Positions 1-44,520 of a stretch of DNA of 44,520 nucleotides are shown here, piece by piece. The position numbers were made by a program, and so were the translations under genes. Position 1 is the first letter of the stretch. Every line of letters begins with the position of its first letter. The stretch comes from an uncultured Flavobacteriaceae bacterium (GTDB lineage Bacteria > Bacteroidota > Bacteroidia > Flavobacteriales > Weeksellaceae): positions 1 through 44,520 of the forward strand of contig CAUQHD010000001.1 of NCBI GenBank assembly GCA_963517805.1. The letters are read 5' to 3'. The notes under the pieces were generated by a model, which saw nothing but the letters and a program-made list of their open reading frames with translations, was not told where the DNA came from and searched no databases.

Positions 1-498
1 GTGCGGTATCTTTATGGTGTCCAGTATATGTACAGCAGACTTACCACCAGAGAATAACTCCTGAAGCCCTGCTGTAGCCTCTAAATCATACAGAGGCACC
101 TCCTGTATCTCATGTATGGAGTCTGCAGTCTTTCTATTGGTCGGTAGATTTTCTATAATATATGGATTATCTTCATTTGATGACATTTTTTTTACTTTTG
201 GTTTGTCATCAAAATTGTCATCGTTTTTATCATCATTTTTTTTGATGACATTTTCTTCACTTTTGGTTTTTACAATTTCTCCTATTCCAGTAATTAAATA
301 TTCAGCATTTATAAAATTAAATTCCATTACAGTATTCTGTATTACTTTTATCCCTGCATTACTCCTCCCTTTCAATATTTCATTCATCATAGAAGTGCTT
401 ATACCTATTTTTTTTGAAAAATCAGAGGGGTTAGTAATATAATTATTATTCATTAAATAATTATAAGCATCTATAAACCTGTTAGTTACTTCTTTCAT
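1..498 (-). CDS. Phage repressor with XRE-type HTH N-terminus and LexA/S24-peptidase-like C-terminal domain (partial; C-terminus beyond window start)
   Basis: Absent from the ORF track because it runs off the window. ATG is at 498-496 and I checked that all 166 codons down to position 1 are open. MKEVTNRFIDAYNYLMNNNYITNPSDFSKKIGISTSMMNEILKGRSN looks like an HTH, followed by a K/D/N-rich linker. IQEVPLYDLEATAGLQELFSGG resembles the start of an S24 domain. Divergent from the Cro/Ner-like gene. Confidence 0.75.
   Translation of the reverse strand, partial: MKEVTNRFIDAYNYLMNNNYITNPSDFSKKIGISTSMMNEILKGRSNAGIKVIQNTVMEFNFINAEYLITGIGEIVKTKSEENVIKKNDDKNDDNFDDKPKVKKMSSNEDNPYIIENLPTNRKTADSIHEIQEVPLYDLEATAGLQELFSGGKSAVHILDTIKIPH
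176..269. repeat. 29-bp direct repeat (176-204 and 241-269, 27/29 identical) plus four GATGACA/TGTCATC heptamers (179, 204, 216, 244)
   Basis: tttgatgacattttttttacttttggttt versus tttgatgacattttcttcacttttggttt. The 65-nt spacing is not a multiple of 3, so the two copies are read in different frames of the repressor ORF. Confidence 0.7.
328..341. promoter_or_regulatory. Operator-like 14-mer TACAGTATTCTGTA inside the repressor coding region
   Basis: Matches the TACAG-N4-CTGTA pattern of the two intergenic sites at 511 and 541. Confidence 0.3.
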
Positions 499-510
499 AT
501 AAAAATATTT

Positions 511-554
511 TACAGAATGTTGTAAATTTGTTTTGTTATATACAGAATTCTGTA
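511..554. promoter_or_regulatory. Putative repressor operators: TACAGAATGTTGTA (511-524) and perfect palindrome TACAGAATTCTGTA (541-554)
   Basis: Two near-identical 14-mers, 30 bp apart centre to centre, in the 86-bp gap between the divergent repressor and Cro/Ner-like genes. The second lies exactly between the predicted -33 and -7 elements. Confidence 0.5.
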
Positions 555-562
555 TATATTTG
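532..562 (+). promoter_or_regulatory. Putative early rightward promoter (Bacteroidota type: -33 TTTG 532-535, -7 TATATTTG 555-562)
   Basis: Fits the TTTG-N19-TAnnTTTG consensus of Bacteroidota sigma-A promoters, about 23 nt upstream of the ATG at 585. Confidence 0.45.
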
Positions 563-584
563 CATTGTAATTAAAAGCAAAGGT

Positions 585-764
585 ATGAATAAAAATAAGA
601 CACTTGCGGAAAAACTAAAAAATAAATTTCCGTCGTATGTAGAAATCGCTAAAAAATATGATACCCACCCAAACTATGTAGGGGATATAGCGAGGGGAAT
701 CCGAAAACCTATCAGAGGGAAAGGCTTAGAAATCAAGAAAGAGTTAGAAGAATTAGTAAAATAA
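585..764 (+). CDS. Small HTH DNA-binding protein, Cro/Ner-like early regulator
   Basis: Internal ATG (MNKNKTLAEKLKNKFPSYVEIAKKYDTHPNYVGDIARGIRKP...) of ORF 528-764. 59 aa, HTH-like segment, first gene of the rightward operon opposite the repressor, as for Mu ner. Confidence 0.6.
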   Translation: MNKNKTLAEKLKNKFPSYVEIAKKYDTHPNYVGDIARGIRKPIRGKGLEIKKELEELVK

Positions 765-770
765 ATAGAT

Positions 771-956
771 ATGAAAAAGTTAATCCACAAAATCCTTTGT
801 ATAAAGGTGTCCAGAGTTATCAGATTTTGGAATGACCCAGAGAACTCCATAGCGGTGCAGTCACTCTACCTATTTGGGCAAAGGCTCTGTGATGTAGGCA
901 CCCGCAGGGCTACCAAAAGAGAATTTATGAAATCCTTGAATTATTATCATCTATAA
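771..956 (+). CDS. Hypothetical early protein (61 aa)
   Basis: ORF starting 6 nt after the preceding stop, same strand as the early operon. No recognisable motif. Confidence 0.35.
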   Translation: MKKLIHKILCIKVSRVIRFWNDPENSIAVQSLYLFGQRLCDVGTRRATKREFMKSLNYYHL

Positions 957-982
957 AAATATGATAATAAAAAAACAACAAA

Positions 983-1261
983 ATGAGAGTAGCAATGAAT
1001 AAAATTAAAATTTATCTGAAACAGATTCTCTGTAATGTTTTTCGGGCATTATGGTCAGAGTCATCTCATGGTAAGCAGCAAAAGCCATCAGAGCGTTCAT
1101 TTTCAAATGAAGTTCGTAGAGATTTCCAGACAAATGAAGGTAATATTTATGGTCTTCCAAAGGCTGAATCCGAATATCCATTATCTCACAAAAAGAGAAT
1201 AGATGCTTGGTGTCAGATTCTACTTGAAGTTTATCAGAATCCGCAAAAATACTACAAATAA
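983..1261 (+). CDS. Hypothetical early protein (92 aa); competes with overlapping minus-strand ORF 1005-1313
   Basis: Same strand as the early operon with slightly more A/T at third codon positions than the antisense ORF. Not decisive. Confidence 0.3.
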   Translation: MRVAMNKIKIYLKQILCNVFRALWSESSHGKQQKPSERSFSNEVRRDFQTNEGNIYGLPKAESEYPLSHKKRIDAWCQILLEVYQNPQKYYK

Positions 1262-1327
1262 AGAAAAAATTTTGGTTAGACATATCACTAAAATTTTTGA
1301 TTAGACACCACAAATTTAGTGATTTTA

Positions 1328-1375
1328 TCCCAAAGTTGGTAAGACCAATTCAGCGAAGCGAAATCGCCTTTGGGA
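1328..1375 (+). other. Structured element: 8-bp closing stem TCCCAAAG/CTTTGGGA enclosing two small hairpins
   Basis: Closing stem 1328-1335 pairs with 1368-1375. Inner hairpins are TTGG-taaga-CCAA (1337-1349) and GCGA-agcgaaa-TCGC (1354-1368). It shares the TCCCAAA/TTTGGGA stem sequence with the element at 6888-6931. Confidence 0.4.
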
Positions 1376-1488
1376 GCAAAAGAAAACAAGAAAATGAATA
1401 TAGAAATTCCTATATGGTTATTGATTGTAATACTGGGCACTAATGTAACAATAGCGGCATCGCTCATGGATAGAATGAGAAATAAGGA

Positions 1489-1962
1489 TTAAAGGCGTTT
1501 GATGGAAGTACCTACGGCAAGAGAATGATAAGGATTAGTAATATTGTTTATCATATCATCAAGGGTTTTATTTTTCTCTTGATAAGGAGTTAAATAGTTT
1601 TGATGCACAGCAATGATGGCATTCTTATTTTCCTCCTTACAAACTACTGAAAGGGGAAACCAAAAATGATAGCGAATAACGATGAATTTTCGGTTATCCG
1701 CAATAATACTTACCACATCTCCTGTTTTGTATTTTCTTTTTTTACGATGATAAAACCATCTGAATAAATAAAATGTGAAATAAGGAGCAATAATACAAAG
1801 TACCAATAACCCAATGGGAATAGAAATATAAGTGAATAAAAAATTATAGTGCGAAGCTGCTAATGTAAATAATGCAGTGATGAGGACAGCCCAAGTATTG
1901 ATGCGGTTTAAGACTCTAAATACTTTATCAAAAAACTTATTCATTATATCAATTTTAAGCAA
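1489..1962 (-). CDS. Membrane protein (two TM helices plus small YodC/DUF2158-like C-terminal domain), antisense to the early operon
   Basis: 157-aa ORF. Hydrophobic segments are WAVLITALFTLAASHYNFLF and IPIGLLVLCIIAPYFTFYLF. KTGDVVSIIADNRKFIVIRY...VVCKEE resembles the GD.V...V.C pattern of DUF2158. It is the only long ORF between 1262 and 2013. Confidence 0.55.
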   Translation of the reverse strand: MLKIDIMNKFFDKVFRVLNRINTWAVLITALFTLAASHYNFLFTYISIPIGLLVLCIIAPYFTFYLFRWFYHRKKRKYKTGDVVSIIADNRKFIVIRYHFWFPLSVVCKEENKNAIIAVHQNYLTPYQEKNKTLDDMINNITNPYHSLAVGTSIKRL

Positions 1963-2013
1963 AAGTACAAAAAAAGCACTGGCAAATAGCTGGAAGTAAA
2001 AAGCAAAATTAAA

Positions 2014-4116
2014 ATGAACTTACAACCCACAGATATCATCATACGAAAAACCGACAGCACGGAGACGCTCTGGCTCTCTCAGAGGTTGATAATGGAGGTG
2101 TGTGGGATAAGTGAGGGATATTTAAGACAAGTTGTTAGACCTCGCTATGAAAACACAGTGAGAAAGTGCGACCTGGCAAAGAGTAAGGAGTTTTTACCCG
2201 ACAGCGGTAAGGCATGGAGATGGGCAAGAACGGGCAACAGCTTCTACTACTGCCTGGATAATATCCCAGATAGAGCACCGAAGCACTACCGCTCTATGTT
2301 CGGCGATGCAGAAACCCTGCGCGAGCTGTGGGAGCAGAGCAGACAGAATAAATTTGAAAGTGAGCTGGAACTGCGTTTTAAACGCCATGTAAAGGCTAAT
2401 TTTAGGAACTTTTTAGAGTTCTATACCGATGCTGACGAGGTACAGCGCCCCGCACTGGCTAAGGCATGTGCTGTGCTGGATTTTATTTTAGATGAAAAAG
2501 ACAGCTACGGCGGAACAAAGAATAAGATTTATAAGGATTTAAGCCCAATTCTAAAAGAAATGGACTTACAATATATCCCGCATAATCCTATAAGATTAAA
2601 GGAAAAAATAGACATCTTGGAGGAGTTTGACCATGCTATACCAGAAATCATCCACCTTCCGAGGGTAGGAAATCTCAATGCGGAGGTATATAACGACCCT
2701 GTGGTTTTCGGCTGGGCAATGCAGCTGAGAGCAGAAGGAGCAAACTTTACAGATAAATATATTATCCGCCAGATATGGGAGGCATGCGAAAGAACAGGAA
2801 GAAGAAAACCATCCGACAGATGGTTTGGGCAGAAGATATTTGAAACGGCTCACGCTCAGTTTTTGACAGCTCAAAAACGATATGGAAGCAGTAAAAAAGC
2901 CAATATACATAAGTCATACATCCCATTTGCTGATGCTTTTTATGCTGGTGACTGCTGGGAAGTGGATGCTACAAGGGTCAATATCATAGCCCACCAGACC
3001 AAAGATAAAAATGGAAATAAGGTAGAAAGACATCTAATGGTGGTGGTAGTTCGGGATGTAATGAGCGGAGATATTCTGGGATATGATTTTACCTATGCAG
3101 AAGACCACTCCAGCTTTGCAAGAGCCATGAAAATGGCAGTACAGACAGCAGGATATCTGCCTTATGAACTAGTAACTGACCGTTTCCCAGGGCATAATAC
3201 AGACCAGATAAAACGGCTGTTTGAGAGAATGGAAGCGATGGGGGTTATCGTTACGATGAGTCACAATGCTAAGGAAAAAGCAGGAATAGAGCGGTGGTTT
3301 GGAACTTTCCAGAGTGTCATTCTGATGGGGTCAAAATATTACTACGGAGAAGGGATTACTTCTACAAGACTGACCGCCCAAAGAAGCCCAGAATATCTGG
3401 CAAAACTAAAAAAAGAAAGCAGGAAAGCGGGATTTGATGTAGTGCAGGCTTATACAGAATGTGAAACGCTGATAGAACAATGGAGGAATTTAAAATACTC
3501 CTACTACAGCCGGAAACATGCTAATCTGCATAAAACTCCAAAGGAACTGCATAATGAAAGCGAAAAGAAGCATGTAACCTTTGTAAACAGACTGCAGACC
3601 TCTATGCTCTTTGACTTGAAAAAAGAGATTACAATAAGAAATAATGGACAGTTCCATTTAGAGATGATGGGGGTAAAATTCTACTACCAGATAGATGTAG
3701 AGGATTACGAAATTATTGCCAAATACCATAACAAACAGGTTTTGGTTTCTTATGATTTGGATGATTTAAACGAGGTCTACCTGTGGAGAGAACATGGCAA
3801 TTTATTGGTCTCATTATGTACAGCACAGGAGCTTAAGCCAATAGTGAAACATGGACCAGGCAAAGAACTGGGCAAAATTTCACAGCAGAAAGCAAGAGAA
3901 CGCCGTATAGAAGAACTGAAGCAGCAGGATTTAGACCAATATACAGCTGTTGCGAATGAGGAGGAACTATTATTAGGAATAAATACGGATAAGAAGAAGG
4001 CCAATGGATTTGAGGACTACTACAATGGAGTAAATATTCCTCTAAAAAAAGTATCAGGAAGCGACATTGCCCCTGATGACTTTGAAAACAGCTTTCTAAA
4101 CAAGAAAGACTATTAA
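2014..4116 (+). CDS. Mu-type DDE transposase (rve/integrase core, MuA-like)
   Basis: 700 aa with an N-terminal HTH-like DNA-binding region. Candidate catalytic triad contexts are CWEVDATRVN, LVTDRFPGHN and GIERWFGTFQ. Directly followed by a MuB-like ATPase. Confidence 0.9.
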   Translation: MNLQPTDIIIRKTDSTETLWLSQRLIMEVCGISEGYLRQVVRPRYENTVRKCDLAKSKEFLPDSGKAWRWARTGNSFYYCLDNIPDRAPKHYRSMFGDAETLRELWEQSRQNKFESELELRFKRHVKANFRNFLEFYTDADEVQRPALAKACAVLDFILDEKDSYGGTKNKIYKDLSPILKEMDLQYIPHNPIRLKEKIDILEEFDHAIPEIIHLPRVGNLNAEVYNDPVVFGWAMQLRAEGANFTDKYIIRQIWEACERTGRRKPSDRWFGQKIFETAHAQFLTAQKRYGSSKKANIHKSYIPFADAFYAGDCWEVDATRVNIIAHQTKDKNGNKVERHLMVVVVRDVMSGDILGYDFTYAEDHSSFARAMKMAVQTAGYLPYELVTDRFPGHNTDQIKRLFERMEAMGVIVTMSHNAKEKAGIERWFGTFQSVILMGSKYYYGEGITSTRLTAQRSPEYLAKLKKESRKAGFDVVQAYTECETLIEQWRNLKYSYYSRKHANLHKTPKELHNESEKKHVTFVNRLQTSMLFDLKKEITIRNNGQFHLEMMGVKFYYQIDVEDYEIIAKYHNKQVLVSYDLDDLNEVYLWREHGNLLVSLCTAQELKPIVKHGPGKELGKISQQKARERRIEELKQQDLDQYTAVANEEELLLGINTDKKKANGFEDYYNGVNIPLKKVSGSDIAPDDFENSFLNKKDY

Positions 4117-4128
4117 AAATAAATAGAT

Positions 4129-5052
4129 ATGACAAATTTACAAAAAAAAGAGATAGTACAAGCTATCCATGAAGAAAAAGTCCGATTAGGTAGCTATGCA
4201 AGGGTAGCTACCAAAGTCGGAGTTTCAGAGGCTACAATCTCCCAAATGAGAAATGACAACTGGGATAAAATCGCAGACGGCCTATGGACAAAGGTAGCAC
4301 AGGCATTAGGTTTTACTTCTGATGAGTGGCAGCTTGCCGAAACATTGAATTTCAGAAAGATTACTAATGTTTTAAATGACGCCAAAAATGAAAGCATGTT
4401 TATGGCCATCAGCTATAAGGCAGGAAGTGGAAAAACAGCTACTCTAAAGCATTATTCAGAGGTAAACAGCGAGGAAAATGTGTTTTTCATCCAAGCCAGA
4501 GAGTGGGCAAAGAGGGATTTTCTTTTAGAATTGTGCCAAAAACTAGGAATTGATGCAGGAAAAGGCTATGTAGGGGTAGATAAATTAGGAATGAAAGTGA
4601 TAGACTTTTTTGCAAAGAGACAAAGCAGAAAACCTCTTTTAATCGTAGATGAAGCTGACAAACTCCGTCCTTCTGCCCTCCGTTGGTTTATTACTCTTTA
4701 TAACGAGCTGGAGGATAAAATGGCGGTTGTAATAGCAGGGACTGAAAACTTAGAAAAGACTATAAGCAAAGGGGTTAAATATAATAAACTCGGTTTTGAT
4801 GAGATTTCAAGCCGTTTCGGAAGAAAATTTATCAATAACCTGCTGGGGGCAAGAAAAGAAGATGTGGAGCTGATATGTAGAGCTAATGGCATTGATGATA
4901 AGGCTATGATAAGTAAAATTTTTGAAGAATGCGAACCAGTCAATATTGTTATACAGGAGCAGAGCATTAAGGTTGTTGAAGATTTAAGAAGACTTAAAAG
5001 AGTGATAAAAAGAGAGTTAATACAACAAAAATATGAAATGTCTAATAATTAA
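4129..5052 (+). CDS. MuB-like AAA+ ATPase, transposition target-DNA activator
   Basis: N-terminal HTH (VGVSEATISQMRND), Walker A GSGKT and Walker B LLIVDEAD. Sits immediately downstream of the transposase. Confidence 0.85.
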   Translation: MTNLQKKEIVQAIHEEKVRLGSYARVATKVGVSEATISQMRNDNWDKIADGLWTKVAQALGFTSDEWQLAETLNFRKITNVLNDAKNESMFMAISYKAGSGKTATLKHYSEVNSEENVFFIQAREWAKRDFLLELCQKLGIDAGKGYVGVDKLGMKVIDFFAKRQSRKPLLIVDEADKLRPSALRWFITLYNELEDKMAVVIAGTENLEKTISKGVKYNKLGFDEISSRFGRKFINNLLGARKEDVELICRANGIDDKAMISKIFEECEPVNIVIQEQSIKVVEDLRRLKRVIKRELIQQKYEMSNN

Positions 5053-5063
5053 AACCAACCATC

Positions 5064-5231
5064 ATGACAGAACTATTTGAGCCCAACCTTGAGGAGTTGG
5101 AAGTAATGATAAAAGAAATAGAGAAACAAATGGAAGATGCCGACAGCCTTGCAGAGTGGAAAGAACTACAGCATCAGTTGGATGAATTACTAGAGAGACA
5201 AAAACAATTATTAGAAAATCAAGAAAAATAA
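5064..5231 (+). CDS. Small acidic coiled-coil protein (55 aa)
   Basis: Below the ORF-track cut-off. My translation is MTELFEPNLEELEVMIKEIEKQMEDADSLAEWKELQHQLDELLERQKQLLENQEK. It fills the gap between flanking genes exactly. Confidence 0.4.
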   Translation: MTELFEPNLEELEVMIKEIEKQMEDADSLAEWKELQHQLDELLERQKQLLENQEK

Positions 5232-5237
5232 AAGATT

Positions 5238-5903
5238 ATGACAACAATAGAAGAATTACTAAAAAAGCCCATTACAGAACTTTCCAGCATAGAAATGGAG
5301 CAGGTAATGGCACACAAGAAAAAAGAAGAATTTGAGGCAGAACAAGCTAGAAAACAAGCAGTTGAAAATGAATGCGACCTCCTTGTAAATGCTATTGTAG
5401 AGGAATACAGCCAAAAAAGTGAAGATTTACGAATTTGGAAAGATTTACAGGCAGAAGCCATCATAAATCATCACAAGAAAATGTATGAAAGCCTGGGAAC
5501 AGAACCAAAAGAAACGAAATCAATCACTCACAAGACCAAAGATGGTAAACGAAAAGTAGTGTTAGAATATGCGGACAAGTTTGGTTTCAACAACGAAGCA
5601 GTGGTGCATATTGATAAAATAAAAGAAATCATCAAACGAGAATTCGCAGATACTAATCCTAAATTATTCGGATTTGTAGAGAGTATTTTGGTAAAAAATA
5701 GTGCAGGGGATTATGACCCTAAACTATTAACTAAAGCAAGAAAAGAGGCTGAAAAGCTGGATAATCCGCAAGAGATTTTAGAAGAGTTTGATAAGTTGGA
5801 AAAATGTAAAGTCATTGAGGGAACTTCCCGATATGTAAGAGCTTATGAGAAAGACAAAAACAATAAATGGCAGGGAATAACACTAAATTTTTCAGCACTT
5901 TAA
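5238..5903 (+). CDS. DUF3164-like Mu-type early protein
   Basis: 221 aa. The C-terminal SRYVRAYEKDKNNKWQGITLNF resembles the Y[IV]RfYer...W..I.L ending I recall for DUF3164 proteins of Mu-like phages. Confidence 0.55.
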   Translation: MTTIEELLKKPITELSSIEMEQVMAHKKKEEFEAEQARKQAVENECDLLVNAIVEEYSQKSEDLRIWKDLQAEAIINHHKKMYESLGTEPKETKSITHKTKDGKRKVVLEYADKFGFNNEAVVHIDKIKEIIKREFADTNPKLFGFVESILVKNSAGDYDPKLLTKARKEAEKLDNPQEILEEFDKLEKCKVIEGTSRYVRAYEKDKNNKWQGITLNFSAL

Positions 5904-5916
5904 AACTAAAATAAAA

Positions 5917-6066
5917 ATGGACAAAATAGAAGAAATCACAGAAGCAGTAAAAGAGTTTTTCGAGAGAGAAACAAAAGAACTTAGCAAAGAAGAATATCAA
6001 GAAGTTTTGAGAGAACTTATCTCTGATTTTGCAATAATGCTGGATGCTTCAAAACGAGAGGATTAA
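5917..6066 (+). CDS. Small acidic protein (49 aa)
   Basis: My translation is MDKIEEITEAVKEFFERETKELSKEEYQEVLRELISDFAIMLDASKRED. It packs tightly after the preceding gene. Confidence 0.4.
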   Translation: MDKIEEITEAVKEFFERETKELSKEEYQEVLRELISDFAIMLDASKRED

Positions 6067-6076
6067 ATCCTAACCT

Positions 6077-6118
6077 TTCCGCACAGGCAGGCACCGATGT
6101 TCGAGCCATCGGGCGGAG
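6077..6118 (+). ncRNA. tRNA top-half-like minihelix 1 (acceptor-like stem plus canonical T-arm; no D or anticodon arm)
   Basis: TTCCGC (6077-6082) pairs with GCGGAG (6113-6118). An 11-nt linker follows, then stem CCGATG/CATCGG with 7-nt loop TTCGAGC (6100-6106). The G-C pair closing the loop matches tRNA G53:C61. Gives a 12-bp coaxial stack. Confidence 0.45.
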
Positions 6119-6153
6119 CAAAAGATAATTTTAAGAAAAAATTAAAGTGTAAA

Positions 6154-6381
6154 ATGACAAAGAAACAAATTATTGAGCTGATATTAAATACAGCAGGTTT
6201 TGAATTAAAAGAATATGAAATTATTAGAGCAGGTTCATTAACAGGATATGAAGGAACGGCTTATGATGGAAAAGGAGGGTTTATAGATTTCGCAACAGAC
6301 TCATTTGAAGATGCAATAAGAGAAATATTAGAAGATATCTATAATACCAAAAATGTTGAATTTAATACAATATTAAAGTAA
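6154..6381 (+). CDS. Small acidic early protein (75 aa)
   Basis: Internal ATG (MTKKQIIELILNTAGFELKEY...) of ORF 6097-6381. The longer start would translate through the structured element at 6077-6118. Confidence 0.55.
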   Translation: MTKKQIIELILNTAGFELKEYEIIRAGSLTGYEGTAYDGKGGFIDFATDSFEDAIREILEDIYNTKNVEFNTILK

Positions 6382-6647
6382 TGGAAATCCTAAAAATGTT
6401 TGCCCTTGTGGTATTGCAGAATGCGAGTTTTACCCTTGTGAGCAGGGCAAGAAACAGCAGCAGCTTGATGTATCATACTATTGCCAGTGTGCTCAGTAAC
6501 GGAGTCTGGCTCCTTGTGATTAGAAAAGTAGTACAGAATTTTGACAGTCTAGATATGATGCTTACTTACCTTGTAGGTTCAGTTGTCGGAAGTGTTTTAA
6601 TGCACTATGTATCAATGAAATATTTTGAAAATAATAATAAAAAATAA
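6381..6647 (+). CDS. Small multi-pass membrane protein (DUF5698/UPF0316-like)
   Basis: 88 aa with about three hydrophobic segments. LQNASFTLVSRARNSSSLMYHTIASVLSNGVWLLVI resembles the N..TLR...RG...A....F.E..W pattern. TAATG overlap with the upstream gene. Confidence 0.5.
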   Translation: MEILKMFALVVLQNASFTLVSRARNSSSLMYHTIASVLSNGVWLLVIRKVVQNFDSLDMMLTYLVGSVVGSVLMHYVSMKYFENNNKK

Positions 6648-6654
6648 ATAAAAA

Positions 6655-6876
6655 ATGGAAAAGAAATTTTTTGCAAAAATCAACAACGGCAACACGAAAT
6701 ACACTCTTTATTTTGGTAGTAAGAAAAATCTGGAAGAGTTTGAGGAAATGGTTTTTAACTGTATTAAAAATCCAAAAAAATACACAAGTGTAATTTACAT
6801 GGGCATTGATGAGAAGACCATTTTACCTGCAAAATTCTTAAACGAAAGTGTAATTACATTCTCAAAAAGTGAATAA
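6655..6876 (+). CDS. Hypothetical early protein (73 aa)
   Basis: ORF in operon orientation with no recognisable motif. Confidence 0.5.
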   Translation: MEKKFFAKINNGNTKYTLYFGSKKNLEEFEEMVFNCIKNPKKYTSVIYMGIDEKTILPAKFLNESVITFSKSE

Positions 6877-6887
6877 AAAAACTCTAT

Positions 6888-6931
6888 TTCCCAAATGGTT
6901 CATGTAGGCGGTTCGATTCCGCCTTTGGGAA
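6888..6931 (+). ncRNA. tRNA top-half-like minihelix 2 (acceptor-like stem plus canonical T-arm)
   Basis: TTCCCAAA (6888-6895) pairs perfectly with TTTGGGAA (6924-6931). An 11-nt linker follows, then stem GGCGG/CCGCC with loop TTCGATT (6912-6918). The T-stem abuts the 3' acceptor strand as in tRNA. Lies in an intergenic gap. Confidence 0.5.
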
Positions 6932-6940
6932 CAAATAAAA

Positions 6941-7111
6941 ATGACCGATTTACAATTCATAAGACTGTTGAAATACGCTTTAAAACCAAATAAAAAGGGA
7001 AACAAAGCCAGTATTATAAATGCCTTAGAATTAGTGGAAATCTTTAAAGATAAGGTTATTGAAGATTATTTAAAGGAGGCTAAAAGTATAAGAAATAAGA
7101 AAAAAACATGA
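6941..7111 (+). CDS. Small basic protein (56 aa)
   Basis: My translation is MTDLQFIRLLKYALKPNKKGNKASIINALELVEIFKDKVIEDYLKEAKSIRNKKKT. ATGA overlap with the next gene suggests translational coupling. Confidence 0.45.
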   Translation: MTDLQFIRLLKYALKPNKKGNKASIINALELVEIFKDKVIEDYLKEAKSIRNKKKT

Positions 7112-7569
7112 CACCAAACGCAATTATACTAAGACTACGGGACAAATTTAGTGAATCAGCTCTCCGTTCTGCTGTAGAACTTCATACCAATTATGATAAA
7201 TGGAATGTAGAAGATTTGACAGAAGACGAACTTAAAAATTTATTTAGTCTTCTTTGTCCTCAAAAAACGCCAGCAGAGCAGGTTTTTAATCTTCAAATGG
7301 AACAAAGATTAAAAAACCTTAGAAGTATTATTTTAAAAGAAGCTTCTTATATAGGTCTATTAGAACCTGATAACTGGGATAGGTTTAACGCTTTTATGAA
7401 AAAGTACAGCCCTTTAAAAAAATCTTTGAACCAGTATAAAATTGATGAGTTTGAGGGACTTATAAAGCAGTTCAAAAGCATGAGAGCCAAGTATGAAAAG
7501 CAGGCAAAAATACCTTTCACACAGCAATGGTATCATAAAAATAAAATTCCTGCTCCATCTATTAACTAA
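7108..7569 (+). CDS. Hypothetical early protein, possibly GemA/gp16-like (DUF1018)
   Basis: 153 aa. It sits just before the putative late activator as gemA does in Mu, with only weak pattern resemblance in the second half. Confidence 0.35.
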   Translation: MTPNAIILRLRDKFSESALRSAVELHTNYDKWNVEDLTEDELKNLFSLLCPQKTPAEQVFNLQMEQRLKNLRSIILKEASYIGLLEPDNWDRFNAFMKKYSPLKKSLNQYKIDEFEGLIKQFKSMRAKYEKQAKIPFTQQWYHKNKIPAPSIN

Positions 7570-7609
7570 AAAAAAGTCCGTAGCCATACAGAAACCACAG
7601 ACTTTGCAC

Positions 7610-7879
7610 ATGAACAATGCAAATATAGTAAAAATCTGTATGGCTTACAATAAATCTAATTATTATAAAAAAATCATTAAAATTCAAGAGATTACGCAGG
7701 TGCAGAAGCATCAGCATGGTTTGACCTATAAGGAAATTTACTATAAACATATAGAAGAACAGTTCAATATCAGCAGCAGGACTTACCGCACTTACCTGGG
7801 CATCCCTGCTAAAAGAGAGTTGAAAAAACTTCAAGAAGCAGAACGACTAAAAGGACAACAATTGACATTTAATTTTTAA
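7610..7879 (+). CDS. Putative HTH transcription activator (Mor/C-like by position)
   Basis: Internal ATG of ORF 7493-7879 avoids overlap with the upstream gene. HTH-like LTYKEIYYKHIEEQFNISSRTYRTYLG. Last gene before the lysis and late genes. Confidence 0.4.
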   Translation: MNNANIVKICMAYNKSNYYKKIIKIQEITQVQKHQHGLTYKEIYYKHIEEQFNISSRTYRTYLGIPAKRELKKLQEAERLKGQQLTFNF

Positions 7880-7883
7880 TATT

Positions 7884-8429
7884 ATGAGTATACAAGTAAC
7901 ATTCCCCTCTGCGGGACATCATTCAAGAGATGCCGGAGCAACTTATAACGGCAGACAGGAGAACAAAGAAACTATGGTATTTCGGAATTTATTAACTACT
8001 GAACTGCGGTTTTTAGGAGTTAAATTCATTACCGATGATGACAATGAAACTAACAGGGAATATCAAGCAAGGATAAAACCTGGTAAAGGTTCGGTAATTT
8101 TGGATATTCACTTTAATGCTGGCAGTCCTGCAGCAAGTGGTACAGAGTGCTTTATTGCTAATGATGCCTCTGCCCACAGCAAAGAAATGGCAAAAGAAAT
8201 TTGTAATACAGCTTCTTCTGTTATGGGAATTAAAAATAGAGGGGTAAAAACAGAAGGCCAAAGCCAGCATAATAAAATTGGTATTCTTCATCAAGGAGCA
8301 GGAACAGCTGTGCTCTGGGAAATTTGTTTTATCTCTAACCAGGATGATATGGCAAAATATGACCAAAACAGAGGTAAATTAGCAAAAGAGATTGCTAAAA
8401 TTTGTAAAAAATATGATGATTTAATATGA
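7884..8429 (+). CDS. N-acetylmuramoyl-L-alanine amidase (Amidase_3) endolysin
   Basis: Motifs AGHHSRDAGA, LDIHFNAG, GTECF and LWEICFISN match the Amidase_3 zinc-site pattern. Confidence 0.85.
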   Translation: MSIQVTFPSAGHHSRDAGATYNGRQENKETMVFRNLLTTELRFLGVKFITDDDNETNREYQARIKPGKGSVILDIHFNAGSPAASGTECFIANDASAHSKEMAKEICNTASSVMGIKNRGVKTEGQSQHNKIGILHQGAGTAVLWEICFISNQDDMAKYDQNRGKLAKEIAKICKKYDDLI

Positions 8430-8752
8430 AAATATCAGTTAAATTAGCTCCCGAAACGCTGTTTTTAGTTCATAAAGTACTGCTTGATGAGATACAGACA
8501 AAACCAGCAGACACCAGAGCTAAAAAGGCATTAAAATCAATACTGATAGAGCTTTTTAATGTTTTTGTTAAAAAATGTATTTCTTATGGAAACAGTCCTA
8601 ATGGAAGATCCAGAACGGTTAATCTAAAATACTATCAAGCAGATAAATTATGTGATATTTTATGCAGTTTGTTACAATCAGCCTCTTTTGGAATGAACGA
8701 ATATAACAAATTGGACATGCTTAAAAATGAATTGCATCAAAAATTATTATAA
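8426..8752 (+). CDS. Hypothetical protein (108 aa)
   Basis: ATGA overlap with the endolysin gene. No TM segment or motif recognised. Confidence 0.5.
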   Translation: MKISVKLAPETLFLVHKVLLDEIQTKPADTRAKKALKSILIELFNVFVKKCISYGNSPNGRSRTVNLKYYQADKLCDILCSLLQSASFGMNEYNKLDMLKNELHQKLL

Positions 8753-8754
8753 AA

Positions 8755-8961
8755 ATGGAAAGTATTTATAAAATAGAGGCCAAAAAGCCCAGCGGGCGGT
8801 ATGTTTTAGCAGCCTACCACAATCAAATTTTAAGAGAAATAAAGTTTTTGGGAGAGGGCTGGACAGATATAATGATAAAGGGAATGTTCAGCTTGGTAGC
8901 CGTTACAGAAGATTCAGCTAAAACTACGGAAGAAAGTAAAATAATCTACACTAAAATTTAA
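8755..8961 (+). CDS. Hypothetical protein (68 aa)
   Basis: Tightly packed ORF, last gene before a strong terminator. Confidence 0.45.
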   Translation: MESIYKIEAKKPSGRYVLAAYHNQILREIKFLGEGWTDIMIKGMFSLVAVTEDSAKTTEESKIIYTKI

Positions 8962-8964
8962 TTA

Positions 8965-8995
8965 AAATCCGCTTGTTTTTTATAAGCGGATTTTT
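8965..8995 (+). terminator. Rho-independent terminator
   Basis: AAATCCGCTT - 9-nt loop - AAGCGGATTT, followed by TT. Confidence 0.7.
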
Positions 8996-9021
8996 GTATA
9001 TTTGTATATAAATAAAGCAAT

Positions 9022-9339
9022 ATGAAGATTTTAATTTTCCTTTTGTTCCCTCTTTTTCTTTCTGCACAGGCATACTCCAATCGTGGGAAGGGAGAGGTTT
9101 TTAAAAGCTACCCAGAGAAACCCTATGAAGATGTAAAAAAAACAGGGGTTATTGTGGTAGATAAAACATTATATGGACTTAAATTCAAAGACAGTAAACT
9201 TCCAAAAGAGGTAAAAAATAGAGTTCAAAAGTTCTTTAATAAGCGTTATAATGGTTATACAGATTTAAAGACATATGAACTCCATATAGAAGACACTGCC
9301 AAAGGCTTGAAAATAGAAGGGTATCTTATTAAAGATTAG
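9022..9339 (+). CDS. Secreted small protein (signal peptide), stand-alone moron-like gene
   Basis: MKILIFLLFPLFLSAQA signal-like N-terminus. TATATTTG (-7 type) at 8997-9004. Insulated by the upstream terminator and converges on the leftward structural block. Confidence 0.55.
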   Translation: MKILIFLLFPLFLSAQAYSNRGKGEVFKSYPEKPYEDVKKTGVIVVDKTLYGLKFKDSKLPKEVKNRVQKFFNKRYNGYTDLKTYELHIEDTAKGLKIEGYLIKD

Positions 9340-9851
9340 TCCAATACTTTGGAAAACAACCCCTTTTTAATATTAAGATCATCAACATTGCCCTGCAGAT
9401 ATTGCAGGGTATTTAATTTACCGCTGTAACTACATTGATAATTAAGTATATAAACATCCACAACAGTTTCATCTCTCTTGTGGTTTTCACTAACCAACTC
9501 TAATTTTCCAGTATTTTTACTAATAACATTCTTTAGAATTTCATCGGTCAGTTCTATGAAATCTAAGAATTTCAAAGCCATTTCTGTATTAGTTCCCAGG
9601 TTACTTGTATCATGCAGCTGCTCATAGCATATATAAAATATAATATTTGCAACGGCTGTATCATTGGAATAGCTAATATCCCAACTTACCAGTAAAGCAG
9701 GATAATGATGTACTTCAAACCATTCAGGAATGAGGTCCTGTTCAGCATATAAATCTATAAACTGAACGGGGGCAAGTCCCTTTGTCCGATATAAATCTTT
9801 GATTTCTTCCTTCTCAAAAGTCTCTGTTAATTTTTTATAAAATAATTTCAT
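9336..9851 (-). CDS. Hypothetical virion-module protein (171 aa)
   Basis: Last gene of the leftward structural operon. No motif recognised. Confidence 0.5.
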   Translation of the reverse strand: MKLFYKKLTETFEKEEIKDLYRTKGLAPVQFIDLYAEQDLIPEWFEVHHYPALLVSWDISYSNDTAVANIIFYICYEQLHDTSNLGTNTEMALKFLDFIELTDEILKNVISKNTGKLELVSENHKRDETVVDVYILNYQCSYSGKLNTLQYLQGNVDDLNIKKGLFSKVLD

Positions 9852-9861
9852 TATAAGCAGT

Positions 9862-10422
9862 TTAAAGGTTATTTAAAGTTTTCTGTATTTCTTTTTTTAG
9901 ATGCCTCTGCAGTCTGATTTCTAGCGCCCGAGACCTTCCTAAAAACTGCCTTTTAGGAAGGTGGAGATTCATTTTTCGTACATGGCTTTTTACTTTTATA
10001 CTTTGCCCTGTATCTACTCTTTTTCGTGAAGCTTTTCGGGTTCGTAGATTGACAGATTTAGCCTTTGTTTTTTTACGGGTGTAAGCACTTACATAAACAG
10101 TTTTTTGTATTTTACCTCCCTCATTATGTATTTTTGCATAGGGAACATCTGTTCCAATGATTACATAATTATCCCCTGAACTTATTTTGTGAATGGAGCG
10201 TTTGAGCCTCCCTGTTCTTGTCATAAGAGAACCTCTATCTTTTCGTTTCCGTGCTTTCCATTTCTCTGAAACTTGATTTTTCCAGTCTTTTTTGATAAAT
10301 CTTTCTTTGCTGAAATTTACTGCAATAGTTCCAAATTCAGAGGCTGTTTTTCGGGTAAAATTAACCCCCAATGCTTTCTGCATCCGCTCAAATATTTTAC
10401 CTTCAATTTTAAATGTTTCCAT
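9862..10422 (-). CDS. Mu G-like virion morphogenesis protein
   Basis: TGRLKRSI, VPYAKIHNEGG and LPKRQFLG match the tGrLr.Si / vpYA.iHqfGG / P.R.FLG pattern of the Mu gpG family. Confidence 0.7.
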   Translation of the reverse strand: METFKIEGKIFERMQKALGVNFTRKTASEFGTIAVNFSKERFIKKDWKNQVSEKWKARKRKDRGSLMTRTGRLKRSIHKISSGDNYVIIGTDVPYAKIHNEGGKIQKTVYVSAYTRKKTKAKSVNLRTRKASRKRVDTGQSIKVKSHVRKMNLHLPKRQFLGRSRALEIRLQRHLKKEIQKTLNNL

Positions 10423-10427
10423 CTTAG

Positions 10428-12389
10428 TTAGATTGTTTCTGCATTACGGATAATTCTCATCATCATTTCATTGTAGAAATCTTCAAATTCCTGCATGGTC
10501 ATACCTTTTCCGCTGCCTGAATTGATAATATTGTCTCCTTTGTGAATGTTATCAAATTTTATAGTGATATTTTTAATCTGTTTCGCATCTCCTTCTACTT
10601 TGCTGATGTCGTTTTTAAGTTTGGCTTTTGTTTTTTTACCTGCACCGCCTTTTCCTCCAAATTCAGAGAAACCGCCTCCTAAGGTTTCTCCGCCGTATAA
10701 AGAAGGTGTTTTAGGAGTTTCTGGCTGTTTGTTGGTGTTCTCTTCTTTGGGTTTTATTAAATCCATTTTTCCCCTAAGTTCATTGACAGAACCGCTGGCA
10801 TTTTTTGCCCAGTCCCAGCCAGTAAGTTCTCCCACCCAGCTTAACATTTGCTCTAATGGTTTTAGGATAACATCCAAAAGAACCTGTCCTATTCTTTTTA
10901 ATCCTCCTATAATTCCCTCTGTCTGAAAGGCTTTTTTAATACTTTCCCAATGGTCATACATTGATTTTATTGCAGAAATTACCATCCCAAAAGGTCCCAT
11001 TAGTAGTAAAATAGAGGCGCCCCATTCATCATATTTTACAATTGCTGCGGTAATGATACCGATAAGCACAATGATTGCAGCTACAAGAAGCCCTATTGGG
11101 TTGGCATACATTGCTATATTGTTTGCCCATACAGCAACCGTTAAGGCTCCCCATGCAGTAGCTAATGTTCCTAATACTATAACAATCGCATCAATATTGT
11201 CAAATATCCAAGAAAATACGGGCTGTAATTTCTCAAGTGCTGTGGTAACCATAGGAAGCAGTTTTTCTCCCATTTTTATCATAGAAGCTTTTATATTATT
11301 CTGAATAACACCCCATTGCTCGGTAGGTGTAAGAGAATCCATATATGCTTTATTAAGGGCGTTTTGTGCTCCTTCGGTAGCTTTTGTAGCTTTTTCAAGC
11401 CCCGCAATATCCTGCATCAGTGTTCCAAAACCCATAGAGGTAGCTTGGTCAAAACCTAATTTACTCAGTTTTTCAATTTTCTGCTCATTGGTAAGTCCGT
11501 CAAAAGCTTTATTTAAATCTTTGATAATGTCTATCAATGGGCGTATTTTCCCTGCGCTGTCAAAAATGTTAATGCCGATAGACCTAAAACCGCTGACATA
11601 TTTCCCTGTTTTACTATCTATTTTCCCCATTGCTACATCAGCATTAGACAAGGTTCTCATAATTCCCTCTAACGCAGTAGAAGACTGTTCGGCACTAAGT
11701 TTTGTAGTCAGAGAGGCGTAAGCTCCTGCCGTACTCTCCAGTTCATAGCCTATATTTCGGGCTAATGGAAGTACCTTAGGAAGATAACGGGCAATATCTC
11801 TAAATTCTGCATTTCCCTCTTTTACTGTTTCAAAAAGTACATCATATACACGATTTATATCTTTTCCAGAGGACATCATAGTTGCTATCCCTGCAGAAGC
11901 TACTGTTTCTATATCGGTAAAACCTGCTTTTGCAGCTCTTAGAGTTGGTTCTAAGGCTTCTAATGACTGATTTACATCAAGTCCAGCAGAAATAATACGG
12001 GAAAAAGCCTTAGGAACTTCATCTAAAGGAGTAGCGTTTTTGGTTCCTATTTCAAGAATTTTATCAGACAGCCCCTGTAATTCCTTCTTACTGAGTTCTG
12101 CAGTTACATTGATTTCTGCCATCTGGGTATGCCAGGTGTCAGCCTGTTTTACGGCACCAATAAGCATAGTTCCTGCTGCAACAGCCATTCCTGCAAAAGC
12201 GGTGGTAATAGGAGTTTTTAATTTATCTACTGCTTTGCCCATCCCTGCTGGTAGTTTCTCTATCAGACTGTTATATTTCACTTTCATTTTATCAACAGTC
12301 TGATCCCATTTGCTTTTAAGCTTCTCCAAGTTAGAATTAAACATCTTTGTGCCCAAGTCTATCAGCATGGTTAATTTTGTATCTGCCAT
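10428..12389 (-). CDS. Tail tape measure protein (TP901-type core, PhageMin_Tail-like)
   Basis: 653 aa. EINVTAELSKKELQGLSDKILEIGTKNATPLDEVPKAFSRIISAGL...LRAAKAGFTD is typical of the tape-measure core. Central hydrophobic helices and a Gly-rich C-terminus. Confidence 0.8.
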   Translation of the reverse strand: MADTKLTMLIDLGTKMFNSNLEKLKSKWDQTVDKMKVKYNSLIEKLPAGMGKAVDKLKTPITTAFAGMAVAAGTMLIGAVKQADTWHTQMAEINVTAELSKKELQGLSDKILEIGTKNATPLDEVPKAFSRIISAGLDVNQSLEALEPTLRAAKAGFTDIETVASAGIATMMSSGKDINRVYDVLFETVKEGNAEFRDIARYLPKVLPLARNIGYELESTAGAYASLTTKLSAEQSSTALEGIMRTLSNADVAMGKIDSKTGKYVSGFRSIGINIFDSAGKIRPLIDIIKDLNKAFDGLTNEQKIEKLSKLGFDQATSMGFGTLMQDIAGLEKATKATEGAQNALNKAYMDSLTPTEQWGVIQNNIKASMIKMGEKLLPMVTTALEKLQPVFSWIFDNIDAIVIVLGTLATAWGALTVAVWANNIAMYANPIGLLVAAIIVLIGIITAAIVKYDEWGASILLLMGPFGMVISAIKSMYDHWESIKKAFQTEGIIGGLKRIGQVLLDVILKPLEQMLSWVGELTGWDWAKNASGSVNELRGKMDLIKPKEENTNKQPETPKTPSLYGGETLGGGFSEFGGKGGAGKKTKAKLKNDISKVEGDAKQIKNITIKFDNIHKGDNIINSGSGKGMTMQEFEDFYNEMMMRIIRNAETI

Positions 12390-12433
12390 AAAAATTTTGT
12401 TTTTTTAATTATTATGTTTATATTTGTAAAGAG

Positions 12434-12502
12434 TTTAAAGAGCGGTAGCAAATAGCTCACTGCGGAGGAATGCAAAGCGAACGCGGACATTTGCTCTTTA
12501 AA
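12434..12502. repeat. Long-range inverted repeat enclosing a GC-rich 49-nt segment
   Basis: TTTAAAGAGC (12434-12443) pairs with GCTCTTTAAA (12493-12502). Alternative inner pairing is GCAAAT/ATTTGC. Lies in the 146-bp gap between the portal-MuF and tape-measure genes. Confidence 0.5.
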
Positions 12503-12535
12503 TCAATATAAATTCCTCATAAAAGAAGGCTTAAT

Positions 12536-15103
12536 TTAGTCTTCTTTTTTCTTTTTATAGATAAGAAGTCCCTTCCTTCTTTCCAAAGGTTTTTTGTAAT
12601 CTATCTTGAACCAAGTCTCTATCTGTATTCCTTTATCAGCCTCACTCAATGTGGTAGAGACCATTACTGACATATCTTGATAATGTTTTATATAATTGGT
12701 CTGGAATCCTTTTTTATCATGAGTAGAGAGCCATACTTCACTCGGATTTTTCAAAACATCCTCTATATGAGGGAATAATAAATGCCTTTGTTCATCATCA
12801 CTTATATAATATCCTGTTGTATGACGGCTGAATATTTTTTTATTCAAAACCATTTTTCTTCCTAGATAATCCGCAAATCCCATTTTCTTTTTGGAATTTT
12901 CCAAAGGTTTAAAAAGTTCTTTTACATTATCTTCTGTAATGGTATTGTCTAATAAAATAGGCTTTAAACTGTCTTTAAATTCATCCCATTTTTTTAAACC
13001 GTATTTATCAAATGTCATTTGATTAAGTTTTTCGGGAAGTCTTTTTATATCGCTGTAAAACTGCTTTTTAGTAAATACCTGTTTCAGATCCCCTCTATTT
13101 ATTTCAAATTGGGAATTTTTATATTTAGGGTCGGCTTGGTATATTTTTGTTTTAGCATCAGTGCCTTTGGTTACTCTGCCTTTGTGGTCTCCTAAATATT
13201 GTACCATTTCACAACGGCACCCATAGCCGTTTGGAGGCCACAAATCCATAGCTTCTTTATCTTCAATATTGAATATTTTACCATCTAATACCTGGTGCTG
13301 TGGTCTTACCTTTTCATCTCCTATGGTCTGGTACTTCACAAAAGAGGTAATACTGTCTTTTTCTGCCATAAAACGAATATATTGAGCAGCGTTCTGACCT
13401 ACGGCAATAGATAGATTATATTCACTTTCTAACCATTGATGGTTATATTTATCCATTACTTTATCGCATTCTACACGGAAACTTGCAAAATCTCTTACCT
13501 GCCTTGTTTCATTATCTATTAAAAGTTCTTTCATTGAAGCCAAACGGCTTTCTGTCTTACTCGCTGAAAACTCAAAAAGATTATACTCCATCATTTGTAA
13601 GGTTAAATGGTCAATACCTTCAAAGGTTTTAGGAGCTGTTTTGAATTTACTTCTAAGAGCTTCAAGCAGTACTTCTGTTTCTGTGGAGATAATTTTACCT
13701 TCAATGCCTAATGTATCTTTGCCTTCAAAGATGTATTTCATCAGCTCATCGGTAAGATTATCAATTTCATTCTGTGGAATTTCTCCTACCGGCTGAGTGT
13801 GGTTGCCACAGTCACAAGATGGATAGCGCTGGTTAAAATAGATACTTGCAACAGGCAATAGGCTTGACGGCTCTTCTGTACTTACTATTTCCTGCCTATT
13901 GCCCAAAGGCTTTTTTGCCTTTTCCAAAGGAATATTAAAGGTTTTAGATATCCATTCTTTTTCTACATCATATCCACTAGTAAGCAGACCGCTGGTAATA
14001 GTCCATAACTGCCCTAAATCTACTTCTTGTTCTGCTGTTTTGAACTCAAAAAAGTCATCTTCAGATATTCTGTATCCTTGTCTTTGCAATAGAGGAAACA
14101 ATAAATCATTGACAATAAACTGAATCTGTCTTTTGTCTGCCTGTGCAATCTTAAAATCTAATCCCCGTTCATGTACTTCGGTCTGGCTTCTATTGGTTCC
14201 CTGGTCAGAAAGCATGGTAGAACCTACCAGTTGTTTACTGATTTCATTCGTATTGGACTGCATGAACTGCAAATAAACATTGTAAGCATCGGTTCTGTTG
14301 GCCTCATGATACTGTATCGTTGTTCCATGTGGAAATGTTCCTGCACCAGCTTCTCCGAAGCTTAACAGCATTTCATGAACCATATCAACGGTTTTGCTGT
14401 CATTGGTAGAAGTTGTTGCCGTAATAAGGGGCATACCGAATTTTTCGCAGAATTCAGCCCATGACTGAGCGACATTTCTTTTCCAAATTACATTAGGCAC
14501 TACATTATTGAGAATTCCCAAGTCGTAAGGGTTCCCAATTGGGAGAAGCCAGTCAGCATATTCTGGAAGAGAGTAATCAATAAAGTCATCTTTGGTAGCA
14601 TCTGGAAATATTTTATTTTGTGTAGGTGCTGTATTTCTTCTTGGGATAAGATTAAATTTAATCCTTTCCCCTGCAAATTCAGTAAATTCAATCACAGAAA
14701 CTCCCCGCAGGATAGTTTCAAGACAAATATTTAGAAACTCATAAAACCACTGCTGTTGTATAAGAAATGTAAGTTCTTCGTTTTCATCTCCAGATTTGCG
14801 GTTAATTACTCTAAAATCGGTATTTAAAGTACTCATTTTACGCATCTGAATTTGAGACTGCAGATGTCCATCTGTAAGAAGGTCATCAATCAAATCATGT
14901 AGAAGTACCGTTTTAGGAGTTTCTGGATGCTGTGCCAGCGTCAGAGCTTTTCGCCATTTTTGTATATCCTTTCTGGAACTGTCTTTGAAGTTCTTAGCAA
15001 TGCTGATAATAGCGGGATTTTGTTTTCCTATATTAGGGCTTGATTCTGCTTTTGCAGAAACATCTAATTTTTTAAAGTTTATTTCATATCCTAATACTTT
15101 CAT
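12536..15103 (-). CDS. Fusion protein: Mu gp29-like portal (DUF935) + MuF/gp30-like minor head domain + C-terminal PBECR-like putative nuclease extension
   Basis: 855 aa. The N-terminal half carries LLTDGHLQSQIQMRKMSTL (DUF935-like). The middle has VRPQHQVLDGKIF...PPNGYGCRCEM (MuF/SPP1 gp7 signature). The last 200 aa or so include SRHTTGYYISDDEQRHLLFPHIEDVLKNPSEVW...IQIETWF. Confidence 0.8.
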   Translation of the reverse strand: MKVLGYEINFKKLDVSAKAESSPNIGKQNPAIISIAKNFKDSSRKDIQKWRKALTLAQHPETPKTVLLHDLIDDLLTDGHLQSQIQMRKMSTLNTDFRVINRKSGDENEELTFLIQQQWFYEFLNICLETILRGVSVIEFTEFAGERIKFNLIPRRNTAPTQNKIFPDATKDDFIDYSLPEYADWLLPIGNPYDLGILNNVVPNVIWKRNVAQSWAEFCEKFGMPLITATTSTNDSKTVDMVHEMLLSFGEAGAGTFPHGTTIQYHEANRTDAYNVYLQFMQSNTNEISKQLVGSTMLSDQGTNRSQTEVHERGLDFKIAQADKRQIQFIVNDLLFPLLQRQGYRISEDDFFEFKTAEQEVDLGQLWTITSGLLTSGYDVEKEWISKTFNIPLEKAKKPLGNRQEIVSTEEPSSLLPVASIYFNQRYPSCDCGNHTQPVGEIPQNEIDNLTDELMKYIFEGKDTLGIEGKIISTETEVLLEALRSKFKTAPKTFEGIDHLTLQMMEYNLFEFSASKTESRLASMKELLIDNETRQVRDFASFRVECDKVMDKYNHQWLESEYNLSIAVGQNAAQYIRFMAEKDSITSFVKYQTIGDEKVRPQHQVLDGKIFNIEDKEAMDLWPPNGYGCRCEMVQYLGDHKGRVTKGTDAKTKIYQADPKYKNSQFEINRGDLKQVFTKKQFYSDIKRLPEKLNQMTFDKYGLKKWDEFKDSLKPILLDNTITEDNVKELFKPLENSKKKMGFADYLGRKMVLNKKIFSRHTTGYYISDDEQRHLLFPHIEDVLKNPSEVWLSTHDKKGFQTNYIKHYQDMSVMVSTTLSEADKGIQIETWFKIDYKKPLERRKGLLIYKKKKED

Positions 15104-15159
15104 CGTAATTATTTTAAAAGTGTCTTATTTTTGAGATTAAAGGGTAATTAAAGAATGTT

Positions 15160-15582
15160 TTACCATTTATTATTATTCAATTCATATTTTGATGAAACTT
15201 TTAACCCTAAATATTCTTCTCCCTTATCACTTTTAGGTTTTGGGAGGTCAGCATTTGCTTTTCCCTCAGCAACAAGTTTCAGCCAGTCTATGGCATCTTG
15301 GTATCTTTGTGAGCGGATTTCTGGCATTTTTCTCGGAATGGTAGCAGTATAAAGATGATACAAAGCACAATCAATTGTAAGCATCACAATATGGCTGTTT
15401 CTTTCTTCTCCTTCTTTGCTAAATATCTGCTCTACATCATACCTGCCCGATAAATAATTTTTAATCTGGGATACTGCCATTTGTTCAGAAGCTCTTAATC
15501 TGGATTCTGAATAATTCTCAAGCAGTAAATCTTTTATTTCATTTCGGATAAGCACCGAATAATCTTCATTGGTTATAAACAT
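15160..15582 (-). CDS. Mu gp36-like head-tail connector protein (DUF1320-like)
   Basis: 140 aa. The N-terminal pattern MFITNEDY...IKDLL...ASEQMAVSQIKNYLSGRYD resembles DUF1320. Confidence 0.55.
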   Translation of the reverse strand: MFITNEDYSVLIRNEIKDLLLENYSESRLRASEQMAVSQIKNYLSGRYDVEQIFSKEGEERNSHIVMLTIDCALYHLYTATIPRKMPEIRSQRYQDAIDWLKLVAEGKANADLPKPKSDKGEEYLGLKVSSKYELNNNKW

Positions 15583-15583
15583 C

Positions 15584-17176
15584 TTAAAATCGGTTTTTTT
15601 GTTTTGAAATCATATCTTTTCTACTGGTGGTTCTTGGTGGTATAGTGTTGGTAATTGCAGCGATATTAAGTTTAGCAATAGCTGACTGGAGAGCATCGGG
15701 TGCGTCATCATGTGCACCGCTTCCTTTTTTAAAAGCCAAAAGCTGGTCTATCAGTTCTCTGCAGTCTGGAGAATGCTCTAAAGCACTATTGAAAAAAACA
15801 TTATTTCTTTGGAAATATCCCTCCATGCTTTCTATCCTATCAAATTTTCCTGATTTACTCTTATTGTCTGCCATAACAGGAACATGCCAACCTCTAAGGT
15901 CCCCAACCTGGTCAAAATCATTAACAAAGTCATCTTGTGCAAACAGCCCTTCTATCCAATATTGGATATTATAATTTAAAAGATTATTATCTTCTACTAA
16001 GTCATAGAGCCATTCAGCTACATTATGCCTTGAAGTCTGCCGGACAAAACAGTTCAATATATGGAACTCCCGTCCAGTTTTCCCTGCAAAAATCATTGCT
16101 TTATAATCCCCTGCATCCTTATAGGATAAATCGCCGTAAAAACACAAAGCATCATACTGGCGGTATTGCAGGCGCGGTTTATAGTGGATATATTCATTTT
16201 TAAATATCGTTCCTTCTACAATATGCATGTGCATATATTCACGCATAAATGAGCGGTAGGGAGTAGAGATATATTTTTGTTTCCAGTATTCTGCACTAGT
16301 TTTTTCTGGCCAGTTGGGTTCAAAAGTATTTAAATCTTTTACTGCAGGAACAGAAACCAAAAACATGGTAGGCTTCAGCCCTGCATCTTTGAGTTTTTGG
16401 GTAATAACTTTATATTCTGCTTTAAGCTGGTTAATCAGTGTATTTTTATGAAAGTTATTATTAGCTACAATAAATCTTCTGTTTTTACTTCCCTCATCAA
16501 ATGTCCCACGCAAATCTTCCCAAGCATATTCAAATAGTTTAATGGAAAGTTCATCATTAGCACATCGCTGGCGGGTATCCACATCGTCAATTACGATATA
16601 GTCTGGGCGGTTTGCCTCTTCTCTTAAACCTCTTGGCGATTGTCCAGGGGAAGTAGCCATAAATTTGGCACCATCTGTTGTAGTAAAGTCTCCTTCTGCC
16701 CAGTCTCCAAACTTATAACGCTTTCCGTAATAGTGAATAAATATCTGATTATGGCTGATTTGTGCCTGAATATCTGAAATCAGTTTTTTAGCTTTTAAAT
16801 CAGTCTGACCAACCAAAAGCATAAAATGAAGCTTCCCTGTTACATAAAGATACAAGGGAATACCTAAATCTAAATGAACAGATTTTGCTCCAGAGCGGTA
16901 AATTTCTGCCAATACATCACAAACATCATTTTCAATGATGATTTTAGCCAGCTTCGCATGAAACCATGCTGATTTTACTTTTGCATACTGGGGAAACATA
17001 TTTTCAAACCAGTTAATGTAATCCTTTTCCCATTCCAGCCGTTTTTTTCTGCGTTCTGTCGGCGGTTCATTTGGATCAAGCCCTTTGCTGGTTTTTTGGA
17101 CAATGCTTTTACAGTGCTCATCGTAGTTACGGAGCATTTTTTCCATTGCCGTGCTTAGTCTTCCTATTGTGCTCAT
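15584..17176 (-). CDS. Terminase large subunit (Mu gp28-like)
   Basis: 530 aa with a Walker B-like DYIVIDDVD and a C-terminal nuclease motif GSGAHDDAPDALQSAI. Overlaps the small-subunit gene by 1 nt. Confidence 0.8.
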   Translation of the reverse strand: MSTIGRLSTAMEKMLRNYDEHCKSIVQKTSKGLDPNEPPTERRKKRLEWEKDYINWFENMFPQYAKVKSAWFHAKLAKIIIENDVCDVLAEIYRSGAKSVHLDLGIPLYLYVTGKLHFMLLVGQTDLKAKKLISDIQAQISHNQIFIHYYGKRYKFGDWAEGDFTTTDGAKFMATSPGQSPRGLREEANRPDYIVIDDVDTRQRCANDELSIKLFEYAWEDLRGTFDEGSKNRRFIVANNNFHKNTLINQLKAEYKVITQKLKDAGLKPTMFLVSVPAVKDLNTFEPNWPEKTSAEYWKQKYISTPYRSFMREYMHMHIVEGTIFKNEYIHYKPRLQYRQYDALCFYGDLSYKDAGDYKAMIFAGKTGREFHILNCFVRQTSRHNVAEWLYDLVEDNNLLNYNIQYWIEGLFAQDDFVNDFDQVGDLRGWHVPVMADNKSKSGKFDRIESMEGYFQRNNVFFNSALEHSPDCRELIDQLLAFKKGSGAHDDAPDALQSAIAKLNIAAITNTIPPRTTSRKDMISKQKNRF

Positions 17177-17619
17177 TATGCTTCATTTTGGACTTTATGG
17201 AGTAAAAAGAGCTTGTGCCACTCTAAAAAAGAAATAGCAATTTCTGGATCCTGTGTAGCCATCCATGCATCAAATTCTTTAAATACTGCAAAAACGATTG
17301 GAGCAGAAACTCTATCTGACAAGGTCTCAATAACACTGGTAATATCTTTTATTGCCTTAACATCAAGTGTAGCATCCCCACCTTTGGAAAGATGGGTTAA
17401 TTCATTCATTAAAACCTTTTTAATGTTATTAGGAGCAGATAAAAACTGTGTTTTTTTATCATCCCATGAAATATCTCCCTGTATCCCTTTACGCCATCTT
17501 CCTATGGTCTGCTCGGATACATCCAGTGCATTGGCAATAGCTTTCGCTGTCATACCATCCTCTACAAACATACGCTCCGCCATTGCCCTTATAGGTTCAT
17601 TGTTGACTCTTTTTGCCAT
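17176..17619 (-). CDS. Terminase small subunit (Mu gp27/DUF1804-like, HTH)
   Basis: MAERMFVEDGMTAKAIANALDVSEQTIGRWRKG...WDDKK matches the DUF1804 pattern. First gene of the leftward operon. Confidence 0.65.
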   Translation of the reverse strand: MAKRVNNEPIRAMAERMFVEDGMTAKAIANALDVSEQTIGRWRKGIQGDISWDDKKTQFLSAPNNIKKVLMNELTHLSKGGDATLDVKAIKDITSVIETLSDRVSAPIVFAVFKEFDAWMATQDPEIAISFLEWHKLFLLHKVQNEA

Positions 17620-17706
17620 AATTTATATACACTTTTTTGCAAACTTCAATATTTAAAACATTGATTTATAGAAAAGTGGCAACTCTTACCTATAATTTTT
17701 TACCGC

Positions 17707-18858
17707 TTGAATCCTTGCTTTAAGTTTGTAGAAAATTCTGACAAACAGATGATTTTACTAATAGATAAAAACGAGTTATATGCATACGGCACTATATGGA
17801 ATGGGGATGGAATGTTCTTCGTTTCACAGCTGGCACATCTTGAAAAACATTACAATGATATTAAAATAAAACTTCATACTTATGGAGGCTCCGTATTTGA
17901 CGGCAATATTATGTGTAATGCCATAGAAGCAAGTAAGGCTAATATTACTATTGATGTAATGGGGATAGCTGCAAGTATGGGAGCTATATTGACTATGTCG
18001 GCAAAGAAAGTCCGCATAGTAGATAATGGTTATATTATGATACATGCTCCTCATTCTGGGACATATGGCAACGCTAAAAATATGGAAGATACAGCCAAAC
18101 TGCTTAGAATGATGGAAAAGAATTTTATCCAGCGTCTGGGCAAAAGACTTAATCAGCCGGAAGAATCTGTAAAAAAATACTTAGATGGTGATAATTGGCT
18201 GGATGCACAGGAAGCTTTGGAACTGGGTTTTGTATCTGAAATTATACCAGCTGAGATACAGCCGATTTTACCTGTTAAAAATCCAGAAGAAATGGGAGAA
18301 TCTGAAGTGTATAACCTTTATTCAGAACTACTGTTACAGCCGGCCGCATTATCCAGAAATTCTAATCCTGAACAATTTAATTTAGATAATAATATGAAAC
18401 AGTTGTTAATCACTGCTTTTGCTCTGCAATTAACAGAGCAGAGTTCGGACACGGCATTTGTAAATGCCTTAAAAGAAAAATTTAACAGTCTTGAAGGAGA
18501 ATTAAAGACTGCTAAAAATGAAAAAACAGATGCGGAGGCAAAGCTCCACCAGTATGAATCTTCAAGGATTGATACCATGATTGCGGAAGCTGGTGTATCT
18601 GATGACCAGAAAGAAGTGTATAAGAAAATTGGAGAGACTTCGGGAATTGATGCTCTGGCAGTTGTTCTTAAATCTCAACCAAAGTCTCAGGCTCCTAATA
18701 TTTCAGCAATGATACATAAGGGAAATGCAGGAACTGCCGCACGAATGAACTGGGATTTTGACAAATGGCAGAATGAAGATCCTAAGGGGCTGGAAAAACT
18801 GGCGAAAGATGAGCCAGAAGAATTTCAAAAATTGTTTAACGCTAAATACAAAAAATAG
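17707..18858 (+). CDS. ClpP-family head maturation protease fused to scaffold (Mu gpI-like)
   Basis: GIAASMGA (Ser nucleophile context) and MIHAPH, with a C-terminal coiled-coil region. The ORF opens with TTG at 17707; the first ATG at 17749 is an alternative start. Confidence 0.8.
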   Translation: MNPCFKFVENSDKQMILLIDKNELYAYGTIWNGDGMFFVSQLAHLEKHYNDIKIKLHTYGGSVFDGNIMCNAIEASKANITIDVMGIAASMGAILTMSAKKVRIVDNGYIMIHAPHSGTYGNAKNMEDTAKLLRMMEKNFIQRLGKRLNQPEESVKKYLDGDNWLDAQEALELGFVSEIIPAEIQPILPVKNPEEMGESEVYNLYSELLLQPAALSRNSNPEQFNLDNNMKQLLITAFALQLTEQSSDTAFVNALKEKFNSLEGELKTAKNEKTDAEAKLHQYESSRIDTMIAEAGVSDDQKEVYKKIGETSGIDALAVVLKSQPKSQAPNISAMIHKGNAGTAARMNWDFDKWQNEDPKGLEKLAKDEPEEFQKLFNAKYKK

Positions 18859-18860
18859 TA

Positions 18861-19781
18861 ATGGCAGAATTATTAGACGGTTTGTGGTTAGAGCAGTTTG
18901 TAGAACCACAGCTATTAGAAGACATGAGGAATTATAAGGACGATTTTATCGGCGTCCTTAAACCCGCAAATCCCAGTGCAATAGACAAAGATGGGATTAG
19001 ATTTAATAAACTCATTAATAACATTGATTTTGTTGTTAATGCAACAACAGATTTTACTCCAAAGAAAATCAAAGGGGGGAAATCATTTGTAGAATGGGAC
19101 AAGTTAGACACTACTCCAACACCTTACACTGATGCAGAGTTAAGAGCTATGGCTTTTGATAAAGAAGCTGAAATCAGAGTAGAGCATCTAAATTCATTTA
19201 AAATAGGAATCAGAGATTATGTTTTGAACAAACTGGCTCCTAAAAAGAATGTAGATGGAAAAATGCCAGTAATTAGAACCACTGGGGAAGACTTCAACGG
19301 AAGAAAAAGACTTACCTACAACGATTTGGCAGATTTCCTTTTCAACAGGCTGGCAGATATCAATTTCAGAGACCCTAACGGGCTTTATATGATATTAAAC
19401 GCTGAACATAAAGCCGACCTTATCCACGACAGAGCAAATACAAACTTCTATCGTGATTTGGAAATTGATACGGAAACAGGTGCTTTAAAGAGATTCTTTA
19501 ACTTGAAATTCTTTGAAAATGCTGATGCTCCTATTTATGCAGCCAATGGAGAATTAAAATCCATAGGCGCTGTAAAAGCAACTGGCGACCAAAAAGCTTC
19601 TGTTTTATTCTATGCACCTAATACGGTATATCATATTGAAAGCACAAAAGTACTTTTCAAAGATATGAAAAATGATACCAGAAGTAAAGATCCTGAAAGT
19701 GAAATAAGACTACATACTTATGGATTGTGTGATAAGAGACAGGAAATAGGCTTTGGTGCTATTATTTCTGCTAACTCATAA
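18861..19781 (+). CDS. Major capsid protein (by position and size)
   Basis: 306 aa, immediately after the protease-scaffold gene. Confidence 0.6.
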   Translation: MAELLDGLWLEQFVEPQLLEDMRNYKDDFIGVLKPANPSAIDKDGIRFNKLINNIDFVVNATTDFTPKKIKGGKSFVEWDKLDTTPTPYTDAELRAMAFDKEAEIRVEHLNSFKIGIRDYVLNKLAPKKNVDGKMPVIRTTGEDFNGRKRLTYNDLADFLFNRLADINFRDPNGLYMILNAEHKADLIHDRANTNFYRDLEIDTETGALKRFFNLKFFENADAPIYAANGELKSIGAVKATGDQKASVLFYAPNTVYHIESTKVLFKDMKNDTRSKDPESEIRLHTYGLCDKRQEIGFGAIISANS

Positions 19782-19792
19782 AAAGAGAAGTT

Positions 19793-20026
19793 ATGGCAAC
19801 AAAAGAACAAAAAGAATTTGCGGAAAATTTCTTTAATGAAAATCCGCAGATAAAAGTTCTTTATCTCAATAAAAGAGGGGAATTTTTCACTGATATAAAC
19901 TATCTGACCAATTCCCTTCTAAAAGATAAAGATGGAAAATTAGAGAAATACGAAACTATTAAGCGTGGTGCTGAAAACCAAAAACAGGAGGCTCCAGGCA
20001 GTGAAAACCAACAACAAGAAGAATAA
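19793..20026 (+). CDS. Hypothetical head-associated protein (77 aa)
   Basis: TAATG overlap with the next gene. Q/E-rich tail. Confidence 0.45.
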   Translation: MATKEQKEFAENFFNENPQIKVLYLNKRGEFFTDINYLTNSLLKDKDGKLEKYETIKRGAENQKQEAPGSENQQQEE

Positions 20027-21267
20027 TGTCAAATTTACAAGGAGTTAATATACGGAAAGGAAGACTTGGAGCAAATAGATTAAGCTCCGGTGATGCAATC
20101 AGCGGGATTATTATTTCTGCTGTAGCAGTGTCTTCTCTTGCAGTAGACACACCTATTACGGTGTACAACATGAAAGATGTAGAAACTCTGGGAATTACGG
20201 CAGAATACGACAAAACAAACAAGCTGAATTGTTACCGGCATTTGTCTGAATTCTACCGAATGGCTGGAGAAGGGACGGAATTACATTTAATGATTGTCCC
20301 GCAGACAGACACAATGCCTGACATCTGTGAAAACAAAGCAAAAAAGCTGTTAGCTCATGCCAAAGGCGAAATTAAACAGCTGGCGGTTGCAGTGAACCCC
20401 TCCGGAACAGAAGAACCCACGATGCTGAATGGAATTCCTGCGGATGTTTACAATGCAGTTGCAAAGGCGCAGGGACTTGCAGAGTGGGCATATCAGAATA
20501 ATATGCCGCTGCAAATTTTCTTAGAAGGTTATGCTTATGGCGGTAAAGCTTCTACTTCTGCTAATCTAAGAGATATTACAGATTTGAAAGCTGATAAAGT
20601 AAGTGTTATTATCGGTCAGGATTTCAACTATGCAAAAACTCAGAGCGGTAAGGCTCAAAAATTTGCTGATATAGGGACAGCTTTAGGGGTTTGTTCCAAA
20701 GCAACAGTAAACCAAAATATTGGAGAAAATGAAAGCTTCAATATTACTGATGCCGCAAAAGGAATTTGGGTAGAACCAGGTTTATCTTGCCACAAACCTA
20801 ATACAGAAGTATTTTCAGACTTGCAGACCTTGGAAAATAAAGGATATATCTTCGGAATTACTTATGCAGGAATGGCTGGGGTAAGGTGGAATAATGACCA
20901 TACCTGTACACCTGTTATCATTGATTCTGATAATAAGATTAACGAGCATACTATTGCTTATGGCAGAGTTATGAGTAAGGCTGTAAGAGGGCTTAGAAGT
21001 GTATATCTGCCAAAGATTAAAACTAATTGGGCAGTGGATGGGAAAACTAGCAAACTTAGTCCAGGAACAGTAGTAGCATTAGAAGATATTGGTGATAAAA
21101 TGTTTGAGGACATGATAAAACGAGGGGAGATTACTTACGGAAAAACAATTATTGATAAGGAGAGCGACCTCATTGTTGATAAAGTGCTGAATGTGAGTTT
21201 TAAAATTGTTCCTCGTGGCAATATCGGAGAAATTAACGGAACTATTAACCTTAAAACACAAGCATAA
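20026..21267 (+). CDS. Putative tail sheath protein
   Basis: 413 aa. Precedes a 141-aa tube-sized protein and a frameshifted chaperone pair. The family call is positional only. Confidence 0.5.
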   Translation: MSNLQGVNIRKGRLGANRLSSGDAISGIIISAVAVSSLAVDTPITVYNMKDVETLGITAEYDKTNKLNCYRHLSEFYRMAGEGTELHLMIVPQTDTMPDICENKAKKLLAHAKGEIKQLAVAVNPSGTEEPTMLNGIPADVYNAVAKAQGLAEWAYQNNMPLQIFLEGYAYGGKASTSANLRDITDLKADKVSVIIGQDFNYAKTQSGKAQKFADIGTALGVCSKATVNQNIGENESFNITDAAKGIWVEPGLSCHKPNTEVFSDLQTLENKGYIFGITYAGMAGVRWNNDHTCTPVIIDSDNKINEHTIAYGRVMSKAVRGLRSVYLPKIKTNWAVDGKTSKLSPGTVVALEDIGDKMFEDMIKRGEITYGKTIIDKESDLIVDKVLNVSFKIVPRGNIGEINGTINLKTQA

Positions 21268-21692
21268 TGTCAGGTATTATAAGAAATGGAAAGGCTTATG
21301 ATTCTGTAGATGTTAAGGTACAAATCAATGGAATTCCCATTGAAGTAACCTCCTTAACTTACGGAAATGAGCAGGAGCACCAAGCTAATCACACACTTGG
21401 GGAGAATCCGACATCTTGGTCGGTAGGTAAAAAAACACCTTCTGCAAGTATAGGGATAATGATGCATGATATTGTCCCTTTGGAAATGGCTGCTGGCGGA
21501 AGTCTTTTGAAAATCAAACCTTTTGTAATTACAGTAGAATTTGTCAATGAATACAATATCATAGTGGTAGATAAAATCATTGCCAAGTTCAAAAATGAAG
21601 GGCGTGAAGTAACAGGAGATATGGGACTTAAAAAGGAGTACGAACTCTTTGCTTTGTCTGTAAATCTTAATGTACAGGCAGGAAATATTTAA
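21267..21692 (+). CDS. Putative tail tube protein
   Basis: 141 aa, TAATG-coupled to the sheath candidate. Confidence 0.5.
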   Translation: MSGIIRNGKAYDSVDVKVQINGIPIEVTSLTYGNEQEHQANHTLGENPTSWSVGKKTPSASIGIMMHDIVPLEMAAGGSLLKIKPFVITVEFVNEYNIIVVDKIIAKFKNEGREVTGDMGLKKEYELFALSVNLNVQAGNI

Positions 21693-21723
21693 TCTTTAAT
21701 CAATCTTTAAAAACAATTTAAAA

Positions 21724-22050
21724 ATGTCAAATACAATTTATGTCAGCGAAGAAGTAAAAGAGCAGTATAAAAAAGAACATGGAGCAAAACTACGCTCATT
21801 ATTGCTGCCGAAAGATGATTTTGATAACGAAATCATAGAAGTATTGGCCGTTGTTCCCAGCCGTAATGTGGTGGGACAATACTTAAAATTTGTCAATGCT
21901 GATCCTAAGAAAGCACAAGATATTTTGGTAAAAAATACATTGGTGACACACAAAGAGGAAGTACTGGCAGATGATGGGCTGTTCCTTGCTGCTTTTGGAC
22001 TTATTGTGGATTTAATTCCGATGAGACAGGGAAAGTTTGGGAAAGTTTAG
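21724..22050 (+). CDS. Tail assembly chaperone (G-like, zero-frame product)
   Basis: 108 aa with a slippery heptamer near the 3' end and an open -1 frame downstream. Confidence 0.6.
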   Translation: MSNTIYVSEEVKEQYKKEHGAKLRSLLLPKDDFDNEIIEVLAVVPSRNVVGQYLKFVNADPKKAQDILVKNTLVTHKEEVLADDGLFLAAFGLIVDLIPMRQGKFGKV

Positions 22051-22235
22051 AGGGGTGTTCCGGTCTAAGCGATAATCCCGAAAGTGATTTGTATATGAAG
22101 GCTGATGCCTTAATGAGTTTCTTCCTTCATATACCTTTTCCGGAACAACTCTCTGATGAAGTCTGGGCGATGAAATGGGCACAGCTCGGATGGCTCGCTG
22201 AAAAAGGATTTTTAGGAATTAAAAACAAAGAATAA
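21724..22235 (+). CDS. Tail assembly chaperone, -1 frameshift product (GT-like, about 170 aa)
   Basis: After a -1 slip at 22029-22035 the frame stays open for 66 codons (VWESLEGCSGLSDNPESDLYMKADALMSFFLHIPFPEQLSDEVWAMKWAQLGWLAEKGFLGIKNKE). It ends at TAA 22233-22235, overlapping the next ATG. Confidence 0.5.
22029..22035 (+). other. Programmed -1 ribosomal frameshift slippery heptamer G GGA AAG
   Basis: Zero-frame codons GGA (22030-22032) and AAG (22033-22035) fit X XXY YYZ. This is the same heptamer as the phage lambda G/GT site. GGGAAAG recurs at 22039-22045 but in the wrong phase. Confidence 0.55.
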
Positions 22236-22846
22236 TGAATATTAATGATGGTACTTCAGTAGTAATAAATCTTGCTGCAAGATATATCGCCGCCTTTGGT
22301 ATGGTACAGGCAAGCAAATATATCAACAATGTGGTCATTACCAACGAAGAAAACAAATATAAGATTGATTATTTTGATGATTTTAATCCAGAAACCGAAA
22401 CTGTCAGAATAGCCCACAGTTCTATGGAGCTGGTGTTTGGAGATACATTATTAGAGGCAGGAAACAGTGTTTTTGCTCCGCCCTTAATGATGACATTTAC
22501 TAAAGAAAAAGCCCTTATAGAGACTGAAACCAACGGAGATGACAATGTAATTATTGAGCGTTGGACAACCAAACCTTGGGAGATAGAAATAAAGGGAATT
22601 TTAATTGATTTAGAAAACAGGCAGTATCCAAGTGATAAGATTAGAGAACTGCACCAGCTGTTTAAAATCAATGATATTCTGGATGCTTACGGAATTCAAT
22701 TTGAGGAAAAAGATATAGAGGCTATTTACCTTAAAAGCCTTTTTATTACGCCGACAGAAGGATTTGCTGATACAGTACAGTTTTCATTGTCAGCATCAGC
22801 CATTAAATCAGTATCCTGGACATTAGACCAGCCTAACGAATCATGA
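22235..22846 (+). CDS. Tail/baseplate-associated protein (hypothetical, 203 aa)
   Basis: Coupled ORF within the tail cluster. Confidence 0.45.
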   Translation: MNINDGTSVVINLAARYIAAFGMVQASKYINNVVITNEENKYKIDYFDDFNPETETVRIAHSSMELVFGDTLLEAGNSVFAPPLMMTFTKEKALIETETNGDDNVIIERWTTKPWEIEIKGILIDLENRQYPSDKIRELHQLFKINDILDAYGIQFEEKDIEAIYLKSLFITPTEGFADTVQFSLSASAIKSVSWTLDQPNES

Positions 22847-23865
22847 AACCATTTTTAAACATCAACCTTCGGGTAACTATTGCAGATAATATTAAGTTCA
22901 ATGTCGTGGAAAGTATCCGTATTGAAAACAGTACGGAGAAATTCACTGACACTGCAAAAATAGTGCTTCCCCGTGAGTTTAAACAGGCAGTAAAAAATGG
23001 AGATCGATTTTCTATTGCCGACAAGAAACTCTTGGATGTTATAAAAATTGGAGACAGTATTACTATAGAAGCAGGATATAATGGAGAGTATCATACTGAA
23101 TTTGTCGGATATATCACTAAAATAGGTGCTGAAGCTCCAATAGAGATAGAGTGTGAAGACGAGATGTATAAACTCAAAAAAGCACAACCGATAAAAAAGC
23201 TTTATTCGGCAGTAGATTTAAAAGTACTATTACGGGATATTGCCCCTGGCTATGAAATAGAAACCTTTAAAGAAATGCCTCTGGGAAAGTTTGCTGTAAA
23301 TAATGCAACTCCCTACAAGGTAATTGAATATTTAAAGCAAAACTACGGTGTGAGATGTTTTTTTAAGGGTAAAAAACTCATTGCAGGGTTAAATATCAGT
23401 CTTAAACCAGATGCCGTGCATGAATTCAATCTTAATAGGAATGTAAGAGCTGGCAGTAGTTTAGTCTATGAAACCAAAGAAAACCGTAAAAGATGGATAA
23501 AAGCCATAAGTAAGCAAAAAGGAAATTCCAAAGAGGTTACCTACGAGTTTGGAGAACAGGGAGAAAGTGAAATTACTTTACATGGTCCCATTAACCTAAA
23601 TCAAGCCCAGCTAAAAAAGTGGGCAGAAGACTATTATAAAAGTTTAGTATATGACGGGTACAGCGGTGATTTTAATTCTTGGGGAATTCCCAGAACTAAG
23701 GCTGGTGATTCTGCAAAAATTACAGACCCTAACTATCCGGATAAGCACAGAGACGGTATATTTTATATTTCATCTGTGGTAATAGACATCAGCGAAAGTC
23801 AAGGCTTTCAAAGAAAAAATACAATAACATTTAAAATTAAAGACAAAGACTATGCAGATATTTAA
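22843..23865 (+). CDS. Baseplate hub / late control D-like tail protein
   Basis: 340 aa, ATGA overlap. The N-terminal pattern PFLNINLRVTIADN...ESIRIENSTEKFTDTAKIVL resembles the gpD/Mu P family. Confidence 0.45.
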   Translation: MKPFLNINLRVTIADNIKFNVVESIRIENSTEKFTDTAKIVLPREFKQAVKNGDRFSIADKKLLDVIKIGDSITIEAGYNGEYHTEFVGYITKIGAEAPIEIECEDEMYKLKKAQPIKKLYSAVDLKVLLRDIAPGYEIETFKEMPLGKFAVNNATPYKVIEYLKQNYGVRCFFKGKKLIAGLNISLKPDAVHEFNLNRNVRAGSSLVYETKENRKRWIKAISKQKGNSKEVTYEFGEQGESEITLHGPINLNQAQLKKWAEDYYKSLVYDGYSGDFNSWGIPRTKAGDSAKITDPNYPDKHRDGIFYISSVVIDISESQGFQRKNTITFKIKDKDYADI

Positions 23866-24388
23866 AGCTGTATTTGGGGTATTGCTTTTGCTGTTTTGTC
23901 TTACAGGCTGTAAGACCTACAAAGAACCGCAACCCATTACACAGAAAGAAACAGAAATCGTAACGAAAACGATTACAAAAACACAAAGAGACACCATTAT
24001 ACAGGTAAAAGCCGACAGTTCTTATTACGAGGCTTACATAGACTGCAGGGATGGAAAGCCCAAAATATTAGACCATTCTTCTGGGAAACCTCAAAAAGTA
24101 AGACCAGGTAAGAACTTAAAGCCTCCTACCGCTAAAATAGATGAAAACGGAAAACTACAGGTAAGCTGTGAAAGTTTAGAGCAACAATTAACTGTGGCTC
24201 TTTGGGAAAATCATATTTTAGAATCAAAACTCAAAGAAAAAACTATTATTCCGCCTCCTGTTGAAATAGAAAAAAAACTAACATGGTGGCAAAAACTCTA
24301 TATAAGAACAGGGCAGTTATCTATACTTATATTGTTAATTTACTTAGGATTTAAAATACCGTGGAAGCGTTTAATGAAGCTGTTTTAA
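23852..24388 (+). CDS. Lipoprotein with C-terminal TM anchor (u-spanin-like architecture)
   Basis: Lipobox LTGC after a hydrophobic signal (MQIFKAVFGVLLLLFCLTGC). C-terminal hydrophobic helix QLSILILLIYLGFKIPW. Overlaps both neighbouring genes. Confidence 0.5.
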   Translation: MQIFKAVFGVLLLLFCLTGCKTYKEPQPITQKETEIVTKTITKTQRDTIIQVKADSSYYEAYIDCRDGKPKILDHSSGKPQKVRPGKNLKPPTAKIDENGKLQVSCESLEQQLTVALWENHILESKLKEKTIIPPPVEIEKKLTWWQKLYIRTGQLSILILLIYLGFKIPWKRLMKLF

Positions 24389-24858
24389 GAGTTGTTAAAG
24401 GTTATCATTCCCAGACTACCTCATTGGTAACTATGGGAATAGTGAAAGAGATAACAGGTTCTACCTGCATGGTAGAGCGGGAGAACCTGCCTCCTTTACA
24501 AGATGTAAGGCTAAATGCCATTGAGGGGGATTTTGACAATCATATTTTAATTATTCCTAAAATAGGCTCCAAAGTCCTTTGTTTAGTGATTGGAGACCAA
24601 AACGAAGAAACAGCCATTATTAAATATACCGAGATTGAAAAAGTAATCATCCAAATTGAGGGAGCAAAATTTGAAATGAGTGGAGGAAAGTTTCAATTTA
24701 AAAATAATAGAGCTGACCTAAAAGAAATTCATAACGAACTGCTGGAAACCCTTAATAATGCAATAATATTGACACCTAATGGAGCTGGTAGATTTGCTCC
24801 AACAACAAAACAAAAGTTAAACCAAATCAAGACCAAAAACAATGAACTATTTGAATGA
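24361..24858 (+). CDS. Baseplate assembly protein V-like / spike
   Basis: MGIVKEITGSTCMVERENLPPLQDVRLNAI...PKIGSKVLCLVIGDQNEETAII resembles the gpV OB-fold pattern. GTG start at 24361; alternative ATG at 24433. Confidence 0.45.
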   Translation: MEAFNEAVLRVVKGYHSQTTSLVTMGIVKEITGSTCMVERENLPPLQDVRLNAIEGDFDNHILIIPKIGSKVLCLVIGDQNEETAIIKYTEIEKVIIQIEGAKFEMSGGKFQFKNNRADLKEIHNELLETLNNAIILTPNGAGRFAPTTKQKLNQIKTKNNELFE

Positions 24859-25066
24859 TAACGCTTTAAAACAAGGGCTTATTAAACTTCAAAAAGAGAT
24901 GATTACTAAGGAAGATGATGCTTTTGAATATTGGGCTGATGAAATGGTTAAACTAATCAAAGCTTATATAAAGTCTGGAAAAGTAACTGTTAAACCAGGA
25001 ATAAATGTAAATACAACAGGAGGGTCTGGAGCAACAACTACTGAAGGAATCGGTACAATCAGCTAA
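24842..25066 (+). CDS. Hypothetical baseplate-cluster protein (74 aa)
   Basis: Overlapping ORF in the operon. Confidence 0.4.
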   Translation: MNYLNDNALKQGLIKLQKEMITKEDDAFEYWADEMVKLIKAYIKSGKVTVKPGINVNTTGGSGATTTEGIGTIS

Positions 25067-25069
25067 ACT

Positions 25070-25360
25070 ATGAGACAGGATATATTATTAGATAACAATA
25101 ACGATCTGCAATTATATAATGGGGATTTTGTAATTGATAACAGTGACCAACAACATGTAGAACATATAGTACATGCTCAAAAAGGAGAATATAAAAACTA
25201 TCCTATTACAGGTTTTGGGGTAGTAAATTATTTAAAGAAGACCAATCGTGTTAAAAGTGATTTTAAACGAGATTTAAAGATACAATTAGAAAATGATAAC
25301 TATCAAAATCCTAAAATTGACCTTTCAGATGGATTTGAAAACTTAAAAATAGAAATATAA
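25070..25360 (+). CDS. Baseplate wedge protein, gp25/W-like
   Basis: 96 aa. The call rests on size, position and GEYKNYPITGFG. Confidence 0.4.
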   Translation: MRQDILLDNNNDLQLYNGDFVIDNSDQQHVEHIVHAQKGEYKNYPITGFGVVNYLKKTNRVKSDFKRDLKIQLENDNYQNPKIDLSDGFENLKIEI

Positions 25361-25363
25361 AAT

Positions 25364-25657
25364 ATGACAACCATCATATTACACAATCAAAGTCTTTTAG
25401 ATTTGGCGGTTCAGCACACGGGAGCAGTAGAAAATACCTTTGCGATTGCTGTTGCTAATGGACTGAGTCTGACCGATGATTTACCTGCAGGAGCAGAAAT
25501 TAAGATTCCAGACAGCGTGAATAAAGACAGCGATGTGCTGAATTATTACATCGCAAAAAGACTTCAACCTGCCACAGCAGTAATCCTGCCTCCAGAGGAG
25601 GAAAGATTAGAGGGTATTGGATATTGGGTTATTCAAACAGATTTTAAAGTAAGTTAA
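25364..25657 (+). CDS. Tail protein X-like (LysM-like fold)
   Basis: SLLDLAVQHTGAVENTFAIAVANGLSLTDDLPAGAEIKIPD fits the P2 gpX/LysM pattern. Confidence 0.5.
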   Translation: MTTIILHNQSLLDLAVQHTGAVENTFAIAVANGLSLTDDLPAGAEIKIPDSVNKDSDVLNYYIAKRLQPATAVILPPEEERLEGIGYWVIQTDFKVS

Positions 25658-25661
25658 AAAA

Positions 25662-26501
25662 ATGGCACGAACAATAGAACAAATCAACAGCGAAATCATC
25701 AAGGCAAAGGAATCAGAACCTGCTCTTGCAGGGCTGACATCGACCAGCAAGGTGGCAATATGGAGGCTTTGGGCGTATATCACAGCATTTGTGATTTACA
25801 CACTGGAACTGATATTTGACCAGCACAAAGCGGAGGTTTTAGATGCCTTAACTCAATTAAAGCCCCACACGGCAAGATGGTACCGCAACAAGGCATTAGC
25901 CTTTCAATATGGATTTGACTTAATCACGGACACAGATAAATTCAATAATCAAGGATTTTCCGAAGACCAGATTTCGGCTTCTAAAATTGTCAAATTTTCT
26001 GCAGTAACCGAAGCGGATACAGAGAGCCGTCTCATTGTCAAAATTGCCACTGAACAAGGCGGAGAACTTCAGCCAATAAGCGTTGGACAAAAAGCCTCTT
26101 TTGATGCCTATATGAACGAAATCAAAGACGCAGGGGTAAGAATTACAGTTATCAATTATCTGCCCGATGTTCTCAAATTACAGATGAAAATCTACCGAGA
26201 CCCTTTGGTTTTGGACGAGAATGGACAAAGCATCATAACGGGTAAAAAGCCGGTAGAAGATGCCATTAAAGAGTATTTGAAAAATCTGCCTTTTGATGGA
26301 GAATTAGTCCTCGCACACTTGGTGGATGCTCTCCAACAGGTAGAGGGAGTAAGAATCCCGCATATCATTTTGGCTGAAAGCAAATGGATAGATGCAGGAG
26401 TGAATGATTATGGTGGTTATGAGACCATAGAGGTTAAGAAAATCCCTGTTTCGGGGTATTTTAAGATAGAGAATTTCAATAATATAGAGTATGTGGTTTA
26501 A
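25662..26501 (+). CDS. Baseplate J-like protein
   Basis: 279 aa. The call rests on its position in the baseplate cluster. Confidence 0.4.
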   Translation: MARTIEQINSEIIKAKESEPALAGLTSTSKVAIWRLWAYITAFVIYTLELIFDQHKAEVLDALTQLKPHTARWYRNKALAFQYGFDLITDTDKFNNQGFSEDQISASKIVKFSAVTEADTESRLIVKIATEQGGELQPISVGQKASFDAYMNEIKDAGVRITVINYLPDVLKLQMKIYRDPLVLDENGQSIITGKKPVEDAIKEYLKNLPFDGELVLAHLVDALQQVEGVRIPHIILAESKWIDAGVNDYGGYETIEVKKIPVSGYFKIENFNNIEYVV

Positions 26502-26952
26502 TCTGGACATCCCAAAATTGACAAGCCTTTTAACTCCGACTTTCCTCCGTAGGGAAAAGCTCTCGGCATGGCTTCGGGCGCTTCATTATCCACTTATCAA
26601 AGTTGCGGATGATTTCAATGTGAATAGGAATGCTAACCTCTACAATATCGCTCACAATGGGCAGGTGTGCTATCTCCGCGCTGCGCTTAACGATAAGTTT
26701 GACATCAGTCAAAGGCGGATAAAGATAACTGACGGAAACAGGTTTCAACGGCAGTATATCTATACCAGGGGAGAGCAAAAACCGAAGTTTTTGGGTACGA
26801 TTTATCTCTATGAAAGAGCCGATTATGGCGATACAGGAGTTGATTTTATCGTACTGATTCCGAGAGGACTGCTGTATAATGAATTTGAAATGAAATACTT
26901 AATAGATTTTTATAAACTAGCTTCAAAACGCTATAAAATACAAGAATATTAA
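26491..26952 (+). CDS. Hypothetical baseplate/tail protein (153 aa)
   Basis: Overlapping ORF in the operon. Confidence 0.45.
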   Translation: MWFNLDIPKLTSLLTPTFLRREKLSAWLRALHYPLIKVADDFNVNRNANLYNIAHNGQVCYLRAALNDKFDISQRRIKITDGNRFQRQYIYTRGEQKPKFLGTIYLYERADYGDTGVDFIVLIPRGLLYNEFEMKYLIDFYKLASKRYKIQEY

Positions 26953-26953
26953 C

Positions 26954-27754
26954 ATGAATATAGTAAGATATAAACAAACAGGAGGGTTTCCGCTGGATAC
27001 CAATAATCTGGATTTTCTGCAAAGTTCTTTCCATATCCTTAACACGCTTGGGAATTTGGCTGGTGATATGGTAATTATCTCGGGGTGTGAAACAGCAGGG
27101 AACACGGTAAGTAACGGAGTGGTTTATGTGAACAAAGAAGTATTGGAGTTCAGAGGCGGAAGTCTTTCGGCTAATGTCTTTATCAAAGAAGAGGAAGTAT
27201 CAGGAACTTTTGAAGACGGTTCATTTAAACCTATTGAGATTACACGATATGTAACATTCGGAAGCTCTACACCCGATAAAACCTTTAAATGGGAAGATTT
27301 TAAGCGTGTAGATAATTTGATAAAGCAAGGGGTAAAGAATGCTGATTTTGAGAAAAGAATTAAAGCTCTTGAAAACAAGAAAAGCCCTGTGCCGATTGGT
27401 TTAATTGCCATCTGGGGGAAACCAGCCAGCGAACCTATACCAGAGGGCTGGAAAGAGTGCACCGACCTTAGGGGAAGAATGCCCCTGGGCTGGAATCCAG
27501 ATGATACTGATTTTAACGAATTGCTTAAAAATGATGGAGAAAAGACACACCAGCTGACCATTGCAGAAATGCCCGCTCATAGCCATAAACTACCGGCGTC
27601 TCCTCATAGAAGTGAAAGTGGAGGGGGATGGTTTCAGACAAATGGTAGTGGTGCTGGCTGGTATGATTCGCAAACTACTGGAGGCAACCAGCCGCACAAT
27701 AATATGCCTCCATACAGAATTATTAAGTTCATTGAGTTTGTAGGATTTAATTAA
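26954..27754 (+). CDS. Tail fibre protein with phage tail collar domain
   Basis: IPEGWKECTDLRGRMPLGW...GEKTHQLTIAEMPAHSHKL...GGNQPHNNMPPYRIIKFI matches the Collar (MdpB-like) domain signature. Confidence 0.8.
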   Translation: MNIVRYKQTGGFPLDTNNLDFLQSSFHILNTLGNLAGDMVIISGCETAGNTVSNGVVYVNKEVLEFRGGSLSANVFIKEEEVSGTFEDGSFKPIEITRYVTFGSSTPDKTFKWEDFKRVDNLIKQGVKNADFEKRIKALENKKSPVPIGLIAIWGKPASEPIPEGWKECTDLRGRMPLGWNPDDTDFNELLKNDGEKTHQLTIAEMPAHSHKLPASPHRSESGGGWFQTNGSGAGWYDSQTTGGNQPHNNMPPYRIIKFIEFVGFN

Positions 27755-27765
27755 AATTTAAGATT

Positions 27766-28050
27766 ATGGCACAAACAGCAATAAATACAATAAAACAGTG
27801 GTTTAAAACAGGTTTAAAACCTACACAGGAACAATTCTGGAATTGGATAGATTCCTTCTGGCACAAGGATGAACTGATACCGCAGGACAAAGTCCAAGAT
27901 TTGGAAACCACGCTTTCTGGCAAGGCCGATGCCGACCGGTTGGAAAACAAAGCTAATGCAGATGCTACAGGACTGACAGAGGAGCATGTTGCTAAATGGC
28001 GGGAGGCACTAGGTATTAAACCCACAGCATCGGGAAAATCTTTTGAATAA
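27766..28050 (+). CDS. Tail-fibre-associated protein (94 aa)
   Basis: The N-terminal WFKTGLKPTQEQFWNWIDSFWHKDE motif is common at tail-fibre N-termini in Bacteroidota phages (from recollection). Confidence 0.45.
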   Translation: MAQTAINTIKQWFKTGLKPTQEQFWNWIDSFWHKDELIPQDKVQDLETTLSGKADADRLENKANADATGLTEEHVAKWREALGIKPTASGKSFE

Positions 28051-28077
28051 TAACATTAACATTAAATATATAACATT

Positions 28078-29175
28078 ATGAGATTCGTAGAATTACAGAC
28101 AAGACCTCTGACAGAGGCAGCGCCGGCACCCGGAACAATTGTCACAGAAAAAGACACACTAATCGCACATCAGGTATCGGCAACCGAAGCCGATTTGTAT
28201 GTGACCGACGACAAAGGAAAAGCCTTGAAAGTAAGAACAGAAAGCACACAATCCAGCGGAAGCGGAGGAACAACGGAGGACACTCGCTATGTGCAGAAAG
28301 AACAAGTGGATAACCTTATTCCAGAGATGGATAAAGATAAGAGGATTAAGTTTTTAGAGTCAATATTTAATGGGGCTTATTTAGCCGATGAAATGGGGGG
28401 AAGTGAATCACAGAACACTACCAAGATAGAATTTGACACAGCATCGGCTAATATGGGAGTAAATATTGTTTCAAGAGAAAAGTATTATACTATAGGTAAT
28501 AATGGAGGGACTCTTACTTTCTTTGATAATCACGGAACGCAATTAACAAAAGTGTTAGCTAAGGATGATTGTTTAGCCTCTGTTTATGACAAGGATAATA
28601 ATAATCTTTTCAAAGGAAGAGTGTTTGTTCCACGCATTATGGGGGGAGGAAAGAGTGTAGTAGAAAGAAATGGTGTAGGACTTCCTTTTGCTGGAAATAA
28701 TACACTTGTTAAGTTTGAAAGGGTTAGTGTTAGGGAATCTGACCTCAAATCAGTTGAATTTTTAATTGATGAGTCAAGCTTTGGAACTCACCCTCAAAAA
28801 AGGTGGATAATGCATGATGTGCAAAATATTATTACATTATCTCCTATATATCCAGGACCGTTAAATCTAGATAATTTAACTGGTGTAAAGTTCTTAAATG
28901 GAAGTTTAAAAGAAAAAGTTAAGCTATACAAAAATAGTCTTAATAAATATCAGGTTATTGTAAAAATTAACATAGATTCATCAATGAGTAAGATTGCGTT
29001 TATTGGGGTAAATGGAGCGACTGAAACAGAATTAAATACCCCCGTTAAGCTTACCCCTGCACAGATTGATAATCTTGGAGAATATAAGAGTCTTCTCTCT
29101 GGAAATCAAGCAGGAGTTTACTTGTTTACCCTTGATAATCTTCCAGAAAAAGTAATGATAAGACATAGAGAGTAA
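28078..29175 (+). CDS. Distal tail fibre / receptor-binding protein candidate
   Basis: 365 aa, last gene of the late operon, followed by a strong terminator. Confidence 0.5.
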   Translation: MRFVELQTRPLTEAAPAPGTIVTEKDTLIAHQVSATEADLYVTDDKGKALKVRTESTQSSGSGGTTEDTRYVQKEQVDNLIPEMDKDKRIKFLESIFNGAYLADEMGGSESQNTTKIEFDTASANMGVNIVSREKYYTIGNNGGTLTFFDNHGTQLTKVLAKDDCLASVYDKDNNNLFKGRVFVPRIMGGGKSVVERNGVGLPFAGNNTLVKFERVSVRESDLKSVEFLIDESSFGTHPQKRWIMHDVQNIITLSPIYPGPLNLDNLTGVKFLNGSLKEKVKLYKNSLNKYQVIVKINIDSSMSKIAFIGVNGATETELNTPVKLTPAQIDNLGEYKSLLSGNQAGVYLFTLDNLPEKVMIRHRE

Positions 29176-29185
29176 GTAAAGATTA

Positions 29186-29210
29186 CCAGCGTCTTCGGGC
29201 GCTGGGTTTT
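29186..29210 (+). terminator. Rho-independent terminator with UUCG tetraloop
   Basis: CCAGCGTC-TTCG-GGGCGCTGG (8-bp stem including one G:U), followed by GTTTT. Confidence 0.75.
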
Positions 29211-29225
29211 AAAAAAGAAAGAATT

Positions 29226-29588
29226 ATGAATGAATTTATAAATGAACACATTTTGCCGCACTTCGGAACTTTCATTTCCGCAGTGCTGACGGGTTTGGCG
29301 GGGTTTATCTTTGGAAAGCGGAAACAGAAGGCAGAAACCGAATCTATTGAAATCAACAATGACACGGTAGAAATCGGAAATGCCGACAAGCTAGTGAAAG
29401 TCTATAAAGATACTTTGGATGACCTACAGACCCGATATGAGGCTAAGTTTAAGGAAATCACAGGGCTTTATGAAGACAAAATCAAGCTCTTGCAGGACGA
29501 AATCACCATTTTAAAGAGAAGCATCAAGCAGCTGAAAGAAGAAAATATACTGCTTCGGCAAAGGCTCAAAGAAAATAATTTAGAGTAA
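29226..29588 (+). CDS. Type II membrane protein with coiled-coil ectodomain (i-spanin/holin-like architecture)
   Basis: N-terminal TM FGTFISAVLTGLAGFIFG, then a heptad-rich region (LQDEITILKRSIKQLKEENILLRQRLKE). Confidence 0.5.
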   Translation: MNEFINEHILPHFGTFISAVLTGLAGFIFGKRKQKAETESIEINNDTVEIGNADKLVKVYKDTLDDLQTRYEAKFKEITGLYEDKIKLLQDEITILKRSIKQLKEENILLRQRLKENNLE

Positions 29589-29596
29589 AATCCTCT

Positions 29597-29622
29597 GGAG
29601 GACAGGATTAAAAATGTCCTCC
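29597..29622. repeat. 8-bp perfect inverted repeat GGAGGACA-N10-TGTCCTCC between convergent genes
   Basis: Lies 9 nt after the stop at 29588 and overlaps the last codons of the minus-strand gene 29608-30816. Confidence 0.5.
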
Positions 29623-30816
29623 TATTTCGATTAGATCAAGACAATAATTCCATAAAATGACCCAAGGGAATAATTTGTAAAGTCCATATATCAAACATAA
29701 TGAAACTGTAATTAATAAGATATAATATAACAATTTTTGTCTATTTAGCAACCTATCAATTCGTTTTTTATCATCAATCCATTGTGTTTTTAATTTTTCA
29801 GGTATTTTACCTTTTTCTTCATAATTATCTACATCCTCTTTTATATAACCTAATACTAATTTCTGATTTGTTAGAGCACAAACACATATAATACAATAAA
29901 TACATAAAGCAAGGTATACTAACCAATTATCTCCTGATTTTAACGCTATAGGAATTGTGGTTAAAAAAGGTAATCCTAAAAATTGAGGTAAAACTTTACT
30001 TATTGTATCATTTGCTTTTACTACAAACTTTTCACTGTTTTCTTCCAATTTTTTAACAAACCTCTCATAACTAAAATTTTCAAGATAGAGAGCATACTGT
30101 GCTTGTACAGATTCATTAATATCTTTAATTCTTTTTATTACATGTAATAAATTAGCATTTTGAGGTAATGCATCAGATAAAACGAAAGCTAAAATAGATT
30201 TCTTTTCATCAATATGACTGCTTGTTTCTTCATCATCTAACCATTCTTTAAAATCTATAAGTAGTTTGTAACTATCCTTATGTAGATTAGATAATAAACT
30301 TATAAATTGGGGTATATGACTACTAACATCAAAAGATAATTCAAATGTTTTTTTACTAAAAAATATTAACTTTCTATTAGTATTATCTGTGTAAGAATCC
30401 ATAGTAATTAATTGAGATAAAAAATCTTTAATTACTAAATAATTTACTATAATTTGTGATTTGTTTTCATCAAATGATGCTATATCTTCTGATTTTATAT
30501 AGTAAGGAGAATGGTTAAAAGATTGATTATTTATATTTGCCATATCACCCTTAATAAAAGATTCTATATTATTATAAAAACGCCCAAATGTTGGTTTTGG
30601 TGTACCAAATTGAATTTTAACAGTATTCCCTATCGCTAGATCACCATCTAAAATGTTGAAATTAGTATTTTCAAAGTATTCATCCGATGATAATAATTGT
30701 AATAGTTGAAGTTCTTCTGAAGATTCTATTAAATAAATCCCCTCTCCCAAATTTATATCAATTTGGGATTCACGGTAAATTTGGATTAAATCTACAAAAG
30801 AAACACTATTATTCAT
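29608..30816 (-). CDS. Orphan membrane protein (about 280-aa soluble N-terminal region plus 3-4 C-terminal TM helices), partner of the NdpA-like gene
   Basis: 402 aa. Hydrophobic segments are LPFLTTIPIAL, WLVYLALCIYCIICVCAL, LLYYILLITVSLCLIYGLY and FPWVILWNYCL. The ATG lies 2 nt after the upstream stop. Very AT-rich. Confidence 0.7.
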   Translation of the reverse strand: MNNSVSFVDLIQIYRESQIDINLGEGIYLIESSEELQLLQLLSSDEYFENTNFNILDGDLAIGNTVKIQFGTPKPTFGRFYNNIESFIKGDMANINNQSFNHSPYYIKSEDIASFDENKSQIIVNYLVIKDFLSQLITMDSYTDNTNRKLIFFSKKTFELSFDVSSHIPQFISLLSNLHKDSYKLLIDFKEWLDDEETSSHIDEKKSILAFVLSDALPQNANLLHVIKRIKDINESVQAQYALYLENFSYERFVKKLEENSEKFVVKANDTISKVLPQFLGLPFLTTIPIALKSGDNWLVYLALCIYCIICVCALTNQKLVLGYIKEDVDNYEEKGKIPEKLKTQWIDDKKRIDRLLNRQKLLYYILLITVSLCLIYGLYKLFPWVILWNYCLDLIEIGGHF

Positions 30817-30818
30817 TG

Positions 30819-31790
30819 TTAATCAAAAGCTTTTAAAAGACTTTCTGTAGGGTTGTTAATAATTATTTTACCATTTTCTATAAATATATCTCCATTATTA
30901 ATTGCATCCCTAGTAAAGAATAAACTCCAATGTTTAGTTTTTCCAGTATATGTTGATAATGATTTTATAGAACGCTTATCTGGAATGAATCCATCAGATA
31001 CACCATTCTCACCCCCTAATCGCTCTTTCAAAAGTTGTGGTTCTTCAGGGTAAATTTGGTTTGAGAATGTTTCTAATACAAAAGGTTCATTATTATCACT
31101 AATGTGGGCTAAATAGTTTTTAGCCCTTTCAAAAAAATCAGTTTTTTCTTCTTGGGAAAATTGTTTATCAGAGGCAAATTCTTCAAGAAAATTGACAAGT
31201 TTTTTTGTTTCTGTACTTGCTATTAAAGCATCATTACAAGCCAAAAACTCCTTAAAATATTCTGAAACATCATCTTTTCCTTTCAAAAAACTGATATAGC
31301 GACTTTTATCATTATTTTGCCAAGCTGTTAAATTAACTCGACCAGCAAATTTTAAATGTTCAATGTCTAATATTTCATTCTCTGTTATCTGCCAATCTTG
31401 GGCCAAAAAACCAGCTTTTTCAGATAGAATAGCAACTAATATGTAAATATTATTTTCACTCTCATAATGAATAATAAATACTTTACCACCTGTAGCTAAT
31501 CTTTGATTATTAACCTTATTTAACAAAATATTCATCATTCTCTCCGTTAAATTATGGAAATTATTATCAGATAAATATTCCCGTAATAATCTAGGCATAG
31601 GATAAATATCTTCATTTTCATTAAAGATTCCATACCCCTTACCTGCTCTACCTGTATAAGCCTTATTCAATTGATCCAAAAACTTACGATGTGAATCATT
31701 TGGAATAAGCTGATTAGGGTTAATATCTAATGTGCCTTCAGAAGAATATTGCTTCTTATTTAGAATATGGTAAATGATATCTTTAATCAT
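30819..31790 (-). CDS. Nucleoid-associated protein, NdpA/YejK family
   Basis: 323 aa, collinear with E. coli YejK as I recall it. Matching blocks: IIYHILNKK/IALHQLIKR, GKGYGIF/NKAYGLF, GGKVFIIHY/GGFVLFCHY, ILVAILS/LLVAVLS, RYISFLKGK/RYLTFLKGR, FIPDKRSIKSLSTY/FPADRSTLRQLTKF. Confidence 0.85.
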   Translation of the reverse strand: MIKDIIYHILNKKQYSSEGTLDINPNQLIPNDSHRKFLDQLNKAYTGRAGKGYGIFNENEDIYPMPRLLREYLSDNNFHNLTERMMNILLNKVNNQRLATGGKVFIIHYESENNIYILVAILSEKAGFLAQDWQITENEILDIEHLKFAGRVNLTAWQNNDKSRYISFLKGKDDVSEYFKEFLACNDALIASTETKKLVNFLEEFASDKQFSQEEKTDFFERAKNYLAHISDNNEPFVLETFSNQIYPEEPQLLKERLGGENGVSDGFIPDKRSIKSLSTYTGKTKHWSLFFTRDAINNGDIFIENGKIIINNPTESLLKAFD

Positions 31791-31982
31791 ATTTATTGTT
31801 TATTATTGCACGAATTTATGGCTTTTGATCTAACTATACAAAAAAACTTTTAAATTTTATACTTTTTTTCCAATCAAAAATGGGAAGTCATACCCAAAAA
31901 TTTCTTTACTTTTGGTTTTGCCGATTATAAAAATGCAATTCTTTTTAATACGAAAAAAAGAATTTTTTCAAGGAAAAATATA

Positions 31983-32007
31983 CAAAAAAAGCCCTTAAAA
32001 AGAGCTT
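31983..32007 (-). terminator. Putative pdxA terminator
   Basis: On the minus-strand RNA: AAGCUC - 7-nt loop - GGGCUU (one G:U that pairs only in this orientation), followed by U7. Confidence 0.5.
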
Positions 32008-32010
32008 TGG

Positions 32011-33099
32011 TTATAGTGTTGTTTCTTCTGGCAGGTCTTCATCTTCATTCCCCATGGAAATGTTTTTCGGTTTGAGCTGATTTTTCAATAATTCTAAATT
32101 TTCAGTTCTGTTTCTAAAAATTTTTATCGCTGTGAATACCGCTTCTTTGAAAGACTGCTCGTCTGCTAAATCTTTCCCTGCGATATCATAAGCGGTACCG
32201 TGGTCTGGCGAAGTCCTGATGAAAGGCATTCCAGCGGTATAATTGACCCCTTTTTCATAAGCAATGGTTTTGAAAGGCGTCAAACCTTGGTCGTGATACA
32301 TGGCTAAAACAGCATCAAAAACTCCGTATTTATCGGGTTGGAAAAAGCTGTCAGCTGGATAAGGCCCAAAGGTAAGAATTCCTTCATCGAAGAGTTCTTT
32401 TATGGCTGGTTCTATGATTTCTATTTCTTCGTTCCCGATTACACCGCCATCTCCCGAATGAGGGTTGAGTCCTAGAACAGCAATTTTCGGTTTTTGGATA
32501 GAAAAATCCTTAAATAAGCAGTCGTTTATAGTTTTTACTTGTTCCTTTATTTTTTCTTTGGATATGCTCTGTGCCACCTTAGAAACAGGGATATGATGCG
32601 TGGAAACGGCTACTTTTAGGTTTTCGGTTACTAAAAACATCAGTCCTTTTTTTCCGAATTTCTCTTCTAAATATTCTGTGTGGCCTGTGTGCCGGAAGCC
32701 ATGTTTTATCATTTCATCTTTGTTGATAGGGGCGGTTACAAGCACATCTACTTCTCCTTTCATCAGGGCGTTTGTTGCTGCTTCTAAGGAGTCTATGGCC
32801 AGTTTGGTAGATTCTTCGGTAGGCGTTCCGAAATTTACATCTATTTCATCTTTCCGGAGATTTACAATGTTGATTTTTCCGTTTGCCGCTTCTGAAGCAT
32901 GAGTGATATAATTGAAATTAAACTGAAGTTTAAAAACATTTTTTTGGTAAGAAAACAATTTTCCAGACCCAAAAATAATGGGAGTGAAAAAATCTGTAAT
33001 GTTTTTGTCTTTCAGTGTTTTTAAAATAACTTCCGGGCCGATGCCGTTGTAATCTCCGATGGAGATGCCTACTCTTATTTTATGTTGTTTAGAATTCAT
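32011..33099 (-). CDS. pdxA: 4-hydroxythreonine-4-phosphate dehydrogenase
   Basis: GIGPEVILK, HTGHTEYL, LNPHSGDGG, MYHDQGL and SPDHGTA motifs. Start taken at the internal ATG (MNSKQHKIRVGIS). Confidence 0.9.
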   Translation of the reverse strand: MNSKQHKIRVGISIGDYNGIGPEVILKTLKDKNITDFFTPIIFGSGKLFSYQKNVFKLQFNFNYITHASEAANGKINIVNLRKDEIDVNFGTPTEESTKLAIDSLEAATNALMKGEVDVLVTAPINKDEMIKHGFRHTGHTEYLEEKFGKKGLMFLVTENLKVAVSTHHIPVSKVAQSISKEKIKEQVKTINDCLFKDFSIQKPKIAVLGLNPHSGDGGVIGNEEIEIIEPAIKELFDEGILTFGPYPADSFFQPDKYGVFDAVLAMYHDQGLTPFKTIAYEKGVNYTAGMPFIRTSPDHGTAYDIAGKDLADEQSFKEAVFTAIKIFRNRTENLELLKNQLKPKNISMGNEDEDLPEETTL

Positions 33100-33213
33100 T
33101 TTTACTAAATTTTGGATGAAATACAAAGTTAATTTAATTTTATCAAAAATATAAATGAGATGAGATAATTTTAAAAATTTGTTTAATTTTATGCTTTCAA
33201 TAATTATTTTTAA

Positions 33214-33801
33214 ATGTTTACAGGAATTATAGAAACTACAGGCAGAGTAGAAAATATAGAAAAAGAGGGAACGAACATTCTTTTTACGATGAGTTGTCCT
33301 TTTACAAAAGAGCTAAAAATAGACCAGAGCGTTTCGCATGATGGCTGTTGTCTTACGGTGTATGATATAGAAAATCAGCAGTATAAGATAGCTGCAATAC
33401 ACGAAACTTTGGAAAAAACAAATTTGGGAAATTGGGAAATTGGTACGGAGGTCAATTTGGAACGCTGTGTCCTTATGAATGGCCGATTAGACGGGCATAT
33501 CGTGCAGGGGCATGTGGACCAGACAGGAGTTGTAAAATCTATTGAAAATAAAAACGGAAGTCATTTGATTACCATAGAACACAGCGAAAAGGATGGATTC
33601 GTCACTATTCCACAAGGGTCTATTGCAGTGAACGGCATCAGCCTTACTGTCGCTCACAGCGGAGAGAACGAATTTTCCGTTGCCATTATTCCTTATACTT
33701 GGGAACATACTAATCTGAAACATCTTTCCGCAGGAGATAAAGTAAATCTGGAATTTGATGTTATTGGAAAATATATTGCAAAACTAATTCGCAGACCATG
33801 A
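33214..33801 (+). CDS. ribE: Riboflavin synthase alpha subunit
   Basis: MFTGIIE start with duplicated lumazine-binding repeats (SVSHDGCCLTV / SIAVNGISLTV). Confidence 0.9.
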   Translation: MFTGIIETTGRVENIEKEGTNILFTMSCPFTKELKIDQSVSHDGCCLTVYDIENQQYKIAAIHETLEKTNLGNWEIGTEVNLERCVLMNGRLDGHIVQGHVDQTGVVKSIENKNGSHLITIEHSEKDGFVTIPQGSIAVNGISLTVAHSGENEFSVAIIPYTWEHTNLKHLSAGDKVNLEFDVIGKYIAKLIRRP

Positions 33802-35252
33802 TTTTAGGCTCTTACAGAGGGAAAAGCATCCGCACCAGGATATTCTTTGGGTTTATGATTGTAAGTATCCTGAGTATCATCGGGGTTACTTCTATTTCAT
33901 ATTTAATCCTAAAAAAAGCAGCAGAAAACCAAAACAGAAAAGACCTGCTGAATACTGTAGAAAAGCTCATTGCATCGCTGGATTATGCGGTAAGCCATAC
34001 TACAGTAACAGGAGAAAACATCACAATTATTTTAGAAAATAAAATTCTGGAAATCTCGGATATTAGTAAGCAGGACATCATTTTGTACGACCTGAGCGGA
34101 AATTATATTCTTTCTAATAAAAACCAAAGCCTCATAGCCCAGCAGAAAATCCCTGAACCGATTTTAAAAGAAATTTTAAAATCAGATAAAAGATATGATT
34201 TTGTGGAATATGATGGGAAAATAAAAGGAAATGTTACTTCATCGTATATTAAATTGCTAAACAATATGTTAGAGCCGGTGGCGATTGTTTATTTCCCATT
34301 CTATCACAATGATAATGCCTACTTTGATGTTTTTAATAAATATATAGAAATTTTAGTCGCAGCCAATATCATCATTATTGCTTTCGGTATTGGGCTCAGC
34401 TGGAGGATTTCTTACGAACTGACCCGAAATATCAGGCAGATTTCTGACCAGATTACTAAAATTAACCTTAATGAAAAATTAGAGCCGATAAAGTATTATA
34501 ATGATGATGAATTTACACCTCTTATAAACTCTTATAATAGAACCCTTTACATTATAGATGAACAGAAGGAACTGCTGTCTTTCAGGGAAAAAGAATCTGC
34601 GTGGCGGGAAATGGCAAAACAAGTAGCCCATGAAGTAAAAAATCCCCTTACTCCGATGAAGCTCCTTGTCCAAAATTTTGAGAGAAAGTTTGATAAAAAC
34701 GCTCCCGATATTGAAGATAAAGTCAGCAAATTATGCATTTCATTGGTAGATCAAATAGACCTTATTGCTAAGGTTGCCAATGCTTTTTCGGAATTTACGC
34801 AGCTTCCTGAGAAGAAAAATGAGGTCATCAATGTTAATAACGAAATAAAATCTCTTATCAGAGTTTTTGACAAAAAGCATGAAATTCATTTTCAGGCTGA
34901 TAGAGAAAATATTTTAATTAATTTTGATAAAGTATTTTTCCAAAGAATTATGACCAACCTCATTCTCAATGCCCAACAGGCTGAAGATGAAGACCGAAAG
35001 TTATCCATAAACATAGCGCTGGAACTTCTGAATAAAAAAATAAGCATCACAGTTGAAGATAATGGCGTAGGTATTCCCAAAGAGAAATTAGAAAAAATAT
35101 TTGAGCCGAATTTCACTACAAAAACCAGTGGCACGGGACTTGGCCTCACTATGGTGAAACGAATGATAGAGGATTACAAAGGAGAAATCTCCATCCGCTC
35201 ACAAGAAAAACGGGGAACAAAAGTTTTTGTGATTTTACCTGTTAATATGTAA
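33798..35252 (+). CDS. Membrane sensor histidine kinase (NtrY-like)
   Basis: Two TM segments, H-box [11 protein letters not shown] and G2 box [13 protein letters not shown] overlap with ribE. Confidence 0.85.
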
Positions 35253-35304
35253 ATATTTATTACTTTTAGAGTTCTTATTTAGAAAAGGTACAAATAGTTA
35301 TTTT

Positions 35305-35775
35305 CTATTTTTTAAAACTTTCCCTATCCCAAAATAAAGGAGGGTCAATATGTAATGCTCTCAAATAGGTATAGCCTTGTCCACGATGATGGGTTTCATT
35401 TTCAATAAGGTATAATATCCATTGAGTAAAACTAAAGGTGTTTTGGTATAAAGTCAATTCTTGGCTGTAATCAGTGATTTCTCTCCATTCTTTATTGATA
35501 ATTTTGGAAGTCTTATCCCAAATAGAGAGTATTTCTGACTTGTTATTAGGAAAAGTATTTTCTATTATCTTCTGATGTTTATCCTTAAGTATTTCACCAA
35601 ATACACCATCAACCATCATTACAAATTCTTCTACCATTGCTGAAAAAGGGCGTAGGTTTGCAATACTAAACCCAAAAAGGTCTTTTTCAGGGAAGGTCTT
35701 AATGACATCGCGGGTTAGGGCGCGAACATCTTGAAAATTAGCATATAATAAGTCAGGGGTTAATAAGTCTTTCAT
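35305..35775 (-). CDS. DinB-family protein
   Basis: Internal ATG (MKDLLTPDLL...) of ORF 35305-35949. The C-terminal ENETHHRGQGYTYLR is typical of the DinB_2 fold. Confidence 0.65.
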   Translation of the reverse strand: MKDLLTPDLLYANFQDVRALTRDVIKTFPEKDLFGFSIANLRPFSAMVEEFVMMVDGVFGEILKDKHQKIIENTFPNNKSEILSIWDKTSKIINKEWREITDYSQELTLYQNTFSFTQWILYLIENETHHRGQGYTYLRALHIDPPLFWDRESFKK

Positions 35776-35930
35776 ATAGTATTTTATTATTAAGATAAGA
35801 AACACAAAGGTAAATAAAATCTTCCATAAACAAAATACATTTATAAACATAAACAATAAATTCAGATTATTTTTGTATATCCATGAGTTTATCATAAATT
35901 TGTAATTTTTACAAAAATCATAATATAAAT

Positions 35931-37595
35931 ATGACACAATCACGAGCAAGACAAACCACGGAGGCGATAGAGAAAATATATGTTTCTATGCGCCATCTTT
36001 TTTATAGAGGTTCTTTCAAACCTGGTGGAAGGTCAGGGCAGAATATCAGAACGCTGCTTTCTACCATCAATCCTGAAATCTACGGAACAATGAACAATCC
36101 GAACAAGATAGAATTAGACGGATTGCTCTATGTTTTGGATAGGCTTCCAGAAGGGATAGAGGAATGTGCATTTATTCATTTGACTTCGGATGAAGGCTTT
36201 CACAAAGCGAGTTTCACGCCCATAGTCCCTAAAAAACGAAGAAGAAACTGCTACCGTATAGACCAGCATCAGATGAACATAGAGGTTCTGCTGGGTCGTT
36301 CGGAGATTTATGATATCCTTACTCACCTTACTTTCCTTTATATAGAAGCAGACAAAATTAGAAATATCGGTTTTGATATGGAGGAGGGCAGACCGAGAAG
36401 AGTTTGGAAAATAATAGAAGAAGTAGCCAAAGGAGAGAAAAAATTCACAAGAACCGAAAAGGAAACAGCGATTATCCATCTTTCGGCGCTGCTGGGAAGG
36501 TCTTTTGATGAGACTTTGGAGGCTTACAAAAAATTTGGAAGTGATGACAATCCAGACCGATTGTTCAAGATTGTCTATAACCTTGGGCAAGTAAGTTTCC
36601 TAGACTGGGCAGAGGAAAGAGAGCGCGAAATTTATTTTTCTGCAATATTACAGGAGCGCGTGGGGCATCACCTTTTCGGAGAAAAATGGGCAAATACGCT
36701 TAAAGAAATTTTGGTTAAAGAAAATCTTTACCAAAGACCGCTGAATATCATCAGTGCGAATATGCACTCGGTGAAAAATATGCTTTTTGCGAATGATGCC
36801 TTGAAAAAAACTTGCAAAACAGGAATAGACTACACACTTTACGAGGAAATCAGCAACAAAAAAGACCTTCAAGATAAGATTTTGGACTACGCTCTTTCTC
36901 AAGGGATGATTTACATCAATGATGAAAGCGGAAGTAATATAGATGTGCAAATCATTGATTTAAAGAAAACTAACCTAAAAAATACGCCTTTCGCGGAGGC
37001 TAATTTCTCTGGCGAGGATGTTTTGATAGTTTTTGATTATGCCTTTGGAGAGCAGGCTTACGAGATTATGGACGAGCTTCTGCGCCCATTCGATGTGAAA
37101 GGAGAGGAATGCAGACTCAATGTGAAATCCATCTCTATCATGGGTAAAGCGGGAATTCTTACAGGAGAAAAAGGCGATATCATGATTCCTACATCGCATA
37201 TTTTTGAAGGAACGGCGGACAATTATCCATTTGAAAACGCTCTGAAACTGGACGATTTCCAAGATTCAGAGCTGAAAGCCTTTGAGGGAAGTATGGTCAC
37301 TGTTTTGGGTACATCGCTTCAGAATAAGGATATTTTGTCTTATTTCATGAATACCTCGTGGAAGTCTATCGGATTAGAGATGGAAGGTGCTCATTATCAG
37401 AAAGCTATACAGGTAGCTTCTAAAATCCGCCACCATATCAATGAGAATTTATTCTTATGCTATGCTTACTATGCTTCTGATAATCCACTAGAAACAGGAA
37501 GTACACTTTCTTCGGGAGGGCTTGGGCTTACAGGTGTGAAGCCTACATATTTGATTACATTACGAATTTTAGAGAAAATTTTGAAATACAATTAA
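35931..37595 (+). CDS. Conserved hypothetical protein with C-terminal nucleoside phosphorylase-like (PNP_UDP_1) domain
   Basis: 554 aa. The C-terminal SIMGKAGILTGEKGDIMIP...IGLEMEGAHY resembles the phosphorylase / AMP nucleosidase fold. Confidence 0.55.
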   Translation: MTQSRARQTTEAIEKIYVSMRHLFYRGSFKPGGRSGQNIRTLLSTINPEIYGTMNNPNKIELDGLLYVLDRLPEGIEECAFIHLTSDEGFHKASFTPIVPKKRRRNCYRIDQHQMNIEVLLGRSEIYDILTHLTFLYIEADKIRNIGFDMEEGRPRRVWKIIEEVAKGEKKFTRTEKETAIIHLSALLGRSFDETLEAYKKFGSDDNPDRLFKIVYNLGQVSFLDWAEEREREIYFSAILQERVGHHLFGEKWANTLKEILVKENLYQRPLNIISANMHSVKNMLFANDALKKTCKTGIDYTLYEEISNKKDLQDKILDYALSQGMIYINDESGSNIDVQIIDLKKTNLKNTPFAEANFSGEDVLIVFDYAFGEQAYEIMDELLRPFDVKGEECRLNVKSISIMGKAGILTGEKGDIMIPTSHIFEGTADNYPFENALKLDDFQDSELKAFEGSMVTVLGTSLQNKDILSYFMNTSWKSIGLEMEGAHYQKAIQVASKIRHHINENLFLCYAYYASDNPLETGSTLSSGGLGLTGVKPTYLITLRILEKILKYN

Positions 37596-37700
37596 ATATT
37601 TATCGTGTTGTTTTTCAATGGTTTAATTTTGTTAAATAAATTTATTACTGGGATAATGTTGTAAAGTGAAAAAGTTTTCATAATTTTGCGCCTCAGTTAT

Positions 37701-37771
37701 GGTTCCGTGGCCGAGTGGCTAGGCAGTGGTCTGCAAAACCATCTACAGCGGTTCGAATCCGCTCGGAACCT
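37701..37771 (+). tRNA. tRNA-Cys (GCA)
   Basis: Cloverleaf folded by hand: acceptor GGTTCCG/CGGAACC, anticodon loop CTGCAAA, T-arm AGCGG-TTCGAAT-CCGCT. 71 nt, no encoded CCA. Confidence 0.9.
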
Positions 37772-37785
37772 CAATAAACTTAAAC

Positions 37786-37826
37786 AATCGCTTGTAAATT
37801 AATGTTTTACGAGCGATTTGTTTTTT
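37786..37826 (+). terminator. Rho-independent terminator after tRNA-Cys
   Basis: 13-bp stem AATCGCTTGTAAA/TTTACGAGCGATT, followed by TGTTTTTT. Confidence 0.7.
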
Positions 37827-37983
37827 AAGGTGACAATATATATATATTATAAGCCAATTCAAAAGACAAGAATTAGAGTTGATTTCAAATTCTTAAGTCA
37901 AAATAGAAAGACCTCAAATTTTAAATTGATGTTTTTTTTGTTAAGTATTAAAGACAGAAAAATATATTTTTTTTATTTTTTTT

Positions 37984-38012
37984 CTTGATATTCAAAAAAA
38001 TGATTATATTTG
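37984..38012 (+). promoter_or_regulatory. Putative tuf promoter (-7 TATATTTG at 38005-38012)
   Basis: TAnnTTTG match 45 nt upstream of the tuf ATG, with a degenerate -33 (CTTG) 17 nt upstream of it. Confidence 0.4.
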
Positions 38013-38056
38013 CACACTGAATTGAAAAATAGTTTAAACATAAAATAATTTAAATC

Positions 38057-39244
38057 ATGGCAAAGGAAACGTTTAATCGTAGCAAACCGCATTTGAACAT
38101 TGGTACTATTGGTCACGTTGACCACGGTAAGACTACTTTGACTGCTGCAATTTCTAAAGTGTTGTCAGACAAAGGATTGGCTGAAAAGAGAGATTTCTCT
38201 GCAATTGACTCAGCTCCAGAAGAAAAAGAAAGAGGTATTACAATTAATACTTCACATATTGAATATGAAACAGAAAACAGACACTATGCCCATGTAGACT
38301 GTCCTGGTCACGCCGACTATGTTAAAAACATGGTAACTGGTGCTGCTCAAATGGATGGAGCTATCCTTGTGTGTGCTGCAACTGATGGGCCTATGCCACA
38401 AACGAGAGAGCATATCTTGCTTTGTCGTCAGGTAAATGTTCCAAGAATCGTTGTGTTCATGAACAAAGTGGATATGGTGGATGACCCAGAATTGTTAGAA
38501 TTGGTAGAACTTGAGTTGAGAGATCTTCTTTCTTCTTATGAATATGACGGAGATAACTCTCCAGTAATCAAAGGTTCTGCTCTTGGTGCTCTTAATGGTG
38601 AGCCTAAGTGGGTTGCTACAGTAGAAGAATTGATGGATGCTGTAGATAACTGGATCGAGCAACCAGTGAGAGATCAAGATAAGCCATTCTTGATGCCGAT
38701 AGAAGATGTATTCTCTATTACAGGTAGAGGTACTGTGGCTACAGGTAGAATCGAGTCTGGTGTTATCAATACAGGTGATCCTGTTGATATCATTGGTATG
38801 GGTGCTGAAAAATTAACTTCTACTGTAACAGGGGTAGAGATGTTTAGAAAAATCCTTGACAGAGGAGAGGCTGGAGATAATGTTGGTCTATTGTTGAGAG
38901 GTATCGAGAAAACTGATATCAGAAGAGGTATGGTTATCGCTAAACAAGGATCTGTAACTCCACACAAAAAATTCAAAGCAGAGGTTTATATCCTTTCTAA
39001 AGAAGAAGGAGGAAGACACACTCCATTCCACAACAAATATCGTCCTCAGTTCTATGTAAGAACAACGGATGTTACAGGTGAGATCTTCTTACCAGATGGT
39101 GTAGAAATGGTAATGCCTGGTGATAACTTGACTATTACAGTAGAATTGTTACAACCAATCGCTCTTAATGTAGGTCTTAGATTTGCAATCAGAGAAGGTG
39201 GTAGAACAGTAGGTGCTGGTCAGGTAACTGAAATTTTAGACTAA
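38057..39244 (+). CDS. tuf: Elongation factor Tu
   Basis: [14 protein letters not shown] and NKVD GTPase motifs with full-length EF-Tu similarity. Confidence 0.98.
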
Positions 39245-39261
39245 TCATTTAGTATAATAAG

Positions 39262-39296
39262 GTTTTCCCGAAAGGGAGCTTTCGGGAAAACTTTTT
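39262..39296 (+). terminator. Rho-independent terminator after tuf
   Basis: 13-bp stem GTTTTCCCGAAAG/CTTTCGGGAAAAC, GGAG loop, then T5. Confidence 0.8.
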
Positions 39297-39313
39297 AAAT
39301 TTAAAATTAAACT

Positions 39314-39384
39314 ACGGGCATCGTCCAATGGTAGGATACCGGTCTCCAAAACCGTTGATCTGGGTTCGAATCCTAGTGCCCGTG
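39314..39384 (+). tRNA. tRNA-Trp (CCA)
   Basis: Acceptor ACGGGCA/TGCCCGT, anticodon loop CTCCAAA, T-arm CTGGG-TTCGAAT-CCTAG. Classic position between tuf and secE. Confidence 0.9.
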
Positions 39385-39465
39385 CAAATTTAGACTAAGG
39401 TATTTGTTTTTTTATTAAATAGAAAATTCCTTAGTTTTTGTATTTTAACTGAACATTTAAAAAGT

Positions 39466-39672
39466 ATGGGTTCATTAATTAATTTTGTCAAAAGTTCTTT
39501 TATAGAATTCAAAGAAAATGTAGAATGGCCAAAATGGGCTGATTTACAATCATCTACTATTGTAGTGAGCGTTTCTACATTGATATTGGCTTTATTCACA
39601 TTTGGAGTAGATACATCTTTTAGTTTAACTATTAGAAATCTATATTCGTTATTTATAGGATTGTTTAATTAA
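39466..39672 (+). CDS. secE: Preprotein translocase subunit SecE
   Basis: 68 aa with a single C-terminal TM and the EFKENVEWPKW motif. Lies upstream of nusG. Confidence 0.85.
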   Translation: MGSLINFVKSSFIEFKENVEWPKWADLQSSTIVVSVSTLILALFTFGVDTSFSLTIRNLYSLFIGLFN

Positions 39673-39683
39673 AATTATTTTCC

Positions 39684-40226
39684 ATGAGTGATTTAAAATG
39701 GTATGTGCTAAAAGCAGTGAGCGGACAGGAAAATAAAGTAAAATCCTATATAGAAACTGAGGTCAGAAGATTGGGATATGAAGCCTTTGTTACCCAAGTT
39801 GTGATTCCTACTGAAAAAGTAGTCCAAATGAGAAATGGGAAAAAGGTTTTAAAAGAAAGACCTTATTATCCAGGATATCTTATGGTGGAGGCTGACCTTA
39901 TGGGTGAGATTCCGCATATGATTAAGAATATACCAGGGGTTATTTCGTTTTTGAGTTTGACAAAAGGAGGAGACCCTGTTCCGATGAGAAAATCAGAAGT
40001 TAATAGAATGTTGGGGAAAATGGATGAACTTTCTGAATTTGCAGTGGATGTAGAGATTCCTTTTGTTGTAGGAGAAAATGTGAAAGTTATAGACGGGCCA
40101 TTTAATGGATTCAATGGTTCTATTGAGAAAATCCATGAAGATAAGAAAAAATTAGAAGTTAAAGTTCGAATATTTGGAAGGGAAACTCCATTAGAACTAA
40201 GCTACATGCAAGTAGAAAAACTTTAA
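39684..40226 (+). CDS. nusG: Transcription termination/antitermination factor NusG
   Basis: KWYVLKAVSGQENKV N-terminus (NGN domain) and a KOW-like C-terminus. Confidence 0.95.
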   Translation: MSDLKWYVLKAVSGQENKVKSYIETEVRRLGYEAFVTQVVIPTEKVVQMRNGKKVLKERPYYPGYLMVEADLMGEIPHMIKNIPGVISFLSLTKGGDPVPMRKSEVNRMLGKMDELSEFAVDVEIPFVVGENVKVIDGPFNGFNGSIEKIHEDKKKLEVKVRIFGRETPLELSYMQVEKL

Positions 40227-40235
40227 TTAAAATAC

Positions 40236-40262
40236 AACCACTCTTTTCAGGGTGGTTTTTTA
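40236..40262 (+). terminator. Rho-independent terminator after nusG
   Basis: AACCACTCT-TTTC-AGGGTGGTT followed by a T run. Confidence 0.7.
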
Positions 40263-40292
40263 TTGATATTTAGAATAAAAAGTAAATTTATT

Positions 40293-40323
40293 TTTGTAGA
40301 TAAGAAATAAATTTATAATTTTG
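40293..40323 (+). promoter_or_regulatory. Putative rplK operon promoter (-33 TTTG 40293-40296, -7 TAATTTTG 40316-40323)
   Basis: TTTG-N19-TAnnTTTG spacing matches the Bacteroidota consensus. Confidence 0.45.
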
Positions 40324-40438
40324 CAGTCCGTAAATGGAGTTGAAATGTTCAGGTGAGAAGGATATTTCATCTATTCATTTATAGATTTATAAAATGCTTC
40401 CACATTTTTATATTTTTAATTTATTTTAATAAAGAAAC

Positions 40439-40879
40439 ATGGCAAAGAAAGTCTTTAAAATGGTAAAACTTCAAGTGAAAGGAGGGGCAGCAAACCCTTC
40501 TCCACCAGTAGGTCCAGCATTGGGTTCTGCAGGGGTAAACATTATGGAGTTTTGTAAACAATTTAATGGAAGAACGCAAGATAAGCCAGGTCAAATCCTT
40601 CCTGTAGTAATTACAGTTTATGAGGATAAATCTTTCGAATTTATCATTAAAACACCTCCAGCAGCGGTTCAGCTTTTAGAGGCGTCTAAGGTAAAGAAAG
40701 GATCTGGGGAGCCTAACAGAAACAAAGTAGGTTCTGTAACTTGGGAGCAAGTACAAAAAATAGCTGAAGATAAAATGGCAGATCTTAACTGCTTTACACT
40801 AGATTCAGCTTTGAGTATGGTTGCTGGTACAGCAAGATCAATGGGATTAAAAGTAACAGGAACGAAACCTAACGCTTAA
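40439..40879 (+). CDS. rplK: 50S ribosomal protein L11
   Basis: [20 protein letters not shown] signature. Confidence 0.97.
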
Positions 40880-40889
40880 AAATTAAGGA

Positions 40890-41582
40890 ATGGCAAAATT
40901 AACTAAAAAGCAAAAGGAAGCTGTAGCTAAGCTAGAAAAAAATAAGGCATATAGCCTTGAAGAAGCTTCAGCCTTAGTAAAAGAAGTAAATACAGCAAAA
41001 TTTGATGCTTCTGTAGATATCGCTGTGAGATTAGGTGTAGATCCTCGTAAAGCTAACCAAATGGTAAGAGGAGTAGTTTCTCTTCCTCATGGAACGGGTA
41101 AAGACATCCGTGTATTGGCTTTGGTTACTCCTGATAAAGAAGCAGAAGCGAAAGCTGCTGGTGCTGACCATGTAGGTCTAGATGAGTACTTAGAAAAAAT
41201 CAAAAATGGTTGGACAGATGTAGATGTTATTGTTACTATGCCAGCTGTGATGGGTAAACTAGGTCCATTGGGTAGAGTATTGGGTCCAAGAGGTCTAATG
41301 CCAAACCCTAAGTCTGGAACAGTTACTATGGAAGTAGGTAAAGCAGTAGCAGAGGTGAAATCAGGTAAAATTGATTTCAAAGTGGATAAATATGGTATTG
41401 TACATGCAGGTATTGGTAAAGTATCTTTCGATGCAGATAAGATTAGAGAAAATGCACAAGAGCTTATTCAGGCTTTAATCAAATTAAAACCAACTGCAGC
41501 AAAAGGAACTTATGTGAAGAGTATTTACCTTTCTTCTACAATGAGTCCAGGTATTGCTATCGATACTAAATCTGTAAACTAA
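40890..41582 (+). CDS. rplA: 50S ribosomal protein L1
   Basis: Full-length L1 similarity ([16 protein letters not shown]). Confidence 0.97.
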
Positions 41583-41595
41583 AATCTGAAAGACA

Positions 41596-42141
41596 ATGAC
41601 AAAAGAAGAAAAAGTATTAGTAATACAAGAATTAAAAGAATTGTTACAAGATGCCAAAGTGGTTTATGTAGCAAATCTTGAAGGAATGAATGCTGCTGCT
41701 ACTTCAGATTTTAGAAGACAAGCATTTAAAAGTAATGTTACGCTTAGAGTTGTAAAAAATACATTGCTTCAAAAAGCGATGGAACAAGTAGAGGGAGTAG
41801 ATTACTCAGAAATGTTCTCTACATTCAAAGGAAACTCTGCATTGATGATAGCAGAAGTAGCAAATGCTCCTGCAAAACTTATCAAGAATTTCAGAAAGAA
41901 TGGAGAATTCCCTGCGTTGAAATCAGCTTATTTGCAAGAAACTTTCTATATTGGTGATAACCAGTTAGATACTCTAGCGAACATCAAGTCTAAAGAAGAG
42001 ATGATTGGAGAAATCATAGGATTACTTCAATCTCCAATCAGAAACTTGATTTCTGCATTGCAAAACAAACCAGAGGTTGCAGAAGCTCCTGTGGCAGAAG
42101 AACCAAAAGAAGAGTCTGCATCTGAAGAAGGAGCAGAGTAA
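41596..42141 (+). CDS. rplJ: 50S ribosomal protein L10
   Basis: L10 pattern and operon position. Confidence 0.93.
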   Translation: MTKEEKVLVIQELKELLQDAKVVYVANLEGMNAAATSDFRRQAFKSNVTLRVVKNTLLQKAMEQVEGVDYSEMFSTFKGNSALMIAEVANAPAKLIKNFRKNGEFPALKSAYLQETFYIGDNQLDTLANIKSKEEMIGEIIGLLQSPIRNLISALQNKPEVAEAPVAEEPKEESASEEGAE

Positions 42142-42217
42142 TTTTGGGACTTCAGTGAGTAAAATAGACACTCAATAAAATTAAAATAAATCGTTCAACA
42201 ATTAAAACATTAGAAAA

Positions 42218-42589
42218 ATGTCAGATTTAAAAAAATTAGCGGAAACGCTTGTTAACTTAACAGTAAAAGATGTAAATGAATTAGCTACTATTCTTAAAGA
42301 AGAGTACGGAATCGAGCCAGCTGCAGCAGCAGTAGTAGTATCTGGTGGTGCTGGTGGAGGTGATGCAGCTGAGGAAAAATCAGAATTTGATGTAATCCTT
42401 AAAAATGCAGGTGCTTCTAAATTAGCTGTTGTTAAGTTAGTTAAAGACTTAACAGGTGCTGGTCTTAAGGAAGCTAAAGACATCGTAGATGGTGCTCCAG
42501 CTCCAGTAAAAACAGGAGTTCCAAAAGACGAAGCAGAAGCTCTTAAAAAGCAATTAGAAGAAGCTGGTGCTGAAGTAGAATTGAAGTAA
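42218..42589 (+). CDS. rplL: 50S ribosomal protein L7/L12
   Basis: Ala-rich hinge and the C-terminal [21 protein letters not shown] motif. Confidence 0.97.
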
Positions 42590-42608
42590 TTATTAAATTA
42601 CAATAACT

Positions 42609-42647
42609 AAAAAAGCTGTTTCATTTTGAAACAGCTTTTTATTTTTT
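42609..42647. terminator. Bidirectional rho-independent terminator
   Basis: AGCTGTTTC-ATTTT-GAAACAGCT flanked by an A run and a T run, between convergent rplL and the DedA gene. Confidence 0.75.
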
Positions 42648-42685
42648 TACTAATCGAGAATAAATCTAAAAAGTATTTAAAAATT

Positions 42686-43339
42686 TTATTTTTTAAGGGC
42701 TTTGATTATAACTGGAGTTGTAGTTACTACAATCAGTCCAATGATGATGTATTCCAAATGTTTTTTCAAATCAATTCCGAACTGATCGATAAAAAGTTTA
42801 TCCAAATAATGTCCAGCAAAAACCAATGAGAAAGACCATAAAAGCCCACCTATAATATTATATAAAAAAAACTTTTTGCTATCCATTTTCACTATGCCCG
42901 CTACAATAGGAGCAAAGGTTCTAATCATAGGTAAAAATCTCGCAATGATGATAGCCATCGCTCCATTTTCTTCGTAAAATTGCTGTGCTTTCAGCAGATA
43001 ACTTCTTTTAAAGAAAAAAGATTCTTTCTTTTGGTAAAGTTTCTGACCGCTTTTTGAACCAAACCAATATCCCACTGAATCGCCAAGAATAGCGGCAATG
43101 CCGACAGTGGCCGCTAAAATCGTGGTATTGAGAAGGTCACTTCCTGTTTCTCCAAAGGTTTCACTGATAATAGTAGTGGAATAAATCCCAGAAATAAACA
43201 ACAGGCTGTCCCCAGGCAGGAAGAATCCGAAGAACAATCCCGATTCTGCAAATACGATGAGAAGCACCAGCCAAAACCCTCCCAATTTAATGTAAAATTC
43301 AGGGTTTACTAAATCTTTCCAACTTTCAAAATGTTCCAT
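42686..43339 (-). CDS. DedA/VTT-family membrane protein
   Basis: FAESGLFFGFFLPGDSLLF motif in a multi-TM protein. Confidence 0.85.
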   Translation of the reverse strand: MEHFESWKDLVNPEFYIKLGGFWLVLLIVFAESGLFFGFFLPGDSLLFISGIYSTTIISETFGETGSDLLNTTILAATVGIAAILGDSVGYWFGSKSGQKLYQKKESFFFKRSYLLKAQQFYEENGAMAIIIARFLPMIRTFAPIVAGIVKMDSKKFFLYNIIGGLLWSFSLVFAGHYLDKLFIDQFGIDLKKHLEYIIIGLIVVTTTPVIIKALKK

Positions 43340-43392
43340 AAAATCTAATAATCAACAAAGATAATTTATTTAAGAATATCAACTATAAAATT

Positions 43393-44505
43393 TTATATCA
43401 TTAAATCATGAGTTTCGTCACTTTGTCCTTCTGCCATTAAGAAAGATTTCAGGAATGGAGTGATATTACCATTCATCACAGCATCTACATCAGAGGTCTC
43501 ATAGCCAGAGCGAACATCTTTTACTAATTTGTAAGGATGCATCACATAGTTTCTAATCTGGCTGCCCCATTCTATCTTCATTTTTCCTGCTTCTATTTCG
43601 TTCCGTGCCTTGTTTCTTTCTTCCAATTCTATTTCGTAAAGCCTTGATTTTAAGAGCTGCATGGCTTTTTCTTTGTTTTGAAGTTGTGAACGGCTTTCAG
43701 AGTTTTCGATGATGATTCCCGTAGGGTGGTGGCGAAGTCGCACGGCAGTTTCTACTTTGTTTACATTCTGTCCTCCTGCACCGCTGGCTCTCATGGTTTC
43801 GAAGGTAATATCGGAAGGATTGATATTAATCTCAATAGTGTCATCCACCAAAGGATAAACATAAACGGAAACAAAGCTGGTATGGCGTTTCGCATTGCTG
43901 TCAAAAGGAGAAATTCTTACTAAACGATGCACGCCGTTTTCGCCTTTTAGATATCCGAAGGCAAATTCGCCATCTATCTCTAATGTCACGGTTTTCACGC
44001 CCGCTACATCTCCTTCTTGGAAGTTGAGCTCTCGCACGCTGTATCCCTGCTTTTCTGCCCACATGATGTACATTCTCATCAGCATAGATGCCCAGTCACA
44101 GCTCTCCGTTCCACCTGCTCCAGCTGTGATTTGGAGGACGGCAGAAAGCTCATCTCCTTCGCTGGAAAGCATATTTTTGAATTCCAGATTTTCTATTTTT
44201 TCAAGAAGTTTTGGGAAAATGTCTTCCACTTCTTTTTCGCTGTCTGGGTCTTCTTTGGAAAACTCTACCAATACTTGTAAATCTTCAAATTCTTTATGGA
44301 TTTCCTCATATTCTTCCACCCATTTCTTTTTGGAGCGGAGCTGTTTCAGAAATGCTTCGGCTTCTTTCGGGTTGTCCCAAAATTCTGGCGAAGCGGTTTT
44401 CTCATCATCATTGGCTATTTCTACCTTTTTTCGCTCTATTTGAAGGTATTTGTATAAATCTTCTATTCGGGTCTGTGTGTCTTTTATTTGCTCGTTACTA
44501 ATCAC
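43393..44505 (-). CDS. prfB: Peptide chain release factor 2 (single frame, GTG start)
   Basis: SPF tripeptide (RISPFDS) and GGQ ([10 protein letters not shown]). There is an in-frame stop 12 nt upstream of GTG 44505. Confidence 0.9.
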
Positions 44506-44520
44506 AAATTCAAATTTTTA

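Follow-up and report, generated by a model that had tools for sequence, protein, structure and literature searches.

The two AT-rich genes with which a Mu-like prophage of an uncultured Flavobacteriaceae bacterium closes on its right side run against the phage late genes, which raises the question of what they do and why a phage should carry them. In the window analysed here (the whole stretch of DNA, 44,520 nucleotides in length), the cassette is read, with a probability of roughly 70%, as an anti-phage system with two genes, of the kind represented by DS-1 / type II PANGU, which is lysogenic-conversion cargo of a temperate Mu-like phage. This reading builds on findings of the window analysis, namely the homology of both genes, their order and spacing, the domain layout, the co-conservation of the pair, its status as cargo and its neighbours in defence islands. 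The cassette joins a known kind of defence based on nucleoid-associated proteins (NAPs), and does not form a new category of system. What is new is its carriage at a prophage terminus, the multiple insertion sites, the alternation with a Dam methyltransferase, and a divergent branch of the family that lacks a zinc ribbon.

According to the ORF list of the window, the cassette consists of two ORFs on the minus strand, which are separated by 2 nt and are antiparallel to the late genes, as the preliminary description had stated. Gene 1 (30819..31790, minus strand) encodes a NA37/YejK-family nucleoid-associated protein of 323 aa, a putative infection sensor (DS-1A / Pag2A-like). Gene 2 (29608..30816, minus strand) encodes a partner of 402 aa, a putative membrane effector (DS-1B / Pag2B-like), and the junction of the two genes reads TAA-CA-ATG. 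The cassette had also been described as richer in AT than its surroundings, and this was confirmed, since its G+C content (29604-31930) was 26.6%, compared with a mean of 36.2% (sd 1.9, minimum 32.3) for all other 2327-bp segments. GC3 was 13–18% in both cassette genes, versus 28–43% in phage and host genes. The cassette had further been placed after the last tail-fibre gene and its terminator; the terminator was found (GC-rich, 29186-29205, 3' of the 365-aa fibre-region gene), and an extra phage ORF of 120 aa (29226..29588, plus strand) intervenes between it and the cassette. A hairpin with an 8-bp stem, GGAGGACA...TGTCCTCC, was read from the sequence at 29597..29622; it separates the convergent 120-aa phage gene from the partner gene, and overlaps the stop codon of gene 2.

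The 323-aa protein is a full-length NA37 protein (Pfam PF04245, 5e-69, profile positions 1-322 of 325, residues 6-316 of 323), which agrees with the earlier observation that it is collinear with YejK/NdpA throughout. It matched phrog_3767 at 2.8e-74 and the solved YejK structure (PDB 9be2) at 1e-22, and scored 166 bits against the NCBIfam YejK equivalog NF001557, under the cut-off of 341 bits. Against NCBIfam DS1_1_antiphage (NF053868) it obtained 78.7 bits (E = 4e-22, residues 32-248; cut-off 330), and it shared 24% identity with DS-1A (E = 3e-12). The NA37 domain opens the protein directly, with no N-terminal zinc ribbon.

In E. coli YejK, the N-domain pore residues R173, R176 and K177 are needed for DNA binding (PDB 9be2, PMC11229321). 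The window protein belongs to the same fold family over its full length, but these three positions are K/D/D in it. In the C-domain, R276/R280/K284 correspond to K/K/T, with the basic pair R276/R280 kept as K/K. Cassette-type NA37s as a group likewise depart from YejK at two of these N-domain positions (R176/K177 to D-D or G-D), and DNA clamping by these proteins may therefore differ from that of YejK. Moreover, YejK is encoded by a stand-alone chromosomal gene, whereas the window NA37 lies on a mobile element and is always coupled to a membrane partner.

No motif had been recognised in the 402-aa product beforehand, and indeed no Pfam family was matched by it. Homology was found to NCBIfam DS1_2_antiphage (NF053869; 44 bits, E = 1.6e-11; cut-off 315) and, over the full length, to phrog_5023 (3.3e-26). 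Comparison with DS-1B, using the DS-1 sequences from Table S8, gave 24% over 327 aa by BLASTP (E = 1e-6) and a probability of 94.6% over 303 columns by hhalign. Within the partner superfamily, DS1_2 was matched by 117 of 120 diverse members, and no other family was matched consistently. Pfam 8xMP (PF24838, 'octameric membrane protein'), to which a Helicobacter homologue had hinted, was considered as the membrane module and rejected: it was found in three of the 120 relatives with a best score of 26 bits (cut-off 30), it did not match the window partner, and a literature search on 8xMP gave nothing relevant.

Residues 1-270 of the partner (30007..30816, minus strand) form a soluble, acidic domain of alpha/beta and helical structure (net charge -16, pI 4.7), for which the AF2 pLDDT was mostly 85-94. 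An acidic N-terminal region was present in all 17 aligned members of the partner family (17/17), and the domain is a candidate DNA-mimicking (DMK-like) docking site for the NA37 dimer. Residues 275-380 (29677..29994, minus strand) make up a membrane module composed of a helix, a turn (SGDN), a TM helix, a basic loop and a second TM helix. One weak hydrophobic segment (275-293) and two strong ones (298-316 and 362-380) were detected, with Kyte-Doolittle 19-residue means of 1.35, 2.45 and 2.09, respectively; the loop at 317-361 has a net charge of +3 and a pI of 9.4. The positive-inside rule points to an N-in topology with three spans. The product had earlier been outlined as about 280 soluble residues followed by three to four hydrophobic helices; the soluble part stood, at about 270 residues, and the hydrophobic helices correspond to two strong segments and one weak one. 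The AlphaFold2 model of the whole partner (pLDDT 82) contains long helices at 230-293, 298-335, 340-382 and 385-401. Foldseek searches with this model against PDB and BFVD returned nothing at E <= 0.001, and the partner is therefore without an assignable known fold or effector class.

DS-1 is a two-gene anti-phage system of E. coli in which an NA37 protein is followed by a 404-aa partner (DefensePredictor, bioRxiv 2025 / Science 2026; working ID D390; WP_000355468.1 and WP_000150292.1; NCBIfam NF053868/NF053869). It lowers the plating of Bas1 by 7.6 logs, of Bas26 by 2.7, and of Bas3 and T3 by 1.7 (DefensePredictor, Table S7). The window cassette resembles it in gene order (NA37 followed by the partner), in the 2-nt gap (221777/221780 in DS-1, 30819/30816 in the window), in partner length (402 versus 404 aa), and in the layout of the partner, a soluble N-terminal region followed by C-terminal hydrophobic helices. 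Both proteins are collinear remote homologues, detectable over most of their length. Judged by sequence, the window proteins are homologues of the DS-1 components, below the level of equivalogs.

The differences from DS-1 are also considerable. Because identity is only about 24% and the scores fall 4–7 times under the equivalog cut-offs (78.7 vs 330 and 44 vs 315 bits), the function of the cassette is extrapolated over a large distance. DS-1A is a protein of 391 aa, in which the NA37 domain (42-382) is preceded by an N-terminal zinc-ribbon element of about 40 residues (residues ~3-26), whereas the window NA37, with 323 aa, does not possess this element. In addition, the TM helices of the window partner are much more hydrophobic than those of DS-1B, the host belongs to another phylum, and the window pair resides in a Mu-like prophage.

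In type II PANGU (Pag2A and Pag2B), a YejK-like NAP senses infection and acts with an effector (bioRxiv 10.64898/2026.04.06.716658, April 2026). According to that preprint, Pag2B combines an acidic N-terminal DMK domain with a TM region at its C-terminus, the system requires both genes, and the phenotype is abortive. For PANGU-Ecu, it was reported that the NAP leaves the nucleoid on infection by T4 and binds the effector domain with a KD of 19 nM. The same source reports genetic linkage of type II PANGU to defence genes, R-M among them, and a distribution across phyla that is sporadic in Bacteroidota; the word 'prophage' is absent from its main text. In architecture, the window cassette matches type II PANGU. 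The shared features are a YejK-like NAP in a bicistronic operon (the gap is 2 nt in the window, against a criterion of < 40 bp), a partner with an acidic N-terminal domain and TM helices, for which DNA mimicry is predicted, and the linkage of homologues to defence genes. The altered N-domain pore residues of NA37 in the window branch set it apart.

These comparisons bear on what had been thought of the locus at the outset. The proposal of a defence module, in which a sensor that binds nucleic acid works with a membrane effector, gains support from the homology of both proteins to DS-1, from the architecture shared with type II PANGU, from the co-conservation of the pair and its R-M neighbours in other bacteria, and from its place as right-end prophage cargo. 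It had also been put forward that the system might be undescribed, no defence system with an NdpA-family protein at its core being known; neither view stands, as DS-1 (bioRxiv January 2025, Science 2026) and PANGU (bioRxiv April 2026) are such systems. Neither protein matched an entry in PADLOC-DB 2.0, as had been predicted, a result that is uninformative on novelty since this database dates from 2023, before DS-1 and PANGU.

A neighbourhood survey for the co-occurrence of NA37 and the membrane partner, which had been proposed earlier, showed the NA37 gene directly upstream of the partner gene in 20 of 20 distinct foreign contexts from three phyla (L001-L016, Helicobacter, the Haemophilus island, L042, L044 and phage phi2LM21), several of them beside R-M systems. 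The identities of both genes to those of the window co-varied (r = 0.83). In near-identical copies of the prophage, NA37 likewise lay upstream of the partner wherever the contig extended far enough, with the exception of L022, where it was reduced to an 83-aa remnant; in L032, from one metagenome, the NA37 gene was fragmented. The neighbours in the window itself are phage and housekeeping genes, and linkage to R-M and defence genes was seen for the homologues. At three sites in Haemophilus, the pair lies in an IS1595-bracketed island together with a type I R-M system and SocA/Panacea, an MmeI-type enzyme is another defence-type neighbour of a homologous pair, and a Dam methyltransferase adjoins the pair in phage phi2LM21. 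The pair was also found away from phages, in islands that are chromosomal or borne by IS elements. Clustering at 90% identity divides the divergent branch into about 100 clusters, and the wider partner family has 753 clusters at 50% identity.

The prophage was recognised as Mu-like by its MuA-like (phrog_310) and MuB-like (phrog_296) proteins, and the cassette occupies its last 2.3 kb. The junction of prophage and host at the right end was located at 31929..31930, where independent flanks all join an identical TATAATCGGCAAAACC terminus. This terminus was common to the window, L017/18, L019 and L020 at base level, and contig L021 begins exactly there. The same prophage adjoins different host genes in L030-L037, and occupies at least five insertion sites. 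Homology to L017/L018 ends at 29604, the mosaic breakpoint of the cassette. In related Flavobacteriaceae phages, the slot of the cassette is taken by a Dam methyltransferase, and the cassette is therefore dispensable for the phage.

Phage Mu carries its accessory genes gin/com/mom at the right end. The preliminary description had placed the cassette at the mom/com position of Mu, and this was borne out, as it is right-end cargo with a sharp terminus at 31929. Like gin/com/mom, it is non-essential accessory cargo of a transposable phage and lies at the very right end, and the Dam methyltransferase in the same slot of the related phages is functionally reminiscent of mom. Unlike gin/com/mom, to which it is unrelated in sequence, the cassette has its direction of transcription inward from the end and not outward with the late genes, and is a proposed defence system, not a DNA-modification function.

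A leader of 139 nt (31791..31929, minus strand) extends from the right terminus of the phage to the NA37 start codon, and includes the terminal transposase-end sequence GCCGATTATA (31920-31929). It contains a sole candidate promoter of the Bacteroidota type, with TTTG at -33 (31842-31839) and TAAATTCG at -7 (31818-31811), a match that is weak evidence alone because the pattern has a background frequency of 0.67 per kb per strand. This one weak match suggests that the cassette is expressed in the lysogen.

In the proposed mechanism, transcription of the pair in the lysogen would start at the very right end of the prophage and run inward, and the two genes would be translationally coupled. The NA37 protein would rest on the host nucleoid as a dimeric clamp of the YejK type, and the 402-aa partner would be inactive in the inner membrane, with its acidic N-terminal domain in the cytoplasm. 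Degradation or remodelling of the chromosome by an infecting lytic phage would free NA37, which would then bind the acidic DNA-mimic domain of the partner. The helical membrane module would in turn damage the membrane, probably the killing step, so that the infected cell would no longer support the phage (abortive infection). Protection, dependence on both genes, and a sensor that relocates and binds the effector domain tightly are carried over from the literature on the relatives, and would be expected here by analogy. Since the transposable carrier phage leaves the host chromosome intact while replicating in it, a sensor of genome degradation should stay untriggered during the lytic cycle of the carrier itself, and the cassette would be safe for, and presumably compatible with, its carrier.

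Because the N-domain basic cluster is lost and the TM helices of the partner are far more hydrophobic, a different trigger might apply in the branch spread by prophages, which might sense something besides bulk chromosome degradation, e.g. incoming linear phage DNA at the membrane. Since transposable phages never degrade the host genome, the cassette may also have been selected as their cargo. This reading, in which the branch would be something other than plain DS-1, is considered unlikely. If true, it would make the right end of Mu-like phages in Flavobacteriaceae a hotspot for defence and anti-restriction cargo, exchanging modules across phyla in animal-associated microbiomes.

The pore lining, unlike that of housekeeping YejK, could instead reflect a different DNA substrate, as would suit superinfection exclusion, in which the partner would hold the NA37 clamp at the inner membrane and block or capture injected phage DNA while the lysogen survives. 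The combination of a membrane protein with a DNA-binding clamp, on prophage cargo whose orientation suits expression in a lysogen, is consistent with exclusion, but type II PANGU is abortive, its NAP is located on the nucleoid and not at the membrane before infection, and the pair also occurs in phage-free chromosomal and IS-borne islands. Exclusion is thus considered unlikely.

NdpA-type proteins are known from plasmids such as pCAR1. NA37 is recurrent in phage genomes (phrog_3767) and, according to reviews, on mobile elements, and a phage that replicates by transposition depends on the state of the nucleoid. An accessory nucleoid protein serving the mobile element could tune host chromatin or transposition targets, with the partner as a membrane tether or regulator. 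However, the same pair exists outside phages, adjoining R-M systems, a Dam methyltransferase can substitute for it in related phages, and each gene has a homologue in a system whose defence phenotype has been tested, which together render such a role improbable. A lysis or virion module, with the 402-aa protein as a holin-like or structural membrane protein, would fit the several hydrophobic helices and the nearby tail-fibre region, but was rejected as very improbable, since the cassette and the late genes run in opposite directions, the endolysin (Amidase_3) is encoded far off at 7884-8429, the pair is found in non-phage islands, and the check for a lysis or virion match of this protein, suggested earlier, gave no PHROG lysis or structural match.

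Immunity based on NAPs was first described in 2025-2026, and the cassette, read as a defence system of this kind, adds a compact and naturally mobile example from Bacteroidota, where such systems have so far been noted as sporadic only. It is evidence for temperate transposable phages spreading the system as terminal cargo, in alternation with a Dam methyltransferase. The divergent branch is populous, and escapes PADLOC 2.0 or scores far under the NCBIfam thresholds. Its natural variants, in which the clamp pore is altered, the zinc ribbon absent and the TM helices stronger, could help to decode the communication between sensor and effector.

The left end of the prophage lies outside the window, since the window begins inside the repressor gene. 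No long terminal inverted repeats were found between the prophage ends, and the right-end 19-mer was absent from the left-end region of L038. A short motif common to both prophage ends was seen.

The cassette (29604-31930) consists of two minus-strand ORFs, one for a 323-aa YejK-family protein (NA37; 30819..31790) and the next for its 402-aa partner, a putative membrane protein (29608..30816). The coordinates, strand and 2-nt gap given for them in the preliminary description were confirmed; the junction reads TAA-CA-ATG, and the two genes are translationally coupled. Their reported AT-richness was also borne out. The cassette is a strong outlier in composition: its G+C content is 26.6%, whereas all other windows of the same size average 36.2% (sd 1.9, minimum 32.3), and GC3 is 13-18% in its two genes but 28-43% in phage and host genes. 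The cassette had further been placed after the last tail-fibre gene and its terminator. The GC-rich terminator (29186-29205) is present, but a further 120-aa phage ORF (29226..29588, plus strand) lies between it and the cassette. A second hairpin (29597-29622) overlaps the stop codon of the partner gene.

As had been proposed, the first product belongs to the YejK/NdpA family over its full length (Pfam PF04245, 5e-69; solved YejK structure 9be2, 1e-22), and its PHROG family is phrog_3767, "nucleoid associated protein". The partner falls in phrog_5023, "unknown function", and had no family in Pfam. Its N-terminal 270 or so residues are soluble and are followed by three hydrophobic helices, one weak and two strong. 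Residues 1-270 carry a net charge of -16 (pI 4.7), and the matching region was acidic in all 17 aligned relatives. In the AlphaFold2 model (pLDDT 82, pTM 0.61) an alpha/beta domain is followed by a helical middle part and by four long helices at the C-terminus; no structural relative turned up in PDB or BFVD. The N-terminus is probably cytoplasmic, with three spans (275-293, 298-316 and 362-380), and the positive-inside rule would put the basic loop 317-361 on the inner side. A hint that the membrane module was 8xMP did not hold when relatives were checked.

The preliminary description knew of no defence system built on an NdpA-type protein, a statement overtaken by the publication of DS-1 and type II PANGU. 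The DefensePredictor study (bioRxiv 2025.01.08.631726; Science 2026, PMC13092281), where DS-1 appears as system D390, counts the YejK nucleoid-associated domain among those newly validated in defence. DS-1 comprises DS-1A (WP_000355468.1, 391 aa, 220602-221777), with a zinc-ribbon-like N-terminus and NA37 at 42-382, followed by DS-1B (WP_000150292.1, 404 aa, 221780-222994) (DefensePredictor tables; PMC13092281); the gap is 2 nt, as in the cassette. With DS-1, plating on E. coli MG1655 fell by 7.6 logs for Bas1, 2.7 for Bas26, 1.7 for Bas3 and T3, 1.0 for T5 and 0.9 for T7 (PMC13092281).

Both proteins had significant though sub-threshold matches in NCBIfam: NA37 reached 79 bits (4e-22; cut-off 330) with DS1_1, "nucleoid-associated anti-phage protein", and the partner 44 bits (1.6e-11; cut-off 315) with DS1_2, "anti-phage protein". 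Direct comparison gave 24% identity over 192 residues for NA37 and DS-1A (E = 3e-12), and 24% over 327 residues for the partner and DS-1B (E = 1e-6). The partner family, which an exhaustive profile search resolved into 753 clusters at 50% identity, nearly all of 380-430 aa, aligned with DS-1B by profile (hhalign probability 94.6%) in 303 columns that stay collinear across the TM region, and 117 of 120 diverse representatives matched DS1_2, the only family matched consistently. These comparisons show that the pair is homologous to DS-1, the kinship being remote at about 24% identity and well under the equivalog cut-offs.

In PANGU systems infection is sensed by a YejK-like nucleoid-associated protein (NAP): when phage degrades the genome, the NAP comes off the nucleoid, binds an effector by way of an acidic "DNA-mimicking" domain and so activates it (10.64898/2026.04.06.716658). 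The two proteins of the type II system are the NAP, Pag2A, and Pag2B, in which an acidic domain at the N-terminus is combined with a TM region at the C-terminus; both genes are needed for protection, and the phenotype is abortive infection. T4 infection drives GFP-Pag2A off the nucleoid, and a KD of 19 nM was obtained for binding of the isolated acidic domain to Pag2A (10.64898/2026.04.06.716658). The partner resembles Pag2B in architecture, with its acidic N-terminal region and TM helices.

By analogy with these relatives, NA37 would be a nucleoid-bound sensor, freed once an infecting phage damages the chromosome, and would then bind tightly to the acidic domain of the partner, leading to abortive infection, presumably through loss of membrane integrity. 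Transcription would start from the only Bacteroidota-type promoter candidate (31811-31842) in the 139-nt leader. Because a transposable phage depends on an intact host chromosome, a sensor that responds to genome degradation should do its carrier no harm and yet block competitors that degrade the genome. The earlier guess of a sensor with a membrane effector is thus well supported by homology and context, its function being predicted, and the cassette is best described, from sequence, as a divergent prophage-borne member of the DS-1/type II PANGU kind. Of interest are the cargo slot at the phage end, the mobility across phyla, and the fact that present detection models overlook the branch or score it too low.

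Mutation of any of six pore residues of YejK impairs DNA binding (PMC11229321). At these positions the branch retains the C-domain basic pair as K/K, and in cassette-type NA37 proteins the N-domain basic cluster (R176/K177) is replaced by D-D, G-D or G-E, a change in the clamp pore lining specific to this branch. With D-D or G-D there, DNA clamping by NA37 may differ from that of YejK. In one metagenome (L032:3853-4712) the NA37 gene is broken into three ORFs (71, 116 and 126 aa) beside an intact partner in an otherwise identical prophage, reflecting either sensor decay or an assembly error.

Failure of the two genes to occur together elsewhere had been named as a possible refutation. They were paired in all 20 distinct foreign contexts. 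At 16 of 16 loci in the species-representative genome scan the partner gene is directly preceded, on its own strand, by an NA37 gene that abuts or overlaps it, and the same adjacency was found in Haemophilus, Helicobacter, two distant metagenomic members and Sinorhizobium phage phi2LM21. Near-identical prophage copies keep the pairing, with one partial exception (L022, an 83-aa NA37 remnant before the partner), and across loci the identity of one protein to its counterpart in the window varies with that of the other (r = 0.83). The two genes are thus co-inherited, and they are carried as optional prophage cargo.

Hosts of the pair include Bacteroidota, Pseudomonadota and Campylobacterota. Pairs from Pasteurellaceae, Morganella and Moellerella still share about 60% identity with that of Flavobacteriaceae, which, together with the G+C anomaly, points to horizontal spread. 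On metagenomic contigs of Haemophilus parainfluenzae (L023-L026) the pair accompanies a type I R-M system (HsdM/HsdS), with a SocA/Panacea gene in L023; the island is flanked by two IS1595 copies, occupies three different chromosomal insertion sites, and resembles a composite transposon that carries defence genes from place to place. Another member adjoins an MmeI-type enzyme. In the sequenced temperate phage phi2LM21 (MF614627.1, 43795-45973) the pair, p68 ("nucleoid-associated protein") and p67 (hypothetical), overlaps by 8 nt near one end of the genome record, where its neighbours are genes for an adenine methyltransferase and a LigD-type ligase.

The window holds a Mu-like transposable prophage with a MuA-like transposase (phrog_310), a MuB-like protein (phrog_296), and terminase, portal, tape measure, sheath and tail proteins. 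Its host is taken as an uncultured Flavobacteriaceae bacterium because EF-Tu is about 100% (99-100%) identical to proteins so named. Near-identical cassette copies on other contigs share only 29604-31930 with the window (97% and 93% nucleotide identity). Four unrelated flanks meet the same sequence, TATAATCGGCAAAACC, at base level and one contig begins exactly at that base; TATAATCGGCAAAACC is therefore the phage right terminus, at 31929. At least five different host neighbourhoods (pdxA, DinB/NADAR/RecG, Ank-repeat/RtcB, a 290-aa gene and DUF6909) adjoin this prophage, in which the cassette is the last module, as should be expected of a randomly transposing phage.

In two related prophages (L050:3043-4122 and L051) a Dam-type N6-adenine methyltransferase gene (PF02086, 2.5e-26) follows the 120-aa gene in place of the cassette, in a slot corresponding to 29589-31929, and the terminus of this arm, ...GACGATTATA, is of the same type. 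The gene is transcribed outward, as is mom in phage Mu. The right end therefore takes interchangeable cargo and behaves as a cargo hotspot in related Mu-like prophages, and the phage can do without the cassette; the suggestion of prophage cargo at a mom-like position is thus well supported. A role as lysis module was ruled out, because the endolysin sits at 7884-8429.

Several further features of the prophages were recorded. Candidate transposase-binding sites are ACCAAAAGTAAAG at the right end (31900-31912, reading inward), ACCAAATGTAATAG in the left-end region of a related contig (L038:1119-1132, same inward orientation) and two copies of GACATTTTGTTTTGA at the L050 right end. The distal tail-fibre module varies among near-identical prophages (365 aa at 26954-29175 in the window; 620 aa and GDSL-lipase-like in L030-L037, L030:7629-9491; 569 aa in L050/L051, L050:922-2631), which suggests swapping of a host-range module beside the cargo slot. 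The late genes are divergent, a layout unusual for a Mu-like phage: a minus-strand block (9336-17619) holds the tape measure, the large terminase and an 855-aa protein with matches to portal as well as to Mu-F-like/minor-head PHROG families; a plus-strand block (17707-29588) holds protease, sheath, baseplate and fibres. Between the ner-like and MuA-like genes, on the opposite strand, a 157-aa ORF (1489-1962, minus strand) with two or three hydrophobic helices and no Pfam match could be a second accessory gene expressed in lysogeny, for example in exclusion.
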